NCBI RefSeq assembly: GCF_988243305.1 | Contig: NZ_OZ547136.1 | DNA length: 64,000 nt | Direction: 5' to 3' (one strand) | Shown here: piece by piece, positions 1-64,000 of the stretch | Layout: every line of letters begins with the position of its first letter | How positions within the stretch are numbered: the first letter of the stretch is position 1 | Made by a program: the position numbers and the translations under genes | The notes under the pieces: generated by a model | The model's database searches: none | What the model saw: the letters and a program-made list of their open reading frames with translations, nothing else | Told to the model about the DNA's origin: nothing

Positions 1-22574: not shown

Positions 22575-22776
22575 CCCCTCAGGAGTTTCAAATAGCTGTT
22601 CTTTTTACGGAAATACTTATGAACTGGCTGGAATAAAGTGCAAGAAAATGTGACTACCCTCTCATTTTTATCTGACATGATCTGTTGCCACTCGCTGCCA
22701 AATTGTGGCGCTAAAGCTGATTAGCACGGTGATATTTGATACTCTGGCAGACAGCAGAAATAACGGATTTAACCTA

Positions 22777-24204
22777 ATGATGAATGACGGTAAGCAACAA
22801 TCTACCTTTTTGTTTCACGATTACGAAACCTTTGGCACGCACCCCGCGTTAGATCGCCCTGCACAGTTCGCAGCCATTCGCACCGATAGCGAATTCAATG
22901 TCATCGGCGAACCCGAAGTCTTTTACTGCAAGCCCGCTGATGACTATTTACCCCAGCCAGGAGCCGTATTAATTACCGGTATTACCCCGCAGGAAGCACG
23001 GGCGAAAGGAGAAAACGAAGCCGCGTTTGCCGCCCGTATTCACTCGCTTTTTACCGTACCGAAGACCTGTATTCTGGGCTACAACAATGTGCGTTTCGAC
23101 GACGAAGTCACACGCAACATTTTTTATCGTAATTTCTACGATCCTTACGCCTGGAGCTGGCAGCATGATAACTCGCGCTGGGATTTACTGGATGTTATGC
23201 GTGCCTGTTATGCCCTGCGCCCGGAAGGAATAAACTGGCCTGAAAATGATGACGGTCTACCGAGCTTTCGCCTTGAGCATTTAACCAAAGCGAATGGTAT
23301 TGAACATAGCAACGCCCACGATGCGATGGCTGATGTGTACGCCACTATTGCGATGGCAAAGCTGGTAAAAACGCGTCAGCCACGCCTGTTTGATTATCTC
23401 TTTACCCATCGTAATAAACACAAACTGATGGCGTTGATTGATGTTCCGCAGATGAAACCCCTGGTGCACGTTTCCGGAATGTTTGGAGCATGGCGCGGCA
23501 ATACCAGCTGGGTGGCACCGCTGGCGTGGCATCCTGAAAATCGCAATGCCGTAATTATGGTGGATTTGGCAGGAGACATTTCGCCATTACTGGAACTGGA
23601 TAGCGACACATTGCGCGAGCGTTTATATACCGCAAAAACCGATCTTGGCGATAACGCCGCCGTTCCGGTTAAGCTGGTGCATATCAATAAATGTCCGGTG
23701 CTGGCCCAGGCGAATACGCTACGCCCGGAAGATGCCGACCGACTGGGAATTAATCGTCAGCATTGCCTCGATAACCTGAAAATTCTGCGTGAAAATCCGC
23801 AAGTGCGCGAAAAAGTGGTGGCGATATTCGCGGAAGCCGAACCGTTTACGCCTTCAGATAACGTGGATGCACAGCTTTATAACGGCTTTTTCAGTGACGC
23901 AGATCGTGCAGCAATGAAAATTGTGCTGGAAACCGAGCCGCGTAATTTACCGGCACTGGATATCACTTTTGTTGATAAACGGATTGAAAAGCTGTTGTTC
24001 AATTATCGGGCACGCAACTTCCCGGGGACGCTGGATTATGCCGAGCAGCAACGCTGGCTGGAGCACCGTCGCCAGGTCTTCACGCCAGAGTTTTTGCAGG
24101 GTTATGCTGATGAATTGCAGATGCTGGTACAACAATATGCCGATGACAAAGAGAAAGTGGCGCTGTTAAAAGCACTTTGGCAGTACGCGGAAGAGATTGT
24201 CTAA
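22777..24204 (+). CDS. sbcB: exodeoxyribonuclease I
   Basis: 475-aa product MMNDGKQQSTFLFHDYETFGTHPALDRPAQFAAIRTD... (DnaQ-like exonuclease fold). Confidence 0.95.
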   Translation: MMNDGKQQSTFLFHDYETFGTHPALDRPAQFAAIRTDSEFNVIGEPEVFYCKPADDYLPQPGAVLITGITPQEARAKGENEAAFAARIHSLFTVPKTCILGYNNVRFDDEVTRNIFYRNFYDPYAWSWQHDNSRWDLLDVMRACYALRPEGINWPENDDGLPSFRLEHLTKANGIEHSNAHDAMADVYATIAMAKLVKTRQPRLFDYLFTHRNKHKLMALIDVPQMKPLVHVSGMFGAWRGNTSWVAPLAWHPENRNAVIMVDLAGDISPLLELDSDTLRERLYTAKTDLGDNAAVPVKLVHINKCPVLAQANTLRPEDADRLGINRQHCLDNLKILRENPQVREKVVAIFAEAEPFTPSDNVDAQLYNGFFSDADRAAMKIVLETEPRNLPALDITFVDKRIEKLLFNYRARNFPGTLDYAEQQRWLEHRRQVFTPEFLQGYADELQMLVQQYADDKEKVALLKALWQYAEEIV

Positions 24205-24207
24205 TTT

Positions 24208-24240
24208 GAAGCCTCCGCCGCTGGTACGGCGGAGGACAAT
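24208..24240. terminator. bidirectional hairpin terminator between sbcB and yeeD
   Basis: cctccgccgctggtacggcggagg stem-loop in the convergent intergenic region. Confidence 0.5.
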
Positions 24241-24246
24241 GTTGAG

Positions 24247-24474
24247 TCAGGCTTTTTGAACGGTGATGCTCCACGCTGCATCGCCAATCTGCTGATAATC
24301 GGTGATGGCATGTCCTTCTTCTGCCGCCCACTGTGGGATTGCTTCAGTTGCCTGGGTGCAATCAAACTCAATCACTAACTCATCGCCGCTGACCATTTCT
24401 GCCAGAGCTGCTTTTGCTTCTATGAGTGGAAACGGACAGACCTGCGTCACCACATCCAGCTTTTTAATCACCAT
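24247..24474 (-). CDS. yeeD: TusA-like sulfurtransferase YeeD
   Basis: 75-aa product with the CPFP motif (DVVTQVCPFPLIEAK). Confidence 0.9.
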   Translation of the reverse strand: MVIKKLDVVTQVCPFPLIEAKAALAEMVSGDELVIEFDCTQATEAIPQWAAEEGHAITDYQQIGDAAWSITVQKA

Positions 24475-24487
24475 CTTTACACCTTAC

Positions 24488-25546
24488 TTAATTTGCCGCA
24501 GCAGTTGCCAGTCGCGCCTTACGCTGCGGTCGAACATACACAAGCCAGGACGCAGTCCAGACTCCGAGAATCATAAATACAAGGCCAATCCAGCCCTGCC
24601 AGGTCATCATTGCAGTCATAACCAGTCCATTACCGATAGAGCAACCACCTGCAATACTGGCACCGAAGCCCATCAGTACACCACCTAACCCGCTACGTAA
24701 TGTTGTTTGTGCATCAGCTGCGCGAACGCGGAACTCACGGCTCGCTTTGGCTGCAATAAATGACCCCACGAAGATCCCTAACACCAGGAAAACGCCCCAG
24801 TTAATGTATTTCATGTCACCCGCGACCAGAAATTGCAGAATATTGGCCGTTGGGGAAGTGATTCCTAACCCAAACATGCGTCCGGTTGCTTCACTCAGGG
24901 GCCAGGCTAAAAGCGCAATCAAACCGATGAGTACAGCTGTGACAAAGGGATGCCAGCGTTTTTCAAACAGAATATGAGCGATCCCGGTTCGGCGCGGCGG
25001 TAAGGTCGCGACTTTGAGTTTTGGCTTCTTCAACTCTTTCATCACCACCCAGAGCGTTATCACCAGCAAAACGGTAACCAACGGCCACACAGACAAATTA
25101 AAAGTCTCAGCAATAGAGTTATGTTCAGTACTGTAGTGCTGCAAGGTTTGATTTAAACCACTGGCATGTGGAGAACGCATCACCGCACTCATCACCATAT
25201 AAGTGAAAAGCGCGATCCAACTGCCGATCAATCCCTCCCCCGCGCGATACCAGGTCCCGGTGGCACATCCACCCGCCAGAACAATTCCCAGCCCGAAGAT
25301 ATACCCACCTATAACAGTACCAAGCCACGGGAACGCCCCGGCTTCGTAAGTCAGTAGGCCCGCCTGAATTAACGCAAAAACCCCCACGCTTTGTACCGAA
25401 ATTGCAATCAGCAGGGCATAAAACATGCGATTATTTTTCGCGATATACATATCGCGAAAACCACCAGTCAGGCAAAAACGCCCACGCTGCATGACAAATC
25501 CCAGCAGAGCACCACAAATTAGCCCGCTTAATATCATTGAAAACAT
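24488..25546 (-). CDS. yeeE: thiosulfate transporter YeeE (TsuA)
   Basis: 352-aa polytopic membrane protein MFSMILSGLICGALLGFVMQRGRFCLTGG... Confidence 0.9.
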   Translation of the reverse strand: MFSMILSGLICGALLGFVMQRGRFCLTGGFRDMYIAKNNRMFYALLIAISVQSVGVFALIQAGLLTYEAGAFPWLGTVIGGYIFGLGIVLAGGCATGTWYRAGEGLIGSWIALFTYMVMSAVMRSPHASGLNQTLQHYSTEHNSIAETFNLSVWPLVTVLLVITLWVVMKELKKPKLKVATLPPRRTGIAHILFEKRWHPFVTAVLIGLIALLAWPLSEATGRMFGLGITSPTANILQFLVAGDMKYINWGVFLVLGIFVGSFIAAKASREFRVRAADAQTTLRSGLGGVLMGFGASIAGGCSIGNGLVMTAMMTWQGWIGLVFMILGVWTASWLVYVRPQRKARLATAAAN

Positions 25547-25724
25547 AAATTAATTAACCAGATGAATGTTAATAGGGAAATTATTCATGACTGGTGGAAT
25601 GCAGACCAATAACCAAATTCTCTAAATTAGAACAAATGGTTATTAATGAGGATGTCGATAAAAAAGAATAAAAAAACCGGAGCCCAATATTCATTCGACT
25701 CCGGTTTATTATTACAAAAGATGA

Positions 25725-27083
25725 TTACGCTACGTCTTCGTACTGCGGAACCGGATTACGGAAACTCTTGGTGACGCAAGCCAGGTAAATCAGACCGATA
25801 GCCGCCCAGATCAGACCCAGAACCATTGAGCTTTCTTCCAGGTTAACCCACAGCGCACCAACGGTCAGCGCACCACACATCGGCAGGAACAGATACTGGA
25901 AGTGATCTTTCAGCGTCTTGTTACGCTTCTCACGGATCCAGAACTGCGAGATGACCGACAGGTTAACGAAGGTGAACGCCACCAACGCACCAAAGTTGAT
26001 CAGCGCTGTAGCCATTACCAGGTCGAAGTTGATTGCCAGCAAGGCAATCGCGCCAACCAGGATGATGTTCATCGCCGGAGTACGCCATTTCGGGTGTACA
26101 TAACCGAAGAAGCTTTTCGGGAATACGCCGTCACGCCCCATTACGTACATCAGACGCGCAACGCCTGCATGCGCCGCCATACCGGACGCCAGTACGGTAA
26201 TGGTGGAGAAGATCAGCGCACCAACCTGGAATGCTTTACCTGCAACATACAGCATGATTTCAGGCTGTGACGCATCCGGATCTTTAAAGCGAGAGATATC
26301 CGGGAAGTACAGCTGCAGGAAGTAAGTTGCAAAGATGAAGATCATGCCGCCAATCAGCGCGGTCAGGAAAATCGCACGCGGGATCACGCGCTCTGCATCT
26401 TTGGTTTCTTCCGACAGGTTGCTGATGCCGTCAAAGCCGGTAAAGGAGAAGCACAGGATTGTCGCCCCGGTAATCATCGGGATAACATGCGCATCGCCAG
26501 ACCAGAATGGACGAGTGCTCGCCAGCGTACCAGCGCCTTCACCTTCAAATACGCCATAAACAACCATGCCCAGAATCACCGCGATCAGCACTACCTGCAA
26601 CACGACGATTACAGTGTTGAAGTTCGCTACGGATTTCAGACTACGCAGGTTAAAGGCGGTCATAAAGGCCACCAGCGCCACCACAAACATCCACGATGGG
26701 ATGGAAGGCACCAGAGCTTCAAAATAAATTTTCGCCAGCAGAATGTTGATCATCGGCGCGAACAGATAGTCGAGCAGAGAAGACCAACCCACCATAAAGC
26801 CGACAGTCGGGCTAATGGATTTCTGGGCGTAAGTGTATGCAGAGCCAGCAGAAGGATAGCGGCGAACCAGCTTCCCGTAGCTCAGAGCCGTAAACAGGAT
26901 CGCAATCAATGCGAACGCATAGGCTGTCGGCACATGACCATCCGTGAGGCCTGAAACGATACCAAAAGTATCAAACAGCGTCATCGGCTGCATATAGGCA
27001 AGACCCATCATTACAACCGGAACTAACGTAAGCGTTTTACGCAATTCCACGCGAGAGGTGTTTGGAGTAACGTTATGCGACAT
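25725..27083 (-). CDS. plaP: putrescine importer PlaP (YeeF), APC family
   Basis: Start at [24 protein letters not shown]...; amino-acid permease fold. Confidence 0.9.
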
Positions 27084-27235
27084 GGTCATTCTCCTTTACG
27101 GTGATAACCGTCGCGTAAGCAAAAAATTGCCCCATTTTTTTGGATTCCTCAGCGACAACAACTGTCGATTTTTAGTAAATATCTATCCGGTACGAAGCCC
27201 GGCCTCTTGGTATGAATGATTGGTTTGAAGCAAAA

Positions 27236-27268
27236 AATAACCGACGCTGATGAAACGTCGGTTTTTAG
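27236..27268 (-). terminator. rho-independent terminator downstream of yeeY
   Basis: On the minus strand, hairpin ccgacgtttcatcagcgtcgg followed by TTATTTTTT. Confidence 0.55.
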
Positions 27269-27349
27269 TCATTTTTTGACAGCGGCGCATTGTGCCTAAA
27301 TGGGGGGGAAATGACAAGAGAATGAGAGGCTTGTCATAATAATTTTTCT

Positions 27350-28279
27350 TTAAATGGCTGATTTTCCGTCATCAGATTTTGCATAAACACCGGCGATCGC
27401 ACTATTTGCTAAAATTTCATCTCGCCACCAGCCGCTGGCAAGGCCTGCGGTCTGTTCGTTCCAGCCAATCCAGACGGGTTCAAAGAGAGTTTGGGCGACC
27501 ACTTTCTTCTCGATTAACGCGCCACTATCGAGAAACCGTTGCGCCAGATAACGGGGTAAATAGCCGCAGCCGAGGCCGCTAATTTGCAGCTCCAGCTTGG
27601 TTTTAAAATCGAAAACGGTAATGGCTTCTTGTTCGTCGAGAAGTTGTGAGGCCGTAGAAGCGCCTGCCTGCGCAGTATCCCCCACCACAATCGCCCGATA
27701 TCGCTTAATAATACGACGGTTTAACGGCTCTTCTTCCAGGGCTAACGGATGATGAGGCGCGACCGCAAAGACTTGTTCCAGATCGCCCAACCGTGAAAAA
27801 CCAAACTCACTGGAAGATGGTGGCTCATGCATCGCGCCAACAATAATATCCGCTCGCCCCTGAGTCAGGGCATCCCAGGAACCACCGAGTACGCCATTGA
27901 TAAACTTCAGGCGCGTCACGCTATGATGTTGATAAAAAGCTTCAATCAGTGGCGCAAGCAGAGAAAAAGGAAACGTGTCGTCCACGCCAATCACCAGCTC
28001 GTTTTCCCAGCCTTCATGCAGTTTGATCGCCTGCTTTTCCAGTTCTCGCACGGTATGCAGAACTTCCCGCCCTTTCTCTAATAACATTTTTCCGGTACGG
28101 GTGAATTTAGCGCGGTGACCGCTACGATCAAGCAATTGAATATTAAGGTCGCTTTCCAGCTTGTGAACGGTGTAACTCAGAGCGGACGGCGTCTTATAGA
28201 GTTTGGCCGACGCCGCCGCAAAACTGCCTTCTTTTTCTAAGGCATCGAGGATCATCAACACATCCAGCAGTGGTTTCAT
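27350..28279 (-). CDS. yeeY: LysR-family transcriptional regulator YeeY
   Basis: N-terminal HTH (MKPLLDVLMILDALEKEGSFAAASAKLYKTPSALSYTVHKLE) and LysR substrate-binding domain. Confidence 0.88.
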   Translation of the reverse strand: MKPLLDVLMILDALEKEGSFAAASAKLYKTPSALSYTVHKLESDLNIQLLDRSGHRAKFTRTGKMLLEKGREVLHTVRELEKQAIKLHEGWENELVIGVDDTFPFSLLAPLIEAFYQHHSVTRLKFINGVLGGSWDALTQGRADIIVGAMHEPPSSSEFGFSRLGDLEQVFAVAPHHPLALEEEPLNRRIIKRYRAIVVGDTAQAGASTASQLLDEQEAITVFDFKTKLELQISGLGCGYLPRYLAQRFLDSGALIEKKVVAQTLFEPVWIGWNEQTAGLASGWWRDEILANSAIAGVYAKSDDGKSAI

Positions 28280-28324
28280 ACACGCCCCCTTGCAGTGCAT
28301 GCGGCGTCCTGCTGGCGTGATCGT

Positions 28325-29149
28325 TTACTCCAGCGGCATTACCAGCGGATCGGGATACTGGTATTCAAATCCCAGTTCATTACAAATCCGACTGCCATCA
28401 ATAATCTTACCTTTGCCGCTGTCCAGACTATTTCTGAACTGCGGAGGCTCCAGCCCCAGTAAACGGGCCATCTGCGGATAGAAAACATTACGCGCAGGGT
28501 GAGCTGGCGCACATATATTATAGATGTGTCCGCCTTTAGGTGCCTGTAACAACAGAGTGATAGCGCCAATAACATCTTCTAAATGGACTAAATTAACACC
28601 ATGTTCACCATCAGGCGCGGTTTTTCCGGCAAAGAAGCGTCCGGGATGACGTCCCGGTCCGACCAGCCCCGCAAGACGCAGAATATCGACCGAAGTACCG
28701 GGTAAATTGTGCAGCCAGTCTTCGAGTTCTTCTAATACTCGTCCACTGTTGGTCACCGGATTACGCGGGGTGGTTTCTTTCACCGTGCCTTGCGCGTCGC
28801 CATAGACAGATGTTGAGCTGGTGAAAATAATGCGGGGAATACGATGGGCCAGCGCGCTATCCACTAACTCTTGTACCGCTTGTAAATAGAACTCATCGCC
28901 GGGGCCGCTACGACGTGCCGGAAGCGTAATGACCAGCGCGTCGGCATCCATCAGGGCATCCAGATCGTCAGAATCGCAAACTAGCTCAGGCTCCATGCGA
29001 AGCAGATAGCTATCAATGCCACTCATTCGGGCCGCTTCGACACCATCTTGTGTGGTTTTACTCCCGGTGACTTGCCAGCCTCGCGCTGAAAGTGACATCG
29101 CCAGCGGCATGCCTAACCACCCTAACCCGACAATTGCGACCTTTTTCAT
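28325..29149 (-). CDS. yeeZ: NAD-dependent epimerase/dehydratase-family protein YeeZ
   Basis: Rossmann motif VAIVGLGWLGMPLA at the N-terminus; 274 aa. Confidence 0.88.
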   Translation of the reverse strand: MKKVAIVGLGWLGMPLAMSLSARGWQVTGSKTTQDGVEAARMSGIDSYLLRMEPELVCDSDDLDALMDADALVITLPARRSGPGDEFYLQAVQELVDSALAHRIPRIIFTSSTSVYGDAQGTVKETTPRNPVTNSGRVLEELEDWLHNLPGTSVDILRLAGLVGPGRHPGRFFAGKTAPDGEHGVNLVHLEDVIGAITLLLQAPKGGHIYNICAPAHPARNVFYPQMARLLGLEPPQFRNSLDSGKGKIIDGSRICNELGFEYQYPDPLVMPLE

Positions 29150-29231
29150 CCGTTATCTCCTGATACACCTTAGATCTATAAGGCTACGCTAGCGTATCAA
29201 AACTGACAATTCATTCTATGAATGAATCTGT

Positions 29232-29486
29232 TCAATAATGATAACGACATGCTGCAATGAGCAGTGAATCGTCGGTAACCGCGTATACCAGACGGTGCTC
29301 CTCTGTAATGCGTCGGGACCAGAAACCTGACAAATTATGTTTCAGGGGTTCTGGCTTCCCCTTACCTTCAAATGGCGTTCTGCGGGTATCTTTGATAAGT
29401 TCATTGATCTTTTTAACAATTCGCTTATCTGTTTCCTGCCAGTACAGATAATCGTCCCATGATTCCTCAGACCAGATTAGTTTCAC
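29232..29486 (-). CDS. yoeB: YoeB toxin (ribosome-dependent mRNA interferase)
   Basis: 84-aa product [50 protein letters not shown]... Confidence 0.93.
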
Positions 29487-29734
29487 TCAATGATGTCCTT
29501 TTCCGTTCCTTTGCCAGATTTCAGGCTATCGATTGAGTCCATCAATCTCCGGGCGTTAGCGGGGGAGCGCAGTAGATAAGCCGTCTCTTCCAGCGAGTTG
29601 TATTCTTCGAGTGACATCAGAACACAAGCCTCTCCATTCTGACGAGTAATAAGGATCGGGGCATGATCTTCAACGGCTTTCATCATTGTTGCCGACAAAT
29701 TCTGACGCGCTTCGCTGTAGCTAATTGTACGCAT
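29483..29734 (-). CDS. yefM: YefM antitoxin
   Basis: 83-aa product [41 protein letters not shown]...; its stop overlaps the yoeB start. Confidence 0.93.
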
Positions 29735-30014
29735 GTCAATCTCCTCTTTTGTACAGCTCATTGTACAATGATGGGCGTTAATTAACTATTTATTAATTAG
29801 TTTGTAGATCAAGGTATTGTCAGTGAGACGAAAATCCAGGCTTCGCTATTTTTGGTGCCGTCAGCTTAGAGGACAGTCCTCTTAGCGCCCTCCTTTCCCC
29901 GCTCATTCATTAAACAAATCCATTGCCATAAAATATATAAAAAAGCCCTTGCTTTCTAACGTGAAAGTGGTTTAGGTTAAAGACATCAGTTGAATAAACA
30001 TTCACAGAGACTTT

Positions 30015-30065
30015 TATGACACGCGTTCAATTTAAACACCACCATCATCACCATCATCCTGACTA
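30015..30065 (+). CDS. hisL: his operon leader peptide
   Basis: atgacacgcgttcaatttaaacaccaccatcatcaccatcatcctgactag encodes MTRVQFKHHHHHHHPD with seven consecutive His codons. Confidence 0.9.
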
Positions 30066-30170
30066 GTCTTTCAGGCGATGTGTGCTGGAAGACATTCAGA
30101 TCTTCCAGTGGTGCATGAACGCATGAGAAAGCCCCCGGAAGATCACCTTCCGGGGGCTTTTTTATTGCGC
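30066..30170 (+). promoter_or_regulatory. his attenuator, including the intrinsic terminator hairpin
   Basis: gcccccggaagatcaccttccgggggc followed by TTTTTTATT immediately downstream of hisL. Confidence 0.9.
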
Positions 30171-30211
30171 GGTTGATAACGATTCAGACAGGTTTAAAGA
30201 GGAATAACAAA

Positions 30212-31111
30212 ATGACAGACAACACTCGTTTACGCATAGCTATGCAGAAATCCGGCCGTTTAAGTGATGACTCACGCGAATTGCTGGCGCGCTGTGGCAT
30301 TAAAATTAATCTTCACACCCAGCGCCTGATCGCGATGGCAGAAAACATGCCGATTGATATTCTGCGCGTGCGTGACGACGACATTCCCGGTCTGGTAATG
30401 GATGGCGTGGTAGACCTTGGGATTATCGGCGAAAACGTGCTGGAAGAAGAGCTGCTTAACCGCCGCGCCCAGGGTGAAGATCCGCGCTACTTTACCTTGC
30501 GTCGTCTGGATTTCGGCGGCTGCCGCCTTTCGCTGGCAACGCCGGTTGATGAAGCCTGGGACGGCCCGCTCTCCTTAAATGGTAAACGTATCGCCACCTC
30601 TTATCCTCACCTGCTCAAGCGTTATCTCGACCAGAAAGGCATCTCTTTTAAATCCTGCTTACTGAACGGTTCTGTTGAAGTCGCCCCGCGTGCCGGACTG
30701 GCGGATGCGATTTGCGATCTGGTTTCCACCGGTGCCACGCTGGAAGCAAACGGCCTGCGCGAAGTCGAAGTTATCTATCGCTCGAAAGCCTGCCTGATAC
30801 AACGCGATGGCGAAATGGAAGAATCCAAACAGCAACTGATCGACAAACTGCTGACCCGTATTCAGGGTGTGATCCAGGCGCGCGAATCAAAATACATCAT
30901 GATGCACGCACCGACCGAACGTCTGGATGAAGTCATCGCCCTGCTGCCAGGTGCCGAACGCCCAACCATTCTGCCGCTGGCGGGTGACCAACAACGCGTA
31001 GCGATGCACATGGTCAGTAGCGAAACCCTGTTCTGGGAAACGATGGAAAAACTTAAAGCGCTGGGTGCCAGTTCAATCCTGGTCCTGCCGATTGAGAAGA
31101 TGATGGAGTGA
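30212..31111 (+). CDS. hisG: ATP phosphoribosyltransferase
   Basis: 299-aa product [34 protein letters not shown]... Confidence 0.96.
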
Positions 31112-31116
31112 TCGCC

Positions 31117-33487
<2,371 letters not shown>

Positions 33488-33488
<1 letters not shown>

Positions 33489-34554
33489 TGAGTCAGAAGT
33501 ATCTTTTTATCGATCGCGATGGAACCCTGATTAGCGAACCGCCGAGTGATTTTCAGGTGGACCGTTTTGACAAACTCGCCTTTGAACCGGGCGTGATCCC
33601 GGAGCTACTGAAGCTGCAAAAAGCGGGCTACAAGCTGGTGATGATCACTAATCAGGATGGTCTTGGAACACAAAGTTTCCCGCAGGCGGATTTCGATGGC
33701 CCGCACAACCTGATGATGCAGATCTTCACCTCGCAAGGCGTACAGTTTGATGAAGTGCTGATTTGTCCGCACCTGCCCGCCGATGAGTGCGACTGCCGTA
33801 AGCCGAAAGTAAAACTGGTGGAGCGTTATCTTGCTGAGCAAGCGATGGATCGTGCCAACAGTTATGTGATTGGCGATCGCGCGACCGATATTCAACTCGC
33901 TCAAAACATGGGCGTTAATGGTTTACGCTACGACCGCGAAACCCTGAACTGGCCGATGATTGGCGAGCAACTCACTAAACGAGACCGTTACGCCCATGTA
34001 GTGCGCAACACCAAAGAGACGCAAATTGACGTTCAGGTGTGGCTGGATCGCGAAGGTGGCAGCAAGATTAACACCGGTGTTGGCTTCTTTGATCACATGC
34101 TGGATCAGATCGCCACCCACGGCGGTTTCCGCATGGAAATCAACGTCAAAGGCGACCTCTATATCGACGATCACCACACCGTCGAAGATACCGGCCTGGC
34201 GCTGGGCGAAGCGTTAAAAATTGCCCTTGGCGACAAACGCGGTATTTGCCGCTTTGGTTTTGTGCTACCGATGGACGAATGCCTTGCCCGCTGTGCACTG
34301 GATATCTCTGGTCGCCCGCACCTGGAATATAAAGCTGAATTTACCTACCAACGCGTGGGCGATCTCAGCACCGAAATGATCGAGCACTTCTTCCGTTCGC
34401 TCTCATACACCATGGGCGTGACCCTGCACCTGAAAACCAAAGGTAAAAACGATCACCACCGTGTAGAGAGCCTGTTCAAAGCCTTTGGTCGCACCCTGCG
34501 CCAGGCCATCCGCGTGGAAGGCGATACCCTGCCCTCGTCGAAAGGAGTGCTGTA

Positions 34555-34555
<1 letters not shown>
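33488..34555 (+). CDS. hisB: bifunctional histidinol-phosphatase / imidazoleglycerol-phosphate dehydratase
   Basis: 355-aa product [19 protein letters not shown]... Confidence 0.96.
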
Positions 34556-36633
<2,078 letters not shown>

Positions 36634-36640
<7 letters not shown>

Positions 36641-37245
36641 CAGAACAACAACGTCGCGAACTGGACTGGGAAAAAACCGACGGACTGATGCCGGTGATTG
36701 TGCAACACGCGGTATCCGGCGAAGTGTTAATGCTGGGCTATATGAACCCGGAAGCCTTAGACAAAACCATCGAAAGCGGCAAAGTCACCTTCTTCTCGCG
36801 CACTAAACAGCGACTGTGGACCAAAGGCGAAACGTCGGGCAATTTCCTCAACGTAGTAAATATTGCGCCGGACTGCGACAACGACACGCTACTGGTACTG
36901 GCGAATCCTATCGGACCAACCTGCCACAAAGGCACCAGCAGCTGCTTCGGCGACACCGCTCACCAATGGCTGTTCCTGTATCAACTGGAACAACTGCTCG
37001 CCGAACGCAAATCTGCCGACCCGGAAACCTCCTACACCGCCAAACTGTATGCCAGCGGCACCAAACGCATTGCGCAGAAAGTAGGTGAAGAAGGGGTGGA
37101 AACCGCACTGGCAGCGACGGTACATGACCGCTTTGAGCTGACCAACGAGGCATCTGACTTGATGTATCACCTGCTGGTGTTGTTGCAGGATCAGGATCTG
37201 GATTTAACAACGGTGATTGAGAACCTGCGTAAACGTCATCAGTGA
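36634..37245 (+). CDS. hisI: bifunctional phosphoribosyl-AMP cyclohydrolase / phosphoribosyl-ATP pyrophosphatase
   Basis: 203-aa product [38 protein letters not shown]... Confidence 0.96.
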
Positions 37246-37255
37246 GTTGCGGGGT

Positions 37256-37335
37256 AAGCGGATGCGATGTTGTCGTCGCATCCGGCAAAAAAAACGGGCA
37301 AGGTGTCACCACCCTGCCCATTTTCTTTAAAACCG
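37256..37335. terminator. convergent terminator region between hisI and wzzB
   Basis: ggatgcgatgttgtcgtcgcatccgg hairpin flanked by A/T tracts between the convergent 3' ends. Confidence 0.55.
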
Positions 37336-37341
37336 AAAAGA

Positions 37342-38319
37342 TTACTTCGCGTTGTAATTACGCAGAGCATTACGCCCCAACACAATCCCCGCGCCAACCA
37401 TGCCGCCCAGCAGCACCGCCAGAATCAAGGTAATTGCCTTTTTCGGGCTATCGCGACGAATAGGTAACGTCGGTTTCATCACATAACGGTAAGCATGAAT
37501 ATCAAGATCATCAACCTTTAAGTTTTCAATATCCAACAGGTTTTGACGTGTCTGATAGTAGTTTGGTGAGAACACCAACGGACGGGTCGCCTCATGCTTA
37601 ATCATCGACTCCAGCGCTTCGCTACCCAAAAGGAACAACGTATCTTGCGTCACATCTTCAGTCTGCTGAACCTGTGGCTTTGTCACCTGCGCCTGATTCG
37701 CATACTGCAACGCTTCCTGAATCTGACGGATACGCAGATCTTTCTGCTCCTGCGCAACTACTTCCTGCGTTCTTAAAGAGTCCTGCAAGTTTTTCCGTCC
37801 CAGAGCAATGTTGTCCTTGAGATCCTTTTCTAACTCTTGATTCACTTTATCGTCAACTTGCTGAATGTATTGGGCCAACTTCATTTGTGCGCCCTCTGCA
37901 GTTTGCCCAACATAAGAAACAGTTAATGGTAATTGCTGGTTCTTAACAGAAGGTTCGATGGTAAGTTTTTCTGGTTCTTCCTGATTATCCAGCGTTTCTG
38001 CTAATGCAGAGAAGGCAGAACTGAAGCGACCAATTAACGTCTCCTGCAAATCCGATACTTTCGGTGCAGCCTGACCATAGATAACATTCATGGCATTGTT
38101 ATAGCCAGCAATTTGCCCCACGTCGGGCTGAGTGATAATTGCTGTTGACGTCCATTTCTCCTTCGCTACTACCAAATATCCAATAGCCAGGGCAATAGCC
38201 ACAATGACGGAAATGATGATTGTCATCTTGCCACGCCACAACTGCACTAGTAAATCAATCAAATCAATCTGTTCCGGGTCATGGTTTTGCCCAGAAACAT
38301 TATTATTTTCTACTCTCAT
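37342..38319 (-). CDS. wzzB: O-antigen chain-length determinant (polysaccharide co-polymerase)
   Basis: Start at MRVENNNVSGQNHDPEQIDLIDLLVQLWRGK...; TM helices at both ends with a periplasmic coiled-coil domain. Confidence 0.93.
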   Translation of the reverse strand: MRVENNNVSGQNHDPEQIDLIDLLVQLWRGKMTIIISVIVAIALAIGYLVVAKEKWTSTAIITQPDVGQIAGYNNAMNVIYGQAAPKVSDLQETLIGRFSSAFSALAETLDNQEEPEKLTIEPSVKNQQLPLTVSYVGQTAEGAQMKLAQYIQQVDDKVNQELEKDLKDNIALGRKNLQDSLRTQEVVAQEQKDLRIRQIQEALQYANQAQVTKPQVQQTEDVTQDTLFLLGSEALESMIKHEATRPLVFSPNYYQTRQNLLDIENLKVDDLDIHAYRYVMKPTLPIRRDSPKKAITLILAVLLGGMVGAGIVLGRNALRNYNAK

Positions 38320-38464
38320 CATTACCCTAACTGACGGAAATTTCCAAGTCCGCATAGTTTAGCGATAATCCCCGTGAATGCTATAGGATAAGCGATAAAA
38401 ATAATGAATTATTGCGGAGGTAACAAAAGACAATCAGGGCGTAAATAGCCCTGATAACAAGATG

Positions 38465-39640
<1,176 letters not shown>

Positions 39641-39821
39641 TCAGAATTAACTTAACTGTGAATCATGATGTTTTTAGCATCCTGATAAGAGCTAAAAGTT
39701 TTAACGCTACGTTGTTCGATGGTCAACGCAACGAAAAACAATTCAGATTTTCTTTATAAGAATAGCTGATATTTATTAAGTTAATATTAAGCAGTGAAAT
39801 TTAGTCTATAAGATAATTGGC

Positions 39822-39862
39822 AAAAAAAAGCCCGGTGCAATATACGCCGGGCCTCAATTTTA
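39822..39862 (-). terminator. rho-independent terminator of gnd
   Basis: On the minus strand, gcccggcgtatattgcaccgggc hairpin followed by TTTTTTTT. Confidence 0.6.
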
Positions 39863-39879
39863 TTGTTGGTTAAATCAGA

Positions 39880-41286
39880 TTAATCCAGCCATTCAGTATG
39901 GAACACACCTTCTTTATCAATGCGCTTATAAGTATGCGCACCGAAATAGTCACGCTGTGCCTGGATCAGGTTCGCAGGCAGAACAGCGGCACGGTAGCTA
40001 TCGTAATAGGCAACCGCAGCAGCGAAGGTCGGAACCGGGATACCGTTCTGTACTGCATAAGCAACGACATCACGCAGCGCCTGCTGGTAGTCATCGGCAA
40101 TTTGCTTGAAGTACGGAGCCAGCAGCAGGTTAGCGATCTGCGGATTTTCGGCATAAGCATCGGTGATTTTCTGCAAGAACTGCGCACGAATGATGCAACC
40201 AGCACGGAAAATCTTCGCGATTTCGCCGTAGTTCAGATCCCAGTTGTACTCTTCAGACGCTGCGCGCAGCTGAGAGAAACCCTGAGCGTAAGAAACGATT
40301 TTGCCCAGATACAGAGCACGACGAACTTTTTCGATGAACTCACCTTTGTCGCCAGCTGGCTGCGCTTGCGGGCCAGAGAGAACTTTAGATGCGGCAACAC
40401 GCTGCTCTTTCAGAGAAGAGATATAACGTGCAAACACAGACTCGGTAATCAGCGACAGCGGTTCTCCGAGATCAAGCGCGCTCTGGCTGGTCCATTTACC
40501 GGTACCTTTGTTAGCCGCTTCATCCAGGATCACATCAACCAGGTAGTTACCGTCTTCATCTTTTTTGGTGAAGATGTCTTTGGTGATGTCGATCAGGTAA
40601 CTACTCAGTTCACCGTTATTCCACTCGGTAAAGGTCTGTGCCAGTTCTTCGTTAGAGAGATTCAGGCCGCCTTTCAGGAGAGAATAGGCTTCAGCAATCA
40701 GTTGCATATCACCGTATTCAATACCGTTGTGAACCATCTTCACATAGTGACCCGCGCCATCAGCACCAATATAGGTAACGCACGGTTCGCCATCTTCAGC
40801 AACGGCGGCGATTTTGGTCAGGATCGGAGCAACCAGTTCATAGGCTTCTTTCTGCCCACCAGGCATGATGGAAGGCCCTTTCAGCGCCCCCTCTTCACCG
40901 CCGGAAACACCGGTACCGATGAAGTTAAAACCTTCGGCAGAAAGCTCACGGTTACGACGAATGGTGTCCTGGAAGAAGGTGTTACCACCATCAATGATGA
41001 TGTCACCTTTATCGAGGTATGGCTTGAGAGAATCAATAGCAGCATCCGTGCCTGCACCTGCTTTCACCATTAACAGGATGCGACGAGGCGTTTCCAGAGA
41101 TTCAACGAACTCTTTCACCGTATAGTAAGGAACCAGTTTCTTGCCTGGATTTTCGGCAATCACTTCTTCCGTCTTCTCACGGGAGCGGTTGAAAATAGAG
41201 ACGGTATAACCACGGCTTTCGATGTTGAGCGCAAGGTTGCGCCCCATCACTGCCATACCGACGACGCCGATCTGTTGCTTTGACAT
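39880..41286 (-). CDS. gnd: 6-phosphogluconate dehydrogenase (decarboxylating)
   Basis: 468-aa product [27 protein letters not shown]... Confidence 0.97.
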
Positions 41287-41448
41287 TGTTTACTCCTGTC
41301 AGGGGTGGTCACCGCCGAGTGTGCGGCTTAAATGTGGTATAGATGTTAACTCACTCATAGAGATGGTGAATAGCATTACCTTTGCGATACCACACTGAAT
41401 ATCTCATCTTTTCCGTCTTTTAAAACCTATTTATATGAATTTACTCAA

Positions 41449-42819
41449 TTACTTATTCAGTAACTCAAGGATAAGTTTTGTCTTTTCTTCCATCAGCGGC
41501 ACATCACCGCGCGATTCCACATTCAGGCGCACCACCGGTTCGGTGTTGGAGGAGCGCAGGTTAAAGCGCCAGTCGGCAAAGGTCATGCTGATGCCATCGG
41601 TACGATCCACCGCCAGCGCCTCGCGGCTAAAGTGCTGTTCGACGCGGTTAATCGCCTCAACGGGTTGCGCCAGTTTGCTGTTGATCTCACCGCTTGCCGG
41701 AAACGCTGCCATCCGGTCGCGCACCAGTTCGCCCAGCGTTTTTCCTTTCAGGCACACCAGTTCGGCTACCAGCAGCCACGGGATCATGCCGCTGTCGCAG
41801 TAAGCGAAATCACGGAAGTAATGGTGAGCGCTCATTTCGCCACCATAGATGGCGTCTTCCTTGCGCATACGTTCTTTAATAAAGGCGTGTCCGGTTTTCG
41901 ACATCACCGGAGTGCCGCCCGCGGCGGTCACCACATCAACGGTATTCCAGGAGAGACGTGGATCGTGGATGATCTTCGCGCCGGGATTTTTTTCGAGGAA
42001 CGCTTCTGCCAGCAGGCCGACAATGTAATAGCCCTCGATAAACTGCCCTTTTTCGTCAAACAGGAAGCAGCGGTCAAAATCGCCATCAAAGGCAATGCCC
42101 ATATCCGCTCCGTGTTTGATGACCGCATTGCGGGTGTCGTCGCGACATTCCGGCAGCAGCGGATTAGGAATACCGTTGGGGAAATTGCCGTCCGGCGTGT
42201 TGTGTACTTTGATTAATTCCACCGGTGCGCCGAGGGCTTTAAATCGGGCTTCAATGGCGTCCACCACCGGACCCGCCGCGCCGTTCCCGGAGTTAATCAC
42301 CAGCTTGAGCGACGTGAGGTTTTTGACGTTGATATAACCGAACAGGTGCTCAACGTAAGCGTCACGCAGATTGATTTGTTGATAGCGACCGCGTTTGGTT
42401 TCATCGACGGGAGGAAAGTCGTTGGCTTCTGCCAGACGCTGGACATCGCGTAGTCCGGTATCACCGCTGATCGGGCGAGCCCCCTCGCGAACCAGCTTCA
42501 TGCCGTTATAATCCATCGGATTATGGCTGGCGGTGACTTCAATGCCGCCATCCACGCCGAGATGGAACGTGGCGAAATAGATTTCTTCGGTGCCGGACAT
42601 GCCAATATCCAGCACATCGACGCCCGCATCCTGTAAACCTTTCGCCAGCGCCAGTTTTAAGGTTTCGCTGGTGAGGCGGGCATCACCGCCTAACACAATG
42701 GTTTTCGGTTTGAGAAATTCGCCATAGGCGCGACCAATGCGCCACGCAATATCTTCATTCAGTTCTTCGCCTAATTTCCCGCGAATATCATAGGCTTTAA
42801 AGCAGGTTAATTTTTTCAT
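41449..42819 (-). CDS. manB: phosphomannomutase (O-antigen cluster copy)
   Basis: 456-aa product [33 protein letters not shown]...; phosphohexomutase TASHNP active-site motif. Confidence 0.93.
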
Positions 42820-42843
42820 ATAAAAACCTTACCAATAATAAAA

Positions 42844-43602
42844 TTATTTATGCGCAAATAATTGCATTAGTTTTGATATTTTTCTGATAATGATAGCAAT
42901 TTTCCAATTTACATTATGGTTTTTCATAACTTCTACAATTTCCTTTGTACTTGATATCGCGTTATCAATTCTGGTACTTTCCCCACCCAATCTCATCTTT
43001 ACAAATACTTGAGGAACATAAATAACTTTAATATCATCACGTTTCAAAATCCTGACCATCTGATCATAGTCTGCAGCAATCCTATAGGATAAATCAAAAT
43101 ATCCATCGTCTTTATATAATTCCCTCCTCATATAGAAAGATGGATGCGGTGGTGCCCAGCCTAATGATAGCTTAGAACGTTTAAAAGGACCACTACGCCA
43201 GTATCGTTTGATTATATCAATTTGGTTTTTTTCGAAAAAAACCAAATCACCGTATACAACATCCGCTTTTGTCTCATGGAAACGGCTTACAATAGTTTCA
43301 ATAATATCAGGTCTTGCTAAAAGGTCATCAGAATGAACGAATCCAATAATATCTCCCGTAGATAAATTTATACCTTTATTTAAAGCATCATAGATACCGT
43401 TATCGCTTTCTGATAGACATTTGGTTACTCTTGTTGATACTTCGTTAATTAGTTTTAACGTATTATCTGTAGAACCACCATCAATAATTATATACTCTAT
43501 ATCTTTATAGGTTTGCAACTCTATTGACTCTAAAGTATCCCTTAAAGTCTTTTCACTATTATAAGTCACTGTAATAATACTGACTTTCATTTTAACATCC
43601 AA
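42844..43602 (-). CDS. family 2 glycosyltransferase (O-antigen)
   Basis: N-terminal VSIITVTYNSEKTL and DGGSTD motifs typical of GT2; 252 aa; low-GC sequence. Confidence 0.8.
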   Translation of the reverse strand: MDVKMKVSIITVTYNSEKTLRDTLESIELQTYKDIEYIIIDGGSTDNTLKLINEVSTRVTKCLSESDNGIYDALNKGINLSTGDIIGFVHSDDLLARPDIIETIVSRFHETKADVVYGDLVFFEKNQIDIIKRYWRSGPFKRSKLSLGWAPPHPSFYMRRELYKDDGYFDLSYRIAADYDQMVRILKRDDIKVIYVPQVFVKMRLGGESTRIDNAISSTKEIVEVMKNHNVNWKIAIIIRKISKLMQLFAHK

Positions 43603-43673
43603 TAATAATCATAATTAAATAACGTCAGTACCGCATTACGAATAATAATGTTGCATTAGTATCCAGCATCATT

Positions 43674-45074
43674 TTAGATTCTAACAACATCATCTTCATC
43701 CAAGTAAACACCTGAACGTACCTCAATAATCTCCAAAGGGATCTTTCCTGGATTCTCAATAAAATGAGGTACACCTATTGGTATATAAGTTGATTCATTT
43801 TCAGAAACAAGAAATATTTCATCTTCATAATGGACTTTTGCTGTTCCAGAAACAACAATCCAATGCTCAGTACGATGGTAATGAATCTGTTTAGCAGTTT
43901 TATGTCCAGGATGAATAACGACATGTTTAACCTCAAATCGAGATCCTTCCGCTATAGAGTCATGACTGCCCCATGGCCTAAATATTTCACGATGCTGCAG
44001 ATATTCCGTACGGTTATTAACTTTAAGTTTTTCTACAATATTTTTTACCTGTTGAACTTTATCTTTATGCGCAACGAGAATAGCATCTTTAGTTTCAACA
44101 ACTACTAAATCTTTAACTCCTACTACACCAATTAATCTATGTTGTGAGTAAAGATAACTGTCAGAAGAATCATGAATTAATACATCTCCTCTAATTGCAT
44201 TTCCACTTTTATCTTTTCTGCTAATTTCCCATAATGCAGACCAAGAACCAACATCGCTCCAGTGGGCATTTAATGGAACTACCACAGCCTCTGTTGTTTT
44301 CTCCATAACAGCGTAATCAATGGATTCTTCAGGGCAACAACTAAATGAGTCATTATCTATACGGATAAAATCAAGATCTTGTGTAGAGGACTTCAATGCT
44401 TGTTGGCATATTTTTAGTATGTCTGGTCTAAATTTATTCAACTCATCAATAAACACAGAAGCCCTAAACATGAATATTCCACTATTCCAAAGATAATCTC
44501 CATCTTCAAGATATTTTTTGGCCACATCTAGCTCAGGCTTTTCAACAAAAGCAGAAACTTTAAAACCATATTCATTTAAATTTTCTCCGGTTTTTATATA
44601 GCCATATCCAGTTTCGGGTTTGGTTGGCACAATACCAAAAGTTACCAGCTTACCTTCCTCTGCAAATTCTTTTGCAGCCAATATTGACGATATAAAGCGC
44701 TTTTGGTCTTGTATTTCATGATCGGCTGCTAGTACAAGCAGTATTGGATCCTCACCTGATGAAATCGCTTTAAGAGCAGCAAGCGCAACTGCGGGGGCAG
44801 TATTACGACCTACCGGCTCTAGTAAAATGCCACTATTCGCTAAATTTACATTACGCATCTGTTCTGCAACGATAAAACGATGAACTTCATTACAAATAAC
44901 CAGAGCAGGACGATGTTCAACCCCTTCAAGCCTTCTTAAGGTCTCTTGTAGCATAGTCAAACGACTAGTTAACGACAGGAATTGCTTCGGATATAGTGTT
45001 CGAGAAAGTGGCCACAATCTAGTTCCAGAACCACCGGCCATTACAACAGGAAGTAGCATATAAATAACCTTCAC
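43674..45074 (-). CDS. manC: mannose-1-phosphate guanylyltransferase
   Basis: N-terminal nucleotidyltransferase domain (LPVVMAGGSGTRLWPLSR) and C-terminal cupin domain; start overlaps the gmm stop (ATGA). Confidence 0.93.
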   Translation of the reverse strand: MKVIYMLLPVVMAGGSGTRLWPLSRTLYPKQFLSLTSRLTMLQETLRRLEGVEHRPALVICNEVHRFIVAEQMRNVNLANSGILLEPVGRNTAPAVALAALKAISSGEDPILLVLAADHEIQDQKRFISSILAAKEFAEEGKLVTFGIVPTKPETGYGYIKTGENLNEYGFKVSAFVEKPELDVAKKYLEDGDYLWNSGIFMFRASVFIDELNKFRPDILKICQQALKSSTQDLDFIRIDNDSFSCCPEESIDYAVMEKTTEAVVVPLNAHWSDVGSWSALWEISRKDKSGNAIRGDVLIHDSSDSYLYSQHRLIGVVGVKDLVVVETKDAILVAHKDKVQQVKNIVEKLKVNNRTEYLQHREIFRPWGSHDSIAEGSRFEVKHVVIHPGHKTAKQIHYHRTEHWIVVSGTAKVHYEDEIFLVSENESTYIPIGVPHFIENPGKIPLEIIEVRSGVYLDEDDVVRI

Positions 45075-45526
45075 TTAAAATAATTTTTTGTGTACTGATG
45101 AACTGAGGAATTAGCTAACAATTCGGCTATATCGAACCAATTGTAAGTACTATGTTGTAGTGTTGGATAGTTAATTTGATGTGGCATCAAACTAATCTCA
45201 TATCCGTGTACGACATAATGAGTTGAAAAACAAGTCCCAGAAAAATTGTCGCTGTAGAAATGTTCATAAATCCCAAGAAATTTTGCTTCATTAATGCTAA
45301 TTTGAACACCCAATTCTTCAAAAGTAACTCTTTTGAATGCGTTCTCGAAAGACTCATCTTTAAGAATCCGTCCCCCCGGCACAAACCAATAATTTTGTGC
45401 TGGACGATTAAGGCGCTGACCAAGCAGCGCCTTACCATCTTCGTTTCTTATAATAAGGTCTATCGAGATTAGTGGAGTATGTTCAACTATTGATTTAAAT
45501 AACTCTGTTTCTAATCTCTTGTTCAA
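45071..45526 (-). CDS. gmm: GDP-mannose mannosyl hydrolase (NUDIX)
   Basis: NUDIX box GGRILKDESFENAFKRVTFEELG; 151 aa. Confidence 0.88.
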   Translation of the reverse strand: MNKRLETELFKSIVEHTPLISIDLIIRNEDGKALLGQRLNRPAQNYWFVPGGRILKDESFENAFKRVTFEELGVQISINEAKFLGIYEHFYSDNFSGTCFSTHYVVHGYEISLMPHQINYPTLQHSTYNWFDIAELLANSSVHQYTKNYFK

Positions 45527-45528
45527 TA

Positions 45529-46494
45529 TTAACTCCTAAATGAGTCAAGATTATTTATAAACCATTTATATGTTAATTCTAGTCCTTGTTTTAAATTATA
45601 ACGATATTTCCAGCCCAAATTCTCAAGGCGTGTAACATCCATAAGTTTACGAGGCGAACCATCTGGTTTTGTTATATCAAAAACAATTTTTCCATCATAG
45701 CCAACAACTAAAGCCATTGTTTCTGCCATTTCACGTATGGAACAATCAACACCAGTACCTACGTTAATATGAGATAACATTGGTTGAGTATTTTTTTTAT
45801 AAATTTCATCATCAAGCTCCATCACATATACTGATGCAGCTGCCATATCATCAACATATAAAAACTCGCGTTTTGGAGTTCCCGTTCCCCAGACAACCAC
45901 TTCATTTAAACCAAGTTCCTTTGCTTCATGAAAACGCCGCATAAGCGCTGGAATTACATGTGAGTTATTGGGATGAAAATTATCATTCATACCATATAAG
46001 TTAGTAGGCATTACACTGCGATAATCACATCCATATTGGCGATTATAAGATTCACATAGCTTTATACCTGCTATTTTGGAAATAGCATAAGGCTCATTAG
46101 TAGGCTCAAGAGTTCCCGTCAAAAGTGCAGATTCTTTCATTGGCTGTTCTGCAAACTTTGGATAGATACAACTTGACCCTAAGAATAATAGTTTCTTTAT
46201 GCCCGCTTTATAAGATGAGTGAATAATATTGCTTTCAATGAGAAGGTTCTGATAAATAAATTCAGCTGGAAAAGTGTTATTAGCATGAATTCCTCCTACT
46301 TTTGCTGCTGCAAGGTAAACCTGATCTATTCTCTCTTGCTCAAAAAAACATTCAACATCCTTTTGAACTGTCAAATCGAGTTCTTTGTGAGTTTTGACAA
46401 TTAACTCAACATCATTACGTGCTAATAATTGACGACAAATAGCAGAACCAACCATCCCACGATGTCCAGCCACAAAAATTCGCTTCTTGGTCAT
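45529..46494 (-). CDS. fcl: GDP-L-fucose synthase
   Basis: 321-aa product [23 protein letters not shown]... Confidence 0.93.
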
Positions 46495-46497
46495 ACT

Positions 46498-47619
46498 TTA
46501 ACGCTCCAAAGAGACTGCCACGTCAAAACCATGGCTTTTAAGAAGTGCATGCTGTTTAGCTTTTTCTAAATCACTAGCCACCATTTCTGCACACATTTCT
46601 TCAACTGTAATCTCTGGCTCCCAACCCAAGACATTTTTTGCTTTTGTTGGATCACCAAGAAGAGTTTCAACTTCTGCTGGTCGAAAATAACGAGGGTCAA
46701 CGCGAACAATAACATCACCAATATTAACACCAACGGCGCAATCTGATGTTTTATTTACAACCATTGCAACCTCATCAACACCAGTACCGGAAAACTCAAG
46801 TTCAAGTCCAACTTCTTTAGCAGACATACGGACAAATTCACGTACAGATATTTGTTTGCCAGTGGCAATAACAAAGTCTTCTGGCTGGTCTTGTTGAAGC
46901 ATCATCCATTGCATACGAACATAATCTTTCGCATGCCCCCAATCACGTAAAGAATCCATGTTGCCAAGATATAAGCATTTTTCTATTCCCTGCGAAATAT
47001 TAGCTATAGCACGTGTGATTTTACGTGTTACAAACGTTTCCCCACGACGTGGGGATTCATGATTGAACAAAATACCGTTGCATGCATACATTCCATAAGA
47101 CTCACGATAGTTTACAGTGATCCAATATGCATACAGTTTAGCTACGGCATAAGGTGAACGAGGATAGAACGGCGTTGCCTCTTTTTGTGGAACTTCCTGA
47201 ACTAATCCATACAATTCAGAGGTTGACGCCTGATAAAATCGGGTTTTTTTTTCTAATCCCAAAAAACGAATAGCTTCCAATAATCGTAAAGTACCTATAG
47301 CATCAACATCAGCTGTATATTCTGGGGATTCGAAGGAAACAGCTACGTGACTCATTGCTCCGAGGTTGTAAACTTCATCAGGTTGAACTTCAGATAATAT
47401 ACGAGTCAAATTAGAAGTATCTGTTAAGTCACCATAATGAAGGTGTAATTTTAAATTAATATTATGGGGATCTTGGTATATATGGTCAATACGTCCAGTA
47501 TTAAAAATAGAAGAACGTCGTTTTATTCCATGAACCTCGTAACCTTTATTTAGTAGAAACTCTGCCAAATATGAACCATCTTGACCAGTAATGCCAGTAA
47601 TTAATGCTTTCTTTGTCAT
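46498..47619 (-). CDS. gmd: GDP-mannose 4,6-dehydratase
   Basis: 373-aa product [37 protein letters not shown]... Confidence 0.95.
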
Positions 47620-47629
47620 AAAATTATTC

Positions 47630-48664
47630 CTACAGTAGTTTCTTGTAAATATCGATAGTTTTGTCAGTACATTTTTTCCAAGAAAAACGTTGTGCTTGAG
47701 ATAAACCTTTCTTAATAATTTGATTTCGATTTCTATTTATAAATGATATACCATCAATAAGGTTGCTTATACTTAACTCATCCATCAAATAACCGGCGTC
47801 ACCTGCAACCTCTGGTATTGAGGAGTGATTATACGCAATGAATGGGCATCCTGCCCTCATTGCTTCTAAAAGAGGAATACCAAATCCTTCATAACTTGAC
47901 GGATAAATAAGAGAATGAGCTTGATTAAATTTTAGATTCAACTCTTGCTCAGTTAAATATGGATAATGAATATATCGATATGGTATATATTTATCAAGTA
48001 AAAATTTCTCAGCCTTTCCCAAAGGGCCTCCACCTACAATATATAGTTTGAACCCCTCTAATTTGTTTATTGCTTCAACTGCAAGTTGAAAGTTTTTATA
48101 TGCTTTTCTCGAACCAATAAAAAGCATGAAATTATCATCATCGTTATAATTAACGTTTTTTAATTCATAAAAATTATCAGACACCCCATTGTGAATGATT
48201 TCGATTTTACTTTCAGGTACTGGACAATACCTCAACAAATCATTGGCAGTATTTTCTGAAATGCAAATTATTTTATCACTGTTTTTTATAGCATTGTACT
48301 TCTGATGACAATGAACGTATTTACGTAAACCTGACATATATTTTTCATATGTAAAGTCATGTACTGTTGTTATGTTTTTATTTTTTTTGCCCTTACTAAA
48401 TCTATAATAACTAGAATGTAATAGAGAGTTTTCAGGAATATCAACAGCTCGATACCTTTCAAGAAAGCGAGGATATAGATTAATATAACGTCCAGGTTGT
48501 CGCACATCTTCACTTATAAATTGACAGCCTGTATTCTCATAGTTTAATATCGTATATTCAATATTTGTGGCTTTTATCGCTTTTATTATTTGATTATAAT
48601 AAACAGAAATGCCACCGTATGACTGGAGATTATATATAATACCATCCAAATATAACATAGGCAC
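47630..48664 (-). CDS. GT-B fold glycosyltransferase (GT1/GT4-like; O-antigen)
   Basis: C-terminal EX7E-type motif region [23 protein letters not shown]; 344 aa. Confidence 0.8.
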
Positions 48665-48673
48665 CTTTTATAT

Positions 48674-49687
48674 TTAATTGTATCCATCAGGATTTAGCGT
48701 ATGCCATTTCCACGCAGAAGAAAGCATTTCGGTCAAATCTCGCCTAGCCTTCCAGTCCAGTTCTTTTTCAGCTTTGGAAACATCCGCCCAACATTCTGCA
48801 ACATCGCCGCTTCGGTTAGGGCCAAAACTATAATTAATATTTTTCCCAATAATTGATTGAAATGTTTTTATTACTTCTAATACAGAATATCCTCTACCCG
48901 TACCTAAGTTATATATTTTATAATTTCCTCCTTTGCCAAACATTTTAAATGCTGAAATATGCCCCTCAGCTAAATCATTTACATGAATATAATCTCTGAT
49001 ACCAGTCCCATCAGGCGTTGGATAGTCATGACCATAAATAGTAAGCGCAGGTAATTTACCTAAAGCAACATTCATCATATATGGAACTAAGTTAGCAGGA
49101 GTACCTCTGGGATTTTCACCTATTAACCCAGACTCATGCGCCCCCACTGGATTAAAATATCGCAAAATAATCACATCTAATTTAGGGTTTGCCAGAGAAG
49201 CATCTTTTAATATAACCTCGGAGTAATATTTACTGGTCCCGTATGGATTCGTTGTTTCACCTATACGACATTTTTCATTGATAGGTATCGTTTCTGGAAG
49301 ACCGTACACCGTAGCAGATGAGCTAAAGATAATTTTATTTACATGAAAGATCTTCATTAACTCTAACAAATTTAAAAGCCCAACAATATTATTCATATAA
49401 TAACGTATAGGACTTTGAACTGATTCTGAGACAGACTTAAGGCCTGCAAAATGTAATACTTTAGAGAATGTGTGATTCGTGAATATAGTCTTTAATTCTT
49501 TTTTGTCCAATAAATCTACCTTATATGCTCTGATTTTCTTACCACTAAGCTTTGAAATGACTTTGATGATATCTTCTGTAGAATTAGAAAAATTATCTAT
49601 GATGACAACGTCTTCATTCTGCTCCAATAATGACAGAACAGTATGGGACCCAATATATCCAGCTCCACCCGTAACTAATATTGTCAT
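48674..49687 (-). CDS. UDP-hexose 4-epimerase (GalE family)
   Basis: N-terminal ILVTGGAGYIGSH Rossmann motif and a YGTSK catalytic motif; 337 aa; low GC, so cluster-specific rather than housekeeping galE. Confidence 0.82.
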   Translation of the reverse strand: MTILVTGGAGYIGSHTVLSLLEQNEDVVIIDNFSNSTEDIIKVISKLSGKKIRAYKVDLLDKKELKTIFTNHTFSKVLHFAGLKSVSESVQSPIRYYMNNIVGLLNLLELMKIFHVNKIIFSSSATVYGLPETIPINEKCRIGETTNPYGTSKYYSEVILKDASLANPKLDVIILRYFNPVGAHESGLIGENPRGTPANLVPYMMNVALGKLPALTIYGHDYPTPDGTGIRDYIHVNDLAEGHISAFKMFGKGGNYKIYNLGTGRGYSVLEVIKTFQSIIGKNINYSFGPNRSGDVAECWADVSKAEKELDWKARRDLTEMLSSAWKWHTLNPDGYN

Positions 49688-49696
49688 AAAAACACC

Positions 49697-51019
49697 TTAT
49701 TTGAATTTAAAAAAAACTATTTGCATCGATAATCTCAAGCATATGTATGCCATAAAGAACATACCTAATTCAAATATCATAGAAGAAAACTCTGAGCGTT
49801 GGAAATTGATAGATTGGGAAAGAAAAACAAGATAAAGAAAATAGTTGCTCCCAATTAACCTTTCCATTATATATGAATAACCACATAAAATGGCAGGAAA
49901 TATAATTACACCATAATAATTATAATTAATAAAAGCTTCTGTAAAAGGAGTAAATGCATATCCCATCATAAACTCTTGACTTGGCAAATAAACTTCCTTT
50001 GCAAATTGAATAGCTAATGTGTCTGGCTTTAATCCCATAAATAATTCTTTTGGTATAAAGTTTACAATGAACTGAAGATAGGATATACCAAAAAATTGAG
50101 TCTGATAATGTATCGAAGAATAATATTGAAGTGTAGATATAGGATAAATAAATTCACCCAAAGCATTCAATAATCTTATGCTTGATTCGACATTATAATC
50201 TGAACGATATATCCCAAAAAGTATAATCGTTGATACAAATAGAATACTGAACAACGCTACTTTTAATGGTATCTTAAATTTAGCTTTATAAAGTGATAGC
50301 AATACAGCCATAATAAAAGATAAAGCAATTTCTCGTCTTGAACCTACCAGCATTAAAGTATAAAAATATAAAAGCACAGGTATGCTGTATATTACGAAAC
50401 TATAATTTGTGAGACTTTTTTTTACTATCTTTAAATCAAGTAAAATCCAAAAATAAGCAATAACCACATATTTCAGATACCATCCACTTTGACTTACCGA
50501 ATTAATTAACTCTAGGCGAGTACTTTCGCCCAAAGCATTCAGAGAAAGATTTCTTGATTGATATAGAAAAAATAATGATATTAACCATGCTATGCATGAT
50601 GGAATAAATAGATTATAGTTATTGTCATAGTTATATTGTTTGTTTAAAAGAAATATATTGATACCGTGAGGCCTAATCAAACTAATCGATGCAACTATAC
50701 ACCAAACAGCAACACAATATAAGAATGAAGTGTTGATTATATTATTTTCAACATTAAATACATTAACACCAAAAAAATAATACAACAAAAAAGACACAAA
50801 AAAATAAAAAGGCGATAATATTATAAATATTCCATCAAACCATACCCACATTCGATTATATACAAAAAAAAGAATTGCAATTGTAAATATTACAGATAAA
50901 AACCAAATTAGGATAGCATCAATTTCAACTTTGACAGAAGTGCTCAATACAGCAATCATTATCAACCCAATAAAGCCATAAAATTGAGCCAATACCAGTT
51001 TGTATTGTTTATAAATCAT
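49697..51019 (-). CDS. wzy: O-antigen polymerase
   Basis: 440-aa highly hydrophobic polytopic protein with very low GC, positioned among the glycosyltransferases. Confidence 0.75.
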   Translation of the reverse strand: MIYKQYKLVLAQFYGFIGLIMIAVLSTSVKVEIDAILIWFLSVIFTIAILFFVYNRMWVWFDGIFIILSPFYFFVSFLLYYFFGVNVFNVENNIINTSFLYCVAVWCIVASISLIRPHGINIFLLNKQYNYDNNYNLFIPSCIAWLISLFFLYQSRNLSLNALGESTRLELINSVSQSGWYLKYVVIAYFWILLDLKIVKKSLTNYSFVIYSIPVLLYFYTLMLVGSRREIALSFIMAVLLSLYKAKFKIPLKVALFSILFVSTIILFGIYRSDYNVESSIRLLNALGEFIYPISTLQYYSSIHYQTQFFGISYLQFIVNFIPKELFMGLKPDTLAIQFAKEVYLPSQEFMMGYAFTPFTEAFINYNYYGVIIFPAILCGYSYIMERLIGSNYFLYLVFLSQSINFQRSEFSSMIFELGMFFMAYICLRLSMQIVFFKFK

Positions 51020-51854
51020 ATTTTAACAATCCCGTCCAGAAACCGATTAATCTGTACATATATAATTTTTTTTGTTTTTTTAAAACGATACCAAAAAATG
51101 ATTTTACTGTGATCCTGAAAATTTCCAATAGTAATAAATAACGAGATTTCACTAAATACTTCTTTATCACGACACCATATCCAACTGCATATTTTCTGTA
51201 TTTTTCTGGTATCCCTTCACAATATAAATCATTATCGTGATAAACTCCAAATATAGGTTGAAAACATACTCTAAACCCAAGAGATTTCAGCCGAAAAAAT
51301 AACTCCGTTTCTTCGGATCCACCGAATAAAGTACCAACACCTAACCTTTCATCAAAATATATATTATCGAGTTTATGAGTAAAAATAAAAGTACCCACAC
51401 TTAGTGACGATTTAATTATTTGATTATAACCCATTTCCTTTTTAGTTTTAGGATAAACTCTATTGGCATAAGATTTCATTGTTTGAAAATCTAATACAGG
51501 AACTGAAAGAACGGTTTCTTTTTTGATATTTGATTGAATCACCTTCTCAAAAAAATCAGGAGCATAAAAAGCATCATCATCACAGAACCCAATAACATTA
51601 CCACTGCATAGTTTAAGCCCTTGATTACGAGCAGTTGAAAGTGGTACTTTATTTGATTTAACCAACTTGTATTTTATATTTTTTGCGTGTTTTAAAAATA
51701 ATTGCTCAATTATGATATCATCAGTCTGATCAATAAATATAATTTCTAGGTTTTTGTACGTACTGCTAGCTATGCTATTTAGCAGTCGTTCAATTTCTTT
51801 ATCCCTTCCACCTTGAGTTGTGCCTATCAAACTAATTTTATAAAAGTTATTCAT
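51009..51854 (-). CDS. family 2 glycosyltransferase (O-antigen)
   Basis: GT2-like N-terminal domain with a DDD motif (GFCDDDAFY); 281 aa. Confidence 0.75.
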   Translation of the reverse strand: MNNFYKISLIGTTQGGRDKEIERLLNSIASSTYKNLEIIFIDQTDDIIIEQLFLKHAKNIKYKLVKSNKVPLSTARNQGLKLCSGNVIGFCDDDAFYAPDFFEKVIQSNIKKETVLSVPVLDFQTMKSYANRVYPKTKKEMGYNQIIKSSLSVGTFIFTHKLDNIYFDERLGVGTLFGGSEETELFFRLKSLGFRVCFQPIFGVYHDNDLYCEGIPEKYRKYAVGYGVVIKKYLVKSRYLLLLEIFRITVKSFFGIVLKKQKKLYMYRLIGFWTGLLKYDL

Positions 51855-51855
51855 A

Positions 51856-52776
51856 TTAATATCCTTTTTTTAAGATTGAATTAATCTTTATTTTACAATA
51901 ATAAGCAAATTTTCTAAGAAAAACACCATTTATATATTTAATCTTTACTCCTAACTTAGAAAAAATAATAAAATACACCTTAAAATAATAACAAATAGCA
52001 TTAAGAAAACGATGACTTGATTGCGGAAACAAAACCATCCCTAGCTCATCTTTATCGAGAATAATCCCCTGTTTTTTTAAATTACCAATGGCAATAGATA
52101 TGTGAATATCTGCTTGTATATGCTTTTTTATATTCGATATTTGATTTCCGTGATTTCGATAATAAAGCAAGGGTATATTTATATTACAGAATTTTCCGTA
52201 GTTTGCTAATCTACTCCAAAACTCATAATCTTCAGCATATTGGTAGCGTGGCTTATAATATAGGCATTCTTTTTTTATAATGCTGCTTCTCATCATTACA
52301 GTTGGATGAGCAAAACAACTGCCCACCAACAATCCTATTTTACAGGCTTCGTCTGAGTTAGGCATTTTTATAATTTTTCCGCTATTAACAGCTGACTCAA
52401 AAACTTTGATATTAGTTCCACAACACGCTATTTTTTGATCTGCATCCATTATTTCAACTTGTAATCTCAACCTTTCTCTGTGAGCAATATCATCAGCATC
52501 CATTCTAGCAATATACACTCCCGTAGCCATGTCTAATAATTCATTTAAAGTAGCTACTATCCCTTTATTTTCTCTATGCTTAATTTTGAATATCGCGGGA
52601 TATTTATTTTTATATTCATCAAGTATCTTTTGTGTACCATCCTGCGAGCCATCATTGATGATGATAATTTCAAATATTTTATATGTTTGTTCCAATATAC
52701 TGTCAATGCATGCGCCTAAGTATTTTTCAGCATTATATACCGGTATTATAACGGATACTTTGTTTTTATTAATCAT
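51856..52776 (-). CDS. family 2 glycosyltransferase (O-antigen)
   Basis: N-terminus KVSVIIPVYNAEKYLGACIDSILEQTY and DGSQDGT, a classic GT2 signature; 306 aa. Confidence 0.85.
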   Translation of the reverse strand: MINKNKVSVIIPVYNAEKYLGACIDSILEQTYKIFEIIIINDGSQDGTQKILDEYKNKYPAIFKIKHRENKGIVATLNELLDMATGVYIARMDADDIAHRERLRLQVEIMDADQKIACCGTNIKVFESAVNSGKIIKMPNSDEACKIGLLVGSCFAHPTVMMRSSIIKKECLYYKPRYQYAEDYEFWSRLANYGKFCNINIPLLYYRNHGNQISNIKKHIQADIHISIAIGNLKKQGIILDKDELGMVLFPQSSHRFLNAICYYFKVYFIIFSKLGVKIKYINGVFLRKFAYYCKIKINSILKKGY

Positions 52777-52782
52777 AATATA

Positions 52783-54054
52783 TCATACTTTGTTTTTATT
52801 AAGCAGATAACAGATCGTTACTATTAAGGAGAACATATATAATGCTTGAGATATTATATACGCTTTAAAAACATAAGAAATTTGAGCATTTTCGACGTAG
52901 CATAACGAATACTTACTTAATATACAATATACAGACCATTGTAACACTTCTAACACTATATATTCTTTTACGAATGCTTTGCTAATCAGCAAATAACCAA
53001 GCACCCATGCAATTATCTTAAAAAAATCTCCAATTAGTTGATAAACTATAACATCAACAATAGGAACGAACTCGTGTGTAAATAGAATATTTACTATCAA
53101 ACCGCGAAATGTATACATCAAGACTGAAGATATACAAACTAACGGAACCAAATACAAATAACAAACTTTTATTTCATTAAGCAATTCTGAACGGTTAGAT
53201 GCACTTGAAAACCTTGGAAAGAAATATACCCCCAATGTAGTCGTAATTAACATCAAATAGACTGAACTTATTCTATTAACAGCATCCCACAACCCAGCAT
53301 ACTCAATATTTATTGATGTTATGATTTCATTTCTCACATATAACGTACTAACTGGCACTAATATAGCTGAAGTGACTGTCATTAAAGAAAAAATTATGAT
53401 CCGTTTTAATATTGAAATATCAATTCGATTGCAATTATTAACATAGTATTCTCTTAAATATTTTTTTGAGTAAAAAAAAGTCACAAAAAACAATATAGCT
53501 TGATTTGAAACTACAGCAATCAATGCTCCTCTCATACCAAAAGAGATTGTCAATATAAAGGCGTATATTGCAGATATTAAACTCGATATGATATTAATCC
53601 ATATATAATTTTTAATAAATGACAATCCATTTAACATAGAAAGAATTATATTATTCCATGCATATAAAATAACACTCCCTCCCAAGAAATAAATTGCGAT
53701 GCTTACTTCATCATTAGAATTGAAAAATTGTTCGATAATTATATTTTTAAAGATAATTATGATAACAGCGGTTATAAATCCCATTATAGTAGACAAATAA
53801 ATTGCATTAATCCAAAAACTCCAGATTTTTTCCTTATTACTATTCTTATACTCTGACGTATACTTAACAATACTCGTTGAAATAGCTTGTGATGGCGCAA
53901 CCATAGCTATATTAAGGATATTTTGGATTTGGCCAATAAGTGCATATCCAGACGTACCTAAATATATTGCGAATACTTTATTAAGTCCAAGTAGAGTTGC
54001 TATTTTGACAAATACAGAAAGGCCATTAAGAATAAAGACATTATATACTTTCAC
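52783..54054 (-). CDS. wzx: O-antigen flippase
   Basis: 423-aa polytopic protein of the polysaccharide-transport (MOP/PST) type, first gene of the low-GC block. Confidence 0.8.
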   Translation of the reverse strand: MKVYNVFILNGLSVFVKIATLLGLNKVFAIYLGTSGYALIGQIQNILNIAMVAPSQAISTSIVKYTSEYKNSNKEKIWSFWINAIYLSTIMGFITAVIIIIFKNIIIEQFFNSNDEVSIAIYFLGGSVILYAWNNIILSMLNGLSFIKNYIWINIISSLISAIYAFILTISFGMRGALIAVVSNQAILFFVTFFYSKKYLREYYVNNCNRIDISILKRIIIFSLMTVTSAILVPVSTLYVRNEIITSINIEYAGLWDAVNRISSVYLMLITTTLGVYFFPRFSSASNRSELLNEIKVCYLYLVPLVCISSVLMYTFRGLIVNILFTHEFVPIVDVIVYQLIGDFFKIIAWVLGYLLISKAFVKEYIVLEVLQWSVYCILSKYSLCYVENAQISYVFKAYIISQALYMFSLIVTICYLLNKNKV

Positions 54055-54122
54055 AGTTCACCTAACATATTAAGTAGGTTATGATAACAAAACTCATATT
54101 TAATTATACCATAAATATAAAC

Positions 54123-54134
54123 CACGCTACCGCC
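54123..54134 (-). promoter_or_regulatory. ops element (RfaH-dependent antitermination) within the JUMPstart region upstream of the O-antigen operon
   Basis: Top strand cacgctaccgcc equals GGCGGTAGCGTG on the transcribed strand, in the galF-wzx intergenic region. Confidence 0.8.
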
Positions 54135-54407
54135 CCTGGCTATACAGCTACCAGAGCACTGCGTGTGTGTCTACAATGTAACGAGCGTTTCATGCTCGCA
54201 ATAAACAAAAAACCAAAAGCTAAATTATCTTACTAATCAGCTCTGAAAACAAGGAAATGTGTAAAAAAAGTCCTATTGCTGACTTGTTATTATCCCGAAT
54301 ATTTATAAATCAATAATAGCAGGAAGACTCGCAACAAGTTACTTTGCCTGCTAATCTTCACAACTATTACAGTCTTTTCGCATCTGTTGCATCCGATTCG
54401 ATTTTCA

Positions 54408-55301
54408 TTATTCCCTTAACAGCTTCTCAATCCCTTTACGGAACTTCGCCCCTTCTTTTAGGTTACGCAGTCCATACTTCACAAACGCTTGCATATAACC
54501 CATTTTTTTACCGCAGTCGTAGCTGTCACCGGTCATCAGCATGGCATCAACAGACTGTTTTTTCGCCAGTTCGGCAATAGCATCAGTCAGTTGGATACGT
54601 CCCCATGCACCTGGCTGAGTGCGTTCCAGTTCCGGCCAAATATCGGCAGAAAGCACATAACGGCCCACGGCCATGATGTCTGAGTCCAGCGTCTGCGGCT
54701 GATCCGGTTTTTCGATAAATTCAACAATGCGGCTGACTTTACCTTCGCGATCCAGCGGTTCTTTGGTCTGGATGACGGAGTATTCAGAGAGGTCACCCGG
54801 CATACGTTTTGCCAGCACCTGGCTACGGCCCGTTTCATTGAAGCGTGCAATCATGGCAGCAAGGTTGTAGCGTAGCGGGTCGGCGCTGGCGTCGTCGATC
54901 ACAACGTCTGGCAGCACCACGACAAATGGATTGTCACCAATGGCGGGTCGTGCACACAAAATGGAATGACCTAAACCTAAAGGTTCGCCCTGACGCACGT
55001 TCATAATAGTCACGCCCGGCGGGCAGATAGATTGCACTTCCGCCAGTAGTTGACGCTTCACGCGCTGCTCAAGGAGAGATTCTAATTCATAAGAGGTGTC
55101 GAAGTGGTTTTCGACCGCGTTCTTGGACGCGTGAGTTACCAGGAGGATTTCTTTGATCCCTGCAGCCACAATCTCGTCAACAATGTACTGAATCATTGGC
55201 TTGTCGACGATCGGTAGCATCTCTTTGGGAATCGCCTTAGTGGCAGGCAACATATGCATCCCAAGACCCGCTACCGGTATAACTGCTTTTAAATTCGTCA
55301 T
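54408..55301 (-). CDS. galF: UTP-glucose-1-phosphate uridylyltransferase paralogue GalF
   Basis: Start at [43 protein letters not shown]... Confidence 0.95.
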
Positions 55302-55542
55302 CATTTTCCTACCTCTAAGTGGCTGATAGTGCGTAAATTATGCCATAGGTTAGCCAAACGGTATGGCTATATACCAAAGCTTAGTTCCGCATAACTTTGA
55401 TTAAACCTTACGATAACACTACACACCATCAGCATCTGGGTTACTCGGATTACTCGGAAATCCACATACTGATAATTTAATCAGTACCTCTTTCCGAATA
55501 ATCGTAGTCCAACCTGGTCCTTTTTTCTCTGACTCGTCTGCA

Positions 55543-56538
55543 TTACTCAGAAACAAACGTTATGTCGTCTTTTTTGGCATGAACGAATTCATACTGCAGA
55601 GTTCGATCCAGACCTTGCGACAGCGTATACGGTGCCACAAAACCTGAAGAATGCACTTTCGTTGCGTCAAACTGTGTTGTTGCGCAGAATTTTTTCACGC
55701 GCACTGAGCTGACAGCGTATTTTTTGCCCGTAATTTTGCTCAGGATATCAAAACAATATCCACCCAGCATTCCTAGTGGGTAAGGCAAGTGCATAGAAGG
55801 GATCTTTTTGTTCAGGCTTTGTTCAACTTCAGCAACCAACTGGTTCATGTTCAGGTCTGGCTTATCAACGTAGTTATAAACCTCATAACCTGCGGCAACA
55901 TTCTTCAGTTTGTACTTGATAAACTCAACAATGTTTCCAACATAAGCCATGGACTTATAGTTAGTTCCTGCACCCACCATCATAAACTTGCCGCCAGCGA
56001 TCTGTTTCAGCAAGTTATAGACGTTACCGCGGTTGCGTTCACCGAAGATAACGGTAGGACGGATGATGGTTAATGAACGTTCTGTTGGTGCTTTGTTATA
56101 CCATTCACGCAGCACTTCCTCTGCCTGCCACTTACTTTTGCCGTAGTGGTTGAAAGGGTCGTGTGGATGGTTTTCGTCAGGGTTATGTTTGTTCAAACCA
56201 TAAACAGCAACGGAACTGGTAAAGATGATATTTTTAACGCCATTTTTTTCCATGGCCGCCAGCACATTGCGGGTACCCTGAACGTTGACATCATAATAGA
56301 GAGAAGTAGGGCTGACGTCATCGCGGTGTTCCGCTGCCAGTAGTACAACAGTGTCAAAACCAACTAATGCCTGGTCGAGTGCCTGTTGATCGCGAACATC
56401 GCCAATCTGTGTGATTTCTGGATAAAAGTGGCTCTGCTGTTTGTCCAGGTTCTTGATATTAAAGTCAGCAATTGCCGTTTCAAGTAGTCGGGTTCCTACG
56501 AATCCGGAAGCTCCTATGAGCAAAACGTTATCGTTCAT
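55543..56538 (-). CDS. gne: UDP-N-acetylglucosamine 4-epimerase-type SDR protein (Z3206/Gne-like)
   Basis: 331-aa product MNDNVLLIGASGFVGTRLLE...; sits between galF and wcaM, as the Z3206-type gne does in several serogroups. Confidence 0.8.
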   Translation of the reverse strand: MNDNVLLIGASGFVGTRLLETAIADFNIKNLDKQQSHFYPEITQIGDVRDQQALDQALVGFDTVVLLAAEHRDDVSPTSLYYDVNVQGTRNVLAAMEKNGVKNIIFTSSVAVYGLNKHNPDENHPHDPFNHYGKSKWQAEEVLREWYNKAPTERSLTIIRPTVIFGERNRGNVYNLLKQIAGGKFMMVGAGTNYKSMAYVGNIVEFIKYKLKNVAAGYEVYNYVDKPDLNMNQLVAEVEQSLNKKIPSMHLPYPLGMLGGYCFDILSKITGKKYAVSSVRVKKFCATTQFDATKVHSSGFVAPYTLSQGLDRTLQYEFVHAKKDDITFVSE

Positions 56539-56695
56539 AAATCACTTTAGTCTGGTTGTTACGTAAGAAACACAAGATAAAGATGAGTACCTTCCCTGAG
56601 TAGTCAATGCTGCCCAGCCCCAGCTTTAACAGTTAGTGTGAGGATTATAATCTTTTAGAACATTATATCCAGTAAGTTTATGAATGGTCGCAAAT

Positions 56696-58090
56696 CTACT
56701 CCCTCCGTTCCGGCAATCTAAAGTTAATCTTTTCCACATTAACAATATGGTGATTAATCCTGTCGATATCGACGGAGCTTTGCCCTTTTTCATTCACCGC
56801 ATGAACATTTGCAAGAGACAGTAGTGTTTCTTTTTTCGCCATAAATACGCCGCGAACGTCTTTGCGCATGTCAAAGTTCATGCTCAATGCGGGTCCAACT
56901 GAGGATTCCTGCATCACCTTGATATTTCGCATAAAAAGATGTTGCGGTTTGTTGTGTAACTCCAGCGACGCACGCTTCATCTCAATGTTAGTCAGTGCCA
57001 CAAAGGAGACGGCATTCCCGGCAGAGATTTGGATGCCGCGCAATTTGTAAGCAAGGTGGGTATTATCCAGTTGAATATTATTCACTCGGAAATTTTGCGG
57101 TATCGAGAGATATGTGCCTTTAATTACCCCATAGCCGATTAACATTCCGGCGCTATTAATCATTTCAATATTATCAATCACGAAATTGTCACAACCGTAA
57201 ATAGCGACCGTCGCGTTATCAATACCTGCTTTCTTACTGAAATCCGGCGTGATATTGCGGGCTTTGATATTACGAATAACAAAATGTTTACCATTTTCAA
57301 CATGGATCAACTGCCGACAATCTGATCCCGTGATATTCGCCACGACAAAGTTTTTCACTGCCTGGTCTTCCGGGTAATTATTATCATAAGTGCTTCCCGC
57401 AAGACCTATGCCGATGCCCCAGTTGATTTTGCCGTTGGTACAGTTGATGCGCTCGATGACATGGTCGGAGATCAAAATATCACGGTCGTTAATCGCCACG
57501 TTCCATTCAATGGCGTCGCCCTGTAAGTCGCTGAACTTACAGTTGGTGATGTTGGCACCGATAATCTGGTTATGAAATCCCTGGCGTAAGATGGCGTAAT
57601 TAGCGTGGCTAACGGTCAGGTTATCGATGGTCAGGTTGCGCATGACCCGTTTGTTTTTGCCGCCGATATAAATCTGCGTTACCGGGCCAAAGCCGCTCAT
57701 AGTCAGCCCTTTGATGGTGCAGTCAGAGCCGCGCACATCCAGGGTGATGTTATGCATACTGCCGCCCTCCTCCCCTGTCACCTGGCTGCCGTCCTCTAAG
57801 ACAAACCGCCCTCTGCCGTTGCCGCGCAGGCTTCCAAGAATGTGTAACGTTTTGCCAGCAGGAATGAAGATGCCGGTGTTGATATTGTCACAAACCAATC
57901 CGCCAGGCACGACGACTGTTTGCCCTTCGCTGAAGGCTTGTTTAAATGAGGCGATCCAGTCGTGTGGATTATAATCGTTAATGTTAACGCTTGTTCGGGC
58001 GGGAAGTGCACGGGCGAAAGGGGTATGGAGGAAGGCAAGCGCCGAGCTTACCGTCAGGAAGGTGCGTCGGGAGAGTTTTTTAAATGGCAT
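56696..58090 (-). CDS. wcaM: colanic acid biosynthesis protein WcaM
   Basis: 464-aa product [28 protein letters not shown]... with a Tat-like signal. Confidence 0.9.
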
Positions 58091-58100
58091 ACGTTCTCCT

Positions 58101-59321
58101 CTATAAAGCCTGTAACAAGCTGGCGAGTTCTCGATTAATCACCTGCTGGTTAAAATCGTGTTCGACTTTTTCGCGCGCACGTTTGACAACCGGAGCCAGT
58201 TCGTCGGTGTCCAGTTGGCTAAACGCCGCCAGTCGTTGCGCCAGTGCGCGAGCATCGTTCTCAGGCACCAGCCAGCCGGATTTATCGGCCTCCACCAGTT
58301 CCGGTATTCCGCTATGCAGAGTAGAAACCACCGGAATGCCGACCGCCATCGCTTCCATTAGCGCCACCGGAATACCTTCCATATCGCCATCCGCACCCGT
58401 TACCGATGGCAACAAGAAAACATCCGCGTTGTCGAGCATCGCTTTCACTTCATGGCTCGGTTTAAAGCCAGGCATCTCTACCACATCTTCCAGTTGATAT
58501 TGTTCGATGAGGGTGCGCAGGCGTCGTTCCCACGGGCCAATGCCGAGAATGCGATAGCGAAATGCAACGCCCTGCTCTTTCAACTGCCGGCAGGCTTCGA
58601 TCGCCACATGCAGGCCTTTTTTCTCGGTTAAGCGTGCGACGGAGATGATTTCCAGCGGCGTTGCGGGCGCTTTCACCGGACGCGGGCTAAAGCGCGTCAT
58701 GTCCACGCCCATGCGCGATACGGCGATTTTTTCCCTCGGGCAGCCCATTTTTTGCAGCCTTCCGGCCCACAAATCGCTTATCGGTAACATCAGGTCGCCA
58801 CGGCGAAACAGTTGTTGATATTCGGGAGTGTAATGGTTGAGCACTTCCCGACTGGAAATATCAATTCCGTGGAAAATGGTGGCAATTTTGCCGCGAATGA
58901 CACCCAGTTCGCGGAGTTTTGCTGCGGTTACCCCCGCAGGGCCAAAATGAGCGATAAAGACATCGGCATGAAGCGGTGTTGCGACCTGGCCGCAAATGGC
59001 AGACAAAATCAGGTTCCGCGACTCAGCACCATAGCGTTTGAGGTTGAGCGCCTGCCAGGTATTTTTACGATGAATGCCGCGTAACGTCTGGCTGGCGCGG
59101 TGGCGCAGTTTCGCTACTTTGCCCGCAGGTTCGTCCTGTAACCAACGGGTTCTTGCGGCAAGGTTGTATTTCGTCCATGCCGCGTGGGTGTTTTGTGTGT
59201 CGCCTTGTTGCAGCGCGACAATCTCCACCTCAAAGCCCATATCAATAAACGCAGTGATTTGGTTAAGAACGAAGGTTTCCGACGACAGCGGAAATTTCAA
59301 TAAGAAGAAGCCGACCTTCAT
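58101..59321 (-). CDS. wcaL: colanic acid glycosyltransferase WcaL
   Basis: 406-aa GT-B glycosyltransferase [22 protein letters not shown]... Confidence 0.9.
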
Positions 59322-60598
59322 TTCACCTCCCCGATGCGTTCCAGTACAGACTGTACCATCTGCATTCCTGTCTGACGCTCACGACTGACGGCTTCACTAA
59401 GTCGCGCATTCAGCGCCGGAAGCTGGCCTAAGGTATCCGCAACCATCGCTTGCAGGCTGCCGTCTAATAAATGACGGATATCAATTGCCATCTCTGGTAG
59501 CCCCAGTTGTTGCATAATCCCGGCGGATTTATGTTCATAGTTGATGGCAATCGCCGGAGTAGCAAAGTTCATTGAGATAATGGCGGAGTGCAGGCGCGTA
59601 CCGACGGTGAGTTCACAGGCTCCGAGAATTTTGCCCATTTCCAGATCGTTGAGTTCATCCATCACCACGTGGTAACGGGCAGGATCGCTGATGTGCTGGC
59701 GAAGATTGAGCGCCACCATGCGGTCGTCTTTGTTATAGCTGTCGATGCCCGTACAGGTGGATAGCGCAATCACCTGATACCCTTCATCGAGAATGCGATT
59801 GACCACTCCGGCAAAGGCTTTTTCATACGCTTGTTGAGTGGTGCCGAGACGTTTGTCGAACGGTGCCAGTTCGCGCAGGGTAATTGCCACCGTTTTCTGT
59901 TGTGCGGCAACGTCCAGCCAATGTTGAACGGCATAGCTGGCGGTGAATTCTTCTGTGTGGTGATCGACCAGCCACGCGGTATCGACGCCATGTTCCACTT
60001 TTGCGGTAGTGATATTGCTGCGTTTCATCAAATTAAGGCTGACCGATTCGCGCAGGATCAGCGCGTCGCAATGACCAAAGACATAGTTCGCCAGTTGGTT
60101 AAATTGCTCATCCTGGAACGGGCCGACGCTGTGACCAATCATAAACAGCGGCTTTTTCGCCATAAACGTGCAAAGTGCATGTTCAAACTGCGGCACGCCG
60201 TAGAGATCGACAAAAAACGATCCGCCGACCTGAATAATGGCGTCGTAACCTGACAGCAGGCGCACGAAGTCGGTGAATCCCTGGGCGATGGCGATATTAC
60301 GCAGCTTGCCAGTGTCGGTGACGCGTGAGAGCAATACCTGATGCTGGTAGCGGCGACGGAGGACTTTTTTAACGCGCCCGACAACGCCCGCCGCGCTGTT
60401 GTGTTGTTTCATTTGCAGGAACAGCGGATCGCCCATTACCGGGCGGTTGAGCAGCCAGGAAGAACTGACCGGATAGCGGCTCATCACGTCCACTTCGGCG
60501 TGTGGATTGAGGATGTTGATGGCATCAAGTAAGCCGCGCAAGATGGCGCTGTCGCCACGATTGCCGCAAGTGTGGTTGCCCAGAATAAGTAATTTCAT
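59318..60598 (-). CDS. wcaK: colanic acid pyruvyl transferase WcaK
   Basis: 426-aa product MKLLILGNHTCGNRGDSAILRGLLDAI... Confidence 0.9.
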   Translation of the reverse strand: MKLLILGNHTCGNRGDSAILRGLLDAINILNPHAEVDVMSRYPVSSSWLLNRPVMGDPLFLQMKQHNSAAGVVGRVKKVLRRRYQHQVLLSRVTDTGKLRNIAIAQGFTDFVRLLSGYDAIIQVGGSFFVDLYGVPQFEHALCTFMAKKPLFMIGHSVGPFQDEQFNQLANYVFGHCDALILRESVSLNLMKRSNITTAKVEHGVDTAWLVDHHTEEFTASYAVQHWLDVAAQQKTVAITLRELAPFDKRLGTTQQAYEKAFAGVVNRILDEGYQVIALSTCTGIDSYNKDDRMVALNLRQHISDPARYHVVMDELNDLEMGKILGACELTVGTRLHSAIISMNFATPAIAINYEHKSAGIMQQLGLPEMAIDIRHLLDGSLQAMVADTLGQLPALNARLSEAVSRERQTGMQMVQSVLERIGEVK

Positions 60599-60654
60599 TT
60601 TTTCCTCATAAATTTGATGCCAGGTGAGGCTGTGTTTGTTGTGTTCGTTGCCGT

Positions 60655-60950
<296 letters not shown>

Positions 60951-60970
60951 TCGGAACCGAAAACAGCAAC

Positions 60971-62449
60971 TCACCCCGCCCGTAAAAGCATTTTCATTTT
61001 TTCGCTGCGACAAAACTGACGCTTCACTTCCACCATCAGCGGATGGCGCGACAGCACAATCATCACCACAAACGCCAGCACGCCCGCGGCTATTTGCACC
61101 GCCAGCAGCATCCCCAGCGCCAGTTGCCCTTTCAGCACAATGCCCAGCGCATAACTGACCACCAGCGTCGGCAGCGAGAGATAAAACGGCAGCCACAAAC
61201 TCAGGATGTACTGGCGATAACTGGAACCGAGTACCGGTTTAATCATCACGAAGTAACTCAGAATGGTGTTGATAATCTGCACCAGCAGGAAACCGAGCGT
61301 GACGCCGATTGCGCCCGCCATCTGCCCACCAATAACAATCGCCGGAATAAACAGAAATGTTTTGAATACGTTGAATTTAAAGCTGATATCGACCCGCGCT
61401 TTCGCCATCAGCAGCGAACCAATCGGGTTACCCACGGAGCGCAGCAGACCCACCACACACAGCAATTGCAGCACCGGAATAATACTGTTCCACTTCTCAC
61501 CAAAGACCAGCGGTACAAAGTTATTCGACACCACCATCAGCCCGAGCAGCGCCGGAAAGTTGATAATCCCCACCACCGACAGCAGCTTGTAGAAGTTGAC
61601 GCGCAGCTTTTCGGTGTCGTCCTGAATTTTGGCAAATGCCGGAAACAACACGCGGGTGATGATTGGGTTCAGTTTCATCGGCGGCACAACGGCCACGTTG
61701 TACGCCAGGTTGTATCCCCCTGCCACGCCCGCGCCGAGAATACGCGCCAGCACCAGCGTTGAAAGGTTGGTATTGAGATAGTTGATGATGCTGTCCGCCG
61801 TCAGCCAGGCACCAAAGCGTAAGTTCGGTGCCACCGACGCCAGCGAGAAATGCAGACCGGGGCGATAAATTTTGCGGCCAAAGTAGCCAAACAGCAGCGT
61901 TCTCACCGCACTATTGACCAGATAACCGAGGATCGCGGTCATCGCCAGCGGCCAGAAATGGGCGCTAACCACCGTAAAAGTGAAGCCCGCCAGTACCGCG
62001 CTGGTTTCGATCATGCCGATTTTGTTGAACTCCAGCTCCTTCTGCATCAACGCGCGGAACTGTTGCCCGTGGGGGATCACCACAAACGCCAGCGACAATG
62101 TTTTAATCAACGGTGCCAGGTCCGGGTTATTCAGCACGTCGCCGATGAGATCACTCAACAAAAACACCGCCACGCACACCACGATCCCCAGCCCGACGTT
62201 CAGCCAGTACAACGTGGTGAGTTCAAGGTGACTGATTTCTTTTCGCTGAATAATCGAGTTAGCGATACCAAAGTCAGAAAGCGTATCTGCCAGCGCGATG
62301 ATCACCAGCGACACGGTAAGCAAACCGAACTGGTGGTTGTCGATAATCCGCGCCAGCACGGTCATCTGCACCAGCCCGAGGCCGATGATGATCACCGTGG
62401 CAATCGCCGACCACTTCGCGCCGCTGATGGTTTTTTCACGTAAGCTCAT
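60971..62449 (-). CDS. wzxC: colanic acid repeat-unit flippase WzxC
   Basis: 492-aa polytopic MOP-family protein MSLREKTISGAKWSAIATVIIIGLGLVQ... Confidence 0.92.
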   Translation of the reverse strand: MSLREKTISGAKWSAIATVIIIGLGLVQMTVLARIIDNHQFGLLTVSLVIIALADTLSDFGIANSIIQRKEISHLELTTLYWLNVGLGIVVCVAVFLLSDLIGDVLNNPDLAPLIKTLSLAFVVIPHGQQFRALMQKELEFNKIGMIETSAVLAGFTFTVVSAHFWPLAMTAILGYLVNSAVRTLLFGYFGRKIYRPGLHFSLASVAPNLRFGAWLTADSIINYLNTNLSTLVLARILGAGVAGGYNLAYNVAVVPPMKLNPIITRVLFPAFAKIQDDTEKLRVNFYKLLSVVGIINFPALLGLMVVSNNFVPLVFGEKWNSIIPVLQLLCVVGLLRSVGNPIGSLLMAKARVDISFKFNVFKTFLFIPAIVIGGQMAGAIGVTLGFLLVQIINTILSYFVMIKPVLGSSYRQYILSLWLPFYLSLPTLVVSYALGIVLKGQLALGMLLAVQIAAGVLAFVVMIVLSRHPLMVEVKRQFCRSEKMKMLLRAG

Positions 62450-62450
62450 A

Positions 62451-64000: not shown

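Follow-up and report, generated by a model that had tools for sequence, protein, structure and literature searches.

A K-12-type yefM-yoeB toxin-antitoxin operon carried in an accessory cassette at a core intergenic site of Escherichia coli

Introduction

The closest described counterpart of the locus analyzed here is the yefM-yoeB toxin-antitoxin (TA) operon of Escherichia coli K-12 (b2017/b4539; PDB 2A6Q, 4V8X, 6OXA), one of the best-characterized TA systems, for which there are structures in isolation, in complex and on the ribosome. Experiments have shown that K-12 YoeB cleaves mRNA in a ribosome-dependent manner and inhibits growth (PMC6821326, PMC7167474). Like other interferases of the RelE superfamily, YoeB cleaves A-site mRNA on the ribosome; Glu46 contacts the 2'-OH and Arg65 and His83 contact the scissile phosphate, and once cleavage has occurred the 3'-phosphate is held by Arg59, Arg65 and Tyr84 (PMC6821326). 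The antitoxin YefM is proteolytically labile and a substrate of Lon, and the physiological role of the chromosomal operon is unsettled, with no fitness effect at 42 °C (PMC7167474). Primer extension, DNase I footprinting and mutagenesis established that the L palindrome of the operator covers the -10 box of the yefM-yoeB promoter, pyy, and that the S repeat surrounds the start site (Kedzierska et al., PMC1802561; PMC7730913).

A more distant relative is Axe-Txe of Enterococcus faecium plasmid pRUM, which belongs to the same Phd/YefM and YoeB/Txe families and is likened to yefM-yoeB here by published description, the sequences being distantly related. The two operons share their -10 box and have L and S repeats with a TGTACA core, whereas the Axe-Txe promoter, pat, has the -35 element TTGCTT, is much stronger than pyy, places its operator otherwise relative to the -10 box, is repressed less completely and has a second promoter beside it (PMC7730913). 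In the wider RelE superfamily, RelBE differs in its antitoxin, since RelB has a ribbon-helix-helix fold rather than the Phd/YefM fold. TA systems in general are accessory and unevenly spread among E. coli phylogroups (PMC7167474), a point for which that paper also cites Fiedoruk 2015 and Ramisetty & Santhosh 2016.

Here we describe a yefM-yoeB pair in a window of 64,000 nucleotides, the whole stretch of chromosomal DNA that was analyzed, and compare its coding sequence, control region and genomic setting with those of K-12 and of other E. coli genomes.

Results

Two co-oriented reading frames on the minus strand exactly fill positions 29232-29734, whose two limits are the stop codon of yoeB and the start codon of yefM. 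The gene for the predicted antitoxin and autorepressor, yefM (29483-29734; 83 aa, ATG at 29734), lies directly upstream of yoeB (29232-29486; 84 aa, GTG start), the predicted gene for a ribosome-dependent mRNA endonuclease toxin, and the antitoxin-first order 29734..29483 followed by 29486..29232 describes one operon. The TGA stop codon of yefM and the GTG start codon of yoeB overlap by 4 nt (GTGA, 29483-29486, minus strand), identical to the overlap annotated in K-12 and an arrangement typical of the translational-coupling type. YoeB matches the Pfam family YoeB_toxin (PF06769; 146.3 bits against a cut-off of 27, E=2.8e-43, profile positions 1-80/80) and the NCBIfam Txe/YoeB equivalog TIGR02116 (132.8 bits, cut-off 51.8); YefM matches PhdYeFM_antitox (PF02604; 96.8 bits, cut-off 29.8, E=6.1e-28) and the equivalog NF008499 (186.6 bits, cut-off 121, positions 1-83/83). 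These reading frames, their overlap and the family matches are far beyond chance. YoeB also weakly matches models for ParE, RelE and YafQ, its RelE and YafQ scores falling below the curated cut-offs.

All 84 residues of YoeB equal those of PDB 2A6Q chain E (100%), and the same sequence is that of 2A6R, 2A6S, 4V8X, 6OXA, 6OXI and 6OTR, of which 4V8X and 6OXA are ribosome structures. Because the identity to a solved chain extends over 84/84 residues, the RelE-like microbial RNase fold can be assigned to YoeB. Glu46, Lys49, Arg59, Glu63, Arg65, His83 and Tyr84 are all present in the sequence. Likewise, 83/83 residues of YefM equal residues 4-86 of 2A6Q chain A (100%). The DNA over 29100-30020 is 100% identical in the dog isolate Z1323PEC0010, on whose sequence RefSeq annotates WP_000767829.1 and WP_001259255.1, the K-12 protein accessions.

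The initial annotation had called a type II yefM-yoeB pair at this position, with overlapping stop and start and both genes intact, and had proposed alignment to K-12 as the check. Each of these calls held: by DNA alignment yoeB equals that of K-12 MG1655 and yefM carries one synonymous change, at 29516, with no frameshift, stop, amino-acid change or other inactivating mutation, and the Pfam and NCBIfam matches together with the identity to 2A6Q support the type II assignment. The likeness to K-12 extends to the 4-nt overlap and to the site (yeeZ / yoeB-yefM / hisL), as well as to the Shine-Dalgarno (SD) sequence, both promoter hexamers and the operator with its L and S repeats. The differences are confined to DNA: apart from the change at 29516, they comprise two promoter-region SNPs, at 29757 and 29774, and a few farther upstream, five in all over the 166 bp upstream of yefM. 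We regard the pair as almost certainly the chromosomal yefM-yoeB type II TA operon, complete and, as judged by sequence, indistinguishable in function from that of K-12. The system is thus an already known and ordinary one, and its presence in the window is in itself of small import, a matter of correct annotation.

The pair lies between two blocks of core genes. On one side, yeeZ (28325-29149) is co-oriented with yoeB and followed by yeeY (27350-28300); on the other, upstream of yefM, are hisL (30017-30067), an Rfam match to the His leader RNA (30042-30165, 131.6 bits) and hisGDCBHAFI, with hisG from 30212. This placement agrees with the initial annotation, which had set the pair next to the his operon, in a core region and outside the island. 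Its further description of the pair as conserved and core stands only for the site: a 921-bp stretch spanning both flanks is matched in 5416/5426 complete E. coli genomes and fully covered in 4211 of them, whereas the TA coding DNA is found in 4216/5426 (77.7%), so that the pair itself is accessory and short of the presence in essentially all genomes that would define an E. coli core gene.

Comparison with TA-less genomes delimits an accessory cassette of 652 bp (29227-29878, 44.6% GC, between flanking genes of 51-58% GC). In O157:H7 F8798 and BL21(DE3), identity to the window ends after 29226 and restarts at 29879, and ~210 bp of unrelated sequence replaces the cassette. The junctions are given as the exact shared prefix and suffix, a MAFFT alignment of the cassette to the unrelated replacement being spurious, and were also mapped against E. 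albertii, E. coli E69, Escherichia sp. E1V33 and MOD1-EC7003. The replacement holds two REP-like repeats in inverted orientation, GCCTGATGCGCTCCGCTTATYAGTCCTAC and GTAGACCAGATAAGGCATTCACGCCGCATCCGGCA, which resemble the REP consensus.

To place these two states, hisL loci were located by their histidine-codon run in species-representative genomes, giving at least 120 Enterobacterales loci; among the 120 listed, which do not include Salmonella or the chromosomes of E. fergusonii and E. marmotae, tblastn found no match to YefM or YoeB, so that the pair is absent from the syntenic site in the sister species and genera listed. By the same method, YeeZ lies beside hisL in nearly all listed loci whose upstream sequence is long enough, over a range of genera that includes Citrobacter, Yersinia and Proteus. 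In four listed Escherichia loci (E. albertii NBRC 107761, E. coli E69, E1V33 and MOD1-EC7003), the TA pair is missing and the REP-bearing spacer closely resembles its O157:H7 and BL21 counterparts. Parsimony makes this TA-less allele the ancestral one in the genus, the cassette having taken the place of a portion of the spacer within E. coli.

Large plasmids from Salmonella enterica, Citrobacter and E. marmotae carry relatives of the cassette, with 82-85% DNA identity over approximately 29231-29798 of the window, and an Enterobacter relative has 78% DNA identity. For example, the conjugative plasmid pIncFII.1 of S. Milwaukee (NZ_CP030176.1) encodes a YoeB identical at 78/84 residues and a YefM identical at 79/83, with 85% DNA identity and with the gene order, the overlap and the L palindrome TCATTGTACAATGA conserved. 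Its neighborhood is unrelated by contrast, its S repeat is degenerate (TGAACA), and homology is confined to the stretch between the stop codon of yoeB and a point ~64 bp upstream of yefM. A phage origin was also considered and set aside: YoeB gave eight tblastn matches against 50,697 phage records, all below 60% identity, and no close phage relative was among them.

Given its presence in 77.7% of genomes, its absence from the site in the outgroups listed and its plasmid relatives at 82-85% identity, the pair is, on the sequence evidence, a small acquired accessory module in a core intergenic site rather than an ancestral core gene. A rival reading takes the word "conserved" at face value, with the pair as ancestral Escherichia core DNA that was deleted in ~22% of E. 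coli. Presence is indeed the majority state in E. coli, and the pair occupies one fixed site between core genes, with no integrase, IS or direct repeats bordering it. A simple deletion, however, would not leave the TA-less allele with ~210 bp of different, REP-like sequence, and that allele is also found in E. albertii and two other Escherichia species, whereas all other genera listed join yeeZ directly to the his promoter. Together with the low GC content of the cassette relative to its flanking genes and its plasmid-borne relatives, these observations make ancestral core status highly unlikely.

Searches at the cassette ends for flanking direct repeats, and for an integrase or IS, found none. 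As a separate observation, the right junction falls within a palindrome at 29864-29886, which reads GCTTAGAGGAC-A-GTCCTCTTAGC in the window and has a perfect form, GCTAAGAGGAC-A-GTCCTCTTAGC, in K-12; only its right arm, CTCTTAGC, is common to TA-less genomes.

We also considered whether the locus might be a remnant that is decaying or has been silenced, with toxin or promoter inactive in the strain from which the window comes. Chromosomal TA systems often erode, and damaged or altered forms of this one exist: IS2 splits yoeB in an ETEC isolate, IS1 is inserted upstream of the promoter, between it and hisL, in strain FCI17, and 418 genomes carry a YoeB R65L allele in which the phosphate-contacting arginine is replaced. 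The pair in the window has neither the IS2 nor the IS1 insertion and none of the T19A, R65L and G74D changes found in such alleles; R65 is intact, and both proteins are 100% identical to ones that have been crystallized and are experimentally active. The two promoter-region SNPs relative to K-12, which might point to silencing, fall at 29757 (-3) and 29774 (-20), between the defined hexamers and palindromes, and leave the -35 and -10 boxes, transcription start site (TSS), L, S and SD sequence unchanged. We consider a remnant of this kind extremely improbable.

In eight other sampled E. coli alleles, synonymous and non-synonymous codon changes number 30:2 in yefM and 27:6 in yoeB, counts that are not independent of one another, and the excess of synonymous changes suggests purifying selection.

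YoeB WP_000767819.1, found in E. coli LS4 and DFK.1, combines R65L (CGT to CTT) with T19A, and its partner YefM carries G74D. A 41-mer specific for the R65L codon is present in 418/5426 complete genomes, ~10% of those that are TA-positive, including EC958 (ST131). Because Arg65 contacts the scissile phosphate, this allele may encode an attenuated toxin. In the literature searched, no earlier description of R65L YoeB from ST131 was found, which is not proof of novelty.

The coding strand upstream of yefM reads ...AATAGTTAATTAACGCCCATCATTGTACAATGAGCTGTACAAAAGAGGAGATTGACATG. On the minus strand, promoter pyy comprises a -35 box TAGTTA (29783-29788), a 17-bp linker and a -10 box TACAAT (29765..29760) inside L, followed by a start-site G at 29754 inside S; hexamers and spacing are as published. 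The L palindrome TCATTGTACAATGA occupies 29758-29771 and the S repeat core TGTACA 29750-29755, the whole operator therefore covering 29750-29771, and a ribosome-binding site GAGGAG (29741-29746) ends 6 nt before the yefM ATG. These elements were located by hand and confirmed against the published promoter and experimentally defined operator (PMC1802561, PMC7730913). The centers of L and S are 12 bp apart and the two repeats overlap the -10 box and the TSS, as would be expected of an autoregulatory operator; 8/8 other E. coli alleles, chosen to span the range of identity, retain the two TGTACA cores at unchanged spacing. With a generic sigma-70 and terminator scan, no promoter was called for yefM and no terminator downstream of yoeB; pyy was missed because its -35 box TAGTTA matches the consensus at 3/6 positions.

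The position of the TSS also bears on the length of yefM, which some early annotations gave as a 92-aa frame from an ATG at 29761: although the ORF finder extends the frame to that codon and the codon is conserved in K-12, it sits at -7 to -5, upstream of the TSS mapped by primer extension, the overexpressed protein starts at the +21 ATG, which is 29734 (PMC1802561), the GAGGAG sequence serves that same ATG and RefSeq annotates an 83-aa product, so that there is next to no chance that the longer frame is the real gene.

Discussion

As the proteins are identical to ones studied experimentally, the mechanism worked out in K-12 can be carried over to the pair in the window, and we infer from this identity that the operon is active in its strain. 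The weak promoter pyy would transcribe yefM and then yoeB, whose GTGA overlap is of a kind that could couple their translation. A YefM dimer would bind one YoeB, masking the toxin active site in a YefM2-YoeB heterotrimer. YefM and, more tightly, YefM2-YoeB would then bind the TGTACA palindromes, first L and then S, and occupancy of both would hide the -10 box along with the start site and so silence the operon. Once the labile YefM has been degraded by Lon, for example upon Lon overproduction or at 42 °C, free YoeB would be expected to enter the ribosomal A site and cut the mRNA codon there by means of Glu46, Arg65, His83 and Tyr84.

More broadly, location on the chromosome between core genes is not equivalent to core status. 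At this site the pair is a 652-bp presence/absence polymorphism with precise junctions, and its accessory status fits the general view of type II TA systems as part of the accessory genome (PMC7167474). The strain, with its O125-type O-antigen cluster and CP4-44-like island, carries a K-12-type, apparently functional allele.

The cassette ends 77 bp upstream of the start codon of yeeZ, a gene for an SDR oxidoreductase of unknown role. Just 3' of yoeB, at 29198-29228 on the minus strand, an AT-rich hairpin, AUUCAUUC-AUA-GAAUGAAU followed by UUGUCAGUUUUG, has a predicted RNA fold of -13.2 kcal/mol (z = -2.63); most of it lies in sequence common to TA-less genomes. The terminator scan, which needs at least three G-C pairs, did not call this hairpin, which is AT-rich; it might act as a weak terminator separating yoeB from yeeZ. 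Since a 77-bp gap and this weak hairpin are all that separates two co-oriented genes, yeeZ might in TA-positive strains be transcribed in part by read-through from the promoter that YefM-YoeB autoregulates, an idea that we hold to be unlikely. If true, it would couple a core metabolic gene to TA status, for instance to derepression by Lon or heat, and would do so in 78% of E. coli and not in O157:H7 or BL21. A related idea, likewise unlikely, is that the cassette, which lies ~11 kb from the O-antigen cluster, hitch-hikes with recombinational O-antigen replacement or biases it.

Additional features of the window

A CP4-44-like island, presumably the one to which the initial annotation referred, occupies approximately 1-17400 of the window. 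It contains YfjI, a GTPase, Ag43 (~6830-9955), an 840-aa hypothetical protein, IrmA, the IS102/isrC RNA (6612-6815), an antirestriction gene and yeeS/yeeT, as well as a second TA pair, the type IV cbeA/cbtA, at ~15.8-16.7 kb. Membership of yefM-yoeB in this island was considered and rejected: the pair lies at ~29 kb and is separated from the end of the island, near 17.4 kb, by eight core genes (yeeX/tmaR to yeeZ). An IS621 (IS110-family) transposase gene at 18888-19868 (minus strand) interrupts yeeA (FUSC family), leaving fragments at ~18275-18790 and 19932-20612; the IS621 and yeeA assignments derive from the annotation of a 98.9% identical locus.

The pair is likewise outside the O-antigen cluster, which runs from ~41449 to 54054 on the minus strand, with JUMPstart at 54123-54161, and is 99.7% identical to a cluster with O125-family wzx and wzy. 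Positions 39001-64000 are covered to at least 80% in 7/5426 genomes, which points to an O-antigen locus of a rare serogroup.

In the his control region, a one-base deletion at 29979-29981 shortens a run of A residues that follows the his -10 box and precedes the start site (TAGGTTAAAG versus TAGGTTAAAAG). The deletion lies just 3' of the his promoter sequence TAGGTT at 29973-29978. The AAAA form of the run occurs in 14/14 other Escherichia loci checked by pattern search and in both aligned Citrobacter sequences, and the AAA form occurs in 119/5426 E. coli genomes.

Further Rfam matches were seen: an STnc240 sRNA match at 27230-27304 (minus strand), between plaP/yoeI and yeeY, and two tandem Rfam matches to naRNA4 (REP325-type) at 60718-60789 and 60815-60885 (plus strand), between wcaK and wzxC.

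Follow-up and report, generated by a model that had tools for sequence, protein, structure and literature searches.

Two questions are raised by the O-antigen gene cluster between gnd and galF in a 64,000-nucleotide stretch of DNA (NZ_OZ547136.1; hereafter the window): which serogroup it specifies, and which of its glycosyltransferases attaches fucose. A preliminary description had predicted a fucose-containing O unit, and had left both the serogroup and the identity of the fucosyltransferase open. Our analysis indicates that the region is, with high probability, the intact O-antigen gene cluster of Escherichia coli serogroup O125, with a proposed pathway in which WdaG would be the fucosyltransferase. 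The practical outcome is a serogroup call, namely that the window appears to come from an O125 E. coli whose cluster looks functional; O125 is a classical O group associated with EPEC and EAEC. Both questions are closed in this way, and nothing new is added to O-antigen biology. As a modest addition, the published assignment of WdaG is now also backed by specific homology to WrtF (structure 2025) and WbdO, and further by a conserved linkage to the GDP-fucose genes in nine cluster types.

The ORF list reproduced exactly the gene order and the minus-strand orientation reported before. Between gnd (39880-41286) and galF (54408-55304), which are both recognized by NCBIfam, all genes lie on the minus strand in the order wzx, GT2, GT2, wzy, GalE-type epimerase, GT4, gmd, fcl, gmm, manC, GT2 and manB, with wzx nearest galF. 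The sugar-nucleotide genes were gmd (46498..47619; TIGR01472, 584 bits, cut-off 415), fcl for GDP-L-fucose synthase (45529..46494; NF047922, 538 bits, cut-off 500), gmm for the Nudix enzyme GDP-mannose mannosyl hydrolase (45071..45526; NF011963, 194 bits, cut-off 146), manC for mannose-1-phosphate guanylyltransferase/PMI (43674..45059, longest ORF to 45074; 461 aa from the RefSeq start; TIGR01479, 741 bits) and manB for a CpsG-like phosphomannomutase (41449..42819; NF011943, 1048 bits). The region described before begins at the manB stop (41449). NCBIfam equivalog cut-offs were exceeded by gmd, fcl, gmm, manC, manB/CpsG, GalE, galF, gnd, ugd and wzzB. The low GC content noted for the specific genes was found as well, with values of 0.28-0.39 in 11 of the 12 cluster genes and 0.54 in manB.

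The serogroup was addressed by megablast of the block from wzx to the GT4 gene (47630-54054) against 5,426 complete E. coli genomes. Only seven of them matched, at 99.8-99.9% identity and 100% query coverage. In all seven the annotation gives 'O125 family' for both wzx and wzy, the marker genes of molecular O-typing. Among them are 'O125ac:K+:H10 C 236-04A', which is serotyped O125ac, and NCTC8623, the latter presumably an O125 reference strain. With NCTC8623 as the sole counterpart in a base-by-base comparison, the interval 41287-54407 was 99.909% identical and showed only point differences, namely 11 substitutions and one homopolymer indel. At the protein level, ten of the 12 products were 0-1 residues off NCTC8623 (Wzx and ManC identical, Wzy one residue off), WetD was two residues off, and WetE differed through a 1-base indel of NCTC8623 itself. 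NCBIfam HMMs gave no O125 label for wzx or wzy. The names used in RefSeq must evidently derive from other rules, and it is the DNA identity to genomes with an annotation or a serotype that carries the serogroup call. The O125 O-antigen gene cluster was reportedly described by Iguchi in 2015. The complete published O125 gene set, namely wzx, wetD, wetE, wzy, gne, wdaF, gmd, fcl, gmm, manC, wdaG and manB (Furevi 2022, PMC9680116), was found between galF and gnd, and comparison with the published cluster (PMC4732683, PMC9680116) showed an identical set and order of 12 genes and the same glycosyltransferase families. The cluster is a previously published, intact and ordinary one.

The preliminary description had suggested a likeness to O86/O127/O128, whose members it could not tell apart by eye, and such an identity would give the O unit a terminal α-1,2-linked H-type fucose. 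We regard this reading as next to impossible. All that speaks for it is the common possession of gmd-fcl-gmm-manC-manB and a GalE-type epimerase; the systems are alike in having GDP-L-fucose pathway genes, a Wzx/Wzy pathway and GalNAc initiation, but there is no DNA match to that group in the specific genes. Instead wzx, wzy and three transferases match O125-annotated genomes only, at at least 99.8%, and this confinement of the specific-gene matches to O125 genomes (7/5,426) rules the identity out and replaces the suggested likeness with O125. The α-1,2-fucosyltransferases of O86/O127/O128 are GT11 enzymes (WbnK, WbiQ, WbsJ), whereas a GT11 domain is absent from all four transferases of the cluster; as had been noted from the sequence, Pfam found no Glyco_transf_11 (PF01531), even at E<=10. 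The fucose of O125 is internal, main-chain and α-1,3-linked, in contrast to the terminal α-1,2 H-type fucose made by GT11 in O86/O127/O128. Moreover, the O125 unit contains mannose and the O127 unit does not (PMC7685785).

The O125 unit is →4)[β-Gal-(1→3)]-β-GalNAc-(1→2)-α-Man-(1→3)-α-L-Fuc-(1→3)-α-GalNAc-(1→ (PMC9680116). O125 is hence a fucose-containing serogroup, and its structure bears out the earlier prediction of L-Fuc together with Gal or GalNAc; a match of wzx and wzy to a fucose-free serogroup, which would have spoken against that prediction, was not obtained. The other predicted parts, a Wzx/Wzy-type cluster, a full GDP-L-fucose pathway and four transferases, were all found. Wzx (52783..54054, 423 aa), the predicted O125 O-unit flippase, has about 11 hydrophobic segments, a Polysacc_synt domain (PF01943) and the RefSeq name 'O125 family O-antigen flippase'. 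The O125 O-antigen polymerase Wzy (49697..51019, 440 aa; RefSeq 'O125 family O-antigen polymerase') has about 10 hydrophobic segments; it matched nothing in Pfam and scored 33.5 bits with the repeat-unit polymerase model TIGR04370, below the cut-off of 40. No wzm/wzt ORF was present in the ORF list between galF and gnd. A multi-pass flippase and a multi-pass polymerase, without an ABC transporter, place the cluster in the Wzx/Wzy-dependent pathway.

Two epimerases were distinguished. The internal gene at 48674..49687 encodes a GalE-family 4-epimerase of 337 aa (TIGR01179 GalE, 430 bits) and is named gne (PMC9680116). In an alignment with the E. coli GalE mutant Y299C (PDB 1LRK), its Cys299 falls on the mutated position, where GalE has Tyr299. 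Gne probably supplies the UDP-GalNAc for the internal GalNAc. An epimerase had also been placed beyond galF and called gne. An epimerase is indeed encoded there, upstream of galF on the minus strand at 55543..56538, and matches SDR epimerase families, but the RefSeq name of its orthologue (NCTC8623, O11 strains) is Und-PP-GlcNAc 4-epimerase, so that it is now gnu and the name gne passes to the internal GalE-type gene. Gnu is needed for the initiating GalNAc (PMC9680116).

The four glycosyltransferases WetD, WetE, WdaF and WdaG have been placed in families 2, 2, 4 and 2 (PMC9680116). Pfam agrees, with Glycos_transf_2 in three of them and Glycos_transf_1/Glyco_transf_4 in the fourth, and the CAZy-type family assignment proposed earlier as a check is thereby supplied. 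Of the four, WdaG is the most probable fucosyltransferase. This GT2, encoded between manC and manB (42844..43590, longest ORF to 43602; minus strand; 248 aa; Pfam Glycos_transf_2), is a candidate GDP-L-fucose:GalNAc-PP-Und α-1,3-fucosyltransferase. Such a role had already been proposed from stereochemical reasoning and a gene-order heuristic (PMC9680116); a literature search on the name wdaG returned unrelated papers only. The question left open by the preliminary description is now answered in favor of WdaG by homology to WrtF, by homology to WbdO, by conserved residues, by the identical protein in O11 and by the linkage of its homologues to the GDP-fucose genes. The best PDB relative of WdaG was WrtF (9OMH-9OMN; E=6.9e-25, a nearly full-length match over residues 3-212), the next family following at 3e-16. 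WbdO of O157 was 30% identical (E=1e-24) and WcaE 29% (8e-16), and WdaG, WbdO and WcaE are each 248 aa long. WrtF of R. tropici (PDB 9OMH), WbdO of E. coli O157 and WcaE of colanic acid are GT2 α-L-fucosyltransferases with a GT-A fold (PMC12595478), and the identity of WdaG to each is about 29-30%. The similarity of WdaG to these three exceeded that to other GT2 enzymes, which was not the case for the controls WetD and WetE. In a Foldseek search the top 15 hits were all WrtF chains. The AlphaFold model behind this search, which used an alignment of 9 sequences, was poor (pLDDT 64.8), so the ranking contributes little to what the sequences themselves show.

At the residue level, the guanine-binding Asp66, the catalytic base Asp167 and His142 of WrtF correspond to D63, D174 and H149 of WdaG, and Gly68-Ile69-Tyr70 of WrtF is kept as G65-I66-Y67, part of a GIYDAxNKG motif. 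The motif ExDxGIYDAxNKG, with the guanine-binding Asp, is common to WdaG and WrtF/WbdO/WcaE, as are the conserved His and the catalytic Asp. These conserved guanine-binding and catalytic residues indicate a GDP-sugar donor, and, with an inverting fold and such a donor, the only reaction of a GDP-sugar compatible with the O125 unit is that from GDP-β-L-Fuc to α-L-Fuc. Asp66, His142, Asn143, Asp167 and Phe191 (F/Y), in WrtF numbering, are conserved in GT2 fucosyltransferases (PMC12595478). Two of these five are replaced in WdaG (Asn143 by Pro150, Phe191 by Met199), and the 'DxD' position reads HSDD, as against GADD or N(A/S)GD. The Asn143 position is occupied by Gln in WcaE (MAFFT); WbdO has an H-Q pair, but it is misaligned there. 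WdaG also differs from WrtF, WbdO and WcaE in its predicted linkage, which is α-1,3 to GalNAc-PP-Und and not α-1,4 to Glc.

Fucose might instead be transferred by WetD or WetE, with WdaG adding Gal or GalNAc. In favor of this, WdaG, WetD and WetE alike are inverting enzymes of family GT2, three inverted linkages are needed (PMC9680116), and the WrtF Asn143 and Phe191 equivalents are missing from WdaG. We consider this improbable. WetD (51856..52776, minus strand; 306 aa; Glycos_transf_2, 5e-38) is closest to UDP-sugar enzymes, its best solved relative being the chondroitin polymerase K4CP (6e-26), and its match to WrtF (7e-9) covers only the N-terminal, nucleotide-binding part. WetE (51009..51854, minus strand; 281 aa; Glycos_transf_2, 2e-17) gave weak PDB matches only, none of them to WrtF, and the guanine-binding motif was absent, by eye, from both translations. 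In addition, WdaG is identical in O11, which has a Fuc-GalNAc start without wetD or wetE, and in the clusters sampled WdaG homologues always accompany gmd-fcl. With WdaG preferred as the fucosyltransferase, WetD would be the proposed β-1,3-galactosyltransferase for the side-chain Gal and WetE the proposed β-1,2-N-acetylgalactosaminyltransferase acting on Man (PMC9680116). The split of the β-linkages between these two follows from the reverse gene-order rule, which holds in only 39% of clusters (Liu et al.). The remaining enzyme, WdaF (47630..48658, longest ORF to 48664; minus strand; GT4; 342 aa from the RefSeq start), is proposed to be an α-1,3-mannosyltransferase acting on Fuc. It is the sole retaining-family enzyme of the cluster, and Man is the sole residue with a retained anomeric configuration (PMC9680116). 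Its best solved relative was a WbaZ-1 mannosyltransferase fragment (1.4e-9), and it shared 49-52% identity with the positionally equivalent GT4 of O11 and O36. All linkage assignments of the cluster transferases are predictions.

In the proposed pathway, WecA, encoded elsewhere, would make GlcNAc-PP-Und, which Gnu would epimerize to GalNAc-PP-Und. ManB, ManC, Gmd and Fcl would provide GDP-Man and GDP-L-Fuc, with UDP-GalNAc coming from Gne, and the four cytoplasmic transferases would then assemble the pentasaccharide. WdaG, an inverting GT2 enzyme from the same clade as the fucosyltransferases WrtF, WbdO and WcaE, would add α-L-Fuc-(1→3) onto GalNAc; the retaining WdaF would add α-Man-(1→3) onto Fuc; and WetE and WetD would add β-GalNAc-(1→2) and the side-chain β-Gal-(1→3). 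The unit would be flipped across the membrane by Wzx and polymerized by Wzy through α-GalNAc-(1→4)-GalNAc between units, with chain length set by the regulator WzzB, whose gene (37342..38355, minus strand; NF012015, 609 bits) lies beyond gnd-ugd.

O125ac is a pentasaccharide and O125ab a hexasaccharide with an extra α-Glc (PMC9680116). This α-Glc-(1→3) on Man, present in O125ab and absent in O125ac, has been speculated to depend on a Gtr system encoded elsewhere. Between the two subtypes, DebRoy et al. (2016, PMC4732683) found a cluster identity of 98-99.9%. The α-Glc is not encoded in the cluster, and the subtype is undecidable from the window. No gtr gene was found at 1-25 kb, judged by a relative's annotation, or at 37-58 kb, judged by ORFs and family models.

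We further considered how the cluster is controlled and whether it would be expressed. A 39-bp JUMPStart sequence, cagtgctctggtagctgtatagccaggggcggtagcgtg, was read on the minus strand upstream of wzx (54123..54161), and within it lies a match to the ops element, GGCGGTAG (54127-54134), whose end at 54134 also closes the region described before. JUMPStart/ops sequences serve as sites of RfaH-dependent antitermination ahead of O-antigen operons, and the cluster is predicted from its sequence to be one RfaH/JUMPStart-controlled minus-strand operon. Scanning the cluster for promoters and terminators gave chance-level results, which were set aside. The cluster could nevertheless be silent or defective, the strain being rough or O-non-typeable and making no O125 antigen. 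Expression and smooth LPS are unreadable from DNA, and relatives do carry lesions nearby: in C 236-04A an ISKpn26 separates galF from wzx, and the NCTC8623 assembly has its 1-base wetE indel. We judge this very improbable, since all 12 ORFs are full length, the JUMPStart/ops site is intact, and the window holds no IS between galF and gnd, in which it differs from C 236-04A. In length, the 12 products agree with those that RefSeq gives for O125 genomes, the exception being wetE of NCTC8623, where a 1-base homopolymer difference occurs. The genes wzzB, ugd, gnd, galF and gnu are likewise intact; waaL and wecA lie outside the window. The O125 operon would presumably be expressed.

Finally, we compared the cluster with O11, with which it has the 3' module gmd-fcl-gmm-manC-wdaG-manB in common. 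About 68% of a 21.5-kb query (flanks included) matched O11 at about 97% identity. WdaG (WP_000868617.1) is 100% identical in O11 clusters, and O11, the O125 genomes and the window do not differ in their WdaG, Fcl and Gmm proteins. O11 also has a GT4 (49% identity) and a GalE-type epimerase (51% identity) at the same positions. In contrast, its wzx, wzy and 5' transferases are others, and the distal part of its O unit differs. In a synthesis route the O11 sugars were coupled in the order Man, α-L-Fuc, GalNAc (PMC4906483), so that the O11 unit has a Man-Fuc-GalNAc start like that of O125. Nine cluster types were sampled for WdaG homologues (O125, O11, O43, O41, O36, O168, two unnamed and one plasmid-borne), and each encodes one (51-96% identity) between manC and manB, as part of a gmd-fcl-gmm-manC-GT2-manB block. 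We think it somewhat favored that WdaG and its homologues form a GT-A (GT2) fucosyltransferase subclade with its own active-site variant (HSDD, Pro for Asn143, Met for Phe191), which would catalyze the first committed step, the formation of α-L-Fuc-(1→3)-HexNAc-PP-Und. If so, the gmd-fcl-gmm-manC-GT2-manB block would move between O-antigen clusters as a portable cassette for making and attaching fucose. DNA homologous to wdaG was found in 228 of the 5,426 complete E. coli genomes, and one copy of the block was seen on an NDM-5 plasmid.

To assign the serogroup, we compared the serogroup-specific half of the cluster (47630-54054) by megablast with 5,426 complete E. coli genomes. Seven genomes matched, each with 99.8-99.9% identity over the full length, and no others did. 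In all seven, the RefSeq annotation assigns the flippase and polymerase to the 'O125 family', and they include 'Escherichia coli O125ac:K+:H10 strain C 236-04A' and NCTC8623, which we take to be the O125 reference strain. The O125ab and O125ac clusters are themselves 98-99.9% identical, and their merging has been proposed (DebRoy et al., PMC4732683). Given this likeness, and near-identity to O125-annotated genomes only, the cluster can be assigned firmly to serogroup O125, and is thus an already described gene cluster. The preliminary description had suggested a resemblance to O86/O127/O128; these serogroups are ruled out by the same restricted match. Its interpretation otherwise stood in substance, and comparison of wzx and wzy led to O125 and not to a serogroup whose O unit lacks fucose.

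Over 41287-54407, the window was 99.909% identical to NCTC8623, with 11 substitutions and one homopolymer base. Ten of the twelve encoded proteins differ by 0-1 residue, WetD by two, and WetE through the indel, which lies near the 3' end of wetE (window ~51058-51065) where the window has A8 and the NCTC8623 assembly A9. The last ~16 WetE residues are thereby changed in the NCTC8623 assembly (locus L001, 12387-13226; 279 aa) and not in the window; A9 may reflect either an error of long-read sequencing or a true frameshift in what is an old reference strain. The O125ac strain C 236-04A carries an IS5-like ISKpn26 between galF and wzx (L003, 17214-18194), whereas the window has no insertion there. 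This element sits around the JUMPStart/promoter region of the operon.

ORF mapping, together with curated NCBIfam models, confirmed the gene content and order previously described between gnd and galF. From galF to gnd, and on the minus strand throughout, the genes are galF (54408-55304), wzx (52783-54054), the GT2 genes wetD (51856-52776) and wetE (51009-51854), wzy (49697-51019), the GalE-type epimerase gene gne (48674-49687), the GT-B transferase gene wdaF (47630-48664), gmd (46498-47619), fcl (45529-46494), gmm (45071-45526), manC (43674-45074), the GT2 gene wdaG (42844-43602), manB (41449-42819) and gnd (39880-41286). The products of galF, gne, gmd, fcl, gmm, manC, manB (which scores as CpsG) and gnd, as well as those of ugd and wzzB, scored above the NCBIfam cut-offs. 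Wzx is a Polysacc_synt protein by Pfam, and Wzy is a multi-pass membrane protein with no Pfam family match, as is usual for Wzy. A 39-bp JUMPStart element (54123-54161) lies upstream of wzx and contains the ops octamer GGCGGTAG at 54127-54134, whose end coincides with the right-hand limit, 54134, originally drawn for the cluster. GC content is 0.28-0.39 in 11 cluster genes versus 0.54 in manB; the shift from low GC falls at the junction of wdaG and manB, which fits a recombination boundary within the cluster.

The O125ac unit was determined as ->4)[beta-D-Gal-(1->3)]-beta-D-GalNAc-(1->2)-alpha-D-Man-(1->3)-alpha-L-Fuc-(1->3)-alpha-D-GalNAc-(1-> (Furevi, Udekwu and Widmalm, PMC9680116). Since this published structure contains Fuc, Gal and GalNAc, the prediction of an O unit that includes fucose, Gal and GalNAc and is made by the Wzx/Wzy route holds. 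O125ab has in addition an alpha-D-Glc-(1->3) on Man, for which the same authors speculated on a Gtr system outside the cluster. Because the distinguishing glucose is not encoded in the cluster, the ab/ac subtype cannot be called from the window; no gtr gene was found in the two stretches searched, 1-25 kb (annotation of a relative) and about 37-58 kb, which runs from wzzB through wcaM (ORFs and family models).

Two epimerases bear on the GalNAc residues. Upstream of galF lies gnu (55543-56538), annotated in relatives as Und-PP-GlcNAc 4-epimerase, whose product would make the initiating GalNAc-PP-Und. The internal enzyme, Gne, has Cys299 at the position of Tyr299 in E. coli GalE, and the structure of the Y299C mutant (1LRK) can be aligned with it residue by residue. 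This substitution is said, from work by Thoden and colleagues in 2002, to open the pocket for N-acetylated substrates. The presence of Cys299 is thus consistent with Gne being the source of the UDP-GalNAc from which the internal GalNAc derives.

The four transferases WetD, WetE, WdaF and WdaG were named and placed in families 2, 2, 4 and 2, respectively (PMC9680116). Pfam scans agreed with this placement and revealed no GT11 domain in any of them, in line with the preliminary description, which saw no obvious GT11 signature. WdaF is the only retaining-family enzyme of the cluster; its best solved relative, by a weak match, is a WbaZ mannosyltransferase fragment, and counterparts 40-52% identical to it adjoin gmd in O11, O36 and O43. 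It is therefore reasonable to regard WdaF as the putative alpha-1,3-mannosyltransferase.

The preliminary description had left the fucosyltransferase open. WdaG was proposed for this role because the GT2 enzymes and the inverted linkages both number three, and the only retained linkage, that of alpha-Man, falls to the GT4 enzyme (PMC9680116). That proposal also leans on a 'reverse gene order' rule, which is found in only 39% of clusters (Liu et al.). Among all solved structures, the best relative of WdaG was WrtF of Rhizobium tropici (9OMH-9OMN; E=6.9e-25, residues 3-212), the first structurally characterised fucosyltransferase with a GT-A fold (PMC12595478), followed by chondroitin polymerase (3e-16). 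WetD and WetE, the remaining GT2 enzymes, served as controls: WetD was closest to chondroitin polymerase (6e-26) and matched WrtF in its N-terminal part only (7e-9), and WetE gave no match to WrtF in this search. Foldseek likewise ranked 15 WrtF chains first for WdaG, the query being a poor AlphaFold model (pLDDT 64.8). WdaG is also 30% identical to WbdO of O157 (E=1e-24) and 29% identical to the colanic-acid enzyme WcaE, each of the three having 248 residues. WbdO is an alpha-1,4-fucosyltransferase by direct biochemical evidence and WcaE is supported by knock-out evidence (both cited by PMC12595478).

Functional residues of WrtF were mapped onto WdaG in a five-sequence MAFFT alignment (WdaG, its O41 homologue, WbdO, WcaE and a WrtF fragment). 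WdaG keeps the guanine-binding Asp66 (D63 in WdaG), His142 (H149) and the catalytic base Asp167 (D174), together with the Gly-Ile-Tyr adjoining Asp66, part of an ExDxGIYDAxNKG motif that is unchanged in every aligned sequence. Of the five 'signature' residues, two are absent, which makes membership of WdaG in the GT2 fucosyltransferase clade tentative: in WrtF numbering, Asn143 is replaced by Pro and Phe191 by Met. The DxD position reads HSDD. Asn143 was stated to be conserved in all five GT2 fucosyltransferases (PMC12595478). In our alignment, by contrast, the conserved His is followed by Gln in WcaE and by Pro in the WdaG family; WbdO also has an H-Q pair by BLAST, being misaligned at this position by MAFFT. 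With the predicted guanine-specific inverting pocket, the only possible O125 step for WdaG would be transfer from GDP-beta-L-Fuc to give alpha-L-Fuc, because alpha-linked mannose needs retention.

Comparison with O11 bears on the same question. O11 encodes a WdaG protein (WP_000868617.1) 100% identical to that of O125 and shares the gmd-fcl-gmm-manC-wdaG-manB module at ~97% DNA identity, and its GT4 is 49% identical to WdaF, whereas wzx, wzy and the 5' transferases differ. In the published synthesis route to the O11 repeat, alpha-L-Fuc is coupled onto the free 3-OH of a GalNAc precursor, followed by D-Man (PMC4906483), and the order of this reducing-end trisaccharide is that of O125. More widely, wdaG DNA homologues occurred in 228 of the 5,426 genomes. 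In all nine cluster types sampled (O125, O11, O43, O41, O36, O168, two unnamed and one on an NDM-5 plasmid), a 248-aa GT2 follows gmd-fcl-gmm and is flanked by manC and manB, with 51-96% protein identity to WdaG. Taken together, the WrtF match, the likeness to WbdO and WcaE, the conserved residues, the O11 parallel and the manC-manB linkage suggest that WdaG is quite probably the fucosyltransferase of the cluster. The one mildly new point here is that the WdaG-type GT2 looks like a candidate branch, carried on a cassette, of the GT-A fucosyltransferases, a group defined only recently.

Two of the compared genomes showed further features. NZ_CP067426.1 is titled 'O22:H8 strain 154', but its wzx and wzy are annotated as O168 family, so that label and cluster disagree. 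The 93.6-kb plasmid p3575-NDM-5 (NZ_CP048012.1) carries an O-antigen-like cluster (locus L010, 7093-18254) encoding a flippase, a GT2, a Stealth CR1 protein, an EpsG/Wzy-like protein, a GT4 and gmd-fcl-gmm-manC-GT2-manB, and this cluster adjoins IS26 and an ISAs1 remnant.

Elsewhere in the window, the first 25 kb comprise a CP4-44-like island and, after it, the sbmC-dacD-sbcB-yeeD/E region. To judge by how NZ_CP151161.1 is annotated, the island (~1-17000) would contain a YfjI-family protein, a GTPase, an antirestriction protein, a CbtA/CbeA toxin-antitoxin pair and, at ~6.8-10 kb, an Ag43 autotransporter. A 326-aa ORF at 18888-19868 on the minus strand corresponds to a transposase annotated as that of IS621 (IS110 family) in a relative with 98.9% identity, where it divides a FUSC-family gene into two fragments.

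Follow-up and report, generated by a model that had tools for sequence, protein, structure and literature searches.

In many Salmonella enterica O-antigen clusters, manB is reportedly nearly identical to the cpsG gene of the species itself while manC is said to stay low-GC, a pattern for which concerted evolution by gene conversion has reportedly been proposed. These clusters belong to another species than E. coli, and not all of them have been converted: the Gal-initiated groups of Salmonella carry low-GC manB and manC genes, with 36-41% GC (PMC3715488). In E. coli B REL606, manB and cpsG share 96% identity. Recombination between the two genes gave rise to seven rearrangements in Lenski's long-term evolution experiment (LTEE), including an example deletion of 23,293 bp (about 23.3 kb), and 10 of 12 populations lost the region (PMC4173774, Raeside et al. 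2014); a chimeric phosphomannomutase from an LTEE deletion was described in a 2026 preprint (bioRxiv 10.64898/2026.06.14.732165). The manB of E. coli O157 is >95% identical to cpsG and unusually variable, without a sign of positive selection, a diversity that Iguchi et al. 2011 (PMC3158064) explain by gene conversion from homologues in the same genome. As cited in that paper, Samuel et al. 2004 held that the colanic-acid gene had taken the place of the original O157 manB. For the O14 type strain, Liu et al. 2020 (PMC7685785) relay from Jensen and Reeves 2004 that the O-antigen cluster was lost by recombination between two manB genes. The manB/cpsG repeat of the E. coli O125 locus examined here is thus of a kind already known, a textbook-level oddity of the O-antigen loci in E. 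coli and Salmonella.

The window, a stretch of 64,000 nt from NCBI RefSeq assembly GCF_988243305.1 (contig NZ_OZ547136.1), holds an E. coli region in which the ORF list, NCBIfam matches, and the annotation of genome AH25 identify the his genes, wzzB-ugd-gnd, an O125 O-antigen cluster, and colanic-acid genes. Within the O-antigen cluster, manB has gnd (39880-41286) on one side and the family-2 glycosyltransferase gene GT2 and manC on the other. The cluster is followed by galF (54408-55304), gne, and then the distal colanic-acid genes wcaM, wcaL, wcaK, wzxC, and wcaJ. The end of the window cuts cpsG, with only its 3′ terminal 101 nt inside. AH25 is the nearest complete genome, in which the cluster is annotated as O125, with wzx and wzy of the O125 family. 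Because AH25 differs from positions 40000-64000 of the window by only about 15 mismatches in 24 kb, 2 of them in the last 6 kb, and because the overlap of the two cpsG sequences is identical (101/101 nt), the full AH25 cpsG was used as a proxy for the window's own copy, which is seen for 101 nt only. Elsewhere in the comparison with AH25, wzzB-ugd holds a cluster of 71 mismatches; strains that share identical O-antigen genes differ by 4-5% in gnd. The features referred to below are as follows.

About 30.2-37.2 kb, plus strand: his operon, followed by wzzB, ugd, and gnd on the minus strand
41287..41448, minus strand: manB-gnd spacer, which travels with the manB tail
41449..41486, minus strand: AT-rich manB tail, coding nt 1334-1371 (12 residues plus the stop codon), a probable relic of the original low-GC manB
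41449..42819, minus strand: manB, O125 O-antigen phosphomannomutase gene, 456 aa, intact (NCBIfam PRK15414, conserved loops)
41487..42819, minus strand: cpsG-derived manB body, coding nt 1-1333, 96.1% identical to AH25 cpsG, one arm of the direct repeat
41487-41549 and 63938-64000, minus strand: near-identical stretch visible in the window, 61/63 nt identical
42820..63899, minus strand: interval that a crossover between manB and cpsG would remove (ORF list, NCBIfam, AH25 annotation)
62451-63845: wcaJ, adjoining the cpsG fragment
63900..64000, minus strand: cpsG 3′ terminal 101 nt, second arm of the direct repeat, 0 mismatches to the AH25 cpsG end

The window manB differs from the AH25 manB by 1 nt. 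Its product matches NCBIfam PRK15414 ("phosphomannomutase CpsG") over residues 1-456 with 1047.7 bits, against a cut-off of 801, and retains four conserved loops, namely TASHNP (residue 96), DGDFDR (245), GEMSAH (327), and RSSNTEP (422). With loops for catalytic serine, metal, sugar, and phosphate binding, it is a predicted alpha-D-phosphohexomutase (phosphomannomutase).

Inside the window, the repeat is visible as a 39-mer, CTTCCATCAGCGGCACATCACCGCGCGATTCCACATTCA, which occurs exactly twice, at 41487-41525 and 63938-63976, both on the plus strand; the chance expectation for a repeat of this length was zero matches in 100 shuffles. When the manB stop (41449) is set against the cpsG stop (63900), 81 of 100 nt match, compared with at most 35/100 at other offsets. 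The near-identical 3′ sequence reported in the initial annotation is thus real, with 61 of 63 nt identical around the exact 39-mer, and only its placement at about 41497-41580 was slightly off: the homology starts at 41487 and can be traced to 41549, where it ends within the window because the window stops there on the cpsG side. The two mismatches of the 63-nt stretch correspond to coding nt 1293-1294, and the stretch overlaps the end of the phosphate-binding loop RSSNTEP, the codons of which lie at 41536-41556. Beyond it, the gene 3′ ends (41449-41486 and 63900-63937) match at just 21 of 38 nt, in agreement with the earlier remark that the extreme termini differ. Since manB and cpsG share the minus strand, the repeats are direct, and with their stop codons 22,451 nt apart, the proposed direct orientation at a distance of about 22 kb was correct as well.

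Against the full-length AH25 cpsG, manB (1371 nt) aligns without gaps, with 52 mismatches in nt 1-1333 and 17 in the last 38 nt. The repeat is therefore 1.33 kb long (1333-1335 nt) and covers 97% of the gene. At its 5′ end, the homology begins 2 nt upstream of the manB ATG, and the next 200 nt upstream match at 53/200; at its 3′ end, it stops at coding nt 1333, and the 200 nt downstream of the stop codon match at 57/200. In window coordinates, the 3′ breakpoint lies at 41486/41487 (coding nt 1333/1334). The initial annotation had proposed a mosaic manB with a breakpoint near its 3′ end, to be checked by a full-length alignment with identity windows. This alignment, with the AH25 proxy, bears the proposal out: divergence is not uniform along the whole gene, since an identity of 96.1% over nt 1-1333 gives way to 21/38 matches, and GC falls from 55% to 26%. 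Within the body, 45 of the 52 differences are at third codon positions, with 6 amino-acid changes in 444 residues. Perfect-identity tracts number 22 at a length of at least 25 nt and 6 at a length of at least 50 nt, the longest being 101 nt, which is sufficient for recombination dependent on RecA. The possibility that the 63-nt stretch is a distinct segment of high identity was rejected, as it is 96.8% identical compared with 96.1% gene-wide and the body differences are evenly spread (93-99% identity per 100-nt window; longest difference-free run, permutation P = 0.61). The 63 nt noticed first are the tip of a larger homology and are as similar as the remaining 1,270 nt.

The base composition of manB sets it apart from its neighbors. 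The O125 cluster contains five genes that duplicate colanic-acid genes, listed here with the nucleotide identity of each pair and the GC3 of the O-antigen copy.

gmd (colanic-acid) and gmd (O-antigen): 69.5% identity, GC3 0.24
fcl (colanic-acid) and fcl (O-antigen): 64% identity, GC3 0.23
gmm (colanic-acid) and gmm (O-antigen): 51% identity, GC3 0.30
cpsB (colanic-acid) and manC (O-antigen): 59% identity, GC3 0.23
cpsG (colanic-acid) and manB (O-antigen): 95% identity, GC3 0.63

With a GC3 of 0.63, compared with 0.64 in cpsG, and a body GC of 55%, manB is a colanic-acid-type gene, while its four neighboring pathway genes are only 51-70% identical to their colanic-acid counterparts and have low GC3. 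At the 5′ boundary of manB, GC steps down: it is about 54% in manB itself and about 30-39% in the genes that follow.

The 3′ tail has the opposite character. It differs from the cpsG tail at 17 of 38 positions, with a GC of 26% compared with 53%; it is nevertheless in frame and of the same length, so that both proteins have 456 aa, and it retains the CpsG residue pattern E-x-[KR]-T-[KR]-x-[IL]-L-x-L-L-N-[KE]. An identical tail is found in the manB genes of O7 (REL606) and O11. When the tail and spacer were used together as a 214-nt query at a coverage of at least 80%, they were found in 434 of 5426 complete E. coli genomes, including strains labelled O6, O7, and O68 as well as O11 and O125 carriers. 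The O125 case thus belongs to a common and old module, found in this many genomes of several serogroups. Sequence similar to cpsG was present in 4697 of the same 5426 genomes. A donor of the tail was sought with a degenerate tail-peptide pattern, which gave 0 matches in 100,044 species-representative genomes. Since no low-GC manB with this tail was found among the species representatives, it is the composition, frame, and length of the tail that suggest it to be a remnant of a native manB, which would have been replaced by cpsG rather than joined by a simply inserted cpsG copy. Three AT-rich tail types, those of O125, O157, and O75, start within about 16 nt of one another, just after a conserved 18-residue block, the O157 and O75 types beginning about 16 nt earlier than the O125 type. 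The conserved block encoding RSSNTEP may have anchored the 3′ crossover of independent replacement events.

Among the described systems, E. coli B REL606 (O7) is the closest: its direct repeats are likewise ~1.33 kb long and ~96% identical, are spaced about 22-23 kb apart, and enclose similar colanic-acid genes. Its manB has the same AT-rich tail, the breakpoint at nt 1333/1334, and the same 17 tail mismatch positions, making the O125/O11 instance one more documented case with tail and breakpoint as in the E. coli B pair. In contrast to O125, the O7 cluster of REL606 is disrupted by IS1, and the homology starts only about 15 nt into the gene, which has a different start, instead of 2 nt upstream of the ATG. 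Furthermore, it is in the REL606 background, and not in an O125 strain, that the deletion has been seen experimentally. O157 resembles O125 and O11 in that manB is far more variable than the other cluster genes, but its manB has another AT-rich tail, starting ~16 nt earlier, and perB and an IS remnant lie between it and gnd. In O75 (M1/5, L005), manB also has a cpsG-like body (about 95%) and an AT-rich tail from about the same position; unlike in O125, however, the colanic-acid-like segment also takes in most of manC, which is annotated as cpsB and aligned with the cpsB portion of the junction query described below, and wzx lies between manB and gnd. The O14 type strain represents the deleted state and the window the undeleted one.

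The reading favored here, with a probability of roughly 90% for the account as a whole, is that a native manB was replaced by cpsG, that the two genes evolve in concert, and that the outcome is a deletion-prone direct repeat. The O125 cluster would once have had its own low-GC phosphomannomutase gene, which cpsG would have overwritten by homologous recombination from the start codon to 38 nt before the stop codon, with only the AT-rich 3′ tail (the last 12 codons) of the original gene surviving. The manB body would have kept exchanging with the cpsG/manB pool of the species, by gene conversion and/or inter-strain recombination, and manB and cpsG would therefore evolve in concert up to the sharp boundary at nt 1333/1334. 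The by-product is a direct repeat of 1.33 kb at 96% identity, its arms separated by 22.4 kb, and unequal recombination between these arms may delete the O-antigen cluster together with galF, gne, and wcaJ-wcaM. The product of such a deletion would be one functional hybrid cpsG/manB gene next to gnd, in a strain without O-antigen or colanic acid. This account is anchored in the observed extent and boundaries of the homology, the contrast in composition, the polymorphism shared between the two loci, and the genomes that carry the deletion.

Shared polymorphism was assessed in an allele set of six manB genes (O125, O125ac, two O11, O7, and O75) and six cpsG genes from six strain backgrounds. Across the body, these twelve copies show 0 fixed differences between manB and cpsG, which have 48-54 polymorphisms in common; the mean numbers of pairwise differences per 1302 nt are 43.4 for manB-manB, 46.1 for cpsG-cpsG, and 48.7 for manB-cpsG comparisons. 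In the tail, there are 16 fixed differences between the loci (5 manB and 6 cpsG copies). The window manB is 94.8-96.6% identical to the cpsG alleles of other strains, to other manB bodies, and to the hybrid genes of deletion strains. The variability of manB stands out within the gmd-to-manB module common to the O125 and O11 clusters: between module carriers, fcl, gmm, manC, and GT2 differ by 0-0.65%, compared with 1.2-3.1% for manB. Between O125 and O125ac, 0 of 3555 nt differ in fcl-gmm-manC-GT2 and 24 of 1371 nt differ in manB, with 22 of these 24 differences falling within nt 441-915 (P = 0.0017). The manB differences between O125 and the O11 strain ES7 are clustered too (P = 0.00045). Thus, manB is a mosaic of segments taken from the pool of manB/cpsG alleles.

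By which route these patches arrive is a separate matter. A closer match of manB to the resident cpsG was looked for in the allele set and was not found, with 48.3 differences for resident and 48.8 for non-resident pairs; this comparison lends no support to recent within-genome conversion, and the exchange could be largely inter-strain. That the extra manB diversity and shared polymorphism arose mainly by recombination between strains, and not by conversion from the resident cpsG, is a serious possibility, held at somewhat below even odds; the events could be crossovers within manB when O-antigen clusters are transferred, or the entry of cpsG or manB DNA from outside. It agrees with the position of manB at the gnd-proximal edge of the cluster, beside obvious recombination boundaries (gnd, 4-5%; wzzB-ugd, 71 mismatches), and with one part of the O125ac manB patch (nt 861-915), which matches the cpsG alleles of other strains and not the resident one. 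The same O125ac gene, however, also agrees perfectly with its resident cpsG over a 143-nt tract (nt 451-593), and the two form the most similar pair (37 differences); Iguchi et al. ascribed O157 manB diversity to within-genome conversion (PMC3158064). The two routes are not exclusive, as both are homologous exchange within one allele pool.

The consequence of the repeat, as put forward in the initial annotation, was deletion or replacement of the whole O-antigen and colanic-acid interval. Deletion across the interval is supported by the E. coli B experiments, the O14 report, and six genomes found here; the claim was too wide in one respect, since the interval does not include the whole colanic-acid cluster, but, besides the O-antigen cluster with galF and gne, only the last five colanic-acid genes (wcaJ to wcaM). 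Starting from the manB side, it comprises GT2, manC, gmm, fcl, gmd, a family-4 glycosyltransferase gene (GT4), galE, wzy, two further GT2 genes, wzx (O125), galF, gne, wcaM, wcaL, wcaK, wzxC, and wcaJ. A predicted junction of 4371 nt (cpsB 3′ end, cpsG nt 1-1333, manB tail and spacer, gnd) was used as a query against the 5426 complete E. coli genomes. An unbroken match was obtained in three genomes (VREC0864, TUM14697, and isolate 127), and a fourth, FDAARGOS_1249, has a slightly different cpsB-cpsG spacer. In two genomes of the O157 lineage (7.1_Anguil and CEC13002), the order is cpsB, hybrid cpsG, IS remnant, perB, and gnd. All six are annotated with the architecture wcaI-cpsB-cpsG-gnd-ugd-wzzB-his, as in O14, and lack wcaJ-wcaM, galF, and the O-antigen genes; in four of them the tail is of the O125 type, and the other two have an O157-type tail together with perB. 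Because their hybrid genes differ by about 3%, the four O125-tail deletions are independent events. When the six hybrid genes were compared with the alleles in hand, which do not include the parental ones, no clean switch marking a crossover point was seen, and mismatches were spread. Most other genomes with at least 80% coverage of the junction query were rejected as deletions, being O75 strains whose cluster normally carries a colanic-acid-like manC and manB. In principle, collapsed repeats or variants that arose on laboratory passage could be among the six assemblies; 7.1_Anguil is labelled O157:H7.

The other explanations are all far less probable than inter-strain exchange. It is improbable that a duplicate of cpsG was recruited into a cluster that had never owned a manB, acquiring its tail at the insertion junction. 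This would fit with the absence, among species-representative genomes, of a low-GC manB with the O125-type tail, and with the larger colanic-acid-derived segment (manC plus manB) that the O75 cluster can hold. Against it, the tail is in frame, gives exactly 456 aa, and follows a CpsG-like residue pattern, and the start of three tail types within about 16 nt is as expected for crossovers within pre-existing manB genes; for O157, too, replacement of an original gene was the conclusion, in the form in which Samuel et al. 2004 are cited in PMC3158064.

Slightly more doubtful still is that the sharp 3′ boundary, common to several serogroups, and the persistence of the repeat are not passive: the 12-residue tail would have a pathway-specific role in ManB (for example, an interaction with the O-antigen GDP-mannose/fucose enzymes) that selection shields from conversion, or the repeat would be kept as a contingency device. 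If the latter were true, lineages exposed to phage or immune pressure could often lose O-antigen and colanic acid in one go. Such a device is compatible with the parallel LTEE deletions and with the independent natural ones. All of this is more simply explained if the boundary is where homology ends and the deletions are by-products of any long direct repeat.

Ancient paralogy maintained by strong purifying selection alone, with no recombination, deserves almost no credence. The enzymes are indeed conserved, with intact catalytic loops and 6 amino-acid changes in the first 444 residues, but conservation extends to synonymous sites, with only 45 third-position differences in 444 codons, and the four pathway genes duplicated alongside manB are just 51-70% identical and of very different GC3. 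The homology breaks off sharply at the ATG and at nt 1333, and the two loci have about 50 polymorphisms in common and 0 fixed differences. Identity at synonymous sites and the sharpness of the boundaries effectively refute this explanation. The reverse direction, in which the colanic-acid cpsG would derive from the O-antigen manB, has an equally negligible chance: identity by itself is symmetric, but composition and distribution contradict this direction, given that the GC3 of the shared body (0.63-0.64) agrees with the colanic-acid cluster and the E. coli core, not with the O-antigen cluster (0.23-0.30), that cpsG-like sequence occurs in 4697/5426 genomes versus 434 for the manB tail, and that the low-GC relic is at the manB locus and not at cpsG. 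An assembly artefact as the origin was rejected on composition, synonymous-site identity, and distribution.

The manB/cpsG repeat has practical consequences for work on these loci. PGAP calls the O-antigen manB "colanic acid biosynthesis phosphomannomutase CpsG", a label that misleads annotation and read mapping and that the repeat explains. It also accounts for the poor performance of manB as a marker inside a single O serogroup, where the gene is 5-10 times more variable than its neighbors. Finally, the repeat explains the one-step rise of rough strains without O-antigen and colanic acid, as in O14, the LTEE lines, and the six genomes identified here.

In all genomes inspected, the O-antigen phosphomannomutase gene manB (41449-42819, minus strand, in the window, and its counterparts at related loci) is named "colanic acid biosynthesis phosphomannomutase CpsG" by the NCBI annotation pipeline PGAP, because the encoded protein passes the CpsG model; these genomes therefore seem to hold two cpsG genes. 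A single protein accession, WP_001704335.1, is shared by the hybrid cpsG/manB genes of VREC0864 and TUM14697, each the probable product of a manB x cpsG deletion, and by the O11 ManB of ES7, while 40-44 synonymous DNA differences separate the underlying genes.

Two complete assemblies of the O157 lineage, 7.1_Anguil (O157:H7) and CEC13002, are devoid of nearly the whole O157 cluster and of wcaJ-wcaM; all that is left ahead of gnd is a hybrid cpsG, an ISAs1 remnant, and perB. One record of the pair still carries the O157:H7 label. The two strains are either rough variants or products of an assembly that collapsed the repeat. Surface-polysaccharide genes have also decayed or been targets of IS activity at several related loci: in VREC0864, ugd is interrupted by IS3, a truncated wcaA adjoins an IS110 element, and wcaE has an internal stop; in ES7, the O11 wzy carries IS1 and manC has an internal stop; and in C 236-04A, ISKpn26 sits between galF and wzx.

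Further features of the window include large open reading frames in its left part, of which the first two entries below are examples, and a tandem array:
6680-9955, large open reading frame (1091 aa)
10070-12592, large open reading frame (840 aa)
60659-60943, tandem array in the wzxC-wcaK spacer (96-nt unit, 2.9 copies, 93% matches)

In AH25, the nearest complete genome, whose cluster is annotated as O125, the counterpart of positions 1-30000 comprises a CP4-44-like island (cbtA/cbeA, yeeS, and an antirestriction gene) alongside genes for dynamin-family and patatin-like proteins and a number of IS elements, a content that is AH25's own and may differ from that of the window. The 96-nt unit of the spacer array looks like REP/BIME palindromic elements, and a 4-kb query that includes the array gave a median of 34 matches per E. 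coli genome. Variable REP copies in the wzxC-wcaK spacer were also reported by Iguchi et al. 2011 (PMC3158064).

Over the 27 kb compared with AH25, 78 of the 93 mismatches fall within 37000-39999 (wzzB-ugd), with only ~15 in the remaining 24 kb (40000-64000). This concentration indicates that the two O125 strains, nearly identical elsewhere, are separated by a recombination boundary close to where ugd meets gnd.

In the O75 cluster of E. coli M1/5 (L005:19558-24089), manC (annotated cpsB) as well as manB (annotated cpsG) is colanic-acid-like, so that the colanic-acid-derived segment is larger than that of O125; wzx is located between manB and gnd. This layout occurs in ~70 genomes of the collection.

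The O125 and O11 clusters have a 3′ module in common, fcl-gmm-manC-GT2-manB (41449-47619 in the window; L008 and the ES7 locus, L009), in which identity is at least 99.4% except in manB (GT2, family-2 glycosyltransferase gene). The gmd genes of the two clusters diverge by 4.1%, and the 5′ halves (wzx, wzy, and glycosyltransferases) are serogroup-specific, together suggesting that a recombination junction lies in or near gmd. The common GDP-fucose/mannose module may have been the base on which the O125 and O11 serogroups were built.

Follow-up and report, generated by a model that had tools for sequence, protein, structure and literature searches.

The gnu and gne epimerase gene pair of an Escherichia coli O125 O-antigen locus

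Organization of the locus

The window, that is, the whole stretch of 64,000 nucleotides that was analysed (NCBI RefSeq assembly GCF_988243305.1, contig NZ_OZ547136.1), contains the O-antigen gene cluster of E. coli O125. Its wzx and wzy genes belong to the O125 family, O125 is the assigned serogroup, and the cluster is matched at 99.8–99.9% by seven genomes. The element at 54123..54161 is presumed, by its consensus, to be JUMPstart, and we take the RfaH-dependent O-antigen operon to start there. The relevant features are as follows.

55543..56538, minus strand: gnu (Z3206-type), assigned as Und-PP-GlcNAc 4-epimerase, 331 aa, 44.7% GC (330/331 to O157:H7 WP_000999466.1)
54408..55304, minus strand: galF, conserved gene marking the O-antigen locus at its upstream edge (TIGR01105, 688 bits, cut-off 659; RefSeq annotation)
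54123..54161, minus strand: presumed JUMPstart element with ops motif GGCGGTAGC at 54126-54134 (pattern match and sequence reading)
52783..54054, minus strand: wzx, O125 family flippase (ORF and annotation)
51856..52776, minus strand: wetD, GT2 glycosyltransferase, proposed Gal transferase using UDP-Gal (ORF, annotation; donor per PMC9680116)
51009..51854, minus strand: wetE, GT2 glycosyltransferase, proposed beta-GalNAc transferase (ORF, annotation; donor per PMC9680116)
49697..51019, minus strand: wzy, O125 family polymerase (ORF, annotation, profile search)
48674..49687, minus strand: gne, in-cluster GalE-family gene, putative UDP-hexose/UDP-HexNAc 4-epimerase, 337 aa, 35.4% GC (ORF, TIGR01179, residues)
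47630..48664, minus strand: wdaF, GT4 glycosyltransferase, proposed retaining Man transferase (annotation; PMC9680116)
43674..47619, minus strand: manC-gmm-fcl-gmd, module for GDP-Man and GDP-L-Fuc synthesis (ORFs, annotation)
42844..43602, minus strand: wdaG, GT2 glycosyltransferase, proposed Fuc transferase acting on Und-PP-GalNAc, the product of WecA and Gnu (annotation; PMC9680116)

In the operon order wzx, GT2, GT2, wzy, gne, the inner epimerase gene (gne) comes fifth, about 4.7 kb downstream of galF. The outer one, gnu, is flanked by wcaM and galF and is not part of the operon, the JUMPstart/ops element being downstream of galF. A preliminary description of this DNA had placed two epimerase genes at 48674-49687 and 55543-56538, where ORFs of 337 and 331 aa are indeed found on the minus strand; its account of the former as low-GC and GalE-family (35.4% GC, 430.5 bits with TIGR01179) and of the latter as a Z3206-type SDR beyond galF (330/331 to the O157:H7 protein, between wcaM and galF) is likewise borne out. 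The two genes were also said to flank the cluster boundary, but gne is internal rather than at the boundary. As that description had proposed, the genes encode two different kinds of 4-epimerase: the proteins are about 25% identical and fall into separate clades, and they therefore do not share the single specificity clade that it had named as the result that would overturn it.

Neither an initial transferase gene nor a gnaA-like gene (WbpO-type UDP-GlcNAc dehydrogenase) is annotated in the O125 cluster, and no candidate for an alternative source of UDP-GalNAc was found elsewhere in the O125 locus. Around gnu and galF, scans did not clearly exceed shuffled sequences, with 11 promoter-like sites (6.1 ± 2.0 in shuffles) and 2 terminator-like sites (2.3 ± 1.6 in shuffles). 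Upstream of gnu, 56671-56644 resembles a promoter at 10 of 12 positions, as a consensus match only. Another ops-like GGCGGTAGC match, at 20988 inside the yeeA-equivalent region, was treated as chance because at least two matches occurred in 6 of 100 shuffles. Colinearity of the left part of the window with the O125 strain NCTC8623 (pdu operon there) was considered and discarded, as positions 1-17490 gave no BLAST match to NCTC8623; strain AH25 matched this part only partly.

The in-cluster epimerase and its gatekeeper residue

The gne product passes both the TIGR01179 galE model (430.5 bits, cut-off 262.3) and NF007956 (414.4 bits, cut-off 394), and the GC content of its gene resembles that of the remainder of the low-GC cluster. 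RefSeq and TIGR01179 both label it GalE. A GGAGYIG Rossmann motif (GxxGxxG) occupies residues 7-13; the catalytic residues S124, Y149 and K153 and the sugar-binding residues K84 and N179 are all present; N199 is found at the C2 pocket; and the gatekeeper is C299, which corresponds to Tyr299 in E. coli and Cys307 in the human enzyme. The same residues (K84/S124/Y149/K153/N179/N199/C299) recur in human GALE and Bifidobacterium longum GalE, two bifunctional enzymes of group 2. Model score, motif, and catalytic and sugar-binding residues place the protein in the GalE/Gne clade A (UDP-hexose 4-epimerase, SDR1E). Its match to the GnaB clade B (UDP-GlcNAcA 4-epimerase; WbpP/WbgU/TviC) is poor, with 81.8 bits for the TviC model (cut-off 760) and E = 5.5e-23 for WbpP, against 1e-117 for GalE-type structures. 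As GalE and Gne are mixed together in clade A (Cunneen et al. 2013, PMC3682973), the substrate cannot be read from phylogeny alone.

The specificity residues have been described as Lys85/Asn200/Cys299, with a small Cys or Ser giving a large C5 pocket (PMC6668579), and the Y299C and C307Y switch experiments have been summarised (PMC5349592). The O125 protein combines a small gatekeeper with Asn at the C2 pocket, and the O unit contains a non-initiating GalNAc, as expected of a group 2 enzyme. Because a small gatekeeper such as Cys299 is typical of UDP-GlcNAc-capable enzymes, the inner gene is predicted to be Gne, the supplier of UDP-GalNAc; the enzyme can probably make UDP-Gal too, a bifunctionality predicted from its residues and context. 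Cys or Ser was found at the gatekeeper position in 11 of the 11 non-housekeeping E. coli GalE paralogues sampled (from O125, O11, an O6-like strain, O166, O23, O103, O128, O86, O102, O22 and a capsule locus), whereas the housekeeping GalE has Tyr. O125 Gne is only 51–57% identical to the other sampled in-cluster Gne proteins of E. coli, is 48% identical to both K-12 GalE and human GALE, and is the same protein in three O125 genomes.

The RefSeq name 'UDP-glucose 4-epimerase GalE', the passed TIGR01179 galE model and the one Gal in the O125 O unit would all fit an inner enzyme that makes UDP-Gal and nothing else, UDP-GalNAc coming from another source. Yet the gatekeeper is Cys299 where the monofunctional E. 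coli GalE has Tyr, O125 genomes already possess a housekeeping GalE, and a group 2 enzyme would yield UDP-Gal as well. Moreover, the O unit includes a non-initiating GalNAc although the locus offers no other UDP-GalNAc candidate, and Z3206 is reported to be inactive on UDP-GlcNAc (PMC3682973). We therefore regard a UDP-Gal-only enzyme as very unlikely and retain the assignment as Gne.

The Gne assignment can be extended further: the enzyme may be fully bifunctional, supplying UDP-GalNAc and UDP-Gal from the RfaH-controlled operon, and its gene a distinct allele derived from a donor along with the low-GC cluster. We give this fuller reading somewhat less than an even chance. The allele presumably entered with the low-GC cluster from some donor. 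If full bifunctionality holds, O-antigen synthesis would be independent of gal-operon regulation and of the housekeeping GalE, which would be a small refinement of the known scheme and no new mechanism.

The outer epimerase and precursor supply

The outer ORF matches Pfam Epimerase at 105 bits and encodes an extended SDR; its residues 9-15 read GASGFVG, and S109, Y132 and K136 are present. It is identical to O157:H7 Z3206 (WP_000999466.1) at 330 of 331 residues, the sole difference being A59V, and its current RefSeq name is Und-PP-GlcNAc 4-epimerase. It scores 70 bits on TIGR01179, far under the cut-off of 262.3, and shows no match to the TviC model that would point to GnaB clade B. As no NCBIfam HMM reaches its cut-off for this protein, membership of Gnu clade D rests on the near identity to Z3206, with which the wcaM-galF position, the initiating GalNAc and the lack of an initial transferase gene in the cluster agree. 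The gene is present at 95–99% DNA identity in 1,314 of 5,426 complete E. coli genomes (24%), and among the three O125 genomes compared Gnu varies by at most two residues.

The O157 enzyme is reported to turn Und-PP-GlcNAc into Und-PP-GalNAc and to show no activity on UDP-GlcNAc (Rush et al. 2010, cited through PMC3682973); by analogy, window Gnu, with its single A59V exchange, is taken to act on the lipid-linked substrate and not on a UDP-sugar. The earlier 'Gne' view, current before 2010, held Z3206-type proteins to be UDP-GlcNAc 4-epimerases, with WecA transferring UDP-GalNAc to undecaprenyl phosphate, so that both genes would provide overlapping soluble precursors. This view goes back to how the O157 gene was first annotated (as told in PMC3682973) and accords with an SDR of weak GalE similarity (70 bits, TIGR01179), but it is largely refuted already and highly improbable here: besides the O157 assay, made on an enzyme one residue away from that of the window, gnu tracks GalNAc-first O units across about 115 serogroups and Yersinia pseudotuberculosis (PMC3682973). 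Normal O antigen in O86 depends on both genes, each knockout altering the LPS (PMC3682973), and gnu and gne are thus not redundant there. The remaining idea, that one of the genes is a passenger and dispensable (gnu, for instance, carried by recombination without an O125 role), could draw on the position of gnu outside the operon, its presence in 24% of E. coli genomes and about 10 cases across serogroups of unpredicted gnu or gne (PMC3682973), but is scarcely credible given that both ORFs are intact, that Gne is 100% conserved and Gnu at most two residues different in three O125 genomes, and that both functions are required for the O125 structure.

In the O125ac and O125ab repeat units, GalNAc occurs both at the reducing end and internally, and Gal is a side-chain residue; the initiating residue is alpha-GalNAc and the internal one beta-GalNAc (PMC9680116). 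The authors attributed these residues to gnu and gne (Furevi 2022, PMC9680116), and O125 is listed as requiring both genes (Cunneen et al. 2013, Table S2, PMC3682973), with the gne column for O125 displaced by one cell in the machine-read table. The composition of the repeat unit fits the prediction from the gene pair. The comparison with the O unit that had been proposed for when the serogroup was assigned is thereby in place. The preliminary description calls for correction in two respects. The O unit does need more than one epimerised precursor, but the pair is not simply UDP-Gal and UDP-GalNAc and should rather be given as UDP-GalNAc plus Und-PP-GalNAc; and the substrate of Z3206, there called debated, was settled between 2010 and 2013.

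In the proposed pathway, WecA, encoded elsewhere in the genome, would make Und-PP-GlcNAc, and Gnu, as an NAD-dependent SDR, would epimerise its C4, yielding Und-PP-GalNAc, whose sugar is the initiating residue of each unit. The operon glycosyltransferases would next add Fuc, Man, the second GalNAc and the side-chain Gal. A non-initiating GalNAc in the O unit requires UDP-GalNAc, and this soluble donor would be supplied by Gne; as the proposed beta-GalNAc transferase, WetE would thus be its consumer. Gne would interconvert UDP-GlcNAc/UDP-GalNAc and UDP-Glc/UDP-Gal, and should accept both substrate pairs because the small Cys299 leaves room for the N-acetyl group. UDP-Gal would also be available from the gal operon's housekeeping GalE (Tyr299), so the side-chain Gal can derive from the housekeeping GalE, from Gne or from both. 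The O125 strain NCTC8623 carries galETKM as a separate operon, and the GalE encoded there is identical to K-12 GalE. The housekeeping galE reference was taken from MG1655; NZ_CM135829.1, labelled 'DH5alpha', was rejected for this purpose, its galE lying in an O-antigen cluster (cpsB, GT4, galE, GT).

Taken together, the region is very likely an E. coli O125 O-antigen locus with the standard gnu and gne pair, Gnu providing lipid-linked and Gne soluble GalNAc. Gene identities, key residues, genomic positions and distribution come from this analysis, and O-unit structure and Z3206 activity from the literature; the substrate range of O125 Gne and the pairings of glycosyltransferases with donors are what we infer, the latter following a published proposal rather than experiments (PMC9680116).

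Relation to known epimerases

The gene pair is real but ordinary, as the same arrangement has been published for O86 (Cunneen 2013, PMC3682973) and for O125 itself (Furevi 2022, PMC9680116). For annotation, a 'GalE' in an O-antigen cluster is to be read as Gne if it has a small gatekeeper and the O unit a non-initiating GalNAc, and GalNAc as first sugar is indicated by a Z3206-type gene upstream of galF. These gatekeeper and gnu rules are already established (Rush 2010, Cunneen 2013, Liu 2020, Furevi 2022). They aid the prediction of O-unit chemistry from sequence and the engineering of glycoconjugate vaccines; beyond correct annotation, the importance of the present pair is small.

In O86, gne1 (gnu) likewise lies between wcaM and galF and gne2 (gne) is a GalE-family gene in the operon (PMC3682973), a layout also seen in the O86 locus examined here (L015/L019). 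As in O125, the O86 unit contains GalNAc twice, once as the initiating residue, and fucose genes are present too. The Gnu proteins of O86 and the window differ at 2 of 331 residues, whereas the Gne proteins are only 54.6% identical, with Ser as gatekeeper in O86 and Cys in O125, and gne is the first gene after galF in O86 but the fifth in O125. An S306Y mutant of O86:B7 Gne has reportedly been made, a number that does not fit the aligned 339-aa O86 protein. O157:H7 shares the wcaM-galF location of gnu and 330 of 331 Gnu residues with the window; unlike O125, it has only one GalNAc and lacks a gne within the cluster.

Human GALE (PDB 1EK6) and B. longum GalE (PDB 6K0G/H/I) are group 2 enzymes, 48–52% identical to O125 Gne, whose function is predicted, and all three have catalytic and sugar-pocket residues in common, including the Lys/Asn/Cys triad. 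Their roles lie in the Leloir pathway and in LNB/GNB catabolism, whereas O125 Gne is predicted to supply O-antigen precursors. By contrast, the E. coli housekeeping GalE (PDB 1XEL and others) belongs to group 1: it has the fold and catalytic residues of O125 Gne and is 48% identical to it, but carries Tyr299 in place of Cys299, and its gene in the gal operon has a GC content of 54%, compared with 35% for the gene inside the O-antigen operon.

Position and identity of the two epimerase genes

The preliminary description placed two epimerase genes at the edge of the O-antigen cluster, and both open reading frames lie exactly where it put them:

48674-49687, minus strand: inner epimerase (337 aa, 35.4% GC)
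55543-56538, minus strand: outer epimerase (331 aa, 44.7% GC)

GC content is 28–39% from gnd to galF, compared with 48% for the whole window. Window 42800-54400 has 99.8–99.9% matches in seven complete E. coli genomes, among them NCTC8623 and one O125ac:H10 strain, in which wzx and wzy carry O125-family annotations. Along the minus strand, wcaM, gnu and galF are followed by an element at 54123-54161, 3' of galF, which fits the JUMPstart/ops consensus, then by wzx, GT2, GT2, wzy, gne and GT4, by gmd, fcl, gmm, manC, GT2 and manB, and finally by gnd, ugd and wzzB. From this order, the inner epimerase is gene 5 of an RfaH-type operon, and the outer one lies upstream of galF, outside the operon.

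The outer protein is an extended SDR (GASGFVG at residues 9–15; S109, Y132, K136) with only ~25% identity to the inner protein or any GalE. It is identical at 330 of 331 positions (sole change A59V) to O157:H7 WP_000999466.1, named GlcNAc-diphospho-undecaprenol 4-epimerase in RefSeq, and its clade has been named Gnu (PMC3682973). Rush et al., as cited by Cunneen et al. (PMC3682973), reported that the O157 enzyme turns Und-PP-GlcNAc into Und-PP-GalNAc and does not act on UDP-GlcNAc; the substrate of Z3206-type enzymes, initially noted as debated, is now settled. The gene occurs in 1,314 of 5,426 E. coli genomes at 95–99% DNA identity, lying between wcaM and galF in every locus inspected (O125, O157, O11 and O86). 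The PDB holds no close solved structure for Gnu (best match E = 2.6e-17). A clade B (GnaB) identity was rejected for both genes.

Predicted specificity of the inner enzyme

The inner protein scores 430.5 bits on TIGR01179, the GalE equivalog model (cut-off 262.3), and shares 48% identity with both K-12 GalE and human GALE (the human sequence used is 348/348 identical to PDB 1EK5); among proteins of solved structure it is closest to B. longum GalE (PDB 6K0G/6K0I). Every catalytic and sugar-binding residue is retained (K84, S124, Y149, K153, N179 and N199), and Cys299 aligns with E. coli Tyr299 and human Cys307. This gatekeeper position is regarded in the literature as the chief determinant of UDP-GlcNAc/GalNAc acceptance: with a small Cys or Ser there the pocket is large and the enzyme belongs to group 2 or group 3, with a bulky Tyr, Leu or Phe it is limited to UDP-Glc/Gal, and single substitutions switch the behaviour of the E. 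coli, human and Neisseria enzymes (PMC6668579; PMC5349592). The K84/N199/C299 triad is that of human GALE and B. longum GalE, both experimentally bifunctional, and on this basis the O125 inner protein is predicted to be a group 2 enzyme, Gne in O-antigen nomenclature.

The gatekeeper was surveyed in eleven E. coli GalE-family genes outside the gal operon, one from a capsule locus and ten from O-antigen clusters (O125, O11, an O6-like strain, O166, O23, O103, O128, O86, O102 and O22). It is Cys in nine and Ser in two, with Tyr found only in housekeeping GalE; for O6, O23, O103, O166, O128, O86 and O102, the literature lists GalNAc requiring gne. O125 Gne is only 51–57% identical to the other surveyed paralogues and 100% conserved among the three O125 genomes compared. 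K-12 galE DNA is present in 5,391 of 5,426 complete genomes, and in NCTC8623 the housekeeping gene was found directly, within galETKM, encoding a protein identical to K-12 GalE, Tyr299 included. An O125 strain therefore carries three 4-epimerases, not two.

Fit to the O125ac repeat unit

The O125ac unit is ->4)[beta-D-Gal-(1->3)]-beta-D-GalNAc-(1->2)-alpha-D-Man-(1->3)-alpha-L-Fuc-(1->3)-alpha-D-GalNAc-(1-> (PMC9680116), and thus requires Und-PP-GalNAc, GDP-Fuc, GDP-Man, UDP-GalNAc and UDP-Gal. WecA and Gnu would provide Und-PP-GalNAc, the in-cluster manB, manC, gmd and fcl would yield GDP-Fuc and GDP-Man, and Gne would form UDP-GalNAc, with UDP-Gal probably drawn from housekeeping GalE, Gne or both. 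The cluster holds four glycosyltransferases, matching the four linkages. The earlier suggestion of two epimerases serving different precursors survives as to distinct roles, but the predicted pair is UDP-GalNAc and Und-PP-GalNAc rather than UDP-Gal and UDP-GalNAc.

The two-epimerase arrangement is already described, for the O125 serogroup itself included. The structure paper calls its two epimerases 'presumably gnu and gne' (PMC9680116), and Table S2 of Cunneen et al. gives O125 two main-chain GalNAc residues with both genes needed, its gne entry reading 'present and correct' with slight uncertainty from a column shifted by one cell (PMC3682973). O125 matches the O86 gne1/gne2 case of 2013, in which each knockout alters LPS (PMC3682973), and the O86 locus examined here has the same gnu-galF-gne layout.

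Variation in the cluster and its flanks

The O125 cluster is a mosaic. Its 3' module GT2-manC-gmm-fcl-gmd (window 42800-47622) is 98.8% identical to O11 clusters such as that of MS 198-1 and is also matched in 66 genomes at 95–99%, the similarity stopping exactly at the gmd start; O11 and O125 share an identical gene order and have divergent 5' halves (Gne 51% identical). The O-antigen manB (41449-42819; RefSeq name colanic-acid CpsG) has 54% GC, unlike the adjoining low-GC cluster, and a 63-bp stretch of the colanic acid region at the window end (63938-64000) is 97% identical to it, consistent with recombination between two phosphomannomutase copies.

C 236-04A (O125ac:H10) carries an IS5-family element (ISKpn26 transposase; L009:14767-15958, equivalent to window 54057-54065) downstream of JUMPstart/ops, inserted a few bases 5' of the start of wzx, and is labelled O125ac despite this insertion. 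In NCTC8623, a poly-T run close to the 3' end of wetE, the second GT2 gene, is one T longer (L001:14267; window 51065), which alters the final ~17 residues of the proposed GalNAc transferase; this may reflect either a homopolymer error of long-read sequencing or genuine slip-strand variation. In the O86 strain WP2-W18-ESBL-10, wzy is a frameshifted pseudogene (L019:5495-6893), and galF of MS 198-1 (O11) is split by an IS4 insertion (L004:22587-24918).

The left flank (window 1-20100) is a CP4-44-like island, in place of which NCTC8623 carries a pdu microcompartment operon:

2922-4475: DUF3987 protein
6680-9955: Ag43/AIDA-type autotransporter
10070-12592: 840-aa ORF, no Pfam match
12668-13123: IrmA-like protein
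13535-14353: DUF932 protein

An IS110-family insertion at ~18782-20061 is absent from NCTC8623 and AH25. Finally, NZ_CM135829.1, labelled DH5alpha, contains an O-antigen-type cluster with cpsB, GT4, a Cys-gatekeeper galE (this segment also matched at ~64% in ATCC 25922 and Nissle) and further glycosyltransferases; a K-12 derivative would not be expected to carry such a cluster, which suggests mislabelling or contamination of the record.
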